NCBI GenBank assembly: GCA_965231215.1
Contig: OZ246423.1
Span: forward strand, 320,001 to 384,000
DNA from: Candidatus Altimarinota bacterium
GTDB lineage: Bacteria > Patescibacteriota > Gracilibacteria > UBA4473
Reading direction: 5' to 3'
DNA: 64,000 bases
Shown here: one piece after another, positions 1 through 64,000 of the stretch
How the letters are laid out: every line of letters starts with the position of its first letter
Numbering within the stretch: position 1 is the first letter of the stretch
Translations under genes and position numbers: made by a program
Notes under the pieces: generated by a model
Database searches by the model: none
What the model saw: the letters and a program-made list of their open reading frames with translations, nothing else
Told to the model about the DNA's origin: nothing

Positions 1-1
1 C

Positions 2-3000
2 TGGCCAAAACTGAAAAAACGAGCTTTAGAGCGTCATAAAAAAGCTATGCTTGGGAATCCTGAAATCTGTTTCACTTTATGCAGGCTCAGCGAGCTTGGT
101 TTTGATATGGGGATGCTTCCTCAATCAAATAAAACAGCCGTACGTTTAAGAAATAATACTAAGTATTTACGGTCAGCCATGGATATGCAAACTATGCTGG
201 GAGAAAGAGAGGCCCCCATGTCGATTACTGATCTTATCGCTTTAGAAGGTAAAGATCCGGTAGTGGTAGAACGGTTTTTACGCCTAAAAGAGGTTGGCAT
301 CGCAACGCTTGACCCCTTTGTCTTAAGGCAAGCCGTAAAAATTGCCAGCGAAGAAGAGGGTACTGAAGATAAACTATGGGCTACCATAGAAGAAATTCGT
401 CGCATCGCCCCTCAAGTAAAAATTAATACTGTTTCTGGAGTCAGAAAGTTTGAGCGTACACCAGACGCTTTAACAGCATTAGAAAGACTGGCACAAATAG
501 ATGTTTCACTAGACTCAACTCTCATTGAAGAAGTTTGTAACTTAGTGTTAAATGTTGAAGAAGCACTCATTGGCTTAGGGCGTTTAGCAACAGTAGCTCC
601 TGGCATTAGGCCAGATCGTTTGGCCGCCGTTACGATTTTAGGAAAATCAGACAATGCTGATTACTTACCAGGTTTAAAAGCGGTTGGATATCCAATAGAC
701 GAAGATCACTTGCAGATCATTATTGATTGTGCTGACGCGCCAGAAAAAGTCTTGAAAGGAATAAAGTATATCAAAGGCCTCATTCCAAACCATGAATTTA
801 GAACACTTTCGTTCTATAAGAGCGAGTTTGACAGGCCTAGTATTGAAGCCGTATTAAAAGCCTCTGGTATGGCTTTGACGGAATTAAATGATGATAATTT
901 AGTAACCGTAATTACGGCTGCCCATAAAAGTGAAACTATTGCTAAACAAAGAAAAACTATTCTAACTATAGCTCCTGATTTTAGATTTGAGTTGAAAATG
1001 GGGGTTCATAACCAAGTAGAATTACCGTTTGATCAATATCTTAAAAGCCAGAACCTTAATATTGGTATTATAGACCATTTATATGGGGAAGATGTCGCGA
1101 CCCGTTTGGCAGCAGTCGAAATTTTGTCTTACGCCAGTTTTGACGATAAAGCAGAAGATGTAGTGAAAATGATTGAGGCACAGGGAGGTCAATTAAGGGG
1201 GTTGATAAGTGATAGTGATTCAGCAGAAAGAGAACAGATTGATTTGATTGATCAAGCTTTCAGCCGTTGTAATCCAAGGCTTAAACAACAATTGCAATTA
1301 TCATTACTCCTGAGTGTTAATCCCGAGCTCAGAGAGGCCATGGCTACCATTACCAGCAGTCCTGAAGCCATAATGGAAGCTCTGACTTTTATTGATAGGC
1401 GTAATGGAAGCGTTGAGTCTATTAAAACCGTTACCAAGGTATATCGAGGAACCGATCATAACGCTGATATTGCTCAGGTATTGTTTGATAGTTCAATTGC
1501 GGCTAATTCTGGTGTTTCGAATTCTTTAACGGTTGCTTCTATAGAGAGTGGGCAACACCATAACACAACGATTGTCGAAATTGATGGCACCCCCATTACA
1601 GAAATTGATCCTGATAGCTTGCAGCCTTTATTAAAAGATAACTTAGTGGCTCGTAATTTTGTAAATGGAACCAGAAAATTAAACATAAAAAGCTTGTCAA
1701 ATAAAGGTTTGCAAATGGTTGTTACTAGTCGCCTAAGAACTTGTATAAACCGCTCACAGGATCCTACTCACTGGCACATGGCTGATATGAGAAACCGAGC
1801 TCAAGCCGTTAGTAAAAACCTTGATCTTTCTGATGGACGGTATCTAGTGCATGCCACACAGACAGTAAACCTACCTCCAATTATGGAGTTGGGCAATCTG
1901 TGCGGTGAGGTGCTTGGTTTAAAGGCAAAAACCGACTCTTATCCTTTTTATGTCGACGGCTACACTACTAAAAGTGGCACTTTTAATAGCACCTACAATG
2001 GTGGTGAAATTAATTTAGTCTTTGGTAATAGTGAAGACTTATCTATTGAGGCAGGTATGCCAGGTATTTCCAAAGGTGGCATGGGCGATAACCACCTTTT
2101 GGTACTGATTGGAATTCCAATCACGAGTCTAAGGGCTATCAAGATAAAAGATGTTAAAAAAGATTTTGAGTTAGTTAAAGCACTAGTAATAGAACGAGGC
2201 TTCTACATTCCTATTTATGACGCTGCCGGTAACTTGTTATTTTCAGCTCAAGACTATGATCAAGCTTTGGCAGACCGAAACGTAAAACCAAATAATCACC
2301 CAACCTATTGGCAGCACATGCTAACTACCGGCTCACAAATGGGGCTTAACCCAGCAGACCAAATTATGCTGCCCTCACCTAATGGACCCGAAAAATACTA
2401 TGCTAAGTGGACAGAAATTACGGATGAAACCCTTTACACCAAGTTAGAAAATGAACGATTTTCTGAAGAGCTATACAGACTAGCTGGTGCCAGAGTACTT
2501 AGTAGTGAACTGGTCAGAGTTGGTACCCGAGTCGCCAAGTCTTCTCGCTGGATTAACGGTTTCACTCCGATTAAGGACGCTAAACAAAAAGCCGAATTTA
2601 ACGCTTTTGCGGTTATGGATATGTGGACAGCCAATTGGGACTTAATTGGCACCGCTGGAAATGTTATGCAATTATTTGATGATCCCGAAGCCATATACCG
2701 GATTGATCACGGTGGGAGCCTCGGTTTTAGGGCTAAAAACCATTCTGGATATAAAGGTCATGGTAGTCCTAATTTTGGACCTGCAGTTCATGAACTTAAA
2801 CCTGGTTCTGCTGCACAGCAATTTGGTAAAGATGGTATGCGACATCGCTATGATGTTTCGGATGAAGCACTAGCGGCTCAAGCCCAGAAATTATTGACAG
2901 ATTTTCCAGATAAAGTTATCAGAGATTTGGCAAACGAGTTCAGAATGCACCGCGAATACAGAGAGCTGGTTACTAAACGCCTGATAGAACGTCGCGATTA

Positions 3001-3025
3001 CATAGCCGAACAACTACTTAAATAA
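2..3025 (+). CDS. Large protein, probably 5'-truncated: helical N-terminus, putative ADP-ribosyltransferase-like middle domain, C-terminal PI3/4-kinase/HipA-like domain
   Basis: Frame is open from position 2 through the ATG at 47. YLVHAT...LPPIMELG resembles an ART H-x-T motif. YYAKW..ENE..MDMWTANWDLIGTAGN..RIDHGGSL match atypical kinase motifs. Confidence 0.55.
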   Translation, partial: WPKLKKRALERHKKAMLGNPEICFTLCRLSELGFDMGMLPQSNKTAVRLRNNTKYLRSAMDMQTMLGEREAPMSITDLIALEGKDPVVVERFLRLKEVGIATLDPFVLRQAVKIASEEEGTEDKLWATIEEIRRIAPQVKINTVSGVRKFERTPDALTALERLAQIDVSLDSTLIEEVCNLVLNVEEALIGLGRLATVAPGIRPDRLAAVTILGKSDNADYLPGLKAVGYPIDEDHLQIIIDCADAPEKVLKGIKYIKGLIPNHEFRTLSFYKSEFDRPSIEAVLKASGMALTELNDDNLVTVITAAHKSETIAKQRKTILTIAPDFRFELKMGVHNQVELPFDQYLKSQNLNIGIIDHLYGEDVATRLAAVEILSYASFDDKAEDVVKMIEAQGGQLRGLISDSDSAEREQIDLIDQAFSRCNPRLKQQLQLSLLLSVNPELREAMATITSSPEAIMEALTFIDRRNGSVESIKTVTKVYRGTDHNADIAQVLFDSSIAANSGVSNSLTVASIESGQHHNTTIVEIDGTPITEIDPDSLQPLLKDNLVARNFVNGTRKLNIKSLSNKGLQMVVTSRLRTCINRSQDPTHWHMADMRNRAQAVSKNLDLSDGRYLVHATQTVNLPPIMELGNLCGEVLGLKAKTDSYPFYVDGYTTKSGTFNSTYNGGEINLVFGNSEDLSIEAGMPGISKGGMGDNHLLVLIGIPITSLRAIKIKDVKKDFELVKALVIERGFYIPIYDAAGNLLFSAQDYDQALADRNVKPNNHPTYWQHMLTTGSQMGLNPADQIMLPSPNGPEKYYAKWTEITDETLYTKLENERFSEELYRLAGARVLSSELVRVGTRVAKSSRWINGFTPIKDAKQKAEFNAFAVMDMWTANWDLIGTAGNVMQLFDDPEAIYRIDHGGSLGFRAKNHSGYKGHGSPNFGPAVHELKPGSAAQQFGKDGMRHRYDVSDEALAAQAQKLLTDFPDKVIRDLANEFRMHREYRELVTKRLIERRDYIAEQLLK

Positions 3026-3041
3026 TTTAAACTTTCATTAC

Positions 3042-4265
3042 ATGAAAACCCCAACTATTATCGATCACTACGGTGACATTACGAATCCTGAATCTATGGA
3101 TATTGCCCCAGAAGCAATAGTAAACGCCGCTAACACTGGCTTGAGAGGTGGTGGTGGAGTTGATGGAGCTATTCACCGTGCGGCAGGGTACGAAGCATTA
3201 CAGGCTGAATGTGCTACCGTTCGTGAAGGCTTACCAAACCAACAGCTAGCTGTGGGAGAAGCGGTTGTTACCGGAGCTTGTGCACTTACCCAATTTGGCA
3301 TTAGTTATATTATTCATACGGTTGGTCCAGACTGCAGACTGAATGAACAAGCTGCACGAAAAGCCGAATTGCTGACTAATGCTTATACCAATAGCTTAAA
3401 ACAAGCCGTTAACCGCGGAGCAAAAACTATAGCCATCCCCGGCATTAGTACTGGTGTATATGGATATGATGCCGATGAAGCGGAAGATGTGTCACGTGCC
3501 GCTATAGAACAATTTTTTGCTAACGGGCATGATAAAGGCATTTTGCAAGAAGTTCACCGTGTGTTTTTTCCTGGATTTAAAAAAGAAGTTTTAGCCGTAG
3601 ATGACAGATCGATTGAAGTCGCCTTACACCCGCAGCTAGGTGCCGACACCATTACCATTATGATGGGAGGCCTAAACGGTCATGTTGATGGCTGGATGCA
3701 CAAAAATACAAAAGTTGCAGAGTTGTTACGTCGACAGGCTAATACCGCTGTTGTAAGAGCAGGTGGACCACAGGCAGAGGGCGGTGTTGAAGATCCACAC
3801 ATCATGCAGCAAGCTCGAGCACTGATTAAAAAAAGTATCGCTCAGGCAGAAGCTTTAACGGGTAAACCCGCCAGTGAACTTACCTTTCAGGTTTCCGGTT
3901 ATTCGGCTGGTGGTTCTGGCATGGCGGCGGTAGCGCATGAATTTCCACAAATTAAAAAAATGTTGTTGGTTGCCCCCTCGGTAAATGCCGGAGATAAAAA
4001 TGTTAAGCAAGGGCTTATGAAATTTAGAGGAAATGTGGCCATTACGGTTGGAAAAGAAGATGAGCTGGCAAAGTATGCTGAAAAGTTAATCGCTCATACT
4101 GAAGGAAGAACTCTCCCAATTCACTTTCAAGAACTTTCTAACGTGGACCACAGATTTACTGGGGTTCGTGGAGGTGAACTATTCTCCGCCTCATTTTTAT
4201 GGGGACTCGATAACCAAGGAGAGCATTTAGAAAGCAGCCAGCGTGGCATTAAGCTCTACAATTAG
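3042..4265 (+). CDS. Macrodomain (MacroD/YmdB-like ADP-ribose hydrolase) fused to an alpha/beta-hydrolase
   Basis: GDIT, AIVNAANTGLRGGGGVDGAIHRAAG, IIHTVGP, PGISTGVYG; C-terminal GYSAGG nucleophile elbow and a late DH. Confidence 0.85.
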   Translation: MKTPTIIDHYGDITNPESMDIAPEAIVNAANTGLRGGGGVDGAIHRAAGYEALQAECATVREGLPNQQLAVGEAVVTGACALTQFGISYIIHTVGPDCRLNEQAARKAELLTNAYTNSLKQAVNRGAKTIAIPGISTGVYGYDADEAEDVSRAAIEQFFANGHDKGILQEVHRVFFPGFKKEVLAVDDRSIEVALHPQLGADTITIMMGGLNGHVDGWMHKNTKVAELLRRQANTAVVRAGGPQAEGGVEDPHIMQQARALIKKSIAQAEALTGKPASELTFQVSGYSAGGSGMAAVAHEFPQIKKMLLVAPSVNAGDKNVKQGLMKFRGNVAITVGKEDELAKYAEKLIAHTEGRTLPIHFQELSNVDHRFTGVRGGELFSASFLWGLDNQGEHLESSQRGIKLYN

Positions 4266-4717
4266 ATGGAGATAGGTGAGCCATTATTGCATCCAAAAAA
4301 TCCACGAATGGAATTTCGTGTCGAAGATAATACTCGATTCGATACAGCAGGTGGCTAATGCCGTTATTAATGGTATAAAAACAAGAATTTGCTTTCACAT
4401 TACAGTTGGATTTGAAGAAGCTTTTGTTCCAGCAGATGAAAATACTCTTTTTCAAGCACCAAAATTTAATACCCCGTTTAAGTTAAATACGGTGCATTAA
4501 AGAAAAGCTGCTCTTAGCTCACCTCCACCCCAAGTGCGTGGGAATACGACCCTAAAAGTACTTTTACAGATATCTAAAGGCCCAAGCACGCCAAAAATCC
4601 GACATTACCTTCTACATAGGTATGTGGGAATTGGCTGTACTTAAAGTATCAATTGGCTGCGAACGATTGACCATATTAGAACCTTTTACCAAAACTTGGA
4701 GTAATCATTAAGAACTC

Positions 4718-5776
4718 CTAAAAACCCAATCTTTCTAGCTCTGCTAAGTGTGGTTTTAGATCTTGATGATCAGGTATATAATTTCTGTCGATTAGAGGGT
4801 TTTGTCGACATCTTGGATCAGCTTCTCTTCGGTTATATTCTGTCCAATAATCTTCAACTATCTCTGGGTACTTGGTTTTTAGTATTTGAAGGAAGCGAAC
4901 CATCGTTGGTAGTGCTATCTTATTTCGCTCAATATTTTGCTTGTCAGCTTGTTCTTGATAGTCATCAGCATTGTAATCGAGCCTTGGCCAGTCTCGTTCA
5001 GTAAGAGCTAATCTTAACCCCATTACGATATCTCCAATTGATGAAGCTCCATTTGATAAATGAAAGTCTAAAATATTAAATCCTTGTTCTGGATCGTACA
5101 TAAAATTGGAAGGTTTTGGGTCAATAGTTATTCCATTTTCGTGTAACTCCAGCACCGTATCAATAAGCTGAGTAATATGTTCATCAGAGTACTCGATTGG
5201 CTCTTCTGGAGGAATTTGTGTTACATCTCTTCCAGACAGAAGTTCCATTATTACACAACTATCATCAAAAGAATAAGCTACAAGCTGTGCTGTATGCTCA
5301 ATCCCCTTTGCCTGTCTAAGTGGTTTCGTTTCAAAATTTGCTTGTGTCAAATTTCGAGAAAATTTAGCGGCGTATTTCTTTCCATTGACCTCAATTATGT
5401 ATGCACTTCCGTTGCTCCCAGACCCTAGGTATTCTGGAAGAGCTTTGGGGTCATCTGTACTGGCTAAATTTTGCTTTAATCGTTCAATTACAGGCCTAAA
5501 GGAGGTATTATAAAGCTCCGCGTTAGCATGTCGAAATTCCAACTCATCTTTGGGGGCATTTCGAATAGCCTCAGTATATTTTTTGCGGTTTTCTGTGATG
5601 ACTGTAGCTAGTTCTTCTGGAACATCTGATAACTCATCTAGATTTGTAATTTTGGAAAGCCTCGCACTATTGCCGAGCAATAATTTTTGTTCATCAGAAA
5701 ATTCTTTAACACCAGTATCAGCAAAAAATTCAGCTTGAGCCTGGAGTTCTTCGGGAGACTTTTGTCTTATTTTCAT
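4718..5776 (-). CDS. Protein kinase-like protein
   Basis: YLGSGSNGSAY glycine loop, YAAKF, IMELL, IDPKPSNF catalytic loop, ILDF. Start moved to ATG 5776, which follows TGnTATAAT by 6 nt. Confidence 0.75.
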   Translation of the reverse strand: MKIRQKSPEELQAQAEFFADTGVKEFSDEQKLLLGNSARLSKITNLDELSDVPEELATVITENRKKYTEAIRNAPKDELEFRHANAELYNTSFRPVIERLKQNLASTDDPKALPEYLGSGSNGSAYIIEVNGKKYAAKFSRNLTQANFETKPLRQAKGIEHTAQLVAYSFDDSCVIMELLSGRDVTQIPPEEPIEYSDEHITQLIDTVLELHENGITIDPKPSNFMYDPEQGFNILDFHLSNGASSIGDIVMGLRLALTERDWPRLDYNADDYQEQADKQNIERNKIALPTMVRFLQILKTKYPEIVEDYWTEYNRREADPRCRQNPLIDRNYIPDHQDLKPHLAELERLGF

Positions 5777-5812
5777 TAGTATATTATAGCATTTTTTTAA
5801 AACAAAAACAAT

Positions 5813-5845
5813 ATGCACTAAGTAGCTGCAATCTACTTAGTGTAT
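5813..5845 (-). terminator. Hairpin, probable terminator of the minus-strand gene ending at 5870
   Basis: CACTAAGTAG (5816-5825) / CTACTTAGTG (5833-5842) 10-bp stem, followed on the minus strand by a T-rich run. Confidence 0.5.
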
Positions 5846-5869
5846 TAGAGCCTAATAAAGCAAAAAATG

Positions 5870-6166
5870 TTAGTTTACTAAGTTATACTCTTCCATCTCA
5901 CCATACACTTCCGAAATTTCAGTATTGAGTTGTTTTATATACTCTTTGGCTACCTGTGAAAAAAGATCTGCTTCAACATTTTCAAGTTCAATTTTAAACA
6001 CACCATCTTTTAATAGAGTTATTAGTTGATTGAATGCATTCTTTACCATAATTGGTTTGTCTTCACAGATTGGAATTCTAACTTGAGTGTCATCATCGTA
6101 TACTATTACGATTACTCTTTTATCATCAATATTTTCGACAGTTGCTTTAAGCGTTTTCATTACCAT
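5870..6166 (-). CDS. Small acidic hypothetical protein coupled to the ATPase remnant
   Basis: ORF overlaps the stop of the upstream ATPase fragment; protein-like composition. Confidence 0.55.
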   Translation of the reverse strand: MVMKTLKATVENIDDKRVIVIVYDDDTQVRIPICEDKPIMVKNAFNQLITLLKDGVFKIELENVEADLFSQVAKEYIKQLNTEISEVYGEMEEYNLVN

Positions 6167-6460
6167 AGATTTTACTTCTTTCTCCAAATGCTTCAACACC
6201 ACCTTCAAGTGTTTTCATGCTGATCTTTTTCCAGTCAATTTTTAACGATTCATCTTCTGTATTAACAAGACTGTTTGAAAAAGGATTTCCAATAAAAGTC
6301 TTATAACCTTCTGGACCATGACTTCTATATACCGAGTTATATGGTAAGGTTCTTACAGCAATATTTGCATCATGAGTTGAGATAAAAATTTTTTTACCTG
6401 CTTTGGCTAGCTCTTTGATTATTGGAGCGATAATTTTATAGAATACCTCATTCCCGAAGA
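6147..6460 (-). pseudogene. C-terminal remnant of an ABC-type ATPase
   Basis: GNE..KKIFISTHDANIAV H-loop is present; Walker A and B are absent; the upstream part of the listed ORF is antisense to other fragments. Confidence 0.65.
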
Positions 6461-6469
6461 CAAAAGGTA

Positions 6470-6700
6470 TATATCCTTCAACTTTTCTCGAACAGAAAAC
6501 GGATAAAAGGTCGGACAAGTGTCCAATCACTTTATTTACTTGATAAAGACCCCCTGCACGTATGGAGGCTTTCGGTATTGGTTCATATGTCCAAAATGCA
6601 CAAACAGGTGCTGTATCGTTTATAAATTGCATGGAGGTTTCGCGTGTAGGAAATGCCAAAATCTGTGTTATCAACTTCAAAAAGAGTGGGGCTACTTCAA
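6470..6700 (+). pseudogene. Zn-ribbon protein fragment of a type seen in integrative elements
   Basis: TPCTYGGFRYWFICPKC...FACRKCQNLCY; in-frame TAA at 6504 just upstream. Confidence 0.55.
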
Positions 6701-6915
6701 GCTGTTTGGGAAGCTGTTCTACAAAAGGAAATATTGCACTCAACACAAAACTTATTAGAACGCCAAAAGACTGTATTCAGTATGTAATTGTGCACGAATT
6801 ATGCCATCTTTTGGAACATAACCACAGCAAGGAGTTTTACAGACTCCAACAAAAGCATTTCCCACTTTGGGAAAAAGCAAAAAAGAAACTGGAGATGTTC
6901 AGTTTCGAGATTTGA
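6700..6915 (+). pseudogene. C-terminal fragment of an M48/YgjP (DUF45) metallopeptidase-like protein
   Basis: GSCSTKGNIALNTKLI..CIQYVIVHELCHLLEHNHSKEF (HExxH); the N-terminal half is missing. Confidence 0.75.
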
Positions 6916-6961
6916 TATTTAGTCCTCTGTAAAAATAACATTTTTTGACTATACTCTAAAT

Positions 6962-8290
6962 ATGTTAAATCAATCTTTTTCTGCAGAAAATTTTCGTAAA
7001 ATATTCGATATCGAAAATAGAAAAGGAGTTAATCTTGATGTTTTTTTCCCAAAAACAAGAAAGTTCACCGAAAAAATAAAATCATGTAATGAAGAAATAA
7101 GAAAAGCTAAAAGGCTAAAAAAGACAAAGGATGAAATAAAAAAATTGTATGAACAAAAGGCAGGATTTAGAAAAAAGAGAGAAACAGAATTAGATAAAGA
7201 ATTAGAAAAAGTATCAAAAAAATGTTTAGAAAAAAACTTCAGAATAAAACTCAATCAAGTTTTAATACCCAGCAAAAAGACTCTTTATACAGTACAAGAT
7301 CTCCCAAAATATTATTTTGCAGTTAAGCAAATTCAGCATAATCTTTCCCGATTATATAAAGTGAAGCAATCTGATAGAAGTGCCATTATGAGTAACTTTT
7401 TAACATTACTTAATGATGGTTTTCCTAAAGTTGTTATAAGGACTGATATTAGCGAATGCTACGAAAGTATTCCTCATGAGAAACTGCTAAAGAAAATAGA
7501 TGAGGATGGCTTGCTTGCATTTTTTTCCAAGAAAATAATTAAACAACTTCTATTTGATTACAAAAAAGCAGCAAAATCAAAAAAAGGTGTGCCACGAGGC
7601 ATCGGAGTCAGTGCCTCATTATCGGAGATTTATTTAAGAAAAATAGACATGGAAATTAAGAATATTCCTGGGCTCATTTACTACGCAAGATATGTTGATG
7701 ATATTGTAGCAATATTTTGCCCATCTAATGGGGAAACCGAAGACGAATATGGACAAAGCAAATTAAAATTAGTTAAAGAAAGCATTAAAAGTGCAGGATT
7801 AAAAGTGAATACAAAAAAAACAAAGTGTTTTCATTTGCTTGAAAACGACTATGAGACTGTAGATATAGATTATTTAGGATACGCTATAGAACTTAAATCA
7901 GGAGATCTCACGATTTCTTTAACAAAAAATAAAATTGATAAATATAAAAAGAAAATCGATTTAATATTTGATGCATATAAATTCAATAAGATAAATGACG
8001 AAAAATCCGCTAGAAAAATATTCGTTAAAAGAGTTCGTTTTATAACAGGGAACACTCGATTAAAAAATAACAAGAAAAATATATTAGTTGGAATTTATTA
8101 CTCTAATAAGCATTTATCTTCTTTGAAATCTCTAAAAATATTGGATGAATACTTAGAAAGAAAAGTCAGTACGTTACCAGATACTCTAAAAGATAGAATC
8201 AAAGACTATAAATTTTCAACAGGGTTTGAAACAAGACGTTTCTCTCCATTTACCAGTACCCAATTAAAGAATATAGTTTCTATTTTTTAA
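6962..8290 (+). CDS. drt3a: Defence-associated reverse transcriptase Drt3a (UG3)
   Basis: N-terminal MLNQSFSAENFRKIFD.ENRKG; RT motifs RTDISECYESI, GVPRGIGVS, YARYVDD, YLGY; tandem with a second RT. Confidence 0.9.
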   Translation: MLNQSFSAENFRKIFDIENRKGVNLDVFFPKTRKFTEKIKSCNEEIRKAKRLKKTKDEIKKLYEQKAGFRKKRETELDKELEKVSKKCLEKNFRIKLNQVLIPSKKTLYTVQDLPKYYFAVKQIQHNLSRLYKVKQSDRSAIMSNFLTLLNDGFPKVVIRTDISECYESIPHEKLLKKIDEDGLLAFFSKKIIKQLLFDYKKAAKSKKGVPRGIGVSASLSEIYLRKIDMEIKNIPGLIYYARYVDDIVAIFCPSNGETEDEYGQSKLKLVKESIKSAGLKVNTKKTKCFHLLENDYETVDIDYLGYAIELKSGDLTISLTKNKIDKYKKKIDLIFDAYKFNKINDEKSARKIFVKRVRFITGNTRLKNNKKNILVGIYYSNKHLSSLKSLKILDEYLERKVSTLPDTLKDRIKDYKFSTGFETRRFSPFTSTQLKNIVSIF

Positions 8291-8300
8291 GGCATTTAGA

Positions 8301-10301
8301 ATGAAGAAAAAAAGAAAAATTTCCATAAAATACACCAAGGCAAGAACGATTTTATCTGATGTTTTGCCTTATGAAATTCCTGTAATTTTTTCCAACAGAC
8401 ATTTCTATCGTTTTCTAAATAATTTTGAGCCGAACATTTCAAAAAAGTTGGTATCAATAGAAAAAAACAAAGAAAACAAAGTAGCTGCTGAATTAGCAAA
8501 TCTTATTTTTGGTGAAGATCATACAACTATTCCTTTTCTCTATAATATTACGCATAAAGGGGATGATTTCCGACAATTAACGCTGATTCACCCAAGAAAC
8601 CAAGTCGCTGTGATTGATTTTTACGAAGAATATAAAGACCTTCTTCTCTACTATTGCTCAATAAGCCCTTTTTCTATTAGATATCCAGAAAGAGTTGCTA
8701 AACTAACTTATTTTAGAGATAAGGTTCATCAAGAAAACCTTTCTACTGAACATGAACACGAACTTCTTGAAGAAAGGAATCGAGAATATGAAAATCTAAA
8801 AACTTTTTTTGTATACAAGAACTACAGCAATATTCACAGATTTTACGAATCATTTAAATATCATAGGTGTGAAAAAAAATATAATCGTCTTGTTAAATTT
8901 GATATACAAAAGTGTTTTGAAAGTATTTATACACATTCAATCTGTTGGGCAACTTTAAATAAAAAAATAGTAAAAGATAACCTAGGAAATAATAAAACGG
9001 AAAATACATTTGGAGGTAAATTTGATAGGTTAATGCAAAATTTAAATTACTCTGAAACAAATGGTATCGTTATTGGACCAGAGTTTTCCAGGATATTTTC
9101 AGAAATAATTCTTCAAAAAATAGATAAAGATGTATTAGCCGCACTTGAAGAGTCTACCAATCTAAAACATAAAGTTGATTTTGAAATATTTCGTTACGTT
9201 GATGATTACTTTCTTTTTTACAATAAAGAAGAAGATAGAGAGATAATTATGACAATATTTAAGCTGAATCTGAAAGAATATAAACTTCAGATTAGCAGAG
9301 AGAAGACTGAGATCTACGATAAACCAATTATTACATTGATCACTATAGCAAAACAGCAAATTAGGGATTTATTAAATGAATATCTTTCTTTTTCCTTAGA
9401 TGAAAAAGATGATCCAAATAAAAAAATATCCATATATGTAAGTTCAAATGCTCTTATTACTAAATTCAAAACAATACTAAAGCAAACAGAAGTTGAATAT
9501 AAAGACATTTTGAATTACACGCTGGCTATTATAGACCGTAAAATCGTTAAGATTTTGAAAGATTTTAAAGAAAATAAATTTGAAGAAAAAAAGTTAATAA
9601 ATGCTTTGTTTGAGATTCTTGAATTTACATTTTTTGTTTACTCTGTTTTCCCTAAAGTAAATACCACAGTTAAGTTATGCCACATTTTAAGCAAAATAAC
9701 AAACTTCATAAGTAAGAATCCTAAGAAAATTAATATTGATCATGCGCACCTCTTGAAAAAAAAGATATTTGATGAAGCTTATTTGGTCTTAAAAAAGAAT
9801 AAAACTAAATCACATATTCAAATCGAAACGCTTTATTTATTGATTGTTTTACAAGAGCTCGGAAAAGAATATCTCTTAGATCAAGAAGTTTTACGAGATT
9901 ACTTCAATCCAGATCAAAAAAAGAATTGGGAAGAGGTTGATTTAGAATATTTTTCAATAGTCGTTTTACTTTTCTACATTAAAAACAAAAAGAGGTATGA
10001 AGACCTAAAGAATCAATTAAGAGTTATCATTTTAGAAAAATTTAAGAAATCTAATGTGACAGATAGACACAAAAAATCAGAACTAGTATTACTGCTTTTA
10101 GATCTCCTTAGTTGTCCATACTTAGAGGAATCGTTTAAAAAAGAATTATTAGAACTTAGAAAAATAACGAATAATCAAACAAAAGAGCAAATAATCGCTT
10201 GGGGAAAGAAAGAAAAAGAGAATAGATATTGGTTTGTGAAATGGGAAGGATTTAACTTAGAAAAAGAATTAGATGCAAAGAAAGGTCAGGAAGTTTACTA
10301 A
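8301..10301 (+). CDS. drt3b: Defence-associated reverse transcriptase Drt3b (UG8)
   Basis: LSDVLPYEIPVIFSN, KFDIQKCFESIYTHSICWA, ETNGIVIGPEFSRIFSE, FRYVDDY, long helical C-terminus. Confidence 0.9.
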   Translation: MKKKRKISIKYTKARTILSDVLPYEIPVIFSNRHFYRFLNNFEPNISKKLVSIEKNKENKVAAELANLIFGEDHTTIPFLYNITHKGDDFRQLTLIHPRNQVAVIDFYEEYKDLLLYYCSISPFSIRYPERVAKLTYFRDKVHQENLSTEHEHELLEERNREYENLKTFFVYKNYSNIHRFYESFKYHRCEKKYNRLVKFDIQKCFESIYTHSICWATLNKKIVKDNLGNNKTENTFGGKFDRLMQNLNYSETNGIVIGPEFSRIFSEIILQKIDKDVLAALEESTNLKHKVDFEIFRYVDDYFLFYNKEEDREIIMTIFKLNLKEYKLQISREKTEIYDKPIITLITIAKQQIRDLLNEYLSFSLDEKDDPNKKISIYVSSNALITKFKTILKQTEVEYKDILNYTLAIIDRKIVKILKDFKENKFEEKKLINALFEILEFTFFVYSVFPKVNTTVKLCHILSKITNFISKNPKKINIDHAHLLKKKIFDEAYLVLKKNKTKSHIQIETLYLLIVLQELGKEYLLDQEVLRDYFNPDQKKNWEEVDLEYFSIVVLLFYIKNKKRYEDLKNQLRVIILEKFKKSNVTDRHKKSELVLLLLDLLSCPYLEESFKKELLELRKITNNQTKEQIIAWGKKEKENRYWFVKWEGFNLEKELDAKKGQEVY

Positions 10302-10304
10302 ATA

Positions 10305-10437
10305 AGATATTGGAATATAATAGGTTTGTTCGACTCCGTCTAAACTCCAATTCACACACAAGTCGACGTTTCCTTCTTTTGTTTAAAACAATGAAAGATT
10401 GAACAATAAAGTAGCAGGGACGGGCTACTTTTTTTTG
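10305..10437 (+). ncRNA. Candidate DRT3 non-coding RNA with CACACACA template tract (ends approximate)
   Basis: Lies directly after drt3b. CACACACA at 10353-10360; complementary segments ATTGGA/TCCAAT and TCGACT/AGTCGA; hairpin 10375-10398; ends in a terminator. Confidence 0.75.
10408..10436 (+). terminator. Intrinsic terminator closing the DRT3 locus
   Basis: AAAGTAGC-N8-GCTACTTT stem running into a T8 tract (10429-10436). Confidence 0.8.
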
Positions 10438-10566
10438 TAAAATTTTTTTTTGGGAATAAGAAAAATATCACAATGTAATTTCCACTTAGTGCCCCTTCGT
10501 CCTAGGTACACGGGTCTGTCTGCCTTCTTTTCCGCCGATCCAATCCCACAAAGCATACAGAAAAAA

Positions 10567-10650
10567 CGGGTCTAGAACCCTTAGAATATTTCTGTACGTG
10601 GATCACTATGATGCATAGTGTACGTAATGGCTGACTACTCGGGTCTAGAA
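10567..10650. repeat. 11-bp direct repeat CGGGTCTAGAA flanking a long hairpin
   Basis: Copies at 10567-10577 and 10640-10650; partial CGGGTCT at 10511; hairpin 10595-10626. Confidence 0.7.
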
Positions 10651-10691
10651 ACAAAAATGAGACAAATAAGACAGTATAAAAAAGGAGTGTC

Positions 10692-10910
10692 TCAAACGTG
10701 GAATCGTTTATCAGTCTTAGATTTTTCCAGTCTGCGTTTCTGAAATTCTCTTACCGCTTCTTCGGGAAAGATCCAACCCGCTGAAGTTCTTTGGGCTGGA
10801 ATAAGTTTATCGCTTATAATACGTTGGATAAAACTACGCGAGACGTTCAGGATTCGCTGAACATCTTTTGAACCAACCAGTTTTACGCCATTAAAATAAT
10901 CTTTCTCCAT
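10692..10910 (-). CDS. Small HTH DNA-binding protein (excisionase/MerR-like HTH_17)
   Basis: SKDVQRILNVSRSFIQRII..GWIF pattern, 72 aa. Confidence 0.75.
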   Translation of the reverse strand: MEKDYFNGVKLVGSKDVQRILNVSRSFIQRIISDKLIPAQRTSAGWIFPEEAVREFQKRRLEKSKTDKRFHV

Positions 10911-10951
10911 ACGATGGTTTTTGTCTTGCCATTGTATGTTGAATCTGGCTT

Positions 10952-10994
10952 AATATCAGTGTGCAATTGCATACTAATTTTATAACCTGATATT
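10952..10994. promoter_or_regulatory. Palindromic operator candidate between divergent genes
   Basis: AGTGTGCAATTGCATACT (10958-10975, one mismatched pair) plus outer inverted repeat AATATCAG (10952-10959) / CTGATATT (10987-10994). Confidence 0.5.
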
Positions 10995-10999
10995 TTCTC

Positions 11000-12064
11000 A
11001 TGAATAACAAAGAAAAACCGAAATCAAAAACGAGAATATGGCGCTGGATTGGCCTCTATATCATCATTTCATTTCTGGCAGGACTAACCATCGCCTTACC
11101 ACCAGTCGGAGGTCTTTTGAGTATTTGGTTTATCTGGAGTTGGAATAAGCAAGATAAAAAGACTAAAGAATTGATAGGTAATATTAAATCACACCCTTGG
11201 CGTATAGCCTTTACGGTTTTAGTGGCTTTAGCCATGTTTGCAAAATCCAGCTCAATGTTACTTGGGACTTTAGTGATACTTTTACTAATTTGGCTGTTTC
11301 CAAATACAGAAAAAGAAACTTTGGTAGAAAGATTAAAAGGCTTCAAATCACATAAAGTAAAAACAGGAGTGTCCACCTTCTTGCTACTAGTAGGAGGAGT
11401 AATGACCATCGGTCTTCATAGCTCAGAAAAACTGATCCAAGAGCAGAAAGAATTTATTGAGTCATATCCAACCCCTGTAATCCAAGTAGAGAGCATTCCC
11501 CATCAAGGAGCGAATACTGAGTATGATCTGACTTTTACGGTAAAAGATACAGAAAGCGTTAGGATCAATGGAAAACCGATAGAAGTTCTTGAAGGAAATA
11601 TTGACTATAAAGTGTCTCTAAACCAACCGACAACGAACTTAAAGATCGAAGCTAAAAATCAGCATAAGCAGGCAACAAAAGATATTATTATCCAAAGAGA
11701 TAAAACCGAAGCTGAATTAATAGCTGAGGAAGAAGAAAGAAAAAGACAAGCTGAACTGGCTAAACAAAAAGCGGAAGCCGAAAGGCTCGTAGAACTAAAC
11801 AGCGTCAGTGATTCTGAAGCTTACGTCATGGCCCAAGGTTTTGTGAAGGCTATGCTGAAGTCTCCTAAAACAGCTGATTTCCCCTTTCTAGATTACAGTC
11901 ATAGAAACTTAGGCGATGGGAAATGGATTATTCAATCTTATGTGGATTCACAAAACGGTTTCGGAGCGATGATACGAACTCAATATCAAGTAGAGATGCA
12001 ATTTAACGGCGGTGATTGGGCAGAACAAAGAAATTGGACTCTACTAGATATATCCACTCAGTAG
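11000..12064 (+). CDS. Membrane protein with Ig-like, coiled-coil and C-terminal extracellular domains
   Basis: Several N-terminal TM helices, beta-rich segment, EEEERKRQAE coil, LKSPKTADF..VDSQNGFGAMIR domain common in prophage lipoproteins. Confidence 0.6.
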   Translation: MNNKEKPKSKTRIWRWIGLYIIISFLAGLTIALPPVGGLLSIWFIWSWNKQDKKTKELIGNIKSHPWRIAFTVLVALAMFAKSSSMLLGTLVILLLIWLFPNTEKETLVERLKGFKSHKVKTGVSTFLLLVGGVMTIGLHSSEKLIQEQKEFIESYPTPVIQVESIPHQGANTEYDLTFTVKDTESVRINGKPIEVLEGNIDYKVSLNQPTTNLKIEAKNQHKQATKDIIIQRDKTEAELIAEEEERKRQAELAKQKAEAERLVELNSVSDSEAYVMAQGFVKAMLKSPKTADFPFLDYSHRNLGDGKWIIQSYVDSQNGFGAMIRTQYQVEMQFNGGDWAEQRNWTLLDISTQ

Positions 12065-12073
12065 AAAATTTAA

Positions 12074-12113
12074 TTGACACAAATCTCCAATACCTATACC
12101 CTAGGTATAGGTA
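12074..12113 (+). promoter_or_regulatory. Sigma70 promoter overlapped by a CsoR-type operator
   Basis: TTGACA 12074-12079, 17 bp, TACCCT; perfect inverted repeat TACCTATACC-CTA-GGTATAGGTA 12091-12113 upstream of csoR. Confidence 0.75.
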
Positions 12114-12125
12114 TAAAAAATTGTC

Positions 12126-12407
12126 ATGATTATTCCAGAATATAAGAAGCAACTACAAACAGCCCTTAAAAAGGTGCAAGGAACTTTGACAAAAGTGGAT
12201 AAAATGGTTGAATCTGAAGAATACTGCCCAAAAACAGTCCAAATGATTAGTGCCGCCGAAGGTTTACTTCGAGGAGCAAAGCTTAAGATACTTGAAAACC
12301 ACCTGCAAACCTGTGGACATAAGAAAATGGCTTCAGCAAATGAAGAAGATCGGGCTGATTTTGCTAAAGAGCTCATTAAAATTTTAGATGTCTCATCTCG
12401 TAAATAA
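12126..12407 (+). CDS. csoR: CsoR/RcnR metal-sensing repressor
   Basis: LKKVQG..EEYC..Q...LENHLQTC (C..H..C fingerprint). Confidence 0.85.
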   Translation: MIIPEYKKQLQTALKKVQGTLTKVDKMVESEEYCPKTVQMISAAEGLLRGAKLKILENHLQTCGHKKMASANEEDRADFAKELIKILDVSSRK

Positions 12408-12408
12408 A

Positions 12409-12954
12409 ATGGAACATAATCACCACCATCACGATCTCCCTGAAAAAAGCCTAAAAACTTACTGGCCACTCATTTTGGTCTTGCTTTTTGTAATTGGTGG
12501 AACGCTTCACTTTGGCTGGCTTCGAGGTGATTACAATCTGTGGATGACGGATTTTAGTGATTCATTTGATCCCCGAAATTGGATGACTGATTTTATGGGA
12601 CTGTTTTTCTTGTTTTTTGCTTTTTTCAAACTGCTAGATGTAAAAGCATTTGCAGATGCCTATCGAAGTTACGATATCCCGACTAAACTTTGGCCAACTT
12701 GGGGTTACATTTACCCCTTTGTTGAACTTGCTTTTGCTATGCTCCTGCTTCACAGAATTGAATTATTTTGGACAAACATCGCCATTGTCATCGTACTCAG
12801 TGTGAGCATTATTGGCGTGATTCAAAGTGTTATGAAGAAACGTAAAATTCAATGTGCCTGTCTTGGAACAGGGTTCAATCTGCCAATGAGTCAGGTAACT
12901 ATTATTGAAGATGGAGCTATGATTCTCATGGCCGTACTTATGCTCGTCCTATAG
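12409..12954 (+). CDS. MauE/DoxX-like membrane protein, heavy-metal associated
   Basis: His-rich N-terminus, FFKLLDVKAFADAYRSYD, YPFVEL, IQCACLG, IIED. Confidence 0.8.
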   Translation: MEHNHHHHDLPEKSLKTYWPLILVLLFVIGGTLHFGWLRGDYNLWMTDFSDSFDPRNWMTDFMGLFFLFFAFFKLLDVKAFADAYRSYDIPTKLWPTWGYIYPFVELAFAMLLLHRIELFWTNIAIVIVLSVSIIGVIQSVMKKRKIQCACLGTGFNLPMSQVTIIEDGAMILMAVLMLVL

Positions 12955-12992
12955 ACATAAACCTAAGAAACCTTTATTCTTCTAATCGAAAG

Positions 12993-13382
12993 ATGAAAAC
13001 AATTTTAGCCCTAACCGCTCTCTCCTCGAAGCTCACCATGCTTCTGTGTGTGAGTTGTATGGGGTTATTTAGTGTTGTTCAAGATTCTTTCGCGGCCGAT
13101 ATGCCACCTTGTCATCAAGAAGTAGTACAAGAAGATGAAGCCAAAGAACCTTGTGAAGTGTGTGAAACGGCTCTTGAAGCGTGGGAAGAAAATGCAGTGG
13201 CTACTTCTGATATTCAGACGGTCAAAGTTACAGAACTCACTTTTGTAACCGATAATGTTCTTGAAAATTTTGTACTAGAACTAAAACCTTTAGAAGGTGT
13301 TTACCAAGCTTATTATCCTCCGCCACAAGTTTTATTGAAGGCGGTTACTCCAAATACCAAGACCATAGTGTTGTTGTCTTAG
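12993..13382 (+). CDS. Hypothetical Cys/His-motif protein
   Basis: N-terminal hydrophobic segment, MPPCH, CEVC, C-terminal YPPP; sits in the metal cluster. Confidence 0.55.
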   Translation: MKTILALTALSSKLTMLLCVSCMGLFSVVQDSFAADMPPCHQEVVQEDEAKEPCEVCETALEAWEENAVATSDIQTVKVTELTFVTDNVLENFVLELKPLEGVYQAYYPPPQVLLKAVTPNTKTIVLLS

Positions 13383-13391
13383 TTTTTTTCC

Positions 13392-13427
13392 CTCTTACGA
13401 TCTTTTTTGATTCGTAAGAGTATTTTT
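13392..13427 (+). terminator. Hairpin, terminator or attenuator within the metal cluster
   Basis: CTCTTACGA (13392-13400) / TCGTAAGAG (13412-13420) followed by TATTTTT. Confidence 0.5.
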
Positions 13428-13494
13428 GTGTCTGAAAGTATGTTTCTTTCAGTCTTTCTTTTATTTGTTTATTTATTTTTAATTATAAAATTTC

Positions 13495-13884
13495 ATGAAA
13501 AAATCACTTATCGCTTTCGTTCTCCTTACTTCTTTAACACTTGTTGGTTGTGGACAAAAACCAATGACTGATGCAGATATGGCCGCTAAGTATGGACTCT
13601 CCCTTGAAGAGTACCAAGAACAAAAAGAAGCCGCTGCTCGAATGAATATGAGCATTGAAGATCATCTAAACATGGGACACGGAGGTGATCATGGAAGCAC
13701 AGACCAAGAAGATGTGCCAGAGGGATATCACATGATGCCTGATGGAACCATGATGAAAAACGAAGATATGAATCATGATATGGATGAAAAGTCAGATTCA
13801 GACATGGATTCACATGAAAAAGCCGCTGCTGATATGGGAATGACTCTCGAAGAACATGAAGCCGCTGGACACCCTGGTCACTAA
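13495..13884 (+). CDS. His/Met-rich lipoprotein, putative Cu/Ag chaperone
   Basis: Lipobox LVGC; YHMMPDGTMM; repeated AAxxxx(S/T)(L/I)Ex units. Confidence 0.7.
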   Translation: MKKSLIAFVLLTSLTLVGCGQKPMTDADMAAKYGLSLEEYQEQKEAAARMNMSIEDHLNMGHGGDHGSTDQEDVPEGYHMMPDGTMMKNEDMNHDMDEKSDSDMDSHEKAAADMGMTLEEHEAAGHPGH

Positions 13885-13895
13885 ACTGCTTAATT

Positions 13896-15608
13896 ATGAA
13901 AAAATTAATATACCAAAAACGATATTTAATCCTTGGGGTTCTGGGGATAATAGTTTTAGTAGGACTTGGTAGTTGGTATTTCAACTCAAATGATTCTTCC
14001 AAAAATACTTTCTCTAAAAAAGAGAATGTTTGGGAAACGGTTGAAGTAAAAAACGCCAAAGATTTTTCTTCAATTAAAATCCCTGCCAAAGCTAAATCGA
14101 ATCAATTTGCCGTTATTTCTCCAAGGAGAACTGGAATTATTCAAGATTTATTGGTGGATATAGGCGATGAAGTCTATAAAGGGCAAACTATCGGATCAAT
14201 GCTCCCAGAGGGAGTAGAAGGGCAAAGTTCTGCTGCTATTAATGAAGCAAGTGCTAGACTTCAAAAAGCACGAGCCGAACTTGCCAACTCTAAGGGAGTG
14301 GCTGTTGATGCTGTTTCTGTCGCCACTAAACAATGGAGGGAAAGCAACCTACAATCAACAACTCAATCAAACTTAGGAGCAGAAACTCAAAAACAACTAG
14401 CCGAAAAGAAATCCGAAGCCATTTTAGTAGCGACTCAGGCCTGGGAAAACACAAAGCTGGTACTCTTTGGTAATGGAGCGAATAGAGGGTCTCGTGACGT
14501 TCGTGGTAACTTCTCGGACTCAATACAAGAGACGAAAGTAGAAAACCTAGCGAATGAAATACAGCGCATGGAAGAATCTGGTCAGTGGAATAATCCTGAT
14601 CGGATTGTGGAACACCTATCGCATCTTGAGAGCTTTCTGGTTCAGGCAGAAACTTTGTATAAAAATGCTCGAGAAGGCAGTGGGGTTACCGCTTCTCAAA
14701 TCAGTAGTAATCTAAGTACTATTCAGGCTCAACAGCTCCGAGTTACACAAGTGAAGCAATCAATTTTAGCTCTAGAAGAAAAAAGTCAGCGTTTTTCCTC
14801 AGTTCAAGCCGAGCGTGAAGCTGGAGCAGAACGATCTCGTGAAGTGTTGGACTTAGTACAGTCACAGCAAGACTTGAGCATTACCCAAGCGGAAAAGAAT
14901 GTAGAAGTCGCTTTAGCGAATTACAATGCAGCTCTAGTGAAAGCTGGACATCAATCTATCACTTCGCCTTTTAGTGGAGTTATTACGGCTCGAATGACTG
15001 AAGTAGGGCAAGCCGTTACGATTAATATGCCACTCTTTTATCTTGAAGGAGCTCAAACTGCTAGAAGTCAGGAAGCTTTATCTGAAATTCATTTCAGCTT
15101 ACCTGAGTCATGGCGAAAAAAAGTTTCTGTTGGAGACATGGTCACACTCAAAACCGTTGAAGGAGAGTCTTTCGAAGGAACTATTTTTCGTCTTAGTGAA
15201 CATATCAACTTAGAAAGCAATAGCATTATGGCTACCGCTACGGCTTTTGAAAAAACCTATGAAGAAGTTGTTATCGAAGACGAAACTGAAGAAGAAACAT
15301 CTACGGAGGAATCGCAAGAAAAAGAAATGAAGGAGATTGTAACTCCAGTGGATTTTGAACACGGACAAAGTTTGTTTGTCTATGTGACGGCTTCTGACAG
15401 TAATATCTTTACGGTTCCAACTTTGGCTTTGAAAAAACGAAGTAACAATTACTTCCTTTGGAAAATGGAGGAAGAAAATCCTATTCAACTTGAGGTTGAA
15501 ATAATGGCTGAAGACGGAGAATTCTCTCAAGTCTTCACCAAACAATTAAAAACAGGTGATTCTATTATTAGCAATCCATCGGTTTCTTTATTTAAACAAT
15601 CATCATGA
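13896..15608 (+). CDS. RND membrane-fusion (adaptor) protein
   Basis: N-terminal TM, lipoyl-like halves (ISPRRTGII..VDIGDEV; ITSPFSGVI), long coiled coil, VPTLAL. Confidence 0.8.
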   Translation: MKKLIYQKRYLILGVLGIIVLVGLGSWYFNSNDSSKNTFSKKENVWETVEVKNAKDFSSIKIPAKAKSNQFAVISPRRTGIIQDLLVDIGDEVYKGQTIGSMLPEGVEGQSSAAINEASARLQKARAELANSKGVAVDAVSVATKQWRESNLQSTTQSNLGAETQKQLAEKKSEAILVATQAWENTKLVLFGNGANRGSRDVRGNFSDSIQETKVENLANEIQRMEESGQWNNPDRIVEHLSHLESFLVQAETLYKNAREGSGVTASQISSNLSTIQAQQLRVTQVKQSILALEEKSQRFSSVQAEREAGAERSREVLDLVQSQQDLSITQAEKNVEVALANYNAALVKAGHQSITSPFSGVITARMTEVGQAVTINMPLFYLEGAQTARSQEALSEIHFSLPESWRKKVSVGDMVTLKTVEGESFEGTIFRLSEHINLESNSIMATATAFEKTYEEVVIEDETEEETSTEESQEKEMKEIVTPVDFEHGQSLFVYVTASDSNIFTVPTLALKKRSNNYFLWKMEEENPIQLEVEIMAEDGEFSQVFTKQLKTGDSIISNPSVSLFKQSS

Positions 15609-16111
15609 AAAAATTACTATTATTACTTATTCTTACCGCTGTATTCATCACTGGATGTAGCCAGCAAAAAACCACGTCCACCCAAGAACTTGGGGGACAA
15701 ATTCAAGCTCAAGATGGTTTACTCTACGACTTTGGCAGTATCGACATCAATGGAGGGATTGTTTCTAAAACTTTCCAATTCAAAAATACAGACACCAAAC
15801 CTTTAGCCATTTATGAAGCTACAACTTCTTGTGGGTGTACTATGGGAGAAATCAAAGTTGGAGCAAAAACTTATGGGCCGTTTGGAATGCACAACCAAAC
15901 CAAGCAGACCATTGAAGTGCCCGCTCAAAGTGACTTCAGTGTCACTATTTCTTACGATCCCTTATTTCATGGGCCAACTGATTTAGGGGAAAGACAAAGA
16001 ACATTGTTCCTCTTTTCTAGTGCTGAAGTCGATGGAAAAGTTGTCAGAAATTACCAAGGAAAACCAAATTTCACCGAAATCAGTGTTCGGGGGAATGTGA
16101 TTAAAAACTAA
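15605..16111 (+). CDS. DUF1573-like Ig-fold lipoprotein
   Basis: Lipobox ITGC; YDFGSI..FKN..TTSCGCT; GMH and FHGP motifs. Confidence 0.75.
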   Translation: MKKLLLLLILTAVFITGCSQQKTTSTQELGGQIQAQDGLLYDFGSIDINGGIVSKTFQFKNTDTKPLAIYEATTSCGCTMGEIKVGAKTYGPFGMHNQTKQTIEVPAQSDFSVTISYDPLFHGPTDLGERQRTLFLFSSAEVDGKVVRNYQGKPNFTEISVRGNVIKN

Positions 16112-16138
16112 ATATTCTACATTTCTAATTTTAAACCT

Positions 16139-17017
16139 ATGTCATCTTGTTCACACCATCATCATAGTCACGAAACTAAAAACTTAGGCCTGGTATTTCT
16201 GCTCAATTTTGGTTTTGCGATTCTTGAATTTATTGGTGGAATACTAAGCCAAAGCACAGCGCTGCTTTCTGACGCTATCCACGATATGGGTGACGCTTTA
16301 GCCATTGCCCTTGCTTGGATATTTGCCAAGGTTGGACAGCGAGGACGAAGCCAAAAGTTTTCTTATGGTTATAAGCGATTTTCTCTATTAAGTGCGTTAA
16401 TTGCCAGCCTGATTTTAGTTTTTGGGGCAATAGCCATGATTGTTTTAGCTGTTAGTAGGTTGCAAGCCCCGGTCGAGGTTCATAGCGACTTAATGATTCT
16501 GTTCGCTATTCTGGGAGTAGCGGTTAATGGCTTTGCTGTTCTAAAAATGAGGTCTGGTAAAACCCTTAACGAACAGGTTATTTCATTTCATCTACTTGAA
16601 GATTTACTGAGTTGGGTAGCTGTATTGATTGGCGCGGTCGTTATTTATTTCACAGACTGGTATTGGCTTGATCCAGTGATGGCAATTGGAATTTCTCTGT
16701 GGATTTTTGTACATGGACTGCAAAAAGGAAGCCAAGCAGCTCAATTGTTTTTACAATCCGTCCCTAACGGTGTTGATCAAGCCGTATTATTAAAGGCTCT
16801 GAAAAAGATTCCTCAAGTACAAGAAATTCACGATTTACATCTGTGGTCGCTAGATGGAGAATCAAATATAGGTTCGTGTCACATAGTGATCAACAAAAAT
16901 ACAGATGCTGAGCTTTTAAAGCAGAAAATCAGAATGTGTTTTGCTCATAACAATGTTCAACACGTGACTATCGAACTAGAAACTCCAGAGGAAGAATGTC
17001 CTCACCAAAAATGCTAA
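16139..17017 (+). CDS. czcD: Cation diffusion facilitator (CzcD/ZitB-like)
   Basis: ALLSDAIHDMGD, HLLED, HDLHLWSL, HVTIELE; His-rich N-terminus. Confidence 0.88.
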   Translation: MSSCSHHHHSHETKNLGLVFLLNFGFAILEFIGGILSQSTALLSDAIHDMGDALAIALAWIFAKVGQRGRSQKFSYGYKRFSLLSALIASLILVFGAIAMIVLAVSRLQAPVEVHSDLMILFAILGVAVNGFAVLKMRSGKTLNEQVISFHLLEDLLSWVAVLIGAVVIYFTDWYWLDPVMAIGISLWIFVHGLQKGSQAAQLFLQSVPNGVDQAVLLKALKKIPQVQEIHDLHLWSLDGESNIGSCHIVINKNTDAELLKQKIRMCFAHNNVQHVTIELETPEEECPHQKC

Positions 17018-17027
17018 AGAATAAATT

Positions 17028-20000
17028 ATGAACTACCTACTTAAATACCTTCTTGAAAATAGATTTTTAACCGCCTTACTGTTTTTGATTTTATCAGGAA
17101 TGGGAATCTGGGCGATTAAGAATACTCCTGTTGATGCTTTGCCTGATCTATCAGAGAATCAAGTAATTGTGGTTACGCAATGGGCTGGTCAATCACCCCA
17201 AAACATCGAGGATCAGATCACCTATCCACTTACTACAGCTATGCAGTCCTTACCAAAAGTAAGGACAGTACGAAGTAGCTCTATGCTTGGGGTCTCAATG
17301 GTGACGGTTATTTTTGAAGATGACACAGGTATTTATTTTGCTCGTGATCGGGTAAATGAAAAGCTCTCTCAGCTTCAATCAACCTTTCCAGAAGGAGCAA
17401 TGGTGCGACTTGGGCCAGATGCTACAGGACTAGGGCACATCTTGATGTATAAGTTAGAGAATCCTGACATGTCGCTTACGGATTTACGAACACTTCAAGA
17501 CTTTACTGTAAAATTAGAATTAGAGAGCCTAGGAGGGATTTCGGAAGTCGCTTCTATAGGAGGGTATAAAAAACAGTATCAAGTCATTATCGATCCTATC
17601 AAGCTTGAAGATTTTAATCTAAACTTGATGACCGTGGTGAACACTATCAAAGCCAGTAATAATAATGTTTCTGGGAGAGTGCTTGAATATGGAGAACGAG
17701 AAATATCAGTTCAAGGGATTGGTTTTTTTGATTCAGAAGAAGCTCTAAAGGATCTCATAATTGGGAAAAAAACGAGCGGTGAAAGTTTGCTTTTGTCTGA
17801 AGTTGGAACCGTTCGAGTCAGTGGGGCTTCTCGACGAGGAGTCTTAGCCGACAAGGAAACTGAAAAGGTCGGAGGAATTGTGGTCATGCGATATGGAGAA
17901 AATCCGCTAGAGGTTATCAAGCGAGTAAAAACAAAAATAGACCAATTAGAATCAAGTCTCCCTGAAGGGACGTCTATCATACCTTTCTATGATCGAACCG
18001 AGCTCATTAATAGAGCTATCAAGACAATGAGAGATGTTCTGTTGCAGATGCTTCTTATCACGGCAGTTGTTATGTGGCTATTTCTTCGTCATAAAGGAGC
18101 AACTTTCATAACCTCAATGGCACTTGTATTTGGAGTGATGATGACTTTTTTAGTCATGAAGTTGTTTGGAATTCCCTCAAATATTATGTCTCTGGGAGGG
18201 ATCGCTATTGCCATAGGAACGATGGTCGATTCTATCATTGTGGTAACTGAAAATGCGTATCAAAAACTCATCAAAGCAGGAGAAAGTAAAACACAGAATT
18301 TTTCGGAGCGTTTGAAAATTGTTTATGAGGCAACCTCTGAAGTAGCTGTCCCTCTCCTTTTTGCGATCTTGATTATTATGCTCTCTTTTATTCCAATATT
18401 TGCCTTAGAGGGCATGGAAGGAAAGTTATTTAAACCTCTGGCTTTTACGAATATATTTGCCATGCTTGGAGCTCTTGTAGCCTCCTTGATATTTGTGCCG
18501 CTTGGGTGTGCTTACTTCCTGAAAGGCAAACTCTATGAAGATCATAATATTCCAACGGTTTTTTGGTTTCAGAAGTTTTATGAACCTCTTTTAAGTAAAG
18601 CTTTAAAACACCCCAAAAAGACTATTGGGAGTGCCATCATAGCCCTGCTTATTGCTTTAGGGCTTGGGACTCAAATTGGTTCTGAATTTATGCCCCCCCT
18701 AGATGAAGGAGCCATTATGTACATGCCGATGACCGTTCCTGATGTATCAGAACGAAAAGCTACGGAACTGCTGATTGAGACCAATAAAATCTTATCTGAA
18801 TTTCCAGAAGTTGAATCCGTCGTTGGGAAAGCTGGTCGAGCCGATAGTGCAACCGACCCTGCTCCTTTAGCGATGTTAGAAACTTTTATCATGCTCAAAC
18901 CAAAAAGTGAATGGAGATCAGGTATGACCAAGGAAAAACTCATTACTGAGATGAATCGAAAGGTAAATTTTCCTAACCTTTGGAATGGATTTACTCAGCC
19001 GATTATTGGGCGTATCGACATGATATCTACTGGAATTCGAGCTCAAGTAGGAATCAAAGTATTTGGCGATGATGCGAAGAAACTAGAAGACCTTGCGATA
19101 GAAATTGAAGGGATGATGGCTTATGTGCCTGGAGCGGTGGGAACAGTCGCTATTCGAACCTCGGGACTTAAATATCTCAATGTGGATTTAGATGAAGGAA
19201 AACTCGCTTCTTATGGTATACCTAAAAGCCAAGCTCTCAATGCTATCGCTATTGGAACGGGTGGAAAAACAATTACTCAGACCATTCAAGGAAGAGAAAA
19301 GTATGGCATTGAGCTTCGTTTTACTCGTAATCAACGAGCAAAAATCCCAGATATTAAAGGACTTCAACTAAGAGGTATGAACGGTCAAAAAGTAGCCCTC
19401 TCTGAAGTGGCAGATATTCGTGTTGAAGATGGGCCTGCTGTACTTCAGTCAGAAGACGGAAAGCTCCGTTCTGCGGTTCAAATGAATGTGAGTGGACGTG
19501 ATCTCGTTTCTTTTGTTAAAGAGACTGATGAATACTTAAAAGAGAATCTAGAACTTCCTGCTGGCTATACTATAGAGTTTGATGGTCAATATAAAAATCA
19601 GGTTCGAGCCAAAGAGAAATTATCGGTAGTAGTACCGTTAGTAATTCTTATTATATTTGTTCTGCTCTACCTCACCTATGCAGATTTGAAACTCGTTTCA
19701 GTGGTAATGCTCGCTATTCCGCTAAGTCTTATTGGAGGATTATTGGCGTTGTTCTTAGCTCAGTACAATTTCTCAGTGGCAGTTTGGGTTGGTTTCATTG
19801 CTTTATTTGGAAACGCGGTAGAGACAGGCGTGGTAATCGTTCTCTATCTAGATCAGGCCGTGAAGAAAGCTCAGGAAAAATTTCAGACACTTACGCAGTC
19901 TCAAATTGAATCTGCCATCCTTGAAGGAGCGACCAAAAGACTTCGTCCAGTACTTATGACCGCTTTCACATCCATTATCGGGCTTATTCCGATGCTTATT

Positions 20001-20144
20001 TCTACTGGGACAGGTTCAGAAGTTCAAAAGCCATTGGCAATTGTGGTAGTTGGAGGACTTATAACGTCTGTATTTATGACGATGGTGGTAATACCTGTGT
20101 TATTTGGGGTTGTCAGAAGTCGTGATAGAATAATAGTTGATTAG
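17028..20144 (+). CDS. cusA: CusA/SilA-type heavy-metal RND efflux permease
   Basis: DALPDLSENQV, GPDATGLG, AIAIGTMVD, RLRPVLMT; CusA-like Met triad in YMPMT, APLAMLE and RIDMISTG. Confidence 0.92.
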   Translation: MNYLLKYLLENRFLTALLFLILSGMGIWAIKNTPVDALPDLSENQVIVVTQWAGQSPQNIEDQITYPLTTAMQSLPKVRTVRSSSMLGVSMVTVIFEDDTGIYFARDRVNEKLSQLQSTFPEGAMVRLGPDATGLGHILMYKLENPDMSLTDLRTLQDFTVKLELESLGGISEVASIGGYKKQYQVIIDPIKLEDFNLNLMTVVNTIKASNNNVSGRVLEYGEREISVQGIGFFDSEEALKDLIIGKKTSGESLLLSEVGTVRVSGASRRGVLADKETEKVGGIVVMRYGENPLEVIKRVKTKIDQLESSLPEGTSIIPFYDRTELINRAIKTMRDVLLQMLLITAVVMWLFLRHKGATFITSMALVFGVMMTFLVMKLFGIPSNIMSLGGIAIAIGTMVDSIIVVTENAYQKLIKAGESKTQNFSERLKIVYEATSEVAVPLLFAILIIMLSFIPIFALEGMEGKLFKPLAFTNIFAMLGALVASLIFVPLGCAYFLKGKLYEDHNIPTVFWFQKFYEPLLSKALKHPKKTIGSAIIALLIALGLGTQIGSEFMPPLDEGAIMYMPMTVPDVSERKATELLIETNKILSEFPEVESVVGKAGRADSATDPAPLAMLETFIMLKPKSEWRSGMTKEKLITEMNRKVNFPNLWNGFTQPIIGRIDMISTGIRAQVGIKVFGDDAKKLEDLAIEIEGMMAYVPGAVGTVAIRTSGLKYLNVDLDEGKLASYGIPKSQALNAIAIGTGGKTITQTIQGREKYGIELRFTRNQRAKIPDIKGLQLRGMNGQKVALSEVADIRVEDGPAVLQSEDGKLRSAVQMNVSGRDLVSFVKETDEYLKENLELPAGYTIEFDGQYKNQVRAKEKLSVVVPLVILIIFVLLYLTYADLKLVSVVMLAIPLSLIGGLLALFLAQYNFSVAVWVGFIALFGNAVETGVVIVLYLDQAVKKAQEKFQTLTQSQIESAILEGATKRLRPVLMTAFTSIIGLIPMLISTGTGSEVQKPLAIVVVGGLITSVFMTMVVIPVLFGVVRSRDRIIVD

Positions 20145-20162
20145 TACATAATCCAGTTTCAA

Positions 20163-20912
20163 ATGGCCTATGACCATACTAAAACTTTTGAAAATATTAG
20201 TAGAACTGTGGCGAAAGTGAATAAGGACACTATGAAGATGCTTGTATCTCTTCCAGAATTTCAAGATCAAGTAGAAAAGATTCGCAAAAAATACAACATT
20301 CCACCAGACGGCTTAAAAAATAATGAGGAAAGTAAGTCTTGGCATCACGACTACCTCTACGAGTCAGATGAAAGAATCCAAAACTGGCTAAAAGAGGTAA
20401 AAAACATCTGGACCTACTGTAAAAAACTTCAACACGATCCTCGTTATATTCAACATATAGAACGGTACATTCTATTTAACCAAATCACCGCTCCTTTCTG
20501 TAATGGTAATGCTTCTATGGGTTTTCCTGCCTGGCCTAACATGGAAAGACGAGATTTTTCAATTAAGGTCTATCACAAACTTACCAAAGACGAATTAGAT
20601 TTAATTATGCATGATCTAGAAAGGATGATGAATCGCTATGTACCAAGTTCTCAGAAAAAACTAAGACCGAAACCAGAACTTGATAGAGATTTAGCGGTCA
20701 TCGAAAAAACACAAAGAATAGGTGATCTGGTAGTAACTCATGATGGAGCTTACGAATACAACTACAACGATATTGTATCTGAAGTATACGATACTGAGGA
20801 GGGAGACTTAAGCTGTTCAAGTGATAAAAAAAGAAAAGAAAGCCTTCGAAAAAACAAACAAAGGACTGAGAAAGATATAAAAGAGCGGTTGGGTTGGGAC
20901 AGCTCATCGTGA
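20163..20912 (+). CDS. Hypothetical protein, possibly DNA-binding
   Basis: 249-aa ORF with a basic C-terminus at the start of the element core. Confidence 0.55.
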   Translation: MAYDHTKTFENISRTVAKVNKDTMKMLVSLPEFQDQVEKIRKKYNIPPDGLKNNEESKSWHHDYLYESDERIQNWLKEVKNIWTYCKKLQHDPRYIQHIERYILFNQITAPFCNGNASMGFPAWPNMERRDFSIKVYHKLTKDELDLIMHDLERMMNRYVPSSQKKLRPKPELDRDLAVIEKTQRIGDLVVTHDGAYEYNYNDIVSEVYDTEEGDLSCSSDKKRKESLRKNKQRTEKDIKERLGWDSSS

Positions 20913-20978
20913 TTATTATGTCCCAGAGGAAGAAGAAGTGAGGCCTATCATGAGTCCATATTTTGTAATTCTCACAAT

Positions 20979-22274
20979 ATGGCTCAAGCAAAATCTACCT
21001 CAAACCAACTTAAAGTTTGCTACATTTTACCAAACTTACTCAATCCAGCTCCCTATAATCCGAGGAAATGGGATACTGGGGCTACCAAGCAACTGACAGA
21101 AAGTATACAACGTTTTGGCCTGATTGATCCCATTATTGTAAACGGAGCTAAAGACCGAAAGAATATTGTAATTGGTGGTCACTTCCGACTCAAAATTGCC
21201 AAAGATCTAGGCTATAAAGAAGTGCCAGTGGTGTATCTCAACATTCCTGATATCAAAAAAGAGCAGGAATTAAATCTACGTTTGAACCGAAATACAGGTG
21301 ACTGGGATTTTGAAATTCTCAAAGATTTCGATCTCGACTTACTGCTTGATGTAGGGTTTGATGATTCGGATCTATCAGCTATTTGGGACGAAGCTTTGGG
21401 AGTCGAAGATGATGCATTTAAAACTCGCGAAGAGCTAAAAAGCATAGAGGATCCAGAGTCTAAAGAAGGTGATGTATTTCAGCTCGGAAGCCATCGCCTG
21501 GTTTGTGGAGATTCTACCGACCCTAAAGTAGTGCAAAAACTTTTGGGCAATACCAAGATCAACATGATCTACTCTGATCCACCCTATAATATTGGATTTG
21601 ACTATGCTAAAGGCATTGGAACAGAAGGGAAATACCAGGGGAAAAAGACGAATGACAGTAAAAGCCAAGCTGAGTATCGTGCCTTTTTAGAAAACACTCT
21701 ACGAAATGGACTAAAGCATTGCACCCCTGATACTCATATTTTTTATTGGTGTGATCAAAATTATATCGGACTGTTGCAAGATCTTTATCAACATAACGGC
21801 ATCGATAACAAGAGGGTTTGTTTGTGGATCAAGAATAACCAAAACGCCACACCTCAAATTGCTTTCAATAAATGCTATGAGCCGTGCGTGTATGGGATCC
21901 GAGGCAAGCCCTTCTTGTCTCCTAAATCCTCTAACCTCACAGAGATTGCAAATCCAGAAATTGAAAACGGCAACCGCACCATTGATGACATTCTTGACCT
22001 ACTCGACATCTGGCTTGTTAAAAGACTCCCAACCAACGAATACCAACACGCCACCGAAAAACCAGTCGTTTTGCATGACCGCCCTTTAAGGCGATGCACC
22101 AAACCAGGCGACACGGTGCTTGATCTATTTGGAGGTTCAGGATCGACTCTAATCGCCTGCGAACAACTGGGCAGAAAAGCCTTTTTAGTCGAACACGAAC
22201 CTGCCTTTTGTGATCTCATCATCAAACGCTACCTAGCTCTTAACCCACAAAACCATGCCAAAAAAATCAATTAA
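20979..22274 (+). CDS. ParB-like domain fused to a beta-class N6/N4 DNA methyltransferase
   Basis: YNPRK..SIQRFG..IGGHFR; SDPPY precedes HATEKP and DLFGGSGST. Confidence 0.9.
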   Translation: MAQAKSTSNQLKVCYILPNLLNPAPYNPRKWDTGATKQLTESIQRFGLIDPIIVNGAKDRKNIVIGGHFRLKIAKDLGYKEVPVVYLNIPDIKKEQELNLRLNRNTGDWDFEILKDFDLDLLLDVGFDDSDLSAIWDEALGVEDDAFKTREELKSIEDPESKEGDVFQLGSHRLVCGDSTDPKVVQKLLGNTKINMIYSDPPYNIGFDYAKGIGTEGKYQGKKTNDSKSQAEYRAFLENTLRNGLKHCTPDTHIFYWCDQNYIGLLQDLYQHNGIDNKRVCLWIKNNQNATPQIAFNKCYEPCVYGIRGKPFLSPKSSNLTEIANPEIENGNRTIDDILDLLDIWLVKRLPTNEYQHATEKPVVLHDRPLRRCTKPGDTVLDLFGGSGSTLIACEQLGRKAFLVEHEPAFCDLIIKRYLALNPQNHAKKIN

Positions 22275-23025
22275 TCTTGGAGATGTATTTCAACTTGGTG
22301 AACATCGACTTATTTGTGGAGATGCCACGAATCCAGAGCACGTCCAGGAACTCTTAGAAAATGACCGAGTGAAACTCATTCTGACTGATGTGCCGTATGG
22401 AGTAGCTTTAGTCGAGGGAAAGAAAGAATTTTCTAAGTCTAAGGTCAAGCATGAGCCTATTGCGAATGATCATTTGCAGTCCGATAATGATTTTAAGCAA
22501 TTCACTACAAACTGGCTTGATCCCGTTAAAGATAAACTCACCGACAAAAACACATTCTACATTTTCAACTCGGACAAGATGATGTTTCCGATGCGAGAAG
22601 CCTTGCTTGAAGCAGGGTTTAAGTTTTCGCAGTTACTAGTATGGGCAAAAACAGGAGCCGTTATTGGCAGGCTGGATTATTTACCTCAACACGAATTGAT
22701 TGCCTACGGCTGGCGTGGTCGTCACGAGTTTTTAAAATCCAAGGATAAATCCATTTTGGTGAGTCCAAAAACAAAGAAAAATACGCTTCATCCGACCATG
22801 AAGCCTGTATCAATTCTGAGAAAACTGATTCTCAATAGCTCTCGTAGAGAAGATATCGTTTACGACCCATTTGGGGGTAGTGGCTCAACCCTGATGGCTT
22901 GCGAGCAAACTCGCAGGAAGTGTTTGATGATCGAAATCGAACCAATGTATTGCCAAGTGATTATTGATCGCTGGGAAAAACTTACAGGCAAAAAAGCCGT
23001 ACTTCTTAACTCTAAAAAATCATGA
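22255..23025 (+). CDS. Second beta-class DNA methyltransferase (DVPY variant)
   Basis: HRLICGDAT, TDVPY, HPTMKP, DPFGGSGST. Confidence 0.88.
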   Translation: MPKKSINLGDVFQLGEHRLICGDATNPEHVQELLENDRVKLILTDVPYGVALVEGKKEFSKSKVKHEPIANDHLQSDNDFKQFTTNWLDPVKDKLTDKNTFYIFNSDKMMFPMREALLEAGFKFSQLLVWAKTGAVIGRLDYLPQHELIAYGWRGRHEFLKSKDKSILVSPKTKKNTLHPTMKPVSILRKLILNSSRREDIVYDPFGGSGSTLMACEQTRRKCLMIEIEPMYCQVIIDRWEKLTGKKAVLLNSKKS

Positions 23026-23435
23026 CTATTAACGAGCGACAACAGCAACAAAAAGAGGTTCTCTGTGAGCAACTGAGAAAAACACCGATTGTACAGGTCA
23101 CCTGTGAGAAAATCGGTATTGGGCGAGCCACGTACTACCGCTGGAGAAAAGACGACAAGGTTTTTGCAAAGAAGGCCGATGAGGCTTTAAGTGAAGGGGT
23201 TCATCTGATGAACGACATGGCTGAATCGCAACTGTTGTCAGCTATAAAATCTCAGAATTTAACCGCCATTATTTTCTGGCTAAAACATCGCCACAAGTCT
23301 TATACACAGAAGTTTGAAGTTACGACTCGCCTGGAAAACCCTGAACTAACCGAAGAACAGCAGGCTATGGTACAAAAAGCCCTAACTTTAGGGTCTTTAG
23401 CCCCCTCTAAAAATTCCCCTAAAAAGAAAAAATGA
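23022..23435 (+). CDS. HTH protein, putative terminase small subunit
   Basis: CEKIGIGRATYYRW, AESQLL, AIIFWLK; ATGA-coupled to the terminase large subunit. Confidence 0.7.
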   Translation: MTINERQQQQKEVLCEQLRKTPIVQVTCEKIGIGRATYYRWRKDDKVFAKKADEALSEGVHLMNDMAESQLLSAIKSQNLTAIIFWLKHRHKSYTQKFEVTTRLENPELTEEQQAMVQKALTLGSLAPSKNSPKKKK

Positions 23436-24928
23436 CTGAAATCATCCCAGCTATCGAAGAAAACATGGTACATCAAGTCCTTACCGACCAGCAAGTTAGA
23501 CAGGAGGTCACCAGTCAAAGCCATTATTGGTTTTTTCACACTTACTTTCACCACTATATCACTCACAAAACCGCTGATTTTCAGCGAGATATTTTTAGGC
23601 TAACCGAAGATGAAAAAGTAAAAAACATAGTCATCATTGCTTTTCGAGGATCGGGTAAATCTACGATTGTAAATCTTTCGTATCCTCTGTGGGCTATTCT
23701 GGGTGCACAGAAGAAAAAATTTGTATTACTGGTTGGGCAAACCCAGCACCAAGCGCGACAACACCTCAAAAATATTAAGCGGGAAATGGAATCTAACGAT
23801 TTGCTCCGCAAAGATCTCGGGCCATTCAAAGAAGACGATGAGTGGAGTACGTCTTCACTACTCATTCCAAAACACGATGCTCGAATTATGGCCGTTTCTA
23901 TGGAGCAAAGTGTGCGAGGGATTCGTCATAACCAGTACCGACCAGACCTGATTATTTGTGACGACATTGAAGATCTATCCTCGGTCAAAACACTTGAAGG
24001 CAGAAACAAAACCTTCGATTGGCTTACCAGCGAAGTAATCCCCGCTGGCGATCAAAGTACTCGACTGGTAATGATTGGGAATCTTCTTCATGAAGACTCA
24101 GTCATTATGCGGATGAAAGAAAAAATCAGAAAACGAGAGATGAGTGGCAAATACAAAGCTTACCCAGTAGTTCGTAATAAAAAGTCTCTGTGGCCTGGAA
24201 AGTATAAGAATATGCAGGCCATAAAAACTGAAGAAAAAAGAGTTGGAAACGATATCGCTTGGCAAAGAGAATTTATGCTGCGTATTGTTCCTGATGATGG
24301 ACAAGTAGTACATAAAGACTGGATTCAGTACTATGACGAATTACCCAAGCCTAATGGTGCTGATCCTGATCAAGGGGGCATCTCTTTCCGCTACTGTGCC
24401 ATTGGGGTCGATCTAGCTATTTCTGCCAAACAAACAGCGGATTATACGGCTTTTGTGCCTGCCATGGTTTACTTAATTGGTTTTGATGCCTACGTTTATA
24501 TTTTACCTGAAATAGTAAATCGCCGGATGGATTTTAGTACTTCTCAGGAAACCCTCAAAGCCTTAGCTCAAACGATTCATGACAGTCCTAAAAGCGTGAA
24601 AATGTACATCGAGGGAGTTGGGTATCAACAAGCCTTTATACAGGAAGTAAAAAATCAGGGCTATAAGACGGTAGATGTACAACCCCGAGGTGATAAACGG
24701 TCTCGATTGTCAGCTTCAAGTCACTATATAAAAACAGGGAAGGTACTGTTTCCAAAACAAGGTTGTGAGCGACTGATTGAGCAGATGACGGGGTTTGGAG
24801 TAGAAAAGCACGATGATATTGTCGATGCTTTTACCACCATTTTAAATGAAGTTATGAAAGATCCCCCTCGTCGGCATTTCATGGCTTTCTTTGGTGGTGA
24901 TGGAGACGATTCAATTCACTGGTTTTAG
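23432..24928 (+). CDS. terL: Phage terminase large subunit
   Basis: AFRGSGKST Walker A, LIICDDIED Walker B, nuclease motifs GVDLA, YIEG, HDDIVDA. Confidence 0.88.
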   Translation: MTEIIPAIEENMVHQVLTDQQVRQEVTSQSHYWFFHTYFHHYITHKTADFQRDIFRLTEDEKVKNIVIIAFRGSGKSTIVNLSYPLWAILGAQKKKFVLLVGQTQHQARQHLKNIKREMESNDLLRKDLGPFKEDDEWSTSSLLIPKHDARIMAVSMEQSVRGIRHNQYRPDLIICDDIEDLSSVKTLEGRNKTFDWLTSEVIPAGDQSTRLVMIGNLLHEDSVIMRMKEKIRKREMSGKYKAYPVVRNKKSLWPGKYKNMQAIKTEEKRVGNDIAWQREFMLRIVPDDGQVVHKDWIQYYDELPKPNGADPDQGGISFRYCAIGVDLAISAKQTADYTAFVPAMVYLIGFDAYVYILPEIVNRRMDFSTSQETLKALAQTIHDSPKSVKMYIEGVGYQQAFIQEVKNQGYKTVDVQPRGDKRSRLSASSHYIKTGKVLFPKQGCERLIEQMTGFGVEKHDDIVDAFTTILNEVMKDPPRRHFMAFFGGDGDDSIHWF

Positions 24929-24973
24929 ATAAAAAAGACCTAGACTATAAGTTTTATCCCGGCATCAATTAGG

Positions 24974-26260
24974 TTGATGAAAGAAAACGAGGCGCTACAA
25001 GAACCACTCAAATACTGTTTATACGCTCGAAAGTCGAGTGAAGCAGACGAAAGGCAAGCCCTGTCTATTGATTCTCAGGTCAGTGAGATGCTCAAGCTGG
25101 CAAAAAACGAAGGCATAGAAATTGTTGAAACCCTTCGAGAGAGTAAATCAGCTAAAAGTTCGGGGCAAAGGGTGGTTTATAACCAATTATTGAGTGGTAT
25201 TCGAGAACAACGCTTCAACGCTATTCTTACCTGGGCACCAGACCGACTTAGCCGTAATGCAGGAGATCTTGGATCAATTGTGGATCTAATGGATCAAAAA
25301 ATGCTGGTGCAAATTCGTACCCACGGACAAACCTTCACTGATAATCCCAATGAGAAGTTCTTGCTCATGATCCTCTGTTCTCAAGCCAAACTGGAGAACG
25401 ATAACCGAGCTAAAAACGTCAAACGAGGCCTCCGTAGAAAATGCGAAATGGGAGTCAGACCTGGGTGTGTACCGCTCGGGTATGAACTCATTCGAGGAAA
25501 GACGTTCCGAGATGCCAGTACCATCGAAGTTGACCCTATTCGTGGACCGCTCATACAAAAAATGTTCCGCTGGGTCGCAGAGGACGGTTTAAGCGGTCGT
25601 CAAGTATGGGAGTACATGAAGGAAGAGGGATTTAAGACTAAAAACGGTAAAACCGTAACGCTCAGCATGATTTTTCGAATTTTGGCCGATCCGTTTTACT
25701 ACGGATCTTTTGAATACCCCAAGGGTAGTGGTAATTGGTACGAAGGCACACACAAAAAACTGATCGATAAAGAAACCTACGACATCGTGCGAAGCAAAAT
25801 GAAAGTTTCCCCAAAAGGAAAATGGGGGCGAAAAGATTTTTTCTTCAACAAAGTTTTCAAATGTGGGTCTTGTGGTTCAGGGATATCGGGCGAACAAAAA
25901 CTAAACCGACATGGAAAACACTATGTGTACTACCGTTGTAACCGTTTTAGTGGAAAGAACAGCTGTAAAGAGAAGTATGTTCGGGAAGAAACAATCATTG
26001 AGTCTCTAGCAGACATTTGCGTGACGGTTCAGGAGCAAAATCAAAGATTAGAGAAGAAATTGAGAGGAGAGGTGGAACGGTTCAATGATATGCAGAGAAT
26101 GATGAGTGGAGACAATGCCAAGCTGATGACTACGAAAGACTATGTGCAGTATGTACTAAAAAATGGAAACGGTAGTGAGAAAGGTAAGATCATAAAAGAA
26201 CTTTCTGAAAATCTATTACTCCAAAATGGAACCGTAGTTATGGGTAAATTTAGGGCATAG
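24974..26260 (+). CDS. Large serine recombinase
   Basis: YARKSS catalytic Ser, PDRLSRN, recombinase domain, Zn ribbon CGSC..C..C. Confidence 0.92.
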   Translation: MMKENEALQEPLKYCLYARKSSEADERQALSIDSQVSEMLKLAKNEGIEIVETLRESKSAKSSGQRVVYNQLLSGIREQRFNAILTWAPDRLSRNAGDLGSIVDLMDQKMLVQIRTHGQTFTDNPNEKFLLMILCSQAKLENDNRAKNVKRGLRRKCEMGVRPGCVPLGYELIRGKTFRDASTIEVDPIRGPLIQKMFRWVAEDGLSGRQVWEYMKEEGFKTKNGKTVTLSMIFRILADPFYYGSFEYPKGSGNWYEGTHKKLIDKETYDIVRSKMKVSPKGKWGRKDFFFNKVFKCGSCGSGISGEQKLNRHGKHYVYYRCNRFSGKNSCKEKYVREETIIESLADICVTVQEQNQRLEKKLRGEVERFNDMQRMMSGDNAKLMTTKDYVQYVLKNGNGSEKGKIIKELSENLLLQNGTVVMGKFRA

Positions 26261-26305
26261 TAAAAAATGGTTTTTCTGCTATAAATAGATAAAGATCCAT
26301 ATTGA

Positions 26306-27331
26306 ATGTCCAGTAATAAAATTTCACCTGAATTTTCAAAATTTCTCTTAGATTTAAGAGAAATTTTGAACCGCGTAGATGCAGAATCAGAAGAAAGTGC
26401 ATTGCCAGTGTCAGAAAAAGAGGCGTTCAAAGAAAATCTGCTAGATGAATATTTAGGACAATTTATAGAAAGTATCTATTTTAGAGGGGAAATATGGCTT
26501 TTTAAAGGAAAAGAAGGATTACTCAGGGATCTTAAGTCAAAAGTCGCTGAATTTTTTAAAACAGACGTTGAAAATATTTATATTGTAGGGTCTGCTAAAA
26601 CTGGCTTCAGCATAACAAAAACCAAAGATTTCAGAGAAGGCATAGAAGGCGTGAAAAATTCGGATATTGATATTGCAATTGTAGACACTAAATGCTTCGA
26701 AAGTTACCATCAGCAGATTGGGAGCTTTCATTCTGATTATATGGAACGTCCTATGCTGTCAGGTAGAGACAATGAGAAACTACAAAAAAGCAAAAACTAC
26801 TTAACAGAGGGCTGGATAAGACCAGATCTTCTTTTTCCAAAAGAACTCCAACAAGAGTGGATGAATTTCTTTGATTCTATATCGGATGGAAGGCTTAATT
26901 CTGATCTTAACTATAGAATCAATGGAGGTTTGTACCTTAACCAATCATGTTTTGCACGATTTTGTAGAAAGAGTCTGAAGCAAAAACTAGAAGATCTAAT
27001 AAAACTTGCTAAACAAGTAGAAAATGACCCACTAAGTAATGACTTAACACCTCTAGAACCAGCATTTAAAGCATTTTTGTATTTAATGTGTCCTTTTGAT
27101 CGGGGAGATGAAAAATTAGTACATAATCTTGTCGAAATGATGGATATAACTCTTGATGAGTTTGAACTCTTGAAAGAGAAATTCATCGCTGATGGACTGC
27201 TAAAAGCTATTGGAAATCAGATTTACTTTGAGGATGAACGTATTGGTAAAGAAGCTGTTAATTATCTCATAAATCAAGAAAAAACTGATCCTGCTCAAAT
27301 AATTGAACTTTCTAATATTTACGAACAATGA
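26306..27331 (+). CDS. Pol-beta-superfamily nucleotidyltransferase with C-terminal winged-helix-like domain
   Basis: YIVGSAKTGFS..SDIDIAIV (GS + DxD), GWIRPD; C-terminal LVEMMDITLDEFELLKEKFIADGLLKAIGNQIYF is wHTH-like. Confidence 0.7.
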   Translation: MSSNKISPEFSKFLLDLREILNRVDAESEESALPVSEKEAFKENLLDEYLGQFIESIYFRGEIWLFKGKEGLLRDLKSKVAEFFKTDVENIYIVGSAKTGFSITKTKDFREGIEGVKNSDIDIAIVDTKCFESYHQQIGSFHSDYMERPMLSGRDNEKLQKSKNYLTEGWIRPDLLFPKELQQEWMNFFDSISDGRLNSDLNYRINGGLYLNQSCFARFCRKSLKQKLEDLIKLAKQVENDPLSNDLTPLEPAFKAFLYLMCPFDRGDEKLVHNLVEMMDITLDEFELLKEKFIADGLLKAIGNQIYFEDERIGKEAVNYLINQEKTDPAQIIELSNIYEQ

Positions 27332-29667
27332 GTACTAAAAAGAAACTGCTGAAAAAAATGGCTGAAACTTATTTCTTAGAAAGAAATAGTAAAATTCGTG
27401 AATTCTTTGAAAAGGAACTTCAAGCAAATATTGAGGCCTTAAAAAATGAAAAATTTAGAACAAATGAAGAACTTATAGAAAAATTAGAGGAGCTTGCTGA
27501 GTTTGCTTACCCAATACCAGAGAAGGTTGTAGAAATAGTAGAGAAAATTTCCTCAGCTAAACCAATTGCTTTGAAAGACAAGCCTACAGAGTTTGGCTTA
27601 CTACCCGGAAAAACATGGGACGATGTCTTAGAGCAATGTGTGAGTTTACTAAGGCAGGTTAGATATCTCGAAACGGAAGCAGTTATTGAGCTACTTGCTA
27701 AATTTTCGGAAAACGAAAACAAAGAACTTAGTAATAAAGCATTAGAGGCCATCGAGGAACTATGTAAGTATGACTTGCACGTGTTAAACAACGTAGGTGT
27801 CCAACCGCAAAAGAGGTTTATTGAAGCGATCAATAAATGGGCTATTAAGAAAAAAATTAGACACATTGATGTAATTGTTAAGGGTTTAACCGCTTTGCTA
27901 AGCCCAGATTTTGGAGGAGTTGAATGGCAAGATTTTAAAACTGTGACCTTCAGACATGGTGGCTTAAACGCCACCAAATCAGTTGTAAGCAATCGAGAAA
28001 CAGCTTTAGAAATAGCTAAGAATGTTTTTTTAGAGGCAGATGACCCAAAAGTTCAAATATCATTACTCAGTGTATTCAATTCTGCCTGTCGTGACTCGTT
28101 CTATACCGAGGAATTAAGGCCTGTGGTTGTGGCAAATGTCAAAGATGTTCTAAGCTTTTTTAACGAAACCGTTTTGCCGTCAAACCCAGCACTAGAAGTA
28201 TTATCAGAGCTAGAAGATCGTATTGCTTGGCTAGAAAATGGCTTTAAAACTGAAAAACTAAAAGAGTTGGCTAGATTTTGGTGTCTTCTAGAGCAAAATG
28301 AAGAGTACAAAATATATCGAATTTTAGTCGGCTATGAACGAAGATTTAGGCGATTAGAAATGGGATGGGAGGAGTGTCAAAAATACAGAAATGACCACAT
28401 TGCACAATATGTTGAGAGTATAAATCAAAAAAACGAAGAAGAGTGGATTAATCGAATTATCAATATTGCCAAAACAGAAGAAAACTTAAACGACAGTGGT
28501 AAATTCCAGTACTTTCAACAACTTCTAATTCAAATTGGCGAGAAAAAATCAGGTCTAGGATTCCTATTACTTGAGATAAATGAGCCGTTCCTAGAAAGAT
28601 TCAAAGCCTATATTATTTTGGGTTTAGATAAGTCCGAAAAAGAAAAAATTAGGCTACTAATTCAGGAGTGGATAAACAAAGGAGAAAATCTACAGATAAT
28701 TGCATTTGCCATACGGTTTATGGAGAAAATAGATACTAATATGCTTGAAGCCTTGTTTGAGAAGATTAAATCAAAGCGAGGGAAAGATAAAAAAAGAAAG
28801 TTATTTGCAGAATTTCTATACTCTCTTGGATTTACGAATATTGAGAACAAAGACCTGTTCATAAAAACTCTACGAGAACTTACAAAATATGATCTAACTC
28901 ATTGGACTAATTGGTTTTTTGGAGGTAAGGAGGGCGAAAACATATTTGAACATTTTGACGAAAATGATTGGGAAGTTGTTATTGAAAACTTACTTGGTAC
29001 AAGCGATATTCAATATCATGATGAATATGTTTTAAAATATTTACTTAGATTTGACCCAGTTAAATTTGTTAGTTTCTTTGAAAGAAGAATCAAAAAAGAA
29101 GAAAAATTTGATGGGCTTTATTATCGCTATTCATCTCTACCTTTTAGTTTGCATAATTTGCTATCAGAGTTGCATGACTACGAAGATGAGATTACCGAAG
29201 AGGTTTGGAAATGGTTTGATAAAAAGTATGGATGGAAAGCGGCAATATTCTTAAAAGCATTGTTCCCCGGTTTTTCTTCAAAAATGGATCAAAAAATAAA
29301 TGAAATTATTGATTCTAAAGATAAAAAAGCATGGAAAAAATATATTCAGCCTATTTTTCAGTGGTATCGTGGAAACTCTCTAGAGCGAATAATCAAAAGA
29401 ACGATTAACTCTTTCGACAAAGATCAAGAAATGTGGGACACCTGCATGATATATCTTTCAAACCCTGGAATGGTTTCAGGTACAACAGGCGAACCAATAA
29501 TGGCCAATGCCTATAGAGCAAAGAAGACCAGAGTTGAAAAATGGGAGTTAGACAATGACAAAATCAAGGAATTTGTTGAGGGATACAAAAAAATGCTTGA
29601 TAGAGATATTAAAAGAGAAGAACAACGACACTTAGAAGAAATGGAAAAGCTTAAAAGACGACCTTAG
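27328..29667 (+). CDS. Large alpha-helical (HEAT-like) hypothetical protein
   Basis: 779 aa, ATGA-coupled to the nucleotidyltransferase; amphipathic helical pattern; no NTPase or catalytic motif seen. Confidence 0.7.
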   Translation: MSTKKKLLKKMAETYFLERNSKIREFFEKELQANIEALKNEKFRTNEELIEKLEELAEFAYPIPEKVVEIVEKISSAKPIALKDKPTEFGLLPGKTWDDVLEQCVSLLRQVRYLETEAVIELLAKFSENENKELSNKALEAIEELCKYDLHVLNNVGVQPQKRFIEAINKWAIKKKIRHIDVIVKGLTALLSPDFGGVEWQDFKTVTFRHGGLNATKSVVSNRETALEIAKNVFLEADDPKVQISLLSVFNSACRDSFYTEELRPVVVANVKDVLSFFNETVLPSNPALEVLSELEDRIAWLENGFKTEKLKELARFWCLLEQNEEYKIYRILVGYERRFRRLEMGWEECQKYRNDHIAQYVESINQKNEEEWINRIINIAKTEENLNDSGKFQYFQQLLIQIGEKKSGLGFLLLEINEPFLERFKAYIILGLDKSEKEKIRLLIQEWINKGENLQIIAFAIRFMEKIDTNMLEALFEKIKSKRGKDKKRKLFAEFLYSLGFTNIENKDLFIKTLRELTKYDLTHWTNWFFGGKEGENIFEHFDENDWEVVIENLLGTSDIQYHDEYVLKYLLRFDPVKFVSFFERRIKKEEKFDGLYYRYSSLPFSLHNLLSELHDYEDEITEEVWKWFDKKYGWKAAIFLKALFPGFSSKMDQKINEIIDSKDKKAWKKYIQPIFQWYRGNSLERIIKRTINSFDKDQEMWDTCMIYLSNPGMVSGTTGEPIMANAYRAKKTRVEKWELDNDKIKEFVEGYKKMLDRDIKREEQRHLEEMEKLKRRP

Positions 29668-29804
29668 TGCTATATCTCCATAGGCGCATCGGTCACAATA
29701 GATCAACCTAATAGAATCAATCCACAAAAGGTACATTAAGATTCCCTAAAACCCCAAAAGTTCCCAACCTACGTGGGACACTATTGGGTATTACTGTACT
29801 AAGT

Positions 29805-29879
29805 TGGCTGGGGTGGAGGGATTCGAACCCCCGAATGGCGGAACCAAAATCCGCTGCCTTACCACTTGGCGACACCCCA
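29805..29879 (-). tRNA. tRNA-Gln(TTG)
   Basis: Minus strand TGGGGTG TCGCCAAGTGGTAAGGCA GCGGA TT-TTG-GT TCCGC ... GTTCGAATC ... CACCCCA GCCA; 75 nt with encoded CCA. Confidence 0.97.
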
Positions 29880-30063
29880 TCTTCGATGAGGACTGTGCTT
29901 ACTTTATCCCCTGTTGCAAAGAAGATTCCGTAATCTCGTCTCATCGCCTTTCCACTTTTATTCCAGGAAGAAAGGCAGAGCCAATCCTAAAAATGTGGGG
30001 ATTAAAATCAAGTTATTTTCTCCAATTCCTTGTCCTCGAACTACATAACTATAAAATTAGACC

Positions 30064-30609
30064 ATGTCAGAATACGTCCTTATTCTTTATGCTGGACTCC
30101 CCGCTTTCCTAGCCAACATGGCCCCCGTATTGGCGACTAAATATGGGTGGCTGTCCTTTTTTGATCAACCCGTTGATCAACATAAAACCTTTCGTGGGAA
30201 GCCTATTTTTGGCCCTCATAAAACCATTCGAGGATTTATTGTAGGAGGTATAGCCGGTCTCATCATAGGCATAATCCAATACCTTTTACACATACAGAGT
30301 CTTTTGGATTTTCCATTAGCCATAAGAGGCACTAATTCCATTATCATATTTGGCATTTTGGGAGCTATAGGCGCCTTGATTGGAGATATGATTGAGAGTT
30401 TTTTCAAACGCCAGATAGGGATCAAAAGTGGACGTCCACTCATCCCCTTTGACCAAACCGATTATATTATTGGATTTGTATTACTTACCTGGCCGTTAGT
30501 GGTTTGGGAATTACAACAGGTACTCGTATTACTGGTTGCAGCTTTAATTATGAATCCACTCACAAACCTTATAGGATACACCCTGGGTATTAAGAAAACT
30601 TTTTGGTAA
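30064..30609 (+). CDS. CDP-archaeol synthase family protein (CarS/DUF46)
   Basis: PAFLANMAPV, PVD..FRGKPIFGPHKTIRG, GDMIESFFKRQIGIKSG, PFDQTD. Confidence 0.85.
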   Translation: MSEYVLILYAGLPAFLANMAPVLATKYGWLSFFDQPVDQHKTFRGKPIFGPHKTIRGFIVGGIAGLIIGIIQYLLHIQSLLDFPLAIRGTNSIIIFGILGAIGALIGDMIESFFKRQIGIKSGRPLIPFDQTDYIIGFVLLTWPLVVWELQQVLVLLVAALIMNPLTNLIGYTLGIKKTFW

Positions 30610-30612
30610 CAC

Positions 30613-31491
30613 ATGCCACAAAAACAAAGATATTTGGTCATTTTCAACGGCATCTCCGGCCGAATAAAAGTGCGTAACCGGCAACAAATGATTCATGATT
30701 TTTTTCAGAAAAAAAAATACTTTTATCACTTTGTTATTATTGGATCCTACGGCCATGATTTGGCTGAAAAAAATATTAAAGAACTCATCAAAAGTCTCGG
30801 AATTACTCGTATTGTGGTTTCTGGCGGTGATGGGACTCTCCAATCGGTAATACAACACTTGTACGAAGAAGATTTATTGGATATTCCCCTCGTTTATCTA
30901 CCAGGGGGTTCAGCTAATTTTTATGCTTACATTTTGGGCCAATCCAATGATTTTGGAACCGTACTCAACCATATCCCAAAAGCCAAACCACAAAAAATGT
31001 CTTTTGGCGTGATAAATGAAAAAGTCTTTATGATTGCTGCTTGTTTTGGAAAAGTATCGCAACTTACCACTAGTACCAACCGAGCCGTAAAAAAAACGCT
31101 CGGCTTTATCTCTTACCTTCTTGCTGGAGTGCATTTATTTACTCCCTTTAAGATAAAAACTGGCATCATTAACAAAAAAGCTTACTTAGCCAGCAGTCTA
31201 CTGATTGTAACACCTCAAGCCGCTCATAAGTATATTCCCCTTAAAAATATTTCTAAAACGGAACTCAATATTTTGTGCTTTCAGCATCGAAATGTTATTG
31301 ACCATATGTATGACATTTTCTTTGTGTATATCCTCAGGCAACCTCCAGAAAAAGTCGCCATAATGAATGCCAAAAAATTAGAATTTAGTGAACCTTTCCC
31401 CCAAAAACCGCATATTGATGGCGATATCCTAGAAAAAGAAGATATGTACAAGGTCAAATTAATTCCTAAAAAGCTCACTTTCTATGCTTAG
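30613..31491 (+). CDS. Diacylglycerol/lipid kinase (YegS/DgkB family)
   Basis: FNGISG, SGGDGT, LPGGSANF, HIDGD. Confidence 0.85.
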   Translation: MPQKQRYLVIFNGISGRIKVRNRQQMIHDFFQKKKYFYHFVIIGSYGHDLAEKNIKELIKSLGITRIVVSGGDGTLQSVIQHLYEEDLLDIPLVYLPGGSANFYAYILGQSNDFGTVLNHIPKAKPQKMSFGVINEKVFMIAACFGKVSQLTTSTNRAVKKTLGFISYLLAGVHLFTPFKIKTGIINKKAYLASSLLIVTPQAAHKYIPLKNISKTELNILCFQHRNVIDHMYDIFFVYILRQPPEKVAIMNAKKLEFSEPFPQKPHIDGDILEKEDMYKVKLIPKKLTFYA

Positions 31492-32038
31492 CCATGCGCA
31501 AATTCCCAACCTACTGACCATTGGCCGAGCTATCCTCACGCTGATTATTATCGGGTTATTCGCCATAGAGTTTGATCATAAATTTGGATGGATTTTAGGA
31601 CTCTTTTTAGTGGCTAGTTTTACAGATTTCTTAGATGGCTATTTAGCCAGAAAATACAAAAACACTAGCACTTTTGGAGCCATTTTTGACCCACTAATAG
31701 ACAAAGTCCTGACTCTGGCCGTTTTTTGTTTGCTGATTCCCTATGGACTCATTCCAGCCATAATAATAGCCCTGATTATCGTTAGAGAATTAGTAGTAGA
31801 TGGATTAAGAAGTTTTTTACTCACACTTAATAAAACTCTCAGTGCTAAGTTTTGGGGCAAAATAAAAACCACACTCCAAATGGTTTTGATCATTATTAGT
31901 TTATATTTTTTAGAAACCGAACATCCGTTCCTCCCCCATATTATTATATCTCTAAGCTGGATCACCCTTCTCTGCACTTATCTCAGTGCTATCCCCTATA
32001 TAAAAGTATTTTTAAGGGTATATAAAGACGTAAAATAA
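31484..32038 (+). CDS. pgsA: CDP-alcohol phosphatidyltransferase (PgsA-like)
   Basis: IPNLLTIGR, TDFLDGYLARK..GAIFDPLIDK, GKIKT. Confidence 0.88.
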   Translation: MLSHAQIPNLLTIGRAILTLIIIGLFAIEFDHKFGWILGLFLVASFTDFLDGYLARKYKNTSTFGAIFDPLIDKVLTLAVFCLLIPYGLIPAIIIALIIVRELVVDGLRSFLLTLNKTLSAKFWGKIKTTLQMVLIIISLYFLETEHPFLPHIIISLSWITLLCTYLSAIPYIKVFLRVYKDVK

Positions 32039-32039
32039 T

Positions 32040-33788
32040 ATGCACCATATAAAAATTATTGACTGTCTTGGACCATTCTTTTCTGGTAAAGAAAAAATGC
32101 AAAACTGGTCAAAAATACCCTTTGCTCAATTTGAGTCTCGAACCGGTGACTTAGACACCGAATCTCTAGAGTATCAAAAAACTATCCTGGACTTTGAGCA
32201 TATCATAAAGTGTGCCCATAGCTATGGTTATAACGCCATTAGCCTGGATGATGCCGTACATTTGAGCACTTTCCCAAGCTATCCAAAAGACTTCCAACAA
32301 AAACTCAACCGTTATAAAGCACTCTATGAGAGGTGCTTTAGTATAGCGAAAAAATACAAATTTAAAATATTTATCAACTACGACCTCATATCCCTTCCAA
32401 CGCATTTCACCCTTGATGATTCGCCCCAAATTTATGCCCAAAAAGTCATTACCGAAGGACTCAATAACCCCTCAGTAGATGGTCTTATACTCCGTTTTGG
32501 AGAAAGTGATGCTAATGATGTTCAGGGCGATTTCAAAAGCCAGCCATTGATAAAAACCAGTCGAGATCTGAATCATCTTCTAGAAGCTATCGCCCCTATA
32601 GCTCAAGGCCTAGAAAAGCAATGCATTCTCAGAACTTGGTCCGTAGGAGTGGGGCCTATCGGCGATCTGTCATGGAATTTCAATACGCTGAAAAATAGTA
32701 TAAATACCGTGGCTCAAAACCCCTCCTTTGTGCTGAGCCTCAAACCATCAGAAACCGATTTTTATACCACCAAATATATCAATCCTATTTTCAAAGATAT
32801 CGCCCAGAATTTTCCAAAACTCAAGTGCATACTAGAAACCCAAAGTGCTCCAGAAAGAGGCGGTTTTGGAGAGCTCCATCCACTCTGTATGGGATGGGAA
32901 TATGCCAGCCTTTTCACTCAAGCTAAAAAACAGAACCCAAACTTTATAGGTATTATGGCTTGGGCTCAAACTGGCGGCTGGACACAAACCTACCTTCGTC
33001 CCAGAACCTTTATAGATTCTATTTCTTGGAGTGCACTCAATACCTATCTTCTCAGCAAACTCTGGGATAAAACCACGCCAAAAGATGATAAAGACCTGCA
33101 CGATACATACATTGAAAAACTCATCGGTGCCTGGCTCTCATTAGAAGCCAAAACCCATCATCTTCCTTGGGCTAAAAAAGCGGATCTAAAACTATTAAAG
33201 GAATATTTATATCGATATTATCGAATCTATATCAAAATCCTATATCCCAAGTCTTTTGTAGTGCAAAAAAAATTCTTCAGAAGATTTATGGTACCCCCAT
33301 TAATGTGGATGCACTGGGATCAGATAAAAATAAACCCCCTTGTCATCTCACTCTATCTCTACTTTGGAACCTATAGCCGGAAAGAACGGTTACTACTTCA
33401 GCAAAAAGTAGATCATGTTTGCGCTCTAGCCAAAAAACTCAACCTCCCAAATCATGAATTTCAGGAATCCTGTTTAAGGCTCTTTTTGGCTATTAGAACT
33501 GGCGTTTTAAAAGGATTTATTACCCCAAAATTGCATCTAAGAATTAAAAATTTTAATAGAAAATATCCACAGACTTACGGATTTGATATTAAAGATGATC
33601 CAGTAAACTCCCGGTTTCTGAAACTCGCCTGGAAAATACTGCTCAGAAAAAAACACCGCTATAGAACCATTGATAAGATTTTCATGCTCCCGGTTATTTC
33701 AGATCTTTTGGGCAACCTCATTATTCAACGAATTCCTCCAGAAGACAGAGACCAATGCATGGGAATCATTCATGTTCTGAAAGATTAA
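32040..33788 (+). CDS. Hypothetical protein with possible TIM-barrel glycoside-hydrolase-like fold
   Basis: GYNAISLDD, LILRFGESD, ILRTW, WAQTGGW; operonic with the lipid genes. Confidence 0.5.
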   Translation: MHHIKIIDCLGPFFSGKEKMQNWSKIPFAQFESRTGDLDTESLEYQKTILDFEHIIKCAHSYGYNAISLDDAVHLSTFPSYPKDFQQKLNRYKALYERCFSIAKKYKFKIFINYDLISLPTHFTLDDSPQIYAQKVITEGLNNPSVDGLILRFGESDANDVQGDFKSQPLIKTSRDLNHLLEAIAPIAQGLEKQCILRTWSVGVGPIGDLSWNFNTLKNSINTVAQNPSFVLSLKPSETDFYTTKYINPIFKDIAQNFPKLKCILETQSAPERGGFGELHPLCMGWEYASLFTQAKKQNPNFIGIMAWAQTGGWTQTYLRPRTFIDSISWSALNTYLLSKLWDKTTPKDDKDLHDTYIEKLIGAWLSLEAKTHHLPWAKKADLKLLKEYLYRYYRIYIKILYPKSFVVQKKFFRRFMVPPLMWMHWDQIKINPLVISLYLYFGTYSRKERLLLQQKVDHVCALAKKLNLPNHEFQESCLRLFLAIRTGVLKGFITPKLHLRIKNFNRKYPQTYGFDIKDDPVNSRFLKLAWKILLRKKHRYRTIDKIFMLPVISDLLGNLIIQRIPPEDRDQCMGIIHVLKD

Positions 33789-33823
33789 GTTGCATATTAC
33801 CATTCCCCCCTCAGAATAAGGAC

Positions 33824-34330
33824 ATGATAAAAATTATAGAATCCGACACCAAAAACCTGAAATACGGCATACACAAAACTCCTTTTGGAACCTGTGCTAT
33901 AGCCATTAGCGATGAGGTTATCTGCAAGATGAGTTTTGAGACCGATGAAAATCAATTCTTGACCGAACTTCACACAGAATGGACCGAATGTAAAATTGAA
34001 GAAGACATCATTGCCACAGAAGACATGATACAAAAAATCTTCATAGAAAAGGTAACTCACTTCACCTTAGATGTAAAAGGCACAGATTTTCAACGAAAAG
34101 TCTGGCAAGAGGTCATAAAAATTGAAGAAGGCCAAACCAAAACTTACGGCGAAATTGCCAAAAACATTGAAGACCCACAGGCTGCCCGAGCTGTAGGAAC
34201 CGCTGTAGGCAAAAATCCTGTAGCCTATCTAATTCCCTGCCATCGAGTGATTCGATCTGATGGAGATCTTGGGGGATATCGATGGGGCGAAGCCCTAAAA
34301 GAAAAACTACTCGCTCACGAAACTATCTAA
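33824..34330 (+). CDS. ogt: Methylated-DNA-protein-cysteine methyltransferase
   Basis: GTDFQRKVW, TYGEIA, ARAVGTA, IPCHRV. Confidence 0.93.
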   Translation: MIKIIESDTKNLKYGIHKTPFGTCAIAISDEVICKMSFETDENQFLTELHTEWTECKIEEDIIATEDMIQKIFIEKVTHFTLDVKGTDFQRKVWQEVIKIEEGQTKTYGEIAKNIEDPQAARAVGTAVGKNPVAYLIPCHRVIRSDGDLGGYRWGEALKEKLLAHETI

Positions 34331-34983
34331 TCTGGGAGGGTTACCATCACTTCGTTTCTCCGAAGAAAAAACGGTGTCCAAGGCGGATTATAAAAAGCAA
34401 AAGTCACATCAGCCTCATGTTCTATCCCTTCTTTTTCAAGAGCGGCTAAAAGGGCCGCTTCAACCTGCTTTCTCCCCACTGTGTCATTTCCGTTCCAGAT
34501 AATAAAACGCCTTACCGCTTTTTTTTGAGCAGGCCATTCTACAATCTGTATATTCTGGTTATTGGGGATGGGTAAAGTGTCCTTGTCCCACTTTTCAGGG
34601 ATTGTAAAAGTAACTGTTCTTTTATTTTTTCCAGGAGCGTCCAAAACTGGAGTGGTCATAGCAATATTTTGACTCGGCTGATCCAATACTGGAGTAGTCA
34701 TAGCGACAGACTCTTTTGATTTATTGTCCCCAAATATAAATCCAGCTAATTGCATAAACCCCTCATTAATCCCACTTTCTCCTGCGGTGCTAACTTCAAC
34801 CTGAGCGACTAAGATAGGATCGTATTCACGAATTTCATATTCAGAATTTTTTTCCAAAACACGGTAACCAGGAGTCTCTAAAGCCGCTGCATACCACCAA
34901 ATACCAACAGCCCAAACAACAGATACTATCAACAAAACAATCAAAACCCACCCCCAAACCGGAATCATTTTTAAAGAAATCAT
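34327..34983 (-). CDS. SOUL heme-binding family protein
   Basis: ETPGYRVL, YEIREY, GFMQLAGFIFGDN, duplicated AMTTPV, YNPPWTP..RRNEV. Confidence 0.88.
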   Translation of the reverse strand: MISLKMIPVWGWVLIVLLIVSVVWAVGIWWYAAALETPGYRVLEKNSEYEIREYDPILVAQVEVSTAGESGINEGFMQLAGFIFGDNKSKESVAMTTPVLDQPSQNIAMTTPVLDAPGKNKRTVTFTIPEKWDKDTLPIPNNQNIQIVEWPAQKKAVRRFIIWNGNDTVGRKQVEAALLAALEKEGIEHEADVTFAFYNPPWTPFFLRRNEVMVTLPD

Positions 34984-35166
34984 TACATCTTCAATTTTAT
35001 ACTAATATAGGTTTCAATGTAATATAAAGCTAAAGGATTATTACCCCCCTCTTGTTTATCATCTGTATTATTTTTTTTGTTTCCCTCACTTTACTAATAC
35101 CAGATTGGTCTAGTCCCAACACTTAATCTCTATGACAAATCTTTGCTCCTGTGTTATAATTGTAAA

Positions 35167-36180
35167 ATGGAATTTTATATTTGGCTCGGAATTGTATTCT
35201 GTGCGCTTAAAGCGGCTACTTTTTCGGGACTCAATTTGGCTATTTTTCGGATTCCTTATCTTCGGCTCAAAGTACTAGCCCAAAAGAAAAATCCAGACGC
35301 TCTAAAAATTCTTAATCTACGGTCACAACCAAACTTTCTTTTAGCCACAATCCTGTGGGCTAACGTGGCCTACAATGTACTCTTAACACTGCTTACAAAT
35401 TCAGTTATGGCTGGCGTGGCCAGTTTCTTTTTTAGTACTATTGTCCTCACGATGGTAGGTGAAATTTTACCCCAATCATTTTTCTCAAGACACGCGTTAA
35501 AGATCGGCGGATTTTTTGTCCCTATGCTCAAGTTTTATCAATTTTTACTCTTCCCTATCGCCAAACCCACGGCCTGGATGATTAATAAACTAGTGGGAAA
35601 AGAACCCCCTCAATACTACAGTGAAGGAGATCTTATTGAATTGATTAAAGAACATATGAAATCTGCCCGAGCTGAGGATATTTCAGCTGCAGAAGCTTTG
35701 GGAGCTATTCATTTTTTAGAGTTGGATGACCGAAAAATTAAGCATGTAGGTAGTAAAGTTTCCCCCTCCTGTTTGGTGGAGATGAGTTTCAAGGGAAACA
35801 AAATCCCAAAGGTGGATTTTTCTATATCGCCAGAAGATCAATTTCTCAAAAAACTTAACAAAACCAAAATGGAACGCTCCGTTTTGGTAGACCCCAAAGG
35901 AAACCCCAAATATGTGTTTGATACCGATGGTTTCTTCCGAGATTTATTTATGAAAAAGCACAAAACCAAATTTGAAAATTTTTGCCACAAGCCGGTAATC
36001 ATCAAAAAAAACGAAGCCTTTGTCGGAGATGTGCTACATGCCTTCACCTTTGAAAAACATAAAACCTCAGAACTATTAGAACATCAAGTAGTACTTCTGT
36101 GGACAGCCAAACACAAAAAAATCCTTACCAGTGATGATTTAGTACATCTACTGATGCAAGAAATTGGCCCCAATTCTTAG
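35167..36180 (+). CDS. DUF21/CNNM domain membrane protein
   Basis: FSGLNLA, LATILWANV, GEILPQ; start ATG 35167 follows TGnTATAAT by 6 nt. Confidence 0.82.
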   Translation: MEFYIWLGIVFCALKAATFSGLNLAIFRIPYLRLKVLAQKKNPDALKILNLRSQPNFLLATILWANVAYNVLLTLLTNSVMAGVASFFFSTIVLTMVGEILPQSFFSRHALKIGGFFVPMLKFYQFLLFPIAKPTAWMINKLVGKEPPQYYSEGDLIELIKEHMKSARAEDISAAEALGAIHFLELDDRKIKHVGSKVSPSCLVEMSFKGNKIPKVDFSISPEDQFLKKLNKTKMERSVLVDPKGNPKYVFDTDGFFRDLFMKKHKTKFENFCHKPVIIKKNEAFVGDVLHAFTFEKHKTSELLEHQVVLLWTAKHKKILTSDDLVHLLMQEIGPNS

Positions 36181-36203
36181 TGTATATTTTCGTGTAAATC
36201 AAT

Positions 36204-36293
36204 TTAAGAAGGACCGTGAAAAATAGGGGCCACATGACATCCAGCTAAAACCAAACACAGAGTCGAAAGCACTATAAGGGGAACAGATTTCAT
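36204..36293 (-). CDS. 29-aa micro-lipoprotein candidate (not in ORF track)
   Basis: MKSVPLIVLSTLCLVLAGC-HVAPIFHGPS*; canonical LAGC lipobox. Confidence 0.5.
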   Translation of the reverse strand: MKSVPLIVLSTLCLVLAGCHVAPIFHGPS

Positions 36294-36359
36294 AAAAATT
36301 TTTAAATATATACTGGAGATGGGGCGCAAACACAAAGGCCCCACCTCATAAATCTTTGG

Positions 36360-36476
36360 CTAAGCAATAACTTTAGCATCAAAGTTCCGAGTTAAATACA
36401 GATAGTCTGTGCGTTCATCTCGGCTCATTTCTTCCCAGTAAGCAGGAAGACCAAAATTGATATTTGAAGCATTCAT
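36360..36476 (-). CDS. 38-aa small ORF candidate
   Basis: MNASNINFGLPAYWEEMSRDERTDYLYLTRNFDAKVIA*; preceded by an ECF-like promoter and followed by a GC hairpin. Confidence 0.4.
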   Translation of the reverse strand: MNASNINFGLPAYWEEMSRDERTDYLYLTRNFDAKVIA

Positions 36477-36611
36477 GATTTCAATGATTAAGAAACTAGG
36501 TTCAACTCTATATACGTTTGAGTTTTTTGAAGTGCGACAACTTTTTTAAAAAATTATTTTTTGCCGCCTTCACACCGTCATACGCAGATAGATTTTTTTT
36601 CTTTCACCAAA

Positions 36612-37199
36612 TCATCGCTCTGTCTGAGTTTTGATAATTTCTAAAGCCTGCATAAACCCCCCTCCAGTAAGCGAAGATCCATTAATAGACCCCTGCAAAT
36701 CCAGATCATCTATGTGCACCCCTTCAATAAGCTTTTTAGCGCCAGTTTCATATCTATCAATATAATACAGGCTAGTGCTGTCAGCTTTAATAGGCCGAAT
36801 AAGTAACGACGACACTTCGTCTTTTTCAAAAACCACAGTGACCTCTATTTCAACTTTACCTCCAGGGCTTAAATAAGCCGTTTTGGCACTAAAATTACCG
36901 TGCTTGTATTTATCTTGTTTATAACTTTTAGTAGGAATGCCTTCAGCCTCGCTCAGATCTAACACATAAGGACTACAGTCTAAAGAAAGTATGGCAGAAA
37001 GTGGAAAGTATCGACTTGCTTTATTACACAAAAGCTGAGTCATAATGAAATCATATCTTTCTGGAGCCGTAGACTTGATAGCTAAAATCTTATGACGTAC
37101 TCGTTCAATCTTTTGTTCTCTAGTTTCAGCAGCGGCATGCACTACTCCAAAAAGGGCAAAAGAAGTAACAAAAAGTCCAAAAAGTTTATGCTTAACCAT
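36612..37199 (-). CDS. Secreted protein with C-terminal FMN-bind-like domain
   Basis: Signal peptide; YLSPGG..INGSSLT domain paralogous to the upstream gene. Confidence 0.6.
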   Translation of the reverse strand: MVKHKLFGLFVTSFALFGVVHAAAETREQKIERVRHKILAIKSTAPERYDFIMTQLLCNKASRYFPLSAILSLDCSPYVLDLSEAEGIPTKSYKQDKYKHGNFSAKTAYLSPGGKVEIEVTVVFEKDEVSSLLIRPIKADSTSLYYIDRYETGAKKLIEGVHIDDLDLQGSINGSSLTGGGFMQALEIIKTQTER

Positions 37200-38190
37200 T
37201 ATTTTTAGCTTGATCTTTAATGGCTTCTAACGCTCTGGCAAAACCAATCCCAGTCAAAGAAGAACCATTAACTCTGGTTGGCAAATCTATTTCATCTAGA
37301 TCCAGCCCAACAATATCATTCTCCGCTCCGGTTTTGAATAATCGGATATAATTTCTACTCGTATTATCAGCCTGAATAGCACTAATGCTCATAGATTGGA
37401 CATTATCTCCAGCCAGCACTAATGTAACCGCCATTTTGTTTTTCCCCCCTGGACTCATATACTCACTCTCAACCGTAAAAGAACCATCACTGTAGGTTCT
37501 TCGCAGTGCTTCGGGCACCTCTTCTTTCACCTCTGGAAGTTCATTGGGCATATGTCCAGTGAGCGTAAAGAAAGCCGTTGAAGCTCTATCACGGACGCCT
37601 TTATTGAGACGATAAATAAATTCTGCCATTTCACCACGCGTCACATTGTGATCTAATCTTTCAATAGTAGCGGGGATGGCACTTCTCTGAGACAAAGCCA
37701 AAAGAAAAGGTTCATACCAAATATCACTGGTATTGTTTGTAGGTAATTGAAACGATTTCACAATCACTTTAGCCGCTTCAGTGATACGAATATTCCAGGT
37801 TGGTTGGAACGTTCCATCTTCATAGCCTTTTACAATACCTGCCTTTTGAGCCATACAAACATAAGGCGCATACCAAGCACTTTTAGCTACATCTGAAAAA
37901 TTCATTTGTGATTTCTCACACCCTTGAATATCGGCATCTCCAAAATGAGATTCCACTAAAATTTTAGTAAATTCGGCTCTATTTATAGGCCATTGTGGTT
38001 GGAAATTCCCATCTGGATACCCTTTCACAATGCCTTCATTTTTTACATATTCAATGGCCATTTTATAGACATGGTTTTCTGGCACATCTTTAAAAGCCAT
38101 ATCAGGCGTTTGAGCCGTCGGCTCCATTCCCTGAGCTACAGAACCAAGGAAAAATACCGGAAGAAAAAGTAAGCGAAGGACTTTAAGCAT
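37192..38190 (-). CDS. S-layer homology (SLH) protein with C-terminal FMN-bind-like domain
   Basis: FKDV..GIVKGYPDGNFQP..INRAEF, second SLH repeat, VTRGEMA; YMSPGG..VNGSSLT. Confidence 0.8.
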   Translation of the reverse strand: MLKVLRLLFLPVFFLGSVAQGMEPTAQTPDMAFKDVPENHVYKMAIEYVKNEGIVKGYPDGNFQPQWPINRAEFTKILVESHFGDADIQGCEKSQMNFSDVAKSAWYAPYVCMAQKAGIVKGYEDGTFQPTWNIRITEAAKVIVKSFQLPTNNTSDIWYEPFLLALSQRSAIPATIERLDHNVTRGEMAEFIYRLNKGVRDRASTAFFTLTGHMPNELPEVKEEVPEALRRTYSDGSFTVESEYMSPGGKNKMAVTLVLAGDNVQSMSISAIQADNTSRNYIRLFKTGAENDIVGLDLDEIDLPTRVNGSSLTGIGFARALEAIKDQAKNNG

Positions 38191-38313
38191 CAAAAAAAGA
38201 TTAAAAATGTTGAATTTTGGAGCATAAAATGAGTTTTTTCATAAGACACAGTTTTTCTATACGCCCTCGAAAGGTTTTATTTGGGGACGACAAAACGTTC
38301 ATCTTTAGATTTT

Positions 38314-39096
38314 TTAGTGGGTAAGCATTACCTCTGCTGCAAATAGTAACACCTGCAACAGAATCAGGATAATTAAAAGTATAGACAAAAATCGGAACCA
38401 GAAAATCCAACGGTTTTGAAGGAGCCCAAAGATAAATTCCGTATCTTGATTAAGGAATCCAATTTTTTTGACCAGCGCTTCATAACGAGTCTCCAGTTCA
38501 TATTCTTCAATCATATCATTGTAAAAAGCAGTGGAAGTTTTATCTAAGCCTTCAATCTTAGAGGCTTGCAACATTCTTACTTGATGAAGGGCTTGGTGTC
38601 GTACTTCCATAGCTATAGCCGCATCTTTAAGGAGTTTTCTATGCCCATTTCCATAATCACCATGCTTTCGAAGTTTCGAGATAACACTCCCTAAATGCGT
38701 GGTAAATACTTCCAGCATTTCCTCAAAATGACTTAAAGCCGCAGAACATCCAAGCACAACAGACACTAAAGCAATTTTTTTGGGATCTGCATCTTTGAGC
38801 ACAATCCCATCAGTAGCCACAGCATTTACTTTAGCTCCAACACCAACCGCTGTTATTTCCTGATAAGGTTCATCAAAAATGCCTTCAAAATAATTAGCAA
38901 CTTCACCCATCAGCACTTGTTCTTGAGCCGATTCTAAATCCCAAAGCACCAGAACTCCAAAACTCAAAAAGACCAAAAATTTTGTCTCAGAAAGCCGAAT
39001 CACTAACGGTGACTCCAGAACCACCTTTCCTTCAAAGGCTTCTGCAATATTTTTTTGTTTTAATTTTTGCGCAACGACTTTGGCCTTCACCTGCAT
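38314..39096 (-). CDS. RMD1/DUF155 family protein
   Basis: FGVLVLW, SAALSHFE, EYELETR..KI, C-terminal TM helix. Confidence 0.75.
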   Translation of the reverse strand: MQVKAKVVAQKLKQKNIAEAFEGKVVLESPLVIRLSETKFLVFLSFGVLVLWDLESAQEQVLMGEVANYFEGIFDEPYQEITAVGVGAKVNAVATDGIVLKDADPKKIALVSVVLGCSAALSHFEEMLEVFTTHLGSVISKLRKHGDYGNGHRKLLKDAAIAMEVRHQALHQVRMLQASKIEGLDKTSTAFYNDMIEEYELETRYEALVKKIGFLNQDTEFIFGLLQNRWIFWFRFLSILLIILILLQVLLFAAEVMLTH

Positions 39097-39342
39097 CACA
39101 CCAAATTTTAACAGACTCGCCCTAAGACTCAAACCAAATCGGTACTTCTATAAAACCTGGGATTGGTTCTTTTGCTTCAGACACACTCCCTAAGCAAGGC
39201 ATAGGCAAAAATTTTAACGAAGCGTAGGCGTCCCTATCATGAGTGAATTTTTATACCATTAGCAAAGTTTAGATTCATTTTATAAAATCTACACCCCCTT
39301 GTGCGAGGTGATAAAAATTGTGCGACAACCTTTGTTTATTTT

Positions 39343-39768
39343 TTAGGGAAGCCGATTGAACGCGCCTTCCATTTTAGCAAGCAACACGGCTAAAGCTGAA
39401 GCGTCTTTATCCGCTTTTTTATAAGTCTCAATAAGATTTTTAAGACTATCAATTTTGGCTTTAAGGGTAGCTTTTTTACTCGCCAAAATTTCATCTGCCA
39501 CCGTTTTATTTACCTGGTTCACTTTTTGTTCTACTCCTTTGAGTTTTTCTATATCACTCTCGGTTTTGTGTTGCATCAAGTAATCTTGGTTCTTGGCCAG
39601 AGCTTCCATAGCCCATTTCTTTTTTTCTGGATCAATATCAGCAATCTCAATTCGAGCTGAGAATGTTTGCAGTCTCTCAAATTTATTAGTGACCAAATCC
39701 TCATGCTGAGCATGAGCGATACTCATACTTCCGAATCCCAAAACCAAAGCCAATACTAATTTTTTCAT
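39343..39768 (-). CDS. Secreted helical hypothetical protein
   Basis: Signal peptide (AHA), coiled-coil pattern, ATGA-coupled. Confidence 0.65.
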   Translation of the reverse strand: MKKLVLALVLGFGSMSIAHAQHEDLVTNKFERLQTFSARIEIADIDPEKKKWAMEALAKNQDYLMQHKTESDIEKLKGVEQKVNQVNKTVADEILASKKATLKAKIDSLKNLIETYKKADKDASALAVLLAKMEGAFNRLP

Positions 39769-40886
39769 GATTGAGCGTATACATTAGGAAATCCCATTCC
39801 CAGTAAACCTTTTTTTAATCGTTTAAACAAAGCTCCCGCTTCTTCAAGCCCAAAAAGTGTTTCTTGGTAAAACGGAATGAAGTCTTGTTGGAGTTCATAA
39901 AACTCAGCCATCTCAGCTTCAAAATCTGTATCAAGTTGCTGAGCCAAGATATTTGGATCGGCTAAATCCTGCACCGGATCATTCACCAATTCATCAACCG
40001 AAGTCACTCTTTTACGAGCTATAAAAGAAGTATCAGCCGCTCCTTCATCCAAAGCCGGAATAACTCGCTGAATTTCTCCGTCTGAAGCGGGAAGGGTTTC
40101 CTCAAGTGCAGGAATAACTCTTTCATCTGCCACTATAGCTTCAGGCGGTGCAATAGATTGAACTGGGAGTTCAGCAAAAGTTGCCGTCGGATCAGCATCA
40201 GAAATTTCCTCTACAGGGACATCTCCTAGATTCGCTCCCACATTTTCAATTTCGGGAAAATTAGCGGCAAATTCAGCCTCGAGTGCGGCTACCTCATCCA
40301 GAGTTTCTGGAACATCAAACACTTCAACTCCTGTGGCACTATCCTCAGAACCGTCAGCTTTTACTTCACTCAATTCAACTAACTCTATAACATCTGGTTC
40401 CAATGACGCCTCTAAAACTTCAACCGCTTGATCTAGTGAGTCCTCTTCAATAGCCAATAAAGGGGAAGTCTCTTCCACTCTTTGTTGCTCTAATTCAGAA
40501 CGGCCACTAACGGCCTGCTTCACATCAGAAATGAGTACTTTTTGCGAATCATTCCAAAAATTAATACCTACTACCGCCACTAAACATAAAGAAAGCGTAG
40601 CCGGAGCCCAGAGTTTCCAGCCGGTAAACCACGTCCCCCATCCTCCAGCAGGGGGTTCATCAACCGTCGTTTGAGTCCCTCCTATAGTCGCCCCATCTAG
40701 GGCCGCTTTAAGTCCGGCTGGATGGGGAGTAACTACCAAGCTTTGCGCTTGCATAAAGGCGTACGTATCGGCCATAGCCATTACTTCCTCGGCCAACTCT
40801 GGATTCTCAGCCGCTAAACTTTCAGCTGAAACTCCAGCTTCTAGCTGGTCAATGATATACTGAACTTGTTCGTCGTTTAAAGTCAT
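39765..40886 (-). CDS. Putative anti-sigma factor (single TM, acidic extracellular part)
   Basis: ATGA-coupled to the ECF sigma; N-terminal helical domain, one TM helix. Confidence 0.65.
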   Translation of the reverse strand: MTLNDEQVQYIIDQLEAGVSAESLAAENPELAEEVMAMADTYAFMQAQSLVVTPHPAGLKAALDGATIGGTQTTVDEPPAGGWGTWFTGWKLWAPATLSLCLVAVVGINFWNDSQKVLISDVKQAVSGRSELEQQRVEETSPLLAIEEDSLDQAVEVLEASLEPDVIELVELSEVKADGSEDSATGVEVFDVPETLDEVAALEAEFAANFPEIENVGANLGDVPVEEISDADPTATFAELPVQSIAPPEAIVADERVIPALEETLPASDGEIQRVIPALDEGAADTSFIARKRVTSVDELVNDPVQDLADPNILAQQLDTDFEAEMAEFYELQQDFIPFYQETLFGLEEAGALFKRLKKGLLGMGFPNVYAQS

Positions 40887-41443
40887 GTGAGGATAAATTC
40901 TCTTACTTTACGAAGGGCCCGTACTTGGATTTGTCTGATATTAGCTTCAGTCTTGCCGGTACGGTCGGCAATTTCTTTATTAGAAAGTTCGTGGAAAAAT
41001 TTTAATTCAAGAATTTCTTGGTATTCGGGCTTGAGTTGACCGATGACTTCTTTGAGTTGCGCTGTTTTTTGCTTCGCCTCCACTTGCTGATCTGGCGTCA
41101 GCTCCTCGCTCGGTTGAGCCTCAAAAAAATCTTGATTATCATCCGAATCTGAAACAATATTTACTTCTTTAGGTTTTCGGTAGTGGTCTGTGAGAAGATT
41201 TCTCGCAATGGTAAAAAAGTAGGCCAGAGGGGCACGAGTATCATCCGAAAAATTTTTACTAGCAGCAAAAGCTTTCATAAACACCGTTTGGGTTAGATCT
41301 TCAGCCAATTGTCTATCTGAAACCTTAGCATAAACAAACCGAAAGATAGGCGTATAAAAATTTTCGTATAAAAGAGCAAAAGCTTCCTTCTCTCCGGCTT
41401 TTGCACGTTGCATTAAATCAATCGCTGCTTCGGTTGTGAGCAT
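40883..41443 (-). CDS. ECF RNA polymerase sigma factor
   Basis: AFALLY, AEDLTQTVF, FTIARN, LSNKEIA..RALRK. Confidence 0.92.
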   Translation of the reverse strand: MLTTEAAIDLMQRAKAGEKEAFALLYENFYTPIFRFVYAKVSDRQLAEDLTQTVFMKAFAASKNFSDDTRAPLAYFFTIARNLLTDHYRKPKEVNIVSDSDDNQDFFEAQPSEELTPDQQVEAKQKTAQLKEVIGQLKPEYQEILELKFFHELSNKEIADRTGKTEANIRQIQVRALRKVREFILT

Positions 41444-41797
41444 TTAGTTTTGTTTTCGCGTCACACCATACACAAAGCCGAACAAAATGCCAAACGCACA
41501 TCTTCAAATTTTGTGACGCCTAAAAGGAATGAAAATTCAAGAATGGAAAATTAGAAATTATTCAAAATATATTTTTAAAACTCCCCCATTAAGAAAAATT
41601 GATGAACCATTCGTTAAAAAAGCCAGGGAGTCAAACCCAAAAATTTTTAGGGAGTTTGGCTTTATTTAGAATGTAAACCATTGTTTTTCTCAAACTTTAT
41701 ATCACGGGGTGGCTTTTTGGGTCCGTTTTTTGTTCACACAAAAAATGGACAAATAAAGGACAAATAAACACGTTTTAATTAAGATAGAGATAAGCAC

Positions 41798-42916
41798 ATG
41801 CAAAATCTAGAATCGATAGAAGCCATTGTTACCAAACTTCAAAGCGAAGGCAAAAGCACTCAAGAAATCATCCAAATGGTCCGAGGCATAGGCCTACCAG
41901 AACCTCTTATAAAAAAGATTTTAAGGAAATTTAAAACGCCTTCCCAAAAAACCGAAGAAGAATTTTGGGATCCGGCAGGGTTAAAAACGCTGCAAGACTC
42001 CCATAATGATCATCGAGAAAAGCTAGAAAAAAAGCTCCAAACTTTTTTAGAAAATCCACGTATTCCACTTAGAAATCTTATGCTTTGTGCCCTGCCAGGA
42101 GTTTTAACACTTGGCCTATTTATCTTATTCCCTCAGACTTTAACCTTACTCCTTACTGGAGACGCCGGACAAGCCCCATTTCAACTAGTTCTTATAGCTT
42201 TTGCCCCCGTTTTTATTTATGGGGCTTATATCAAAACCCTCGAGCGAGACCTGGTTAAAATACTCTTAGCCAAAGAAAAAAACTGGCAGTACAACCCCCA
42301 TCAATCTTCAGTCCACTGGAAAAGGTTTAAATCAATCTTCCCTAAAATTTTTAACAAAGGCAATACAGGACAAAATCTACAAGATGAATTTTGGGGAACA
42401 TTCAAAGGTACGCCCTTCTATCACGGAATCTTTGAATATAAAATAAAAACGCATAGTAAAAAAAATTCACATACCAGAACCTATTATGAAAGCATCTTCG
42501 CTATAAAATTAGAAAAACGTCTTACCCATGATTTTCGAATTGTCCCCTATCATTTTACCAGAAAGCTCCTAAATTTTTTTCGACACAAAGAGATTAATAC
42601 AGAATCCTTTGAATTTAATAAATATTATGACGTGCTCTATGACGGCGAAAAAAGTGTTAAAGCTCTACAAATCATCAAAACCCTCTCCCCGGCCGTAATC
42701 GATAAACTCATCAATCTTCGCAAAAAAAGAGGCCATACCTGGGTTGCCTTTAAAGACGAAATAGTGCTCTTCAAATTTAACGGAAGGTTATTCAAAGAAA
42801 TGCATACCAACTTTTTTAAGTCCATTGAAGTTGATCCTCGAGATACAAAAAAATTAGAACAAGAAATGGAAGATATCCTACATATTGCCAAAGAAATTTC
42901 TAAATATTTGGGTTAA
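41798..42916 (+). CDS. Membrane protein, DUF3137-like
   Basis: Two TM helices, ESFEFNKYYDV..TLSP; next to lemA. Confidence 0.55.
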   Translation: MQNLESIEAIVTKLQSEGKSTQEIIQMVRGIGLPEPLIKKILRKFKTPSQKTEEEFWDPAGLKTLQDSHNDHREKLEKKLQTFLENPRIPLRNLMLCALPGVLTLGLFILFPQTLTLLLTGDAGQAPFQLVLIAFAPVFIYGAYIKTLERDLVKILLAKEKNWQYNPHQSSVHWKRFKSIFPKIFNKGNTGQNLQDEFWGTFKGTPFYHGIFEYKIKTHSKKNSHTRTYYESIFAIKLEKRLTHDFRIVPYHFTRKLLNFFRHKEINTESFEFNKYYDVLYDGEKSVKALQIIKTLSPAVIDKLINLRKKRGHTWVAFKDEIVLFKFNGRLFKEMHTNFFKSIEVDPRDTKKLEQEMEDILHIAKEISKYLG

Positions 42917-43063
42917 TGAATCTGGCGATCATGACGAGGCAAAAATAAATTCCTGTTTAGTACGAAGCCATCTATTTGGTAGTAAATTAACTCACAATGA
43001 CACAATTCTTTTGTCATTTGGAGATTTAAAACTTAAAATTTAAACTGATATATTAAAAAATAG

Positions 43064-43633
43064 ATGGATCTACTCATTTTCATTCTCGTGCCTCTGGCAG
43101 TTATAGGGGTTGTTTACGCCCTTATTTTTAATGGACTAGTACACGCTAGGCAAAAAGTAAAAGAAGCCTGGTCAGGCATAGATGTGCAACTTAAACGACG
43201 GTACAATCTTATTCCAAACCTGGTAAAAACCGTTCAGGGGTACGCCTCACATGAACGTCAAACACTCGAAAGTGTAACTCAGGCAAGGACCGCCGCTATG
43301 GAAGTCCCAGACGGCAATGTTGCTGCACAGGCAAAGGCTGAAAACTTTCTAGCTCAAACACTACGCTCTATTTTTGCTCTGGCTGAAAACTATCCAGACC
43401 TAAAAGCCTCTCAAAACTTTTTACAACTCCAAAACGAACTCTCAGAAACCGAAGATCAAATTGCAGCCGCCCGAAGAATTTACAATGGGAATGTCACTAC
43501 CCTCAATACTAAGGTTCAGAGTTTTCCTTCTAACCTAGTGGCTGGAATCCACCATTTTATGGTAGCTGAGTTTTTTGAACTGGATGAAGATGAAAAAGAA
43601 AAAGTCAAAGAAACTCCAAAAGTAGAATTTTAA
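43064..43633 (+). CDS. lemA: LemA family protein
   Basis: AWSGIDVQLKRRYNLIPNLV, ENYPDLKA, ARRIYN. Confidence 0.93.
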   Translation: MDLLIFILVPLAVIGVVYALIFNGLVHARQKVKEAWSGIDVQLKRRYNLIPNLVKTVQGYASHERQTLESVTQARTAAMEVPDGNVAAQAKAENFLAQTLRSIFALAENYPDLKASQNFLQLQNELSETEDQIAAARRIYNGNVTTLNTKVQSFPSNLVAGIHHFMVAEFFELDEDEKEKVKETPKVEF

Positions 43634-43702
43634 AAACGGAAAAACTTTGCCTAAAACCGACTTTGTGTAGAATTAAGGGGCGAAATAACCAGCATTCACT
43701 AA

Positions 43703-45775
43703 ATGGCTTTTTCTGTTCATACATTTGAAACCAATCCCGAAGGAAACCTAGGATTTGCCTTTCACCAAAGTGTTGGTGAAGGACAAGAGGTCTATTTTTT
43801 AGGTAAATTCACCCCAGGAACTCAAAATCCTCAAGACTTAGCCGAAACCATTTTTGGCACAGTCGTTAACCACCTAGAAAAGTCTAAAATCGCTGACAGC
43901 TACGACCGCTTTGAAGACGCCCTAAAGACCGCGAATCTAGAAGCCAAAAAATTAGCAAATCAATACAGTGAAATCCCAGAAATGGTAATAGCTTACTTTG
44001 ATTTTCATCAGCTTTACCTTTCTCAATCAGGCTCCTCTGAAGCCTATTTAGTAAGAGACGGAGGAGTAAGCCAAATCACAGAAATTCCAGAACAAAGTGA
44101 AGATCTATTCCTCAATATTCTTAGCGGAAACGTAGCCGTTGATGATGTAGTGCTTTTGAGTTCTAATCGAATTCTCAGAACCCTAACTGCTAATGAACTC
44201 ACCGATATCTTTGGACGATCAAACTTTCGTGAAGCGACTAATATGTTCCGACACGAACTTTCTCAAAAATCAGAAGAAGATTTACTCATAACCGTTATTG
44301 GAATTGGCAAAAAAGAATCTACCCCAGCGGCTGGATTTTTAAATCGTGTTATGGGAAGCAGTGAAAGTGAAGCACCCACGGCAAGTAATACCCCAAACAC
44401 CGTAGAAAAAGATAGACCTAGCACTACCAAAACCAAAAGCACAAAAGGAAGTGAGTCTATCCCTAAAAACGAAAGTAATAGTGCTGATAACCCTGAAGAC
44501 TCTGATGTGGCAGAAGCCATTGCCCCACTTCAGGAAGACTTTGCTGAAGAGGCCGAAACTTCGGACTCTGAACCTATCAGCCCTGGATCACGCAGAATTC
44601 TTTCACAAGAAAATATGAACGGCAGTAAAAATAGTTTTGTCATAGTCATCATGAATGTTTTGAGAAACGTTAAAGGATTTAGACCACAAAAGAATCTGGT
44701 AATCTTAGCCGGAGTGGTTCTACTACTCTTTCTGATTGGTATTGGACTTAAATCTATCAACTGGGAATCGGAAGAAGAAGTTCGACTCAGAGAGGAACTG
44801 ACTATTGCCAGAGAGGCCTTACAACAAGCCGATACTTTCCTAATCCAGGGCGAACGGGAATCGGCTAAAGAGTATTTGGCCAAAGCCGATAGCAGCATCC
44901 AAGAAGTATTTAAATCTAAATCAAAACTCTTTCGATCTGATGCTCAGTTTTTATTAGCCGATATCAAATCTAAGCAGCTTCAAGTAGAAAACGCTCGTCA
45001 AGTAACCCCAAATTTAGTGGCTGATCTTGGCGTTAAAAAAGACAATCTTGAAGGGCTCGGTCTCCTAGATCTCAGTGGAAGTTCCTTTGTATTTGACAAC
45101 AAAGATGTACTTAAAGCTGTCAGAAACATCGTCGAAAGTCCAACGGTTATCAGTGAAGGAGGGGGTTCTATCATTGCTGCTGCTAGTCGCCCGGACCAAA
45201 AAATGTTGGTTTTCCTTACCGATGACCCAAGGCTTATTGAATACCGAGAAGGCATTGTCACCCCAATGCAGACTCAAGATGAAAACTGGAAAAAAGGAAT
45301 CGATATCAAAACCTACGGTCGATATGCCTACGTGCTGGCTCCAACCGATAACCAAATCTGGAAATATGAACGAAGGCGATCCAATTATTCTAACAGTGTT
45401 GCCTACAATCAAGGAGCCGACCTGAGTCAAGCTGTAGCCTTTACAATCGATGGGTCTATCTACACCCTTGGCGCTGATGGCGGCATTCAAAAAATCTTCC
45501 GAGGCGTCTCTCAAGAATATGATTTCCGAGACCTCCCTTCAATCCCCTTCTCCGGACCAAACCTAAAAGTATTTACCACAGCTGAGTTAGACTACATCTA
45601 CATTCTAGACCCAGACAACCAAAGAGTACTAATCTTTGTAAAAGGAGATCGATTTGCCACTTACAAAAGACAAATTCTCTACGGTATTGATGATGTACGA
45701 GACTTTAACGTAGATGAAAATGGCCAAAAAGTAAGTATTTTGGCTAAAGATAAAATCTACGAATTCAGTCTGTAA
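43703..45775 (+). CDS. PP2C-like domain + TM + beta-propeller protein
   Basis: SGSSEAYLVRDG..DDVVLLSS, acidic linker, TM helix, propeller-like C-terminus. Confidence 0.6.
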   Translation: MAFSVHTFETNPEGNLGFAFHQSVGEGQEVYFLGKFTPGTQNPQDLAETIFGTVVNHLEKSKIADSYDRFEDALKTANLEAKKLANQYSEIPEMVIAYFDFHQLYLSQSGSSEAYLVRDGGVSQITEIPEQSEDLFLNILSGNVAVDDVVLLSSNRILRTLTANELTDIFGRSNFREATNMFRHELSQKSEEDLLITVIGIGKKESTPAAGFLNRVMGSSESEAPTASNTPNTVEKDRPSTTKTKSTKGSESIPKNESNSADNPEDSDVAEAIAPLQEDFAEEAETSDSEPISPGSRRILSQENMNGSKNSFVIVIMNVLRNVKGFRPQKNLVILAGVVLLLFLIGIGLKSINWESEEEVRLREELTIAREALQQADTFLIQGERESAKEYLAKADSSIQEVFKSKSKLFRSDAQFLLADIKSKQLQVENARQVTPNLVADLGVKKDNLEGLGLLDLSGSSFVFDNKDVLKAVRNIVESPTVISEGGGSIIAAASRPDQKMLVFLTDDPRLIEYREGIVTPMQTQDENWKKGIDIKTYGRYAYVLAPTDNQIWKYERRRSNYSNSVAYNQGADLSQAVAFTIDGSIYTLGADGGIQKIFRGVSQEYDFRDLPSIPFSGPNLKVFTTAELDYIYILDPDNQRVLIFVKGDRFATYKRQILYGIDDVRDFNVDENGQKVSILAKDKIYEFSL

Positions 45776-45781
45776 ATAAAA

Positions 45782-46021
45782 ATGAGCACCCACATTAAAG
45801 TGTGCCAAGGCGCTAGCTGTCACAAAAACATGTCGGCTTTTACGCTCGAAAGAGCTGAAAAAGAAGCCTCTAAACGCACAGATATAACCGTTGAGGGTTG
45901 TGGCTGCCAAGGGCATTGCGAAAAAGGTCCGACCGTAATCATCGAAAAAAATGGGGATAAAAAGGTACATCATCATGTTTCAAGTGCCGAAATGGGACAA
46001 CTTATAAAGCAAACAAAATGA
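45782..46021 (+). CDS. Thioredoxin-like [2Fe-2S] ferredoxin
   Basis: VCQGASC..CGCQGHCEKGPTV. Confidence 0.85.
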   Translation: MSTHIKVCQGASCHKNMSAFTLERAEKEASKRTDITVEGCGCQGHCEKGPTVIIEKNGDKKVHHHVSSAEMGQLIKQTK

Positions 46022-46758
46022 TACCAATCGTTCAGGGGAAGCTAACACTGATTTCAAAAGAAACGGTAGCTCGAGCAACCTTAAAAATGCATTTTAAAGT
46101 TGAAGCATGGGAAACTTTAAACAAGTCCAAGCAAGGGACAGGCATTTTCAATTTTGCCCCTGGACAATTTATATCTATTGGTTTCACAAAAAAAGCCTGG
46201 AGAGCCTATTCTATAGCCTCTCTTCCCGGTGATCAATACATTGAATTAGTAGTAAGGCTTGTAGAAGGCGGTGTAGGCTCCAAAGCTTTTGATAAAGCTG
46301 TTGTAGGTGATCCATTTGATTTCAAAGCCCCTTTTGGACATTTCCAACTTTCAGAAAATAAACACCCCTTAGTTTTTTGTGCCACAGGCACTGGGATAGC
46401 CCCTATTAGAGCCATGATCTTAGCCGAAAACAAATCTGAAAACCCAAGAGCTATGGTTTGTCTATATGGAGGGCGAGATATTAACGATATTGCGTATCTA
46501 GATGAAATTATGGCCTGGTCTCCAAAGCTAAAAGTATGCTTAGGGTTTTCCCGTAAAAAGCCTGAAAAAATCCCCCCCAAACTTCAAGAGGCTACAATTG
46601 AAAACCATCGGATTACTGAATTTATTAAGCCCCATATCATTCCTGAAAATAGTGAATTCTATATCTGTGGAAATGGAAACATGGTGATCTCAGTAACAGA
46701 AGCCTTAGAAGCCCAAGGCCTACATAAAGATAAAATTTTTATGGAACGGTTTAATTAA
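46018..46758 (+). CDS. Ferredoxin-NAD(P) reductase-like FAD/NAD oxidoreductase
   Basis: PGQF, RAYSIAS, GTGIAP, YICG, ERF. Confidence 0.88.
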   Translation: MIPIVQGKLTLISKETVARATLKMHFKVEAWETLNKSKQGTGIFNFAPGQFISIGFTKKAWRAYSIASLPGDQYIELVVRLVEGGVGSKAFDKAVVGDPFDFKAPFGHFQLSENKHPLVFCATGTGIAPIRAMILAENKSENPRAMVCLYGGRDINDIAYLDEIMAWSPKLKVCLGFSRKKPEKIPPKLQEATIENHRITEFIKPHIIPENSEFYICGNGNMVISVTEALEAQGLHKDKIFMERFN

Positions 46759-46883
46759 AAAATGACTCTAAGAATACCTGAAAGGTAATCAAAAATACCA
46801 ACCCAATCTCTACGAGAGCTTGAATCCTTCTTTCAAAAAATCCTAAAAACAATTATTTGCTTTTTTTGTAAATATATTTTATA

Positions 46884-47519
46884 ATGTCAAATCAATTACA
46901 AAAACAAATAATGAAAACTCAAAAAAATACCGTTGTCGCACTCAGCTTTATATTCGGAATACTCTTGAGTGTTCAAACAACTTTTGCCCAATCTACAGAA
47001 GAGGATCTTTTGGGGGATATTTCTGATCTTTTTGGAGATACTTCTACGAGTGAAGACTTTGGATCTGAAATTCCAGCTCCAGACGAAAGTACTGGAGACG
47101 ATTTTTTGGGAGGTTTAGAAGACCTTTTTGAAGATATTACCGAAAGTGAGGAAACCAGCGGCGATACAGAAACCCTAGATGACCAAACAGCCACAAGTGA
47201 TGAACAAAACTACGACCTCTCTGGCATTACGCCTGAAAGACTCTATGGAAGCGCTTTTGAATTTCCTCAAAATGAAACTGATGAGTATTCTTTACTCAAA
47301 AGAGTACCTGGAGCTATTAAACATAGAGGTTCTACTCTACTAGTAATAAGTTCTAAGAAAACACTTTCAAAATACCTGCCATGTAAAGTAGCAGAAACGG
47401 CCAAAATAACGAATGCCCTAGCCAGGCTAAAAATGAGCCAAGGGGCACCACTTGCTTGTAGAGAAGATGTAGGAGCTCGACTTTACATGCCCTACCGGAC
47501 TTTCAGAGGATATCGATAA
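46884..47519 (+). CDS. Secreted hypothetical protein with acidic N-terminal region
   Basis: Signal peptide, D/E-rich segment. Confidence 0.6.
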   Translation: MSNQLQKQIMKTQKNTVVALSFIFGILLSVQTTFAQSTEEDLLGDISDLFGDTSTSEDFGSEIPAPDESTGDDFLGGLEDLFEDITESEETSGDTETLDDQTATSDEQNYDLSGITPERLYGSAFEFPQNETDEYSLLKRVPGAIKHRGSTLLVISSKKTLSKYLPCKVAETAKITNALARLKMSQGAPLACREDVGARLYMPYRTFRGYR

Positions 47520-47540
47520 AAACCCAATGATAAATCAGAG

Positions 47541-47568
47541 AAAAACCGTGAGCAATTCACGGTTTTTT
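47541..47568. terminator. Bidirectional intrinsic terminator
   Basis: AAAAACCGTGA-GCAAT-TCACGGTTTTT between convergent genes. Confidence 0.85.
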
Positions 47569-49070
47569 TATGATTCAATCCGTTCAATATTAGCCCCTAA
47601 GGTACATAGGTTTTCTACAAAGTTCTCATATCCACGATCTATATAATCAATATTCGTAATTTTGGTAGTTCCCTCCGCGATAAGACCAGCTAAAACCATA
47701 GCCGCCCCAGCCCGAAGATCCCAACTCTGAACCTCTGCCGCTCTGAGCGGAGTGGGGCCGGTAATACGCGCTTGATGTGGATTAAGGGTTTGAATCTTAG
47801 CGCCCATTTTTTCTAACTCCAAAAGGTAAGTAAGACGGTTTTCAAACAACGTTTCAAAAAGCACAGTTTCGCCTTCACACTGAGTCAAAAGGACTCCTAC
47901 AGGACTCTGTAAATCTGTACTAAATCCTGGAAAAATAGCGGTCTGAACCTTGGGGATAGCTTTGAAATGAGCGGTAGGCATAACCTGAAGCTGATTATCT
48001 TTCATTTCAAATTGAGCTCCTAGTCGCTTTAAAATACCGTAAAAAGAAAAAAGTTCTTTATGATCTACATTATCTATCGTCAGATGACCTTTGGTAAGCA
48101 GGGCTGAAATTGCATAGGTTCCAACCAAAAGTCCATCTGAGGGAATTCTAAAATTTCCTCCTTTAAGTTTTTTACTTCCCGTAATAGTGAGATGATGTGT
48201 TCCTATTCCTTCTACTTTTGCTCCCATTTCTTGAAGCATCCGCAGCGTAGCACATACATGAGTTTCAGCCGCAGCAAAGTAAATTTCGGCCGTAGATTCT
48301 TGACCCGCTAAAAACATAGCCAGGTTTTCAGTCCCCGTTACCGAAGCCTCCGAAAGGAGAATTCTATTATTCTCAATCTTTCTTTTTTTAAATTGGGCAC
48401 TAAGTCTTTCCTCTGTTTCTTCAACTTCACATCCCAAAATTTTAAGCCCATCGGTATGAATAAAATTGGGGCGAGCACCAATAACACAGCCCCCCGGACG
48501 AACAATTTCACATTTCCCAAACCGAGTTAAAAGCGGCCCCAGTATAAGGATCGACGCTCGAAATCTTCTCACCTTTTCAGAATGACTCAGCGCTCTTAAA
48601 TCTACCTCTTTGGCCTGGACCTCGACCCTTTTTTGTTCTGGGAAGTATTTCACTTGCACGCCTATTTCTTCAAAAATATCAAGTAAGGCTTGTATATCCG
48701 TAATTTCTGGAACCTCTTCAAAAGTACATTTTTCTGAAGTTAAAAGAGCCGCACAAAGCATTGGCAATGCTGCATTTTTAGCACCACTGACTCGGATATT
48801 ACCATCCAAAACACTTCCTCCTTCTACTTCAAAATAGGCTTTAGGTTTCGCAATTCTCGGCTTTTCATCTCTATTTTCAAACGCAATGAGCTTGTCACCA
48901 CCAAGACGATAAAGTTTTTTTATAACCTCTTCATTCTTTGGCAGACTGGTTCCATCCATCCAATGATGAATTGTCTGACGACTCACTCCTAAAGTTTCAG
49001 CCAGTTCCTTTGGCTTCCAGCGATGGGCTTCCAACCAGTCACGAAAATCCGTTTTAAATGATATCTGCAT
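47568..49070 (-). CDS. murA: UDP-N-acetylglucosamine 1-carboxyvinyltransferase with N-terminal XRE HTH
   Basis: SGAKNAALP, PGGCVIGARP, PGFSTDLQ, DLRAGA, IDRGYE; N-terminal ELAETLGVSRQTIHHW. Confidence 0.93.
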   Translation of the reverse strand: MQISFKTDFRDWLEAHRWKPKELAETLGVSRQTIHHWMDGTSLPKNEEVIKKLYRLGGDKLIAFENRDEKPRIAKPKAYFEVEGGSVLDGNIRVSGAKNAALPMLCAALLTSEKCTFEEVPEITDIQALLDIFEEIGVQVKYFPEQKRVEVQAKEVDLRALSHSEKVRRFRASILILGPLLTRFGKCEIVRPGGCVIGARPNFIHTDGLKILGCEVEETEERLSAQFKKRKIENNRILLSEASVTGTENLAMFLAGQESTAEIYFAAAETHVCATLRMLQEMGAKVEGIGTHHLTITGSKKLKGGNFRIPSDGLLVGTYAISALLTKGHLTIDNVDHKELFSFYGILKRLGAQFEMKDNQLQVMPTAHFKAIPKVQTAIFPGFSTDLQSPVGVLLTQCEGETVLFETLFENRLTYLLELEKMGAKIQTLNPHQARITGPTPLRAAEVQSWDLRAGAAMVLAGLIAEGTTKITNIDYIDRGYENFVENLCTLGANIERIES

Positions 49071-49252
49071 CTAGAGAAATAAATTACAAAATTAAACTAT
49101 AGAGTCAAATTTTTATAAACTTTTTTGTACTTTAAAAAAACAAAAGTAAAATTACACAAAATTTTTTTGACCCAAATCACATCAAACTAAAGACGAACCT
49201 AAACCTCTAGTAGATCTTGAAAAATTAACCAAAACCCCTTCGAAACTCCAAA

Positions 49253-50272
49253 CTATTTACGGAGAAAGGTAACCAAAAAAGCAATTAAATTCTCTAGGTC
49301 CTTTAAGGCGAGTGTTTCATTAACTGTGTGAGCCTTTTTTACATTCGTTCCTAAAAGAAAAGCTTTTTTCCCTCTCTGATTTAAATCATTAGCATCTGAA
49401 ACCCCCCTACTGGCTTTCAAGAACGGCTCCAATCCAATCTGAGTAAAACTTTCAAATATAACTTTCAAAAAATCATCTTTCTCATTATGTTTGTAGGGTT
49501 CACGCACTAAACCTAAAGACAGACTATCAGTTGTTCCTTTGAATTTTTTAAAGCCCCTTTCAACACACTTCAGACTTGTCTCTGAATCTGAAAAAATCTT
49601 AAAACTACCCATCACCTTTAACTGCGTTTTAGTTTCTTTTCGGCTCTCTTCTCTTATATCTATAAATTCTGATTTATTCCAGTCCTCCCAAATTTGAGCA
49701 AAAATTTGAGCGGTCTGTGCACGGTTTCCCTTAATCTCAAGTTCAAATAGACATTTTCCAGGCGCTTGACTCACTACACCCCCCACTGGCAAAAAAGAGT
49801 CTAAAACCAGACCAAAATTTGATTGCAGATTTTTGAGATCAAACGCTTTGATCCCCGTTCCACCAACCTCTTCTCCCGCCGTAAATAGGACTTCTACCTT
49901 AGGGGTAATGTGAAGTTCTTTAATACAAATTTTTAAAGCCATCAGTATAGCACAAATCCCTACCAAATTATCCGCTCCCAAAATAGTTTTCCCATTAGAG
50001 TGGAAAACTCCATCCTCTAGATGAGGGGCTTTATTTTTGGCCGACTCCACCGTGTCTAAATGAGCGCACAAAAAACAAGACTCCAGTCCCGTCTTATTTA
50101 AAGACCAAACATTATTATGTCTATCTTTTTCCGCCTCCACTCCTAAAGCCTCTAAAAAGCCTAAAACCTCACGCACCATAACGGCTTCTTTCCCAGAAGG
50201 GCTATCAATTTTTCCAAGATGTAAAAACAAATCTATACATTCCTGACTTTGCTTTGAGCTGAGATTAAACAT
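49253..50272 (-). CDS. M20 family peptidase (peptidase T-like)
   Basis: AHLDTV, LGADN, GEEVGG, SDAN, AHTVNE. Confidence 0.85.
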   Translation of the reverse strand: MFNLSSKQSQECIDLFLHLGKIDSPSGKEAVMVREVLGFLEALGVEAEKDRHNNVWSLNKTGLESCFLCAHLDTVESAKNKAPHLEDGVFHSNGKTILGADNLVGICAILMALKICIKELHITPKVEVLFTAGEEVGGTGIKAFDLKNLQSNFGLVLDSFLPVGGVVSQAPGKCLFELEIKGNRAQTAQIFAQIWEDWNKSEFIDIREESRKETKTQLKVMGSFKIFSDSETSLKCVERGFKKFKGTTDSLSLGLVREPYKHNEKDDFLKVIFESFTQIGLEPFLKASRGVSDANDLNQRGKKAFLLGTNVKKAHTVNETLALKDLENLIAFLVTFLRK

Positions 50273-50319
50273 GTGATAAAAGTATACCAACAAGCTCCCC
50301 AAATCATAACAGATAAATA

Positions 50320-51258
50320 ATGAAAACTGTCGCCATCTATTTCTCAGATCCTGAGACCTTAGGGTACCCTCTCAATAAAAAATTCTTTTTTGAGAGCTAC
50401 GCTGAAATAATTGAAAAAATGGCCGAACGAGGTGTAAAAACTGTAATTGTAAGAAACGACAGCTACCAAGGAGCCGGCACGTTTGCAAATCATTTTATTT
50501 GGGACGGAACCACCTATCAAAACGCTCAAGCTCCTATAACGGTAGACCTTATATGGAACCGAGACGCAGCTAATACAATCCCCGAAATACAAGACTGCCC
50601 AATGGTTAATCTCAAAGCATTTGATGCAATCTGCAGAGACAAAATGAAAACCTATCAAACCCTTAAAGATTTTTCTTCTCCAACCTTTTTAGTTCAAAGT
50701 TTCGAAGAAGCCAGAACCAAAGTAGCAAAACTTGAAGGTGAGCGCATAGTGCTGAAACCACAGTTTGGAGAACAATCAGAAGGCGTTTATATAATCAAAA
50801 AAGAAGCCCTAGAAGTCTCTTTATATGAAAACTGGAAAAATATTATTGTCCAAGAATTTATAGATTCTTCTGGAGGCATTCCCAACCTCGCTGAAGGAGT
50901 GCATGAGATTAACATCAATATGGTCAATGGAAATTTTGCCGGAGCTCGAATAAAAAATATGCATGAAGGAGTATTTGTCGCGACCGTAACAGGAGCCAAA
51001 GGCGGGTGTGAAGTGCATGGAATCCCCTTCAAAAAAGTACCTAAAGACCTCTGGGAAATAATTAAAAAACTCGATAAAGAGCTAGAAAGATTTAACCCAA
51101 GAATCTATAGAGCTGACTTTGCCAAAGGCACACAAGGGTACAGACTTATAGAAATTAACTCCAGGCCTGGGGTCACCCACCCGGAAAAGGAAGGCGAATT
51201 ATACTGGGATTTTAATGGTCAAATTATAGAATCTTTGATATCATATTTAGATCAATAA
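50320..51258 (+). CDS. ATP-grasp ligase (RimK/GshB-like)
   Basis: DKMKTY, VLKP, IVQEFID, RADF, LIEINSRPG. Confidence 0.85.
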   Translation: MKTVAIYFSDPETLGYPLNKKFFFESYAEIIEKMAERGVKTVIVRNDSYQGAGTFANHFIWDGTTYQNAQAPITVDLIWNRDAANTIPEIQDCPMVNLKAFDAICRDKMKTYQTLKDFSSPTFLVQSFEEARTKVAKLEGERIVLKPQFGEQSEGVYIIKKEALEVSLYENWKNIIVQEFIDSSGGIPNLAEGVHEININMVNGNFAGARIKNMHEGVFVATVTGAKGGCEVHGIPFKKVPKDLWEIIKKLDKELERFNPRIYRADFAKGTQGYRLIEINSRPGVTHPEKEGELYWDFNGQIIESLISYLDQ

Positions 51259-51259
51259 A

Positions 51260-52186
51260 ATGAGTTTAAAAAGAAGCATAATTACCGGCTTAAAACACCT
51301 AATTGTAGGGAAAACACACTTCCCTTCTAATGTGATCATTACCGCTCCCCATGGAAGCTCCAAAATTCCGTTAGCGATATTTCCTCACCTGCAAAGCCAC
51401 TACCAAGTCTCCCCGAGATTACTTTTGAATTATTCTGATTTTGGAACTAAGTATTTAATAGAAGATATTCCAGCCAAACAAAAAGTTATTGCCCCCTACG
51501 GAAGACTTATCGGAGATCCAAATAGAGCCAGAGACTCTGAAGATATTATCAGGTTAAAAGACTTTGGAGGGTTGCCCATCTTCCGTGAAAAATTTGAAAA
51601 AAGACTCACCAAATCTTGGCTGAGAGCTTTCTGGCTTAGAAAACTACTGCTCTATTCATACGAACCCTTCCACTGTGAAGTATTCAATACTATAGAAAGA
51701 GCGGTAAAAGACCCAGAAAATGAAGGAAAACCCATAATTTTGATTGATGTACATGACACTGGAAACCGGATGCTTGGCCCCAGTTGGAGAGAAGACAAAA
51801 CTCGAAAAGGCCTAAAAATGCCGCCAGTAATTCTAGCTAACGCTATGGAGGAAGAAGTTGAAGAAGGACGATTTGGTACCGCTCCGATGCATTTTGTAGA
51901 AGATTTCAGAGAAAAATTAGCCGACAAAATGGAGTTAGACGAAAAAGATATTGAAATCAATAGCCTCTTCAAAGGCAGTCATGTCATCAAATACTACAGC
52001 AACGTTATGAAAAATCGAAGAGTCCGAAAAGTCCTTAATGGAAAAACCATCATTGCCCTCCAGATAGAGTTTAATCGAGATCTGTATTTAGACGAAGTCA
52101 GCCAAAGACCTATCGGCTGGAAACTAAGATCAGTCAAGAACGCCTTTACTGAAACTATCTGCGAAATGTGTAATGATAATATCTAG
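51260..52186 (+). CDS. N-formylglutamate amidohydrolase family protein
   Basis: TAPHGS, DFGT, DPNR, YEPFH, IDVH, LQIEFNRDLYLDE. Confidence 0.82.
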   Translation: MSLKRSIITGLKHLIVGKTHFPSNVIITAPHGSSKIPLAIFPHLQSHYQVSPRLLLNYSDFGTKYLIEDIPAKQKVIAPYGRLIGDPNRARDSEDIIRLKDFGGLPIFREKFEKRLTKSWLRAFWLRKLLLYSYEPFHCEVFNTIERAVKDPENEGKPIILIDVHDTGNRMLGPSWREDKTRKGLKMPPVILANAMEEEVEEGRFGTAPMHFVEDFREKLADKMELDEKDIEINSLFKGSHVIKYYSNVMKNRRVRKVLNGKTIIALQIEFNRDLYLDEVSQRPIGWKLRSVKNAFTETICEMCNDNI

Positions 52187-52728
52187 ACCTTCAGATCTTC
52201 AGAAAGAAGCTCAAACCGTATAGAATCATAAGCTATACCGTTCTTCACATATTGTTTTCTCAAAAGCCCAACCCGCACAAATCCAACCCGCGTTAATAAT
52301 CCTTCTGAAACTGTATTTTGAGCAAAAATTCCAGCAAAAATTTTTCTAAGTTTTAGTGTTTCAAATCCATACTGACACACCGCCGCAAGCATTTCTTTTC
52401 CATATCCCTTACCTCCAAAATCAGGCGCAATCCAAAAACTTAAAAAACAAGAATTTTTCTCTGAATCCTGCTGCAACCACCGAAAATTCCGCATCGTTAT
52501 ACGCCCAATCAATGTGTCGCCCAAAAACACGCCAAAATTAAGGTCTTCTTCTTCTTTGGTAGAAAGGAACTTTCCATGAGCTTCCGCCAGAGATTTCGGG
52601 GGATTCCAAGTCATATTGTCCGATATCTCAGGATTCTTGGTAATCAACTCATAAAGAGTCGGAATATCATGTGTAGTAAGGATTCTTAAATGTAAACGCT
52701 CTGTATCAATAATGGGTCGAGTCATCAT
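52183..52728 (-). CDS. GNAT acetyltransferase (RimJ/RimL-like)
   Basis: TERLHLR, FGGKGYGKE, NTVS..GF..G. Confidence 0.85.
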   Translation of the reverse strand: MMTRPIIDTERLHLRILTTHDIPTLYELITKNPEISDNMTWNPPKSLAEAHGKFLSTKEEEDLNFGVFLGDTLIGRITMRNFRWLQQDSEKNSCFLSFWIAPDFGGKGYGKEMLAAVCQYGFETLKLRKIFAGIFAQNTVSEGLLTRVGFVRVGLLRKQYVKNGIAYDSIRFELLSEDLKV

Positions 52729-52790
52729 TTAGGATTGCCCTTAAATTTTAAAGAACCTCCCTCAAACAACAAATCTAAAAATTTAAAAAT

Positions 52791-53339
52791 TTAGTTCGTA
52801 GCCGCCGCATCTAATACATCATCTACAGCCTTATCTGTTTCTTCCACTTCAGTTTCAGCCGAAGCGGCTTGTTGTTCACTAGACCACCCCAGAATATCCC
52901 AAGCCGATTTAGCCGCTTCCCCCTCTGGACGTTTTTTGTTTGATTCACAAACAATTCCATCCTTATCTCTATCAAGGCCGTGAATATCATTTTCTACACC
53001 TCCACATTCTTCAAATAAGGTTTGAGCTTCTTCTTGGTAGGCAAAATTATCACAGTTAAAGTTGGCTTTTTTCTCACATTCACCAATAAGCCAAGTCCCT
53101 TTATCAGTCTTCGTAATCATAGATTCAGAAACCGAACCCGTTTCCACCAATTTTCCTAAATCCACATCTTTCCCAGCCATTTCCATACCAATTCCGGCTA
53201 GAACTAGCGCCATGAGACCTAAAATCCAGATTCTAAATTTTTCAAAGACAAACCAGCATATCGCTAGAATGACCAAAAGAACCGCAAGTAAGATTAGACG
53301 AGCATTACCGCTTCGTCTCATTTCAGACATTTTTTTCAT
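52791..53339 (-). CDS. Membrane protein with Excalibur Ca-binding domain
   Basis: Two TM helices; NCDNF..QEEAQ..LDRDKDGIVCE. Confidence 0.75.
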   Translation of the reverse strand: MKKMSEMRRSGNARLILLAVLLVILAICWFVFEKFRIWILGLMALVLAGIGMEMAGKDVDLGKLVETGSVSESMITKTDKGTWLIGECEKKANFNCDNFAYQEEAQTLFEECGGVENDIHGLDRDKDGIVCESNKKRPEGEAAKSAWDILGWSSEQQAASAETEVEETDKAVDDVLDAAATN

Positions 53340-53418
53340 TGTAAAAATAATTAAGGGCAATGCTAATCCTATGTTATTTTATAGGTTTGTCAAACATGAG
53401 AGTTAGTACCAAAATTGA

Positions 53419-55212
53419 CTACTTAGCTCGTTTGCGTTCGTGTTCTTTCAGGAATTTTTTCCGAAGGCGAATATTTTCGGGCGTGACCTCTACATATTCA
53501 TCCTCTTTGATGTATTCCAGAGCGGTTTCTAGCGTTACATAGATTGGTGGGATCAGATTGATCGCATCATCAGCCCCGGATGAACGTACGTTTGTAAGTT
53601 GTTTCCCTTTAGTCGCATTTACCGTGAGATCAGAACCCTGGTTGTGTTCTCCGATGATCATGCCCTCATAGATTTTGGTCGCCGGATCGATAAAGATGGG
53701 GCCCCTTTCCTGTAACTTCCACAGGGAATAGGCAATAGCTTCACCGGTTTCCCCAGAAATAAGAGAGCCTACCTGTCGTCTTTCAATAGCCCCCATGTGC
53801 GGAGCAAAGTGTGAAAATGAGGCAAAAAGTGTCCCCTCTCCCTTAGTGTGGATAATAAAATTTGATCGAATTCCGAGTAACCCTCGCGCTGGCATTTCAA
53901 ATTCCAAAAGAGTATTGCCATTCTCTGAAGTCATATTTTTCATCTCTCCTTTTCGTTTTCCCATCATTTCAATGATTCGCCCAGACATTTCATCCGGTAC
54001 ATTAATTACTACGTTTTCAATTGGCTCTTGAGTCACTCCATCTATCTCTTGCATGACTACTTCTGGTTGGGAAACTTGTAGTTCAAATCCTTCACGTCTC
54101 ATAGTTTCAATCAGTACCGCCAAATGCATTTCTCCTCGCCCAAGCACTTTAAATTTGTCTGAATTTTCTGGGAATTCAATCTTGAGCCCTACATTGGTCT
54201 CTAATTCTTTTTCGAGGCGATCCCGGATCTGCCGAGAGGTCACCAATTTTCCTTCTTGCCCAGCAAATGGAGAGTCATTCACCATAAAATACATCGCCAA
54301 ACTTGGCGGATCTACAGTGATAGCCGGCAGGGGTTCTCCTTCGGAGTTTGAAGTAATAGTTTCGCCTACAAAGATATCTTCAATCCCCGCGATAGCCACA
54401 ATGTCTCCAGCGGTCGCTGATTCTGCTTCTACTCGCTGCATTCCCTGGAAGGTGAAAATTTTAGAAATCTTTCCAGATCGTTTGGTTCCGTCAGGTTTGA
54501 GCACGGTTACAGACTGATTTACTTTAGCGGTTCCAGAATGTACTCGTCCCACCGCAATACGCCCAAGGAAGTTATCATACGCGAGCGTCGCCGGCTGCAT
54601 AGCAAAATCTGCATCTAGGTTTTGCTGTGCCGTAGGCACATTATCAATAATAAAGTCTAGAAGTGGTGTAATATCTTTCTTTTCATCGTTGAGCTCTTTC
54701 ACTGCAATTCCATCCCGAGCAATCGCGTACATGTAGGGGAAATCCAGTTGTTCATCTGTCGCCCCAAGCTTCACAAATAGATCAAAAACTTGATCCACTA
54801 CCCAGTCTGGACGAGCGGCTGGTTTATCAATTTTATTAATCACCACCACTACCTGTTTTCCCAATTCTAATGATTTTTTCAACACAAATTTAGTCTGCGG
54901 CATAGGCCCTTCATACGCATCTACGACTAACACCGTGGTTTCTACGGTTCTCAGTACCCGTTCTACTTCCGATCCAAAATCAGCATGTCCAGGAGTATCT
55001 ACAATATTGATCTTTGTCCCTTTGTATTCAATAGCTGCGTTTTTGGCATAGATGGTGATCCCTCGCTCTTTTTCCTGATCGTTTGAATCCATCGCTCGTT
55101 CTTCAATTTGTGAATGCGCATCTTTCTTTTCATCAGCTTTAAGCAGCGCGTCTACAAGTGTGGTTTTCCCGTGATCTACATGAGCAATGATGGCGATGTT
55201 TCTGATATCCAT
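53419..55212 (-). CDS. typA: Translational GTPase TypA/BipA
   Basis: [43 protein letters not shown]. Confidence 0.97.
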
Positions 55213-55393
55213 AAGTTAAGTTTTTTAGCGTCCAGACTTATACGAACCCATTATATAAAAAGAAGATGACTTTGGCTGTTAAATCCTAGAAAAAATTTGG
55301 CATTAAACTCGCCAAGTCCAGACTCAAAAAACAGCAAACTAAAATTCTAACAGTTTCTACTAGGATTCCAAGGGAAGTCAAATATGAAGCCTC

Positions 55394-56524
55394 CTAAACT
55401 AAACTCTTTTTAAGATCCGTATAAAGCTGAGTGTGCCCAGAACTTCCGGGTTTATAATTATCCGGAGTGAAGTATTCGTCCCTCTGTTCACATTTATCAA
55501 ATACCTCGGCCAGAAATACATCTGATTCAATTATATCACCATAAGTATAGTGTTCATGTTTTTCGATTAGATAAGGATAAGCCTCTCTAAAAAATTTCAT
55601 GAGCCCTATAAACCCTGTGGATTTATTAAGTATATTCCCTTCTTTATGTTCATCCCAAGCCGACCACCTCCTACGAACCGCATCAAAATAATGCCAAAAA
55701 ATAACAGCAATATCATCATCTTTATCATTTATAAACAATGATCGTAAAAAATATTTATCAATTTTCTTCTTATCAGAATACGCCTCAATTTTTTTACCTC
55801 TTCTCATGAGATCTCTGTCTATAACAGGATTATCAGAGATAAACAACAAGAGGTTCTCAACAAACGTAGCCTGAGTAATAGTTTGTGTTTTTGATTTATT
55901 ACTCGCAACTCCAAGTATCTTAATTTTATCATAAAAAGGACTTTCTTTCATAAAATTCAATTCTCGAACAATCATATGGCAACTCTTCTGCGGACTACGG
56001 GTTCTTGCATAGGCAAACAAGTCATATACTAAAGATTTATTTACTTTCGTTTGAGCCTTGTTAATAGTAGCAAAAGTCATTGCCTGATCTTCAATATCCA
56101 TATCAATAAAAATGGTGACACTTAATTGAAACTTTTTCTTAAACATCTGACCAAAGCCTTCTTTTAGGCCCATTACTCTATGCTGGCCATCTATTATATT
56201 GGCCACATCTTTCCCCTTTCTAATTTTTAAAACCTTAGATTTTTCATCATAAAAAGCATCCTCAGAGCTAATAGCCAATATTATACTTGTAGGAAATGTA
56301 GCATCATCCAAGTTAACGTACTCTGCAATATCCTTAACACGTTTCTGAGAAAGCTTTCTTTGTATCCCTAAATAAGTTTGCATCTCACTCTTTCCTTCGT
56401 CCTTAATTCTTCTAACATCCGCCGAAGCAATTTCCTCAAGAATATCCCAATCAATTATCCCAATATAATACTTTCCTATTGGTTGTTCAAGTTCTAGACA
56501 GTCGCAATCGATAAATGTACTCAT
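55394..56524 (-). CDS. DGQHR domain (DndB/ParB-like) protein
   Basis: GIQR, FPTSIILA, IIDGQHR, FATINKAQ. Confidence 0.88.
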   Translation of the reverse strand: MSTFIDCDCLELEQPIGKYYIGIIDWDILEEIASADVRRIKDEGKSEMQTYLGIQRKLSQKRVKDIAEYVNLDDATFPTSIILAISSEDAFYDEKSKVLKIRKGKDVANIIDGQHRVMGLKEGFGQMFKKKFQLSVTIFIDMDIEDQAMTFATINKAQTKVNKSLVYDLFAYARTRSPQKSCHMIVRELNFMKESPFYDKIKILGVASNKSKTQTITQATFVENLLLFISDNPVIDRDLMRRGKKIEAYSDKKKIDKYFLRSLFINDKDDDIAVIFWHYFDAVRRRWSAWDEHKEGNILNKSTGFIGLMKFFREAYPYLIEKHEHYTYGDIIESDVFLAEVFDKCEQRDEYFTPDNYKPGSSGHTQLYTDLKKSLV

Positions 56525-56536
56525 GTTGTATTAAAA

Positions 56537-57028
56537 CTATTTAGATTTCTGTGTCTTTTTAATTATCGCCTGTTTTAACCTTTTTCTATCTTGTTGTTCT
56601 TCTTCAAGAGGGGAAGTGCTTCTATAAAGCTCTTCTATAAAAGTACAGATAAAACTCAACCCTACACCAACTAGTAAAAAGAAAATAGATAATGTTTGAA
56701 AGTTTTCATGATTAAAACCATCCCCTCTAAATTCCCTTGAATATAAACTATAAAAGGAAGTGGCTCCTACAATTGAGAATAGTATCAGTATATAAAGAAT
56801 GCTCCTTTCAAAAAGCCGAAAATAGGCAAGACTAGCCGAGAGAAGCCCTATAGAATAAAGGAAAAATTGACCATCATTCCAAAGATAATTTAAAGAAATA
56901 TCATCATTAACAAAAACTATTCCCGAAGCAATAAACATGGGAAGCAAGACAAAACCAGTATTAACCAACCACTTAGCAACAAAGCTTCTTAAAATCTCAA
57001 GCGCCTCTCCAACATCAAAACTAAACAT
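56537..57028 (-). CDS. Four-TM hypothetical membrane protein
   Basis: Four hydrophobic segments and a charged tail; overlaps the dam stop. Confidence 0.7.
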   Translation of the reverse strand: MFSFDVGEALEILRSFVAKWLVNTGFVLLPMFIASGIVFVNDDISLNYLWNDGQFFLYSIGLLSASLAYFRLFERSILYILILFSIVGATSFYSLYSREFRGDGFNHENFQTLSIFFLLVGVGLSFICTFIEELYRSTSPLEEEQQDRKRLKQAIIKKTQKSK

Positions 57029-57995
57029 AATTCCTAATTAGTAATTCTCCCACTTTTTTTCGTGAAATCCCTTTTGAAGCTACAAATCTACGTCCATAAA
57101 TCTCGTCAAACCTGACTTTTAAACAGTCTTTATAAATGGAACGAATAAAGGGAACATCCGAATTAGACAACATCACAAAACACCCTCTATCAGTTAATTC
57201 CACAAACATATCTCGAACTTTTATATGATCTTCATCATTAAAACAGTCTTTTGTATATTTTGTAAAATTTGCCGTTCTTTTACACATAGGATAGTAAGGA
57301 GAATCCAAATAAACAAAATCTCCTTTAACGGCGTGTTTTAGCACTTTCTCATAACCCCCACAGCGTATAGTTTTCCCTTTTAGGGCTTCATGGGCATTCC
57401 AAATGTTTTCTTCATCACAGATTTTAGGATCTTTGTAATGGGCGTAAGGCACATTAAATTCTCCTTTACGGTTAACCCGGTGAATACCATTAAAACAAGT
57501 CCTATTAAGATAAATAAATCTCGCCGCTTTTTCTACCGCCCCAAGAGCTTTCGTATCGATAGATCGGGTATCATAATAATAGTCTTTTGAGTCCTTAATT
57601 TTGTGCTCCTTCAAAAGTTTAATCAGTTTTTTGGGATTCTTTTGTACAACCTTATAAGTGGCTATTAATTCAGGATTTAGATCTGAAATTACAGCTTTCT
57701 GAGGTTGTAAATCAAAAAAAATAGCCCCGCCCCCAAGAAAAGGTTCAAAGTAAGTATTTTTAGTTGAATCAAACTGTACTCCTTCTTTTGGATAAAAATC
57801 ATGAAATTTTTTAACAAAACGCCCTTTACCTCCAACCCATTTTAAAAACGGTTTTGCTTTATAGGAACCTCGCATCTTGATTACTTCTATCTGTTGTTCA
57901 AGCTCACTTTGATCATATACAGAAAAATCACTTAGCAAGCCCCTAACCGCAATTGGATGACGATCCAAGGAAGCAACTAAAAATTCTAAACTCAT
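57021..57995 (-). CDS. dam: Dam-family (D12 class) adenine methyltransferase
   Basis: KPFLKWVGGK, YFEPFLGGGA, YLNRTCFNG..R.N..FNVP; motif IV reads DSPY instead of DPPY. Confidence 0.85.
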   Translation of the reverse strand: MSLEFLVASLDRHPIAVRGLLSDFSVYDQSELEQQIEVIKMRGSYKAKPFLKWVGGKGRFVKKFHDFYPKEGVQFDSTKNTYFEPFLGGGAIFFDLQPQKAVISDLNPELIATYKVVQKNPKKLIKLLKEHKIKDSKDYYYDTRSIDTKALGAVEKAARFIYLNRTCFNGIHRVNRKGEFNVPYAHYKDPKICDEENIWNAHEALKGKTIRCGGYEKVLKHAVKGDFVYLDSPYYPMCKRTANFTKYTKDCFNDEDHIKVRDMFVELTDRGCFVMLSNSDVPFIRSIYKDCLKVRFDEIYGRRFVASKGISRKKVGELLIRNYV

Positions 57996-58051
57996 TTTTA
58001 TATAACCTAATTCTAAATTTTATAGAGACAAAAACCAAACTTAACTCAAAA

Positions 58052-59395
58052 TTAATTTTTTTTTATATTTCCACCACACCTAAATACAAACTGATCAAAA
58101 ATTTTATTCAATTTTTGCATTTCAAGCCTATTAAATACCTCTTCAACTTCCTCGGTAAGTTCCTGAAAACGTTTATCGGCTTTCATTACCAGTGGATCCA
58201 TCTGCAGAGCCAAATTGTTACAGCCAAGGAGCGTTAGGCCTTCCCAAGATTTGACCCGACTCAAGGCCACATACCCTTGTCCGGGTTCAAAGGTTTTGGA
58301 CAAATCCATCTCGGCACTATCCAGCGTCATTCCCTGAGATTTGTGCACCGTAATCGCCCATGCCAATCTCAAAGGAATTTGAGTATAGGTGGCAATCGGT
58401 TTTCCCTTTTCGTCCATTACATTCCAGTCCATGGCTTTTACTACCAAAGTATTGCCATCAAGAGTCTCCACTACCGGCAGATCTTCTACCGTAAAATCTG
58501 TGACCTGCCCGAGCGTTCCATTCATGTAGCCACACTCAGGATTGTTTTTTACAAACATCACGTGAGCTCCAATTTTGAGGCGCAAGTGTTGCGGAGCCAT
58601 GACCGATTTTTTTAAGGCTTCTATAACCGTACCAGACCCAACCGTATCGGCCTTGTAGTATTGGAGCTTTGCATCAATTCTTTCTAACGCTGCTTCATTC
58701 ACTTCGTCTACATCAAGGTTATGGGTGTAGAGTTTAATAGCGTTTTCATCACGAGTGTGTTGTGCGGCTTCCAGCTTTTCTCTTAGGAGATCTTGCCCAC
58801 TGTCAGAGACTTCCCCTGACCGCATTTCATTGAGAAATTTTAGTAACGAGCCATCCGACTGACGAAAAGACTCGGTGATATAACAGACCTTGAGGTCAGC
58901 TTCTACCCACACAGGCGACATAAACCCAAACTTTAGATGGGAAGGAATTCGTGATTTGCTCACGGGTGGAAGCTGGAAAAAATCTCCAGAAAAAATCACC
59001 TGAATACCCCCAAAAGGGGCTGAATTGACTTTAAAAAACTTTAAGATTTTATCTACGCAGTATAGATTTTGCGCCGATAGCATCGAGATTTCATCAATGA
59101 TGAGGACTTGAGTTTTGGTAATACGGTCGCGCACCGGTTTTTTACGTGCAATTTTTTCCAAATCCGAATCGATAATGTCATCCTTAATCCCTAATCCTGA
59201 CCAAGAGTGAATCGTTTGCCCTCCTAAATGAGTGGCCGCAATCCCCGTACTGGCGGTAATGGCCAAAGGCACTCCCCGTTCACGCAGATATTGAATGTAT
59301 TGATTGAGAAGATACGTTTTCCCGGCTCCTGCAGAACCCGTTAAAAATACATTTTGACCAGATTTTAAAACCTTCAGCGCCGTTTTTTGCAGCAT
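58052..59395 (-). CDS. Pif1/RecD-like SF1B helicase
   Basis: TGSAGAGKT, DEISM, GDFFQLPPV, AWAITVHKSQG, YVALSR. Confidence 0.9.
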   Translation of the reverse strand: MLQKTALKVLKSGQNVFLTGSAGAGKTYLLNQYIQYLRERGVPLAITASTGIAATHLGGQTIHSWSGLGIKDDIIDSDLEKIARKKPVRDRITKTQVLIIDEISMLSAQNLYCVDKILKFFKVNSAPFGGIQVIFSGDFFQLPPVSKSRIPSHLKFGFMSPVWVEADLKVCYITESFRQSDGSLLKFLNEMRSGEVSDSGQDLLREKLEAAQHTRDENAIKLYTHNLDVDEVNEAALERIDAKLQYYKADTVGSGTVIEALKKSVMAPQHLRLKIGAHVMFVKNNPECGYMNGTLGQVTDFTVEDLPVVETLDGNTLVVKAMDWNVMDEKGKPIATYTQIPLRLAWAITVHKSQGMTLDSAEMDLSKTFEPGQGYVALSRVKSWEGLTLLGCNNLALQMDPLVMKADKRFQELTEEVEEVFNRLEMQKLNKIFDQFVFRCGGNIKKN

Positions 59396-59561
59396 GGAAT
59401 GGAATTATCAACCATCAGCGTTTAATTATCAATCAAATCCCTCCGCTTATTCCCTTGTTGGTGTTTACCAGTGGTTTGATTTGAGCTCCCTTTGATAGAA
59501 CTATCACATTTTGAAAAGGGTTTTGAATAAACCCTCTTGAGCTAAAATAGTTCGTCTATCT

Positions 59562-60158
59562 TTATAGATATTTTTGAGCATATTTAATCCCTCTTTTCTT
59601 GGCTCTGGCCAAGACTTTTGGTTGCTCTTTAACCGGATTTCGAAAGGTCAATTTCCCTTCGTATAAAGCTCCTCCAGATTTGGCATAGTAGTATTTAAAC
59701 GCAACCGACAACCAAAACGGTGGAAAAACAAAAAACAACATCCGCCGATAAAAATTAGGCGTTCCCCCAGTGACAATAAAAAAAGTTCTCAGATGCCCCA
59801 ACTGCCCGGTAGGCTGACCAAGTTTATTAATATTTTTGTAGTCCAAAGCCATGTACCCAATCCGGTCAATAAAGTTTTTGAGCGGCCCTGGAACATTAAA
59901 ATTAAACGTAGGCGTCGCAATAATTAAACCTGAAGCAGACTTTAATTTTTCACCCAAAGCGGCCAATTCTATTTCAGATTCAAGTGGGACTTTCGTTTTG
60001 TGTTCAAACGGAGCACAATCTAAGTCATAGATATAGGTTTTCTCAACTTGCACATCAGGATGTACTTCTTTTACCCCCTCCAGAAAAGATTCCATCAAAC
60101 TATCAGAATTTCCTCCTTTATTAGGCGAACCAGCGAGAGCCATAATGGTTTTAGACAT
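59562..60158 (-). CDS. Flavodoxin-like NAD(P)H-dependent oxidoreductase
   Basis: GSPNKGGNS, ATPTFNFNVPGPLKNFIDR. Confidence 0.85.
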   Translation of the reverse strand: MSKTIMALAGSPNKGGNSDSLMESFLEGVKEVHPDVQVEKTYIYDLDCAPFEHKTKVPLESEIELAALGEKLKSASGLIIATPTFNFNVPGPLKNFIDRIGYMALDYKNINKLGQPTGQLGHLRTFFIVTGGTPNFYRRMLFFVFPPFWLSVAFKYYYAKSGGALYEGKLTFRNPVKEQPKVLARAKKRGIKYAQKYL

Positions 60159-60159
60159 G

Positions 60160-61584
60160 CTAATTTCTGTCATCTAACATTAACACTCTTGGTTCCATCA
60201 TATCTAAGATCGCATATTTAGGGCCTTCCCGCCCAATACCTGAATCTTTGACCCCCCCATAAGGAAGGTGATCGGCTCGGAAAGTGGGCACATCATTTAT
60301 CACGAGCCCTCCAACATCCAAAGTTTTGTAGGCATAATTAATCTTTTTCCAATCGTTCACAAACAGACCAGCCTGCAGACCAAAATCTGAATCATTTACT
60401 CGATTCACCACGGCCTCAAAGTCCGTATACCGATCCAGGGTTACAACCGGCCCAAAGGCTTCTTCGGAGGCGCATTTCATCCCTTTTTGAGTATGGGTTA
60501 TTACGGTTGGTTCTAGAAACGCATCACGTCGATTACCTCCCGTCAGAATTTTAGCCCCAGACTCTACGTCCTCGTCTATCCAAGATTTAAGACGAATGGC
60601 ATTTTTTTCATCAATCATACTCGTTATATCAGTATCTCTGGCTTCTGGTGCTCCAATTTTTAAAGCCTCTACAGCGGCAACAAACTTTTGGGTAAAGGAC
60701 TCAAAGATAGATTCGTGTGCATAAATTCTTTGCGTATGAATACAGCTCTGTCCGTTATTGGCAAAAGCGCCTACAACACATCGAGCCACCGCTAAATCTA
60801 TATCTGTATCCTCAGTCAGAATCACTCCAGCGTTTCCCCCCAGTTCTAAAACTATTTTTTTTGTTCCACATTCGGCTTTCATTGTCCATCCAACACCAGG
60901 AGATCCGGTGAAACTCAGGAGATCAAACCGATCATCTTTCACTAGTAGATTACCAGCAATTCTATCGGTTGGCATGACCGAGAGCGCTCCTTTGGGAAGC
61001 GAAGTTTTATCCAAAATTTCAGCCATTTTGATGGCAGAAAGAGGTGTAGCTGAAGCTGGTTTTAGAATAATCGGACATCCAGCCGCAATCGCTGGAGCCA
61101 CCTTATGCGCTACCAAATTCATCGGAAAATTAAACGGCGCAATTCCGGCAACTATACCTACTGGAAAGTACTGGATCATTGCTTTTTTCCCCGCATTGAA
61201 GGGGGCCCAATCGATAGATTGTAACTCCCCCGGCAAACGCTTAGCTTCTTCAGCCGCAGTTAAAAAAGTCTGAACCGCCCGTTCAATTTCAGCTAAACTA
61301 TATTTAAACGGTTTCCCACATTCCATCGCCAAAATTTCAGCTAGTTCCTCTTGGTTGGCGTCTATTTCATCGGCCACTGTGCGTAAGATTTCATACCGTT
61401 GATAGATAGGCAAGTTAGCCATTTCTTTCTTCACTGATTCTGCTGCTTTAATCGCCACCTCAAACTCATCTAAACCCGCTTGATAAGTAGTAGCGAATGC
61501 TGCTCCATGATAGGGGTTTATAACCGGTAATTCGGTGTCCGTTTCAATAAATTTGCCGCCAACGTAGAGAGGATATTTTTTCAT
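60160..61584 (-). CDS. Aldehyde dehydrogenase family protein
   Basis: PFNFP, FTGS, LELGGN, GQSC, EEAFGP, PYGGVKDSG. Confidence 0.93.
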   Translation of the reverse strand: MKKYPLYVGGKFIETDTELPVINPYHGAAFATTYQAGLDEFEVAIKAAESVKKEMANLPIYQRYEILRTVADEIDANQEELAEILAMECGKPFKYSLAEIERAVQTFLTAAEEAKRLPGELQSIDWAPFNAGKKAMIQYFPVGIVAGIAPFNFPMNLVAHKVAPAIAAGCPIILKPASATPLSAIKMAEILDKTSLPKGALSVMPTDRIAGNLLVKDDRFDLLSFTGSPGVGWTMKAECGTKKIVLELGGNAGVILTEDTDIDLAVARCVVGAFANNGQSCIHTQRIYAHESIFESFTQKFVAAVEALKIGAPEARDTDITSMIDEKNAIRLKSWIDEDVESGAKILTGGNRRDAFLEPTVITHTQKGMKCASEEAFGPVVTLDRYTDFEAVVNRVNDSDFGLQAGLFVNDWKKINYAYKTLDVGGLVINDVPTFRADHLPYGGVKDSGIGREGPKYAILDMMEPRVLMLDDRN

Positions 61585-61741
61585 ATCAAGAATTTTAAAT
61601 TATAAATTTATACAATCATGAAAACTTCAGGGATAAGACAAAGACAAGGCCACAAGAAAAAATTTTAGTAAAGCGTATTAAACAAGACGCTGAATGAATT
61701 TTTTTGAAGTTAACACAGTATTTTTCCATTTTATGGAGTTT

Positions 61742-63385
61742 TTAAATAAGACAGGTTTTTTCATGTAACTCTTTCGTAAGCACCTCATAGTGTGGTTGGT
61801 CATCCACGGGTAGATCAATTAGATGTACTCCGCCTTCGGCGAAACACGTTTCTAGAAGTGGCTTAAAGTCTTCTGTAGCTTCAACTCTGTGTCCTTTAGC
61901 TCCGTAACTTTCAGCATACTGAACAAAATTTGGATTTCCAAAATCTAGTCCAAAATCTTCAAATCCAGCTTCCTCTTGTTTCCATTTAATCATTTGATAG
62001 TCTTGGTTATTGAGCACTATCACGACCAAATCTAGATTTAACCTTACCGCCGTTTCTAGCTCCTGGCTATTCATCATAAACCCTCCATCTCCGCAGATAG
62101 CTACCACTTTTTGATCTGGTTTAACCATCTTGGCCATCATGGCCGAAGGGAGTCCTGCTCCCATCGTGGCTAGAGCATTATCCAATAATACCGTGTTGGG
62201 GGCTAAGGCACGATAATTTCGGGCAAACCAGAGTTTGTACATACCGTTGTCTAAACAGATAATGTCTTTTCGATCCAATACCCTTCTGATATCAGCGATA
62301 TAACGCTGGGGTTTGACTGGAAATCCATCATCATCGGTGCCTTTTAAAAGATGTGTATCCACTTCAGCTTTAATCTTTTCACTGTAAGAAAAATCCCAAT
62401 TAGCCTTTGATAGATCAATTCGTTCGGCCATTTGCCAGAGGGCATTAGGAATATCTCCTACCACTTCAAATTGAGGGAAGTAGACCTCATCAATTTCCGC
62501 TGGAGAAAAGCTCACATGCACTACTTTCACACCCTTTTCTTTCATAAAGAATGGCGGTTTTTCAATCACGTCATGCCCGACATTAATAATAAGATCCGCT
62601 CTTTCTACCGCACAATGTAAATAATCTCCCGCGGAAAGAGCTGCCGTCCCAATACTCCTTGGGTGATCATCCGGGATAACGCCTTTCCCCATCTGAGTGG
62701 TAAAAAACGGAATATTGGTTTTCTCTATAAACAACGTGAGCATCTTGGTGATTTCTTTTCTATTCGCTCCAGCCCCTACCAAAATCAGTGGATTTTTAGC
62801 TGCCACAATAGCCTCTAACGCTTTATTAACCGCCTTCTCATTGGCATCTGGGCGACGAGTTTTTTCAACCGGTATTGGATTTAAACTGGTTTGTTCTGCA
62901 GCAATATCTTCTGGTAGTTCTAGATGTACCGCTCCTGGACGTTCGCTTTCGGCCTGCCGAAAAGCCTCCCTGACCATAGCCGGAATGCGATCCCCATGTT
63001 TTATCTGTTCGGCGTATTTAGTCACCGGCTTAAACATTCGTACCATATCCACAATTTGAAAGTGGCCTTGCTTACTCCGCAGAATCGGTTTTTGACCGGT
63101 AATCATCATCATAGGCATGGCTCCAAGCTGAGCATAAGCGGCACTAGTAGCAAAATTTGTAGCCCCAGGCCCAAGGGTAGAAAAACAAACACCCGCTTTC
63201 CCCGTAAGTCTTCCGTAGGTTGCCGCCATAAAACCTCCAGCCTGTTCATGACGATTTAAAATAAGTTTTATTTTTGAGTGCCGAAGCGACTCTAAAAAAT
63301 CTAGATTTTCTTCTCCAGGAATACCAAAAATGTACTCTACACCTTCATTTTCTAGAGATGCGACAAGTAAATCTGAAGCCTTCAT
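61742..63385 (-). CDS. ThDP-dependent enzyme, acetolactate synthase large-subunit-like
   Basis: GIPGEENLD, RHEQ, TLGPGATN, GDGGFMMN..NN. Confidence 0.9.
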   Translation of the reverse strand: MKASDLLVASLENEGVEYIFGIPGEENLDFLESLRHSKIKLILNRHEQAGGFMAATYGRLTGKAGVCFSTLGPGATNFATSAAYAQLGAMPMMMITGQKPILRSKQGHFQIVDMVRMFKPVTKYAEQIKHGDRIPAMVREAFRQAESERPGAVHLELPEDIAAEQTSLNPIPVEKTRRPDANEKAVNKALEAIVAAKNPLILVGAGANRKEITKMLTLFIEKTNIPFFTTQMGKGVIPDDHPRSIGTAALSAGDYLHCAVERADLIINVGHDVIEKPPFFMKEKGVKVVHVSFSPAEIDEVYFPQFEVVGDIPNALWQMAERIDLSKANWDFSYSEKIKAEVDTHLLKGTDDDGFPVKPQRYIADIRRVLDRKDIICLDNGMYKLWFARNYRALAPNTVLLDNALATMGAGLPSAMMAKMVKPDQKVVAICGDGGFMMNSQELETAVRLNLDLVVIVLNNQDYQMIKWKQEEAGFEDFGLDFGNPNFVQYAESYGAKGHRVEATEDFKPLLETCFAEGGVHLIDLPVDDQPHYEVLTKELHEKTCLI

Positions 63386-63570
63386 TATTGTGCGGGATTA
63401 AAAACATTCAAATAGTAGAAAAAACATTTTAAGAGCACAAACACTTTGAGTAGCCAAAACGATAAACCCATTTTGACCGTTAAATTTTTATTAAAAAAAA
63501 TATATACTTGATTTTGTCAAATATTTCATATATAATAAATCATAAAATTAATTTTTAAAACCCATACAAA

Positions 63571-63807
63571 ATGGCTGATACTGCTCATAAAAACGACCCT
63601 AATTGGACCGAAAAGCTAAAAAAGGGAGGAACCAAGATTAAAGATGGAAGTTCGAAACTCTGGAGCAAAAGTAAAGATGGATGGAAAAAAGTTTCAGAAA
63701 AAAGTAAGGAAATGATGAATAAGAAAGACGAAGAAAAGGGTGAAAATAAAGAAGAAAGTAACCCCCAAGAAGCCGCTAACGCTGAAAACGCAGAGGCGTC
63801 TAAATAA
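63571..63807 (+). CDS. Small hydrophilic hypothetical protein
   Basis: K/E-rich ORF with repeated W..K helices, upstream TATAAT and downstream terminator. Confidence 0.6.
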   Translation: MADTAHKNDPNWTEKLKKGGTKIKDGSSKLWSKSKDGWKKVSEKSKEMMNKKDEEKGENKEESNPQEAANAENAEASK

Positions 63808-63840
63808 GCCACATCCGTAAGCATTCGCATAATAAAATCC

Positions 63841-63871
63841 AAAAAACACCTCCTTTGTGGGGTGTTTTTTT
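63841..63871. terminator. Intrinsic terminator
   Basis: AAAAAACACCTC-CTTTGT-GGGGTGTTTTTT hairpin. Confidence 0.8.
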
Positions 63872-64000
63872 GTTATACTAATGAACTAAAACCTAAATTT
63901 TATAAGCAAATTCGTATAAATCGATTTTACATTCATATCTGTTCCCTTAGACTCTGAGAGCTTAGTGGAAAGCATCAGTTTGAGTTAAGGTCCAACGGCC

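Follow-up and report, generated by a model that had tools for sequence, protein, structure and literature searches.

The window (the whole stretch of DNA that was analysed, 64,000 nucleotides [nt] of a Candidatus Altimarinota genome) carries an intact DRT3 system at 6962-10441, in which drt3a (6962-8290), drt3b (8301-10301), and a downstream noncoding RNA (ncRNA; covariance-model match at 10325-10441) follow one another on the plus strand. drt3a encodes a UG3-type class 2 reverse transcriptase (RT) of 442 amino acids, which matches the PADLOC Drt3a profile (PDLC03768, E 1.4e-107) over residues 1-442 and Pfam RVT_1 with an E value of 1.1e-20. drt3b encodes a UG8-type class 1 RT of 666 amino acids, matching the PADLOC Drt3b profile (PDLC03784, E 1.2e-210) over residues 1-666. 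Both open reading frames (ORFs) are open and full length, and both translations contain an intact YVDD motif, at residues 244-247 of Drt3a (window 7691-7702) and residues 299-302 of Drt3b. With these full-length matches, the initial annotation of the locus as a complete DRT3 system with two tandem, intact RTs is confirmed. Reading TGA, TAG, or TAA as sense did not extend the longest frames of the window in a way suggestive of recoding, and the table 11 reading covers 93% of it.

Drt3b is 50 to 60% identical to many full-length homologs. Its translation contains the motifs PYE (residues 23-25, with E25) and GPEFSR (residues 259-264, with R264) and a C-terminal tyrosine, Y666. Among 32 homologs, residues Y299, V300, D301, D302, G259, P260, E261, S263, R264, and Y666 are invariant, and E25 is conserved in at least 90%. 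The functional residues given for EcoDRT3b are E22, R241, and Y666 (Wang et al. 2026, PMC13174585), and those given by Deng et al. 2026 are E26 and R253, according to three reviews (PMC13434031, PMC13213688, PMC13314766). The motifs of the window's protein align with those of two E. coli Drt3b proteins, E25/R264 corresponding to E26/R253 at locus L093 and to E22/R241 at locus L104; from such residue numbers (E26/R253 and E22/R241/Y276, respectively), we infer that these loci represent the published systems. The annotated product of L104 has 679 amino acids, versus 667 in the paper. [quoted passage not shown]

Downstream of drt3b, a covariance model (R1; built without the pseudoknot described below, from 26 sequences that include the window's own) matches 10325-10441 on the plus strand with 81.3 bits (E 2.4e-16). 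This is the sole strong match in the 1.33-Mb genome, the runner-up scoring 22.1 bits. The RNA is indeed unannotated, as had been proposed: no Rfam family matched at all within 10302-10441, and a permissive threshold over 6000-12000 returned only chance-level snoRNA and miRNA matches (E 1.7-6.5) far under the gathering scores. A predicted promoter on the plus strand at 10294-10321 (−35 hexamer TTTACT at 10294-99, spacer of 16 nt, −10 hexamer TATAAT at 10316-21) is the best consensus match in the scanned region 6400-11100, with 10 of 12 positions, while promoter-like sites overall are not in excess of shuffles in that region. The transcription start predicted from this promoter lies at about 10328, just 5′ of the first helix, and the RNA is likely to extend from there to a U tract ending at about 10437 (∼110 nt). 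This DNA is present, wholly or in part, in five sequencing runs from three studies, none of them recorded as RNA.

The predicted RNA contains three helices, P1 to P3. The arms of P1, obtained with RNAalifold, lie at 10330-35 (TCGAC plus T10335) and 10361-66 (A10361 plus GTCGA). Between them is the CA tract CACACACA (10353-60), in which ACACAC (10354-59) is the putative template by analogy with the E. coli system (PMC13174585) and would be single-stranded in the loop that P1 closes. P2 is a hairpin at 10371-10402 with a core helix of 10375-83 with 10390-98, given by both the minimum-free-energy (MFE) fold and RNAalifold. P3 is the terminator hairpin at 10408-10437, found in a terminator scan, with a stem of 10408-15 with 10424-31, a loop at 10416-23, and a U tract. 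The claim of a further hairpin followed by a terminator thus held, with the terminator-like hairpin at 10408-10431 and a T run behind it. A predicted pseudoknot joins the template loop to P3: CCGTCT (10336-41), directly 3′ of the 5′ arm of P1, pairs with GGACGG (10418-23) in the loop of P3. ACACAC lies about 26 nt from the predicted RNA start and 52 nt from the drt3b stop codon, and about 78 nt comprising P1, P2, and P3 follow it.

The evidence for this fold is comparative. A single-protein search of genome contigs gave 199 pattern matches and no relative; the query made from alignment A1 worked, and the best 80 of 273 relatives, a set biased towards the window's clade, served as comparison loci. 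Conservation of the CA tract had been named as a check on the initial annotation, and in all 79 of these loci with a readable stop codon, ACACAC is found 4 to 131 nt past the drt3b stop (at most 75 nt in 76 of them); the motif is also invariant in alignment A2. In the three helices that RNAalifold returned for 26 MAFFT-aligned sequences (P1, P2, and P3), both sides have changed at 24 of the 25 pairs. P1 is paired in 91.5% of cases in the 26 sequences and in 94.4% in 76, with all 5 pairs changed on both sides; the corresponding values for P3 are 96.6% (A2) and 97.3% (A4), with all 8 pairs changed, and 11 of the 12 pairs of P2 have changed on both sides in the 26 sequences. Together, the fold and the pseudoknot pair 89.5% of cells in the 26 sequences, versus 75.3% in shuffles, a level reached by 0 of 500 shuffles, and sliding the fold by 1 to 3 columns leaves pairing of only 34 to 48%; the fold was derived from the same sequences on which it was tested, and these are related, both of which favour it in the shuffle and slide controls. 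The covariance-model check of the initial annotation was carried out with R1, which, besides the window, matches 75 of the best 80 of 273 loci at E ≤ 0.0065, including 50 of 55 outside the training set, and three more at E 0.017-0.05, to give 78 of 80. A constrained search for P1 lost 19 of the 79 loci at the position filter, in most cases since a longer but unrelated match had been picked by the greedy search.

Covariation also supports the pseudoknot. In a 76-row model-based alignment, its pairing reaches 83.2%, with changes on both sides at 6 of the 7 pairs; for example, 33 rows have CG and 20 have UA at pair 13/171, and at pair 17/166 UA occurs in 27, CG in 14, and UG in 14. Strand pairs in homologs include CAGTCC/GGACTG, CCGCTCA/TGAGCGG, CCGACA/TGTCGG, and TTCGCTT/AAGCGAA. 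In 47 of the 79 loci (from the best 80 of 273 relatives), the 12 nt that follow P1 can form a helix of 6 bp or more with the terminator region; 200 shuffles gave an expectation of 12.0 such loci and never more than 22. We therefore take the predicted pairing of CCGTCT with GGACGG in the terminator-hairpin loop, which covaries across 76 sequences, to be true. The window's own 6-bp pseudoknot helix is equalled in 15% of shuffles of the 5′ segment, and the single-sequence fold (−24.4 kcal/mol, z −0.47) is matched by 53 of 200 shuffles; the fold therefore rests on the comparison. The single-sequence MFE fold was accordingly set aside as a guide, as it is no better than shuffles and picks a nonconserved helix, ATTGGA/TCCAAT.

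The nearest relative (L088) has a Drt3b that is 90% identical to that of the window. P1, the pseudoknot, P3, and both predicted promoter hexamers are unchanged in it, P2 carries a compensatory change (T10375C with A10398G), and its homology to the window stops at 10435, at the terminator.

From these data, we consider it probable (roughly 85%) that 6962-10441 is an intact, horizontally acquired DRT3 antiphage cassette made up of drt3a, drt3b, and a single ∼110-nt ncRNA with P1, P2, P3, and the pseudoknot. In the mechanism that we propose, P1 (10330-35 with 10361-66) would close a loop that presents ACACAC single-stranded; CCGTCT, the first nucleotides of this template loop, would pair with GGACGG in the P3 loop, so that the pseudoknot would anchor the loop's 5′ side at the 3′ end of the RNA, with P2 sitting between P1 and P3. 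As in the characterised E. coli systems, Drt3a would bind the ncRNA and copy ACACAC repeatedly into poly(dTdG). Judging from the anatomy of the RNA, the template region may be held at its two ends by P1 and the pseudoknot, which may in this way help to set the template boundaries.

The fold could be drawn or used differently. The initial annotation placed ATTGGA (10309-14), TCGACT (10330-35), TCCAAT (10346-51), CACACACA (10353-60), and AGTCGA (10361-66) at exactly these positions, and framed the CA tract by an H-type pseudoknot in which ATTGGA/TCCAAT is interleaved with TCGACT/AGTCGA. Both 6-bp helices are present, the former is used by the MFE fold and falls where, immediately 5′ of the template, many homologs have a local hairpin, and an interleaved helix pair occurs in just 1.65% of 2,000 dinucleotide shuffles of 10302-10370. 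That pattern is somewhat unusual and not decisive against chance; at least one perfect 6-bp helix is found in 36% of the same shuffles, and at least two in 14%. TCGACT/AGTCGA is the conserved, covarying P1. ATTGGA/TCCAAT, however, is not conserved: L088 has ATTTCA and TCTAAC in its place, losing 3 of 6 pairs without compensation while every other helix is kept, and most homologs have only 1 to 12 nt from the stop codon to P1, hence no counterpart of ATTGGA. Moreover, ATTGGA lies inside the spacer of the predicted promoter, hence outside a transcript starting from there, and its helix would bury the linker adjoining CCGTCT, which is needed for the conserved pseudoknot. We regard the fold drawn in this way as very improbable; what stands is P1 and the idea of a pseudoknotted RNA, with the terminator-hairpin loop, by covariation, as the partner of the template loop. 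It is rather unlikely, too, that CCGTCT and GGACGG pair between neighbouring ncRNA copies and so help to build a higher-order particle like the 6:6:6 assembly of E. coli. Covariation is blind to the difference between cis and trans, and a loop of this geometry (2 nt unpaired, 6 paired, 0 nt) would suit any incoming strand, but both strands lie on one RNA with long, flexible connectors, which makes pairing in cis simplest; the E. coli structure has another RNA layout, and DRT3b hexamerises without nucleic acid according to Wang et al. (PMC13174585).

The host looks CPR-like, as had been suggested: its genome is a single contig of 1.33 Mb, its relatives have 0.7 to 2.0 Mb, and neither uL30 nor bL9 was found in it. 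The cassette has a G+C content of 27 to 31%, versus about 40% in its surroundings and the host, and among the 60 host relatives searched there was no full-length match to Drt3b, the best other match (E 5e-39) covering only part of the profile; on both grounds, the cassette would have been acquired horizontally. A gene fragment (YgjP-like, 117 amino acids) lies directly upstream of it. In the host genome, RecC had no match and RecB, AddA, and AddB had none above the cut-off; a UvrD-like frame of 1,057 amino acids (genome 748031-750175) scored 135 bits on recB, against a cut-off of 696. With this result, the trigger logic of E. coli, where RecBCD limits the product and phage Gam triggers the system, may be inapplicable to this host. 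The low G+C content, the upstream gene fragment, the lack of DRT3 in the 60 relatives searched, and the lack of canonical RecBCD or AddAB would all fit a silent or decaying import whose genes are intact and whose RNA or whole system does not work in the host. Against this, neither ORF is truncated or lacks a catalytic or gating residue, all helices of the RNA are intact, and L088 keeps the RNA together with the genes and has the compensatory change in P2, which indicates selection on the RNA. A nonworking import therefore seems improbable to us, and an intact cassette remains our preferred reading.

Features of such loci were described before. Mestre et al. 2022 (PMC9226505) report group-specific conserved structures predicted downstream of UG8. 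In groups 1-17 they also describe an exposed CACACA-like motif that is conserved globally and lies at a distance from the RT end that "varies greatly"; they read it as a binding site, not as a template. The novelty claimed for the RNA in the initial annotation was thus overstated, since a conserved motif downstream of UG8/Drt3b at varying distance was already reported there. The structures themselves are in their Supplementary Figures S11-S12, which may already show the P1/P2/P3 fold or the terminator-loop pseudoknot. In a literature search for DRT3 with pseudoknot, the matches listed concerned DRT2 and DRT10 RNAs. The biochemistry cited in the initial annotation agrees with PMC13174585, in which the ACACAC motif templates poly(dTdG) for DRT3a and DRT3b makes poly(dCdA) without a nucleic acid template.

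Like the characterised E. coli DRT3 systems, the window has the order drt3a, drt3b, ncRNA, YVDD in both RTs, the gate and priming residues of Drt3b, and an invariant ACACAC in a loop. Unlike them, its Drt3b is just 33% identical to the L093 type, and its RNA layout differs from that of the E. coli loci that apparently correspond to the two characterised systems and have the template near the 3′ end. ACACAC lies 124 and 91 nt past the stop codon in L093 and L104, respectively, with a terminator shortly after, versus 52 nt in the window. According to a review, the E. coli RNA has 130 nt with ACACAC at 108-113; a layout of this type, with several stem-loops preceding the template, ACACAC at least ∼100 nt from the 5′ end, and a short 3′ tail, is not that of the window RNA. 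R1 gave no significant match at L093 and L104, and the layout in which P2 and P3 follow a template close to the 5′ end is common to 78 of the 80 closest Drt3b loci (best 80 of 273). A circular permutation of one layout into the other was considered, and a few motif resemblances between the two were seen (CGCTCAA in L093 and CCCGTCCAAAGG in L102). The window's layout recurs in the E. coli loci L091/L092, on an integrase-linked island, and in L098, on a Bacteroides finegoldii plasmid. In L091, P1 reads AGCGC/GCGCT, the pseudoknot strands are TCAGGC and GCCTGA, the distance from the stop codon to ACACAC is 42 nt, and Drt3b shares 42% identity with that of the window. Unlike the window, all three loci have a linker hairpin immediately 5′ of the template, and R1 is weak on this lineage (E 0.035-0.12 with filters off). 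To our knowledge, no experiments have been carried out on it.

DRT3 resembles DRT10, DRT9, and telomerase RNA in that a short template in a structured RNA, with a class 2 UG RT in the DRT systems, yields tandem-repeat DNA. A template loop bounded by helices and a pseudoknot is telomerase-like in concept. Unlike DRT3, DRT9 and DRT10 belong to other RT groups (the window's Drt3a has an E value of 1.4e-29 on RT_UG17, versus 1.4e-107 on Drt3a), and DRT3 requires a second, protein-templated RT. In the description of Wang et al. (PMC13174585), the DRT3 template is positioned "analogously" to the DRT9 and DRT10 templates.

No system before DRT3 had been shown to write DNA in part from a protein template, and work on its RNA has been confined to E. 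coli. The present locus adds the occurrence of DRT3, on an imported cassette, in a CPR-like bacterium with a tiny genome, and a large clade whose RNA is laid out unlike that of the E. coli loci seemingly matching the studied RNAs. It offers a precise, testable model of template framing by P1 and the terminator-loop pseudoknot, with CCGTCT/GGACGG as a direct target for mutagenesis and a compact RNA of about 110 nt useful for structural work, in a host without canonical RecBCD, which in E. coli keeps DRT3 products in check. Tentatively, and with the odds somewhat against it, a distinct ncRNA architecture might be common to the majority of DRT3 systems beyond the E. coli lineages studied so far. 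In it, a short closing stem and a covarying terminator-loop pseudoknot would lock the ACACAC loop. If so, this would be a telomerase-like template-boundary device not described before, the pseudoknot might also form between RNA copies and help particle assembly, and the window would exemplify a compact form, hairpin-less and self-promoted, in a CPR-like host, which, being without canonical RecBCD or AddAB, would imply a different control of the DNA product.

The DRT3 locus comprises two open reading frames on the plus strand, drt3a (6962-8290) and drt3b (8301-10301), each of which gave a full-length match to the corresponding PADLOC family (Drt3a, E value of 1.4e-107; Drt3b, E value of 1.2e-210) and a match to Pfam RVT_1, which bears out the initial annotation of a complete DRT3 system with two reverse transcriptases (RTs). 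The YVDD motif, described there as intact in both RTs, was confirmed in the translations at residues 244 to 247 of Drt3a and 299 to 302 of Drt3b. In addition, Drt3b carries PYE at residues 23 to 25 and GPEFSR at residues 259 to 264, and its C-terminal end is EVY. The DRT3 assignment is sound; one detail of the RNA fold first proposed for it is incorrect.

The combination of UG3 and UG8 with a noncoding RNA (ncRNA) was reportedly defined by Gao (2020) together with Mestre (2022). The available text of Mestre et al. (2022; PMC9226505) defines UG3 and UG8 plus an ncRNA and describes a CACACA-like motif that is globally conserved and exposed, at a highly variable distance from the RT, with structures specific to each group placed in the supplements. 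According to the accessible parts of Wang et al. (2026; PMC13174585), DRT3a makes poly(dTdG) from ACACAC, DRT3b makes poly(dCdA), for which Y666 serves as primer and E22 and R241 as gate, the DRT3 product is limited by RecBCD, and the covariance model spans 41 close relatives of EcoDRT3. Reviews of Deng et al. (2026), as far as their text is available (PMC13434031, PMC13213688, and PMC13314766), describe a 6:6:6 particle, residues E26 and R253, and an RNA of 130 nt with ACACAC at positions 108 to 113. Among the papers listed by a full-text literature search, which covered main texts other than Deng et al. (2026), none describes a DRT3 pseudoknot.

Downstream of drt3b, the elements originally listed are all exactly placed: ATTGGA (10309-10314), TCGACT (10330-10335), TCCAAT (10346-10351), CACACACA (10353-10360), and AGTCGA (10361-10366); a further hairpin and a terminator-like hairpin (stem 10408-10415 with 10424-10431, followed by a T run) are likewise present. 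At least one perfect 6-bp helix arose in 36% of 2,000 dinucleotide shuffles of 10302-10370, and an interleaved pair of helices in 1.65%. The single-sequence fold of 10302-10440 (−24.4 kcal/mol, z score of −0.47) was no better than that of shuffles, so the window sequence alone cannot decide the RNA pattern.

A search of genome contigs with a single window protein returned zero relatives, and a profile built from an alignment of 32 homologs returned 273, of which the best 80 were retained, a sample skewed to the clade of the window. Among these best 80 of 273, ACACAC is found 4 to 131 nt 3' of the drt3b stop codon in 79 of 79 loci with a readable stop (L074 was left out because its drt3b reaches the contig edge), and in 76 of them the distance is 75 nt or less; the CA tract is kept among these homologs. 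When the flanks of these loci were aligned on ACACAC, a shared plan emerged.

The window and 25 loci were aligned with MAFFT (alignment A2) and folded with RNAalifold, which returned three helices with both-side changes in 24 of 25 pairs: P1 (10330-10335 with 10361-10366), which closes the loop containing ACACAC; P2 (10371-10402), a hairpin 3' of P1; and P3 (10408-10431), the terminator hairpin. Moreover, the nucleotides immediately 3' of the 5' arm of P1 (CCGTCT, 10336-10341) can pair with the P3 loop (GGACGG, 10418-10423), and this pseudoknot pairing covaries, as visual inspection and a search of each locus both showed. The window and many other loci share these two strands; elsewhere, the covarying strand pairs are CAGTCC/GGACTG, CCGCTCA/TGAGCGG, CCGACA/TGTCGG, TTCGCTT/AAGCGAA, CTGCC/GGCAG, and ACCAATCA/TGATTGGT. 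Calculated on the same, mutually related sequences from which the structure was derived, 89.5% of the cells in A2, pseudoknot included, are paired, versus 75.3% (SD, 0.8) in shuffles, with 0 of 500 shuffles matching, and shifting the structure by 1 to 3 columns left 34 to 48% paired. The pseudoknot helix itself is 85.7% paired in A2, with both-side changes in four pairs. It is 83.2% paired, with both-side changes in 6 of 7 pairs, in a 76-row alignment to which P1 to P3 are model fitted and the pseudoknot is not. In a cruder count, made locus by locus, a pseudoknot helix of at least 6 bp was present in 47 of the 79 loci from the best 80 of 273, compared with a mean of 12.0 and a maximum of 22 in 200 shuffles. 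Since 15% of shuffles equal the 6-bp helix of the window itself, the case for the pseudoknot is a comparative one.

A covariance model (R1) was built from A2 with the pseudoknot omitted, a check that the initial annotation had proposed for the regions downstream of drt3b. R1 recovered the RNA in the window (81.3 bits, E value of 2.4e-16) and, at E values of ≤0.0065, in 75 of the best 80 of 273 loci, including 50 of the 55 outside its training set; three additional loci had E values of 0.017 to 0.05, L074 is truncated by the contig edge, and L062 was the sole complete locus among the 80 to give no match. Relaxing the limit to E values of ≤1 gave 12 extra matches, of which nine overlie terminators on the minus strand and the other three lie at other sites. 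In the host genome, R1 had a single strong match. Two of the 80 loci have peculiarities of their own: at L062:3955-4100, ACACACAC lies 45 nt 3' of the stop between flanks of differing appearance, and at L063:4547-4601, the drt3b frame extends 54 nt beyond the protein match and spans P1 and the pseudoknot strand, with ACACAC beginning 4 nt 3' of the stop, which may mean that the original stop codon has been lost or that the sequence contains an error.

Of the two interleaved stems originally proposed to bracket the template, TCGACT/AGTCGA is real and corresponds to P1, and ATTGGA/TCCAAT is unsupported. The nearest relative, L088, a metagenome contig whose Drt3b is 90% identical to that of the window, aligns with 7808-10435 at 90.4% identity, the alignment ending right past the terminator. 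P1, the pseudoknot, and P3 are identical there, and P2 carries a compensatory change (T10375C with A10398G); the counterparts of ATTGGA/TCCAAT are ATTTCA/TCTAAC, with 3 of 6 pairs broken and no compensation. In most homologs, furthermore, only 1 to 12 nt separate the stop codon from P1, so the 5' partner ATTGGA is missing. In the window and L088, this interval is 28 nt long and contains the region's best promoter-like site, a prediction of TTTACT (10294-10299), a 16-nt spacer, and TATAAT (10316-10321), with both hexamers retained in L088 and promoter-like sites in the region no more numerous than in shuffles. If transcription begins at the predicted start, near 10328, the RNA would not include ATTGGA. 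On these three grounds, the ATTGGA/TCCAAT stem is disfavored.

R1 had no significant match at loci in which ACACAC lies far from the stop and near the terminator, such as E. coli L093 (124 nt from the stop) and L104 (91 nt). Drt3b of L093 has E26 and R253, and that of L104 has E22, R241, and YVDD at 276 (annotated at 679 amino acids versus 667 in the paper); matched by these residue numbers, the two loci seem to represent the two systems that have been studied. The terminator-proximal layout is also found in Vibrio, Acetobacter, Novosphingobium and Enterobacter plasmids, and E. coli L105 and L106. In the window, by contrast, the template comes first, followed by P1, P2, and P3 with the pseudoknot, a layout that recurs in E. 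coli L091 and L092, Bacteroides L098, and Zymomonas L099. Judged from this sharing and from Drt3b identities (window to L091, 42%; window to L093, 33%), at least two RNA layouts follow the Drt3b clades, and the loci apparently matching both studied E. coli systems have a layout other than that of the window. The E. coli loci L091 to L093 and L104 to L106 comprise at least four Drt3b lineages across different islands, some with an integrase plus a DEAD-box helicase and others being P4-like satellites that carry psu and ogr/Delta; the distance from the stop to ACACAC is 42, 91, 124, or 234 nt, which places both layouts within one species. L089, a metagenome contig with a distant Drt3b (33% identity), has CACACACA-containing stretches upstream on the opposite strand (2405-2436, −) and downstream (4563-4659, +), resembling the "Terrabacteria" arrangement in the available text of Mestre et al. 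(PMC9226505).

The host genome is one contig of 1.33 Mb (99.3% complete), and the standard genetic code fits the window. Absence of uL30 and bL9 is a CPR hallmark; neither was found in the host genome, and both were detected in control genomes. Together with the genome size and the small genomes of 60 relatives searched (0.7 to 2.0 Mb), this bears out the CPR-like host. None of the 60 relatives had a full-length Drt3b match (best other E value, 5e-39, with partial profile coverage). The cassette has a G+C content of 27 to 31% versus about 40% in its surroundings, and no tRNA was found within 1-20000. Its neighbors include a kinase-like ORF and, at 6562-6915, a 117-amino-acid ORF whose match is confined to the C-terminal portion (positions 143 to 205 of 207) of the YgjP-like metallopeptidase domain and which is probably what remains of a gene at the left border of the low-GC cassette. 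Just upstream, at 47-4265, a 992-amino-acid ORF without a Pfam match and, after it, a 407-amino-acid protein that has a Macro domain at its N terminus (E value of 2.1e-33) could be a further defense pair. Immediately downstream, on the opposite strand (10692-10910, −), lies a 72-amino-acid HTH_17 (excisionase-type) DNA-binding protein; the homology with L088 stops short of this gene. An efflux cluster at 13896-20144 encodes an HlyD-like adaptor, a DUF1573 protein, a cation-efflux (CDF) protein, and a 1,038-amino-acid AcrB/RND transporter (E value of 3.6e-236), a pump that is unexpected in a 1.3-Mb CPR-like cell, and at 20979-22274, a ParB N-terminal domain is fused to an N6/N4 DNA methylase, a type frequent on mobile elements.

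In the host genome, RecC had no match and RecB, AddA, and AddB had none above the cutoff; the best RecB/AddAB-type match was a UvrD-like frame of 1,057 amino acids (C1:748031-750175, 135 bits). The RecBCD-based control of E. coli may therefore not apply.

The mechanism we propose builds on what was found here, namely what each part is and which RNA helices are conserved, and on published roles for ACACAC as template and for the E, R, and Y residues of Drt3b. The pseudoknot begins 0 to 1 nt past the 5' arm of P1, and P1 resumes 1 to 2 nt past the CA tract; many homologs have an extra local hairpin immediately 5' of the template, which the window lacks. P1 and the pseudoknot would grip both ends of the single-stranded template region and together set the template boundaries. 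The P3 loop consists of 2 unpaired nt and 6 paired nt, with 0 nt left before the stem; by our own reasoning, a classical hairpin-type pseudoknot would have this geometry. It is also possible that the strands pair in trans, between RNA copies. The DRT3 system, its CA motif, and the template role of that motif are already known. What may be new is an explicit covariation-backed model of a template-first RNA class with a terminator-loop pseudoknot, and the presence of DRT3 in a host that is CPR-like and has no canonical RecBCD.
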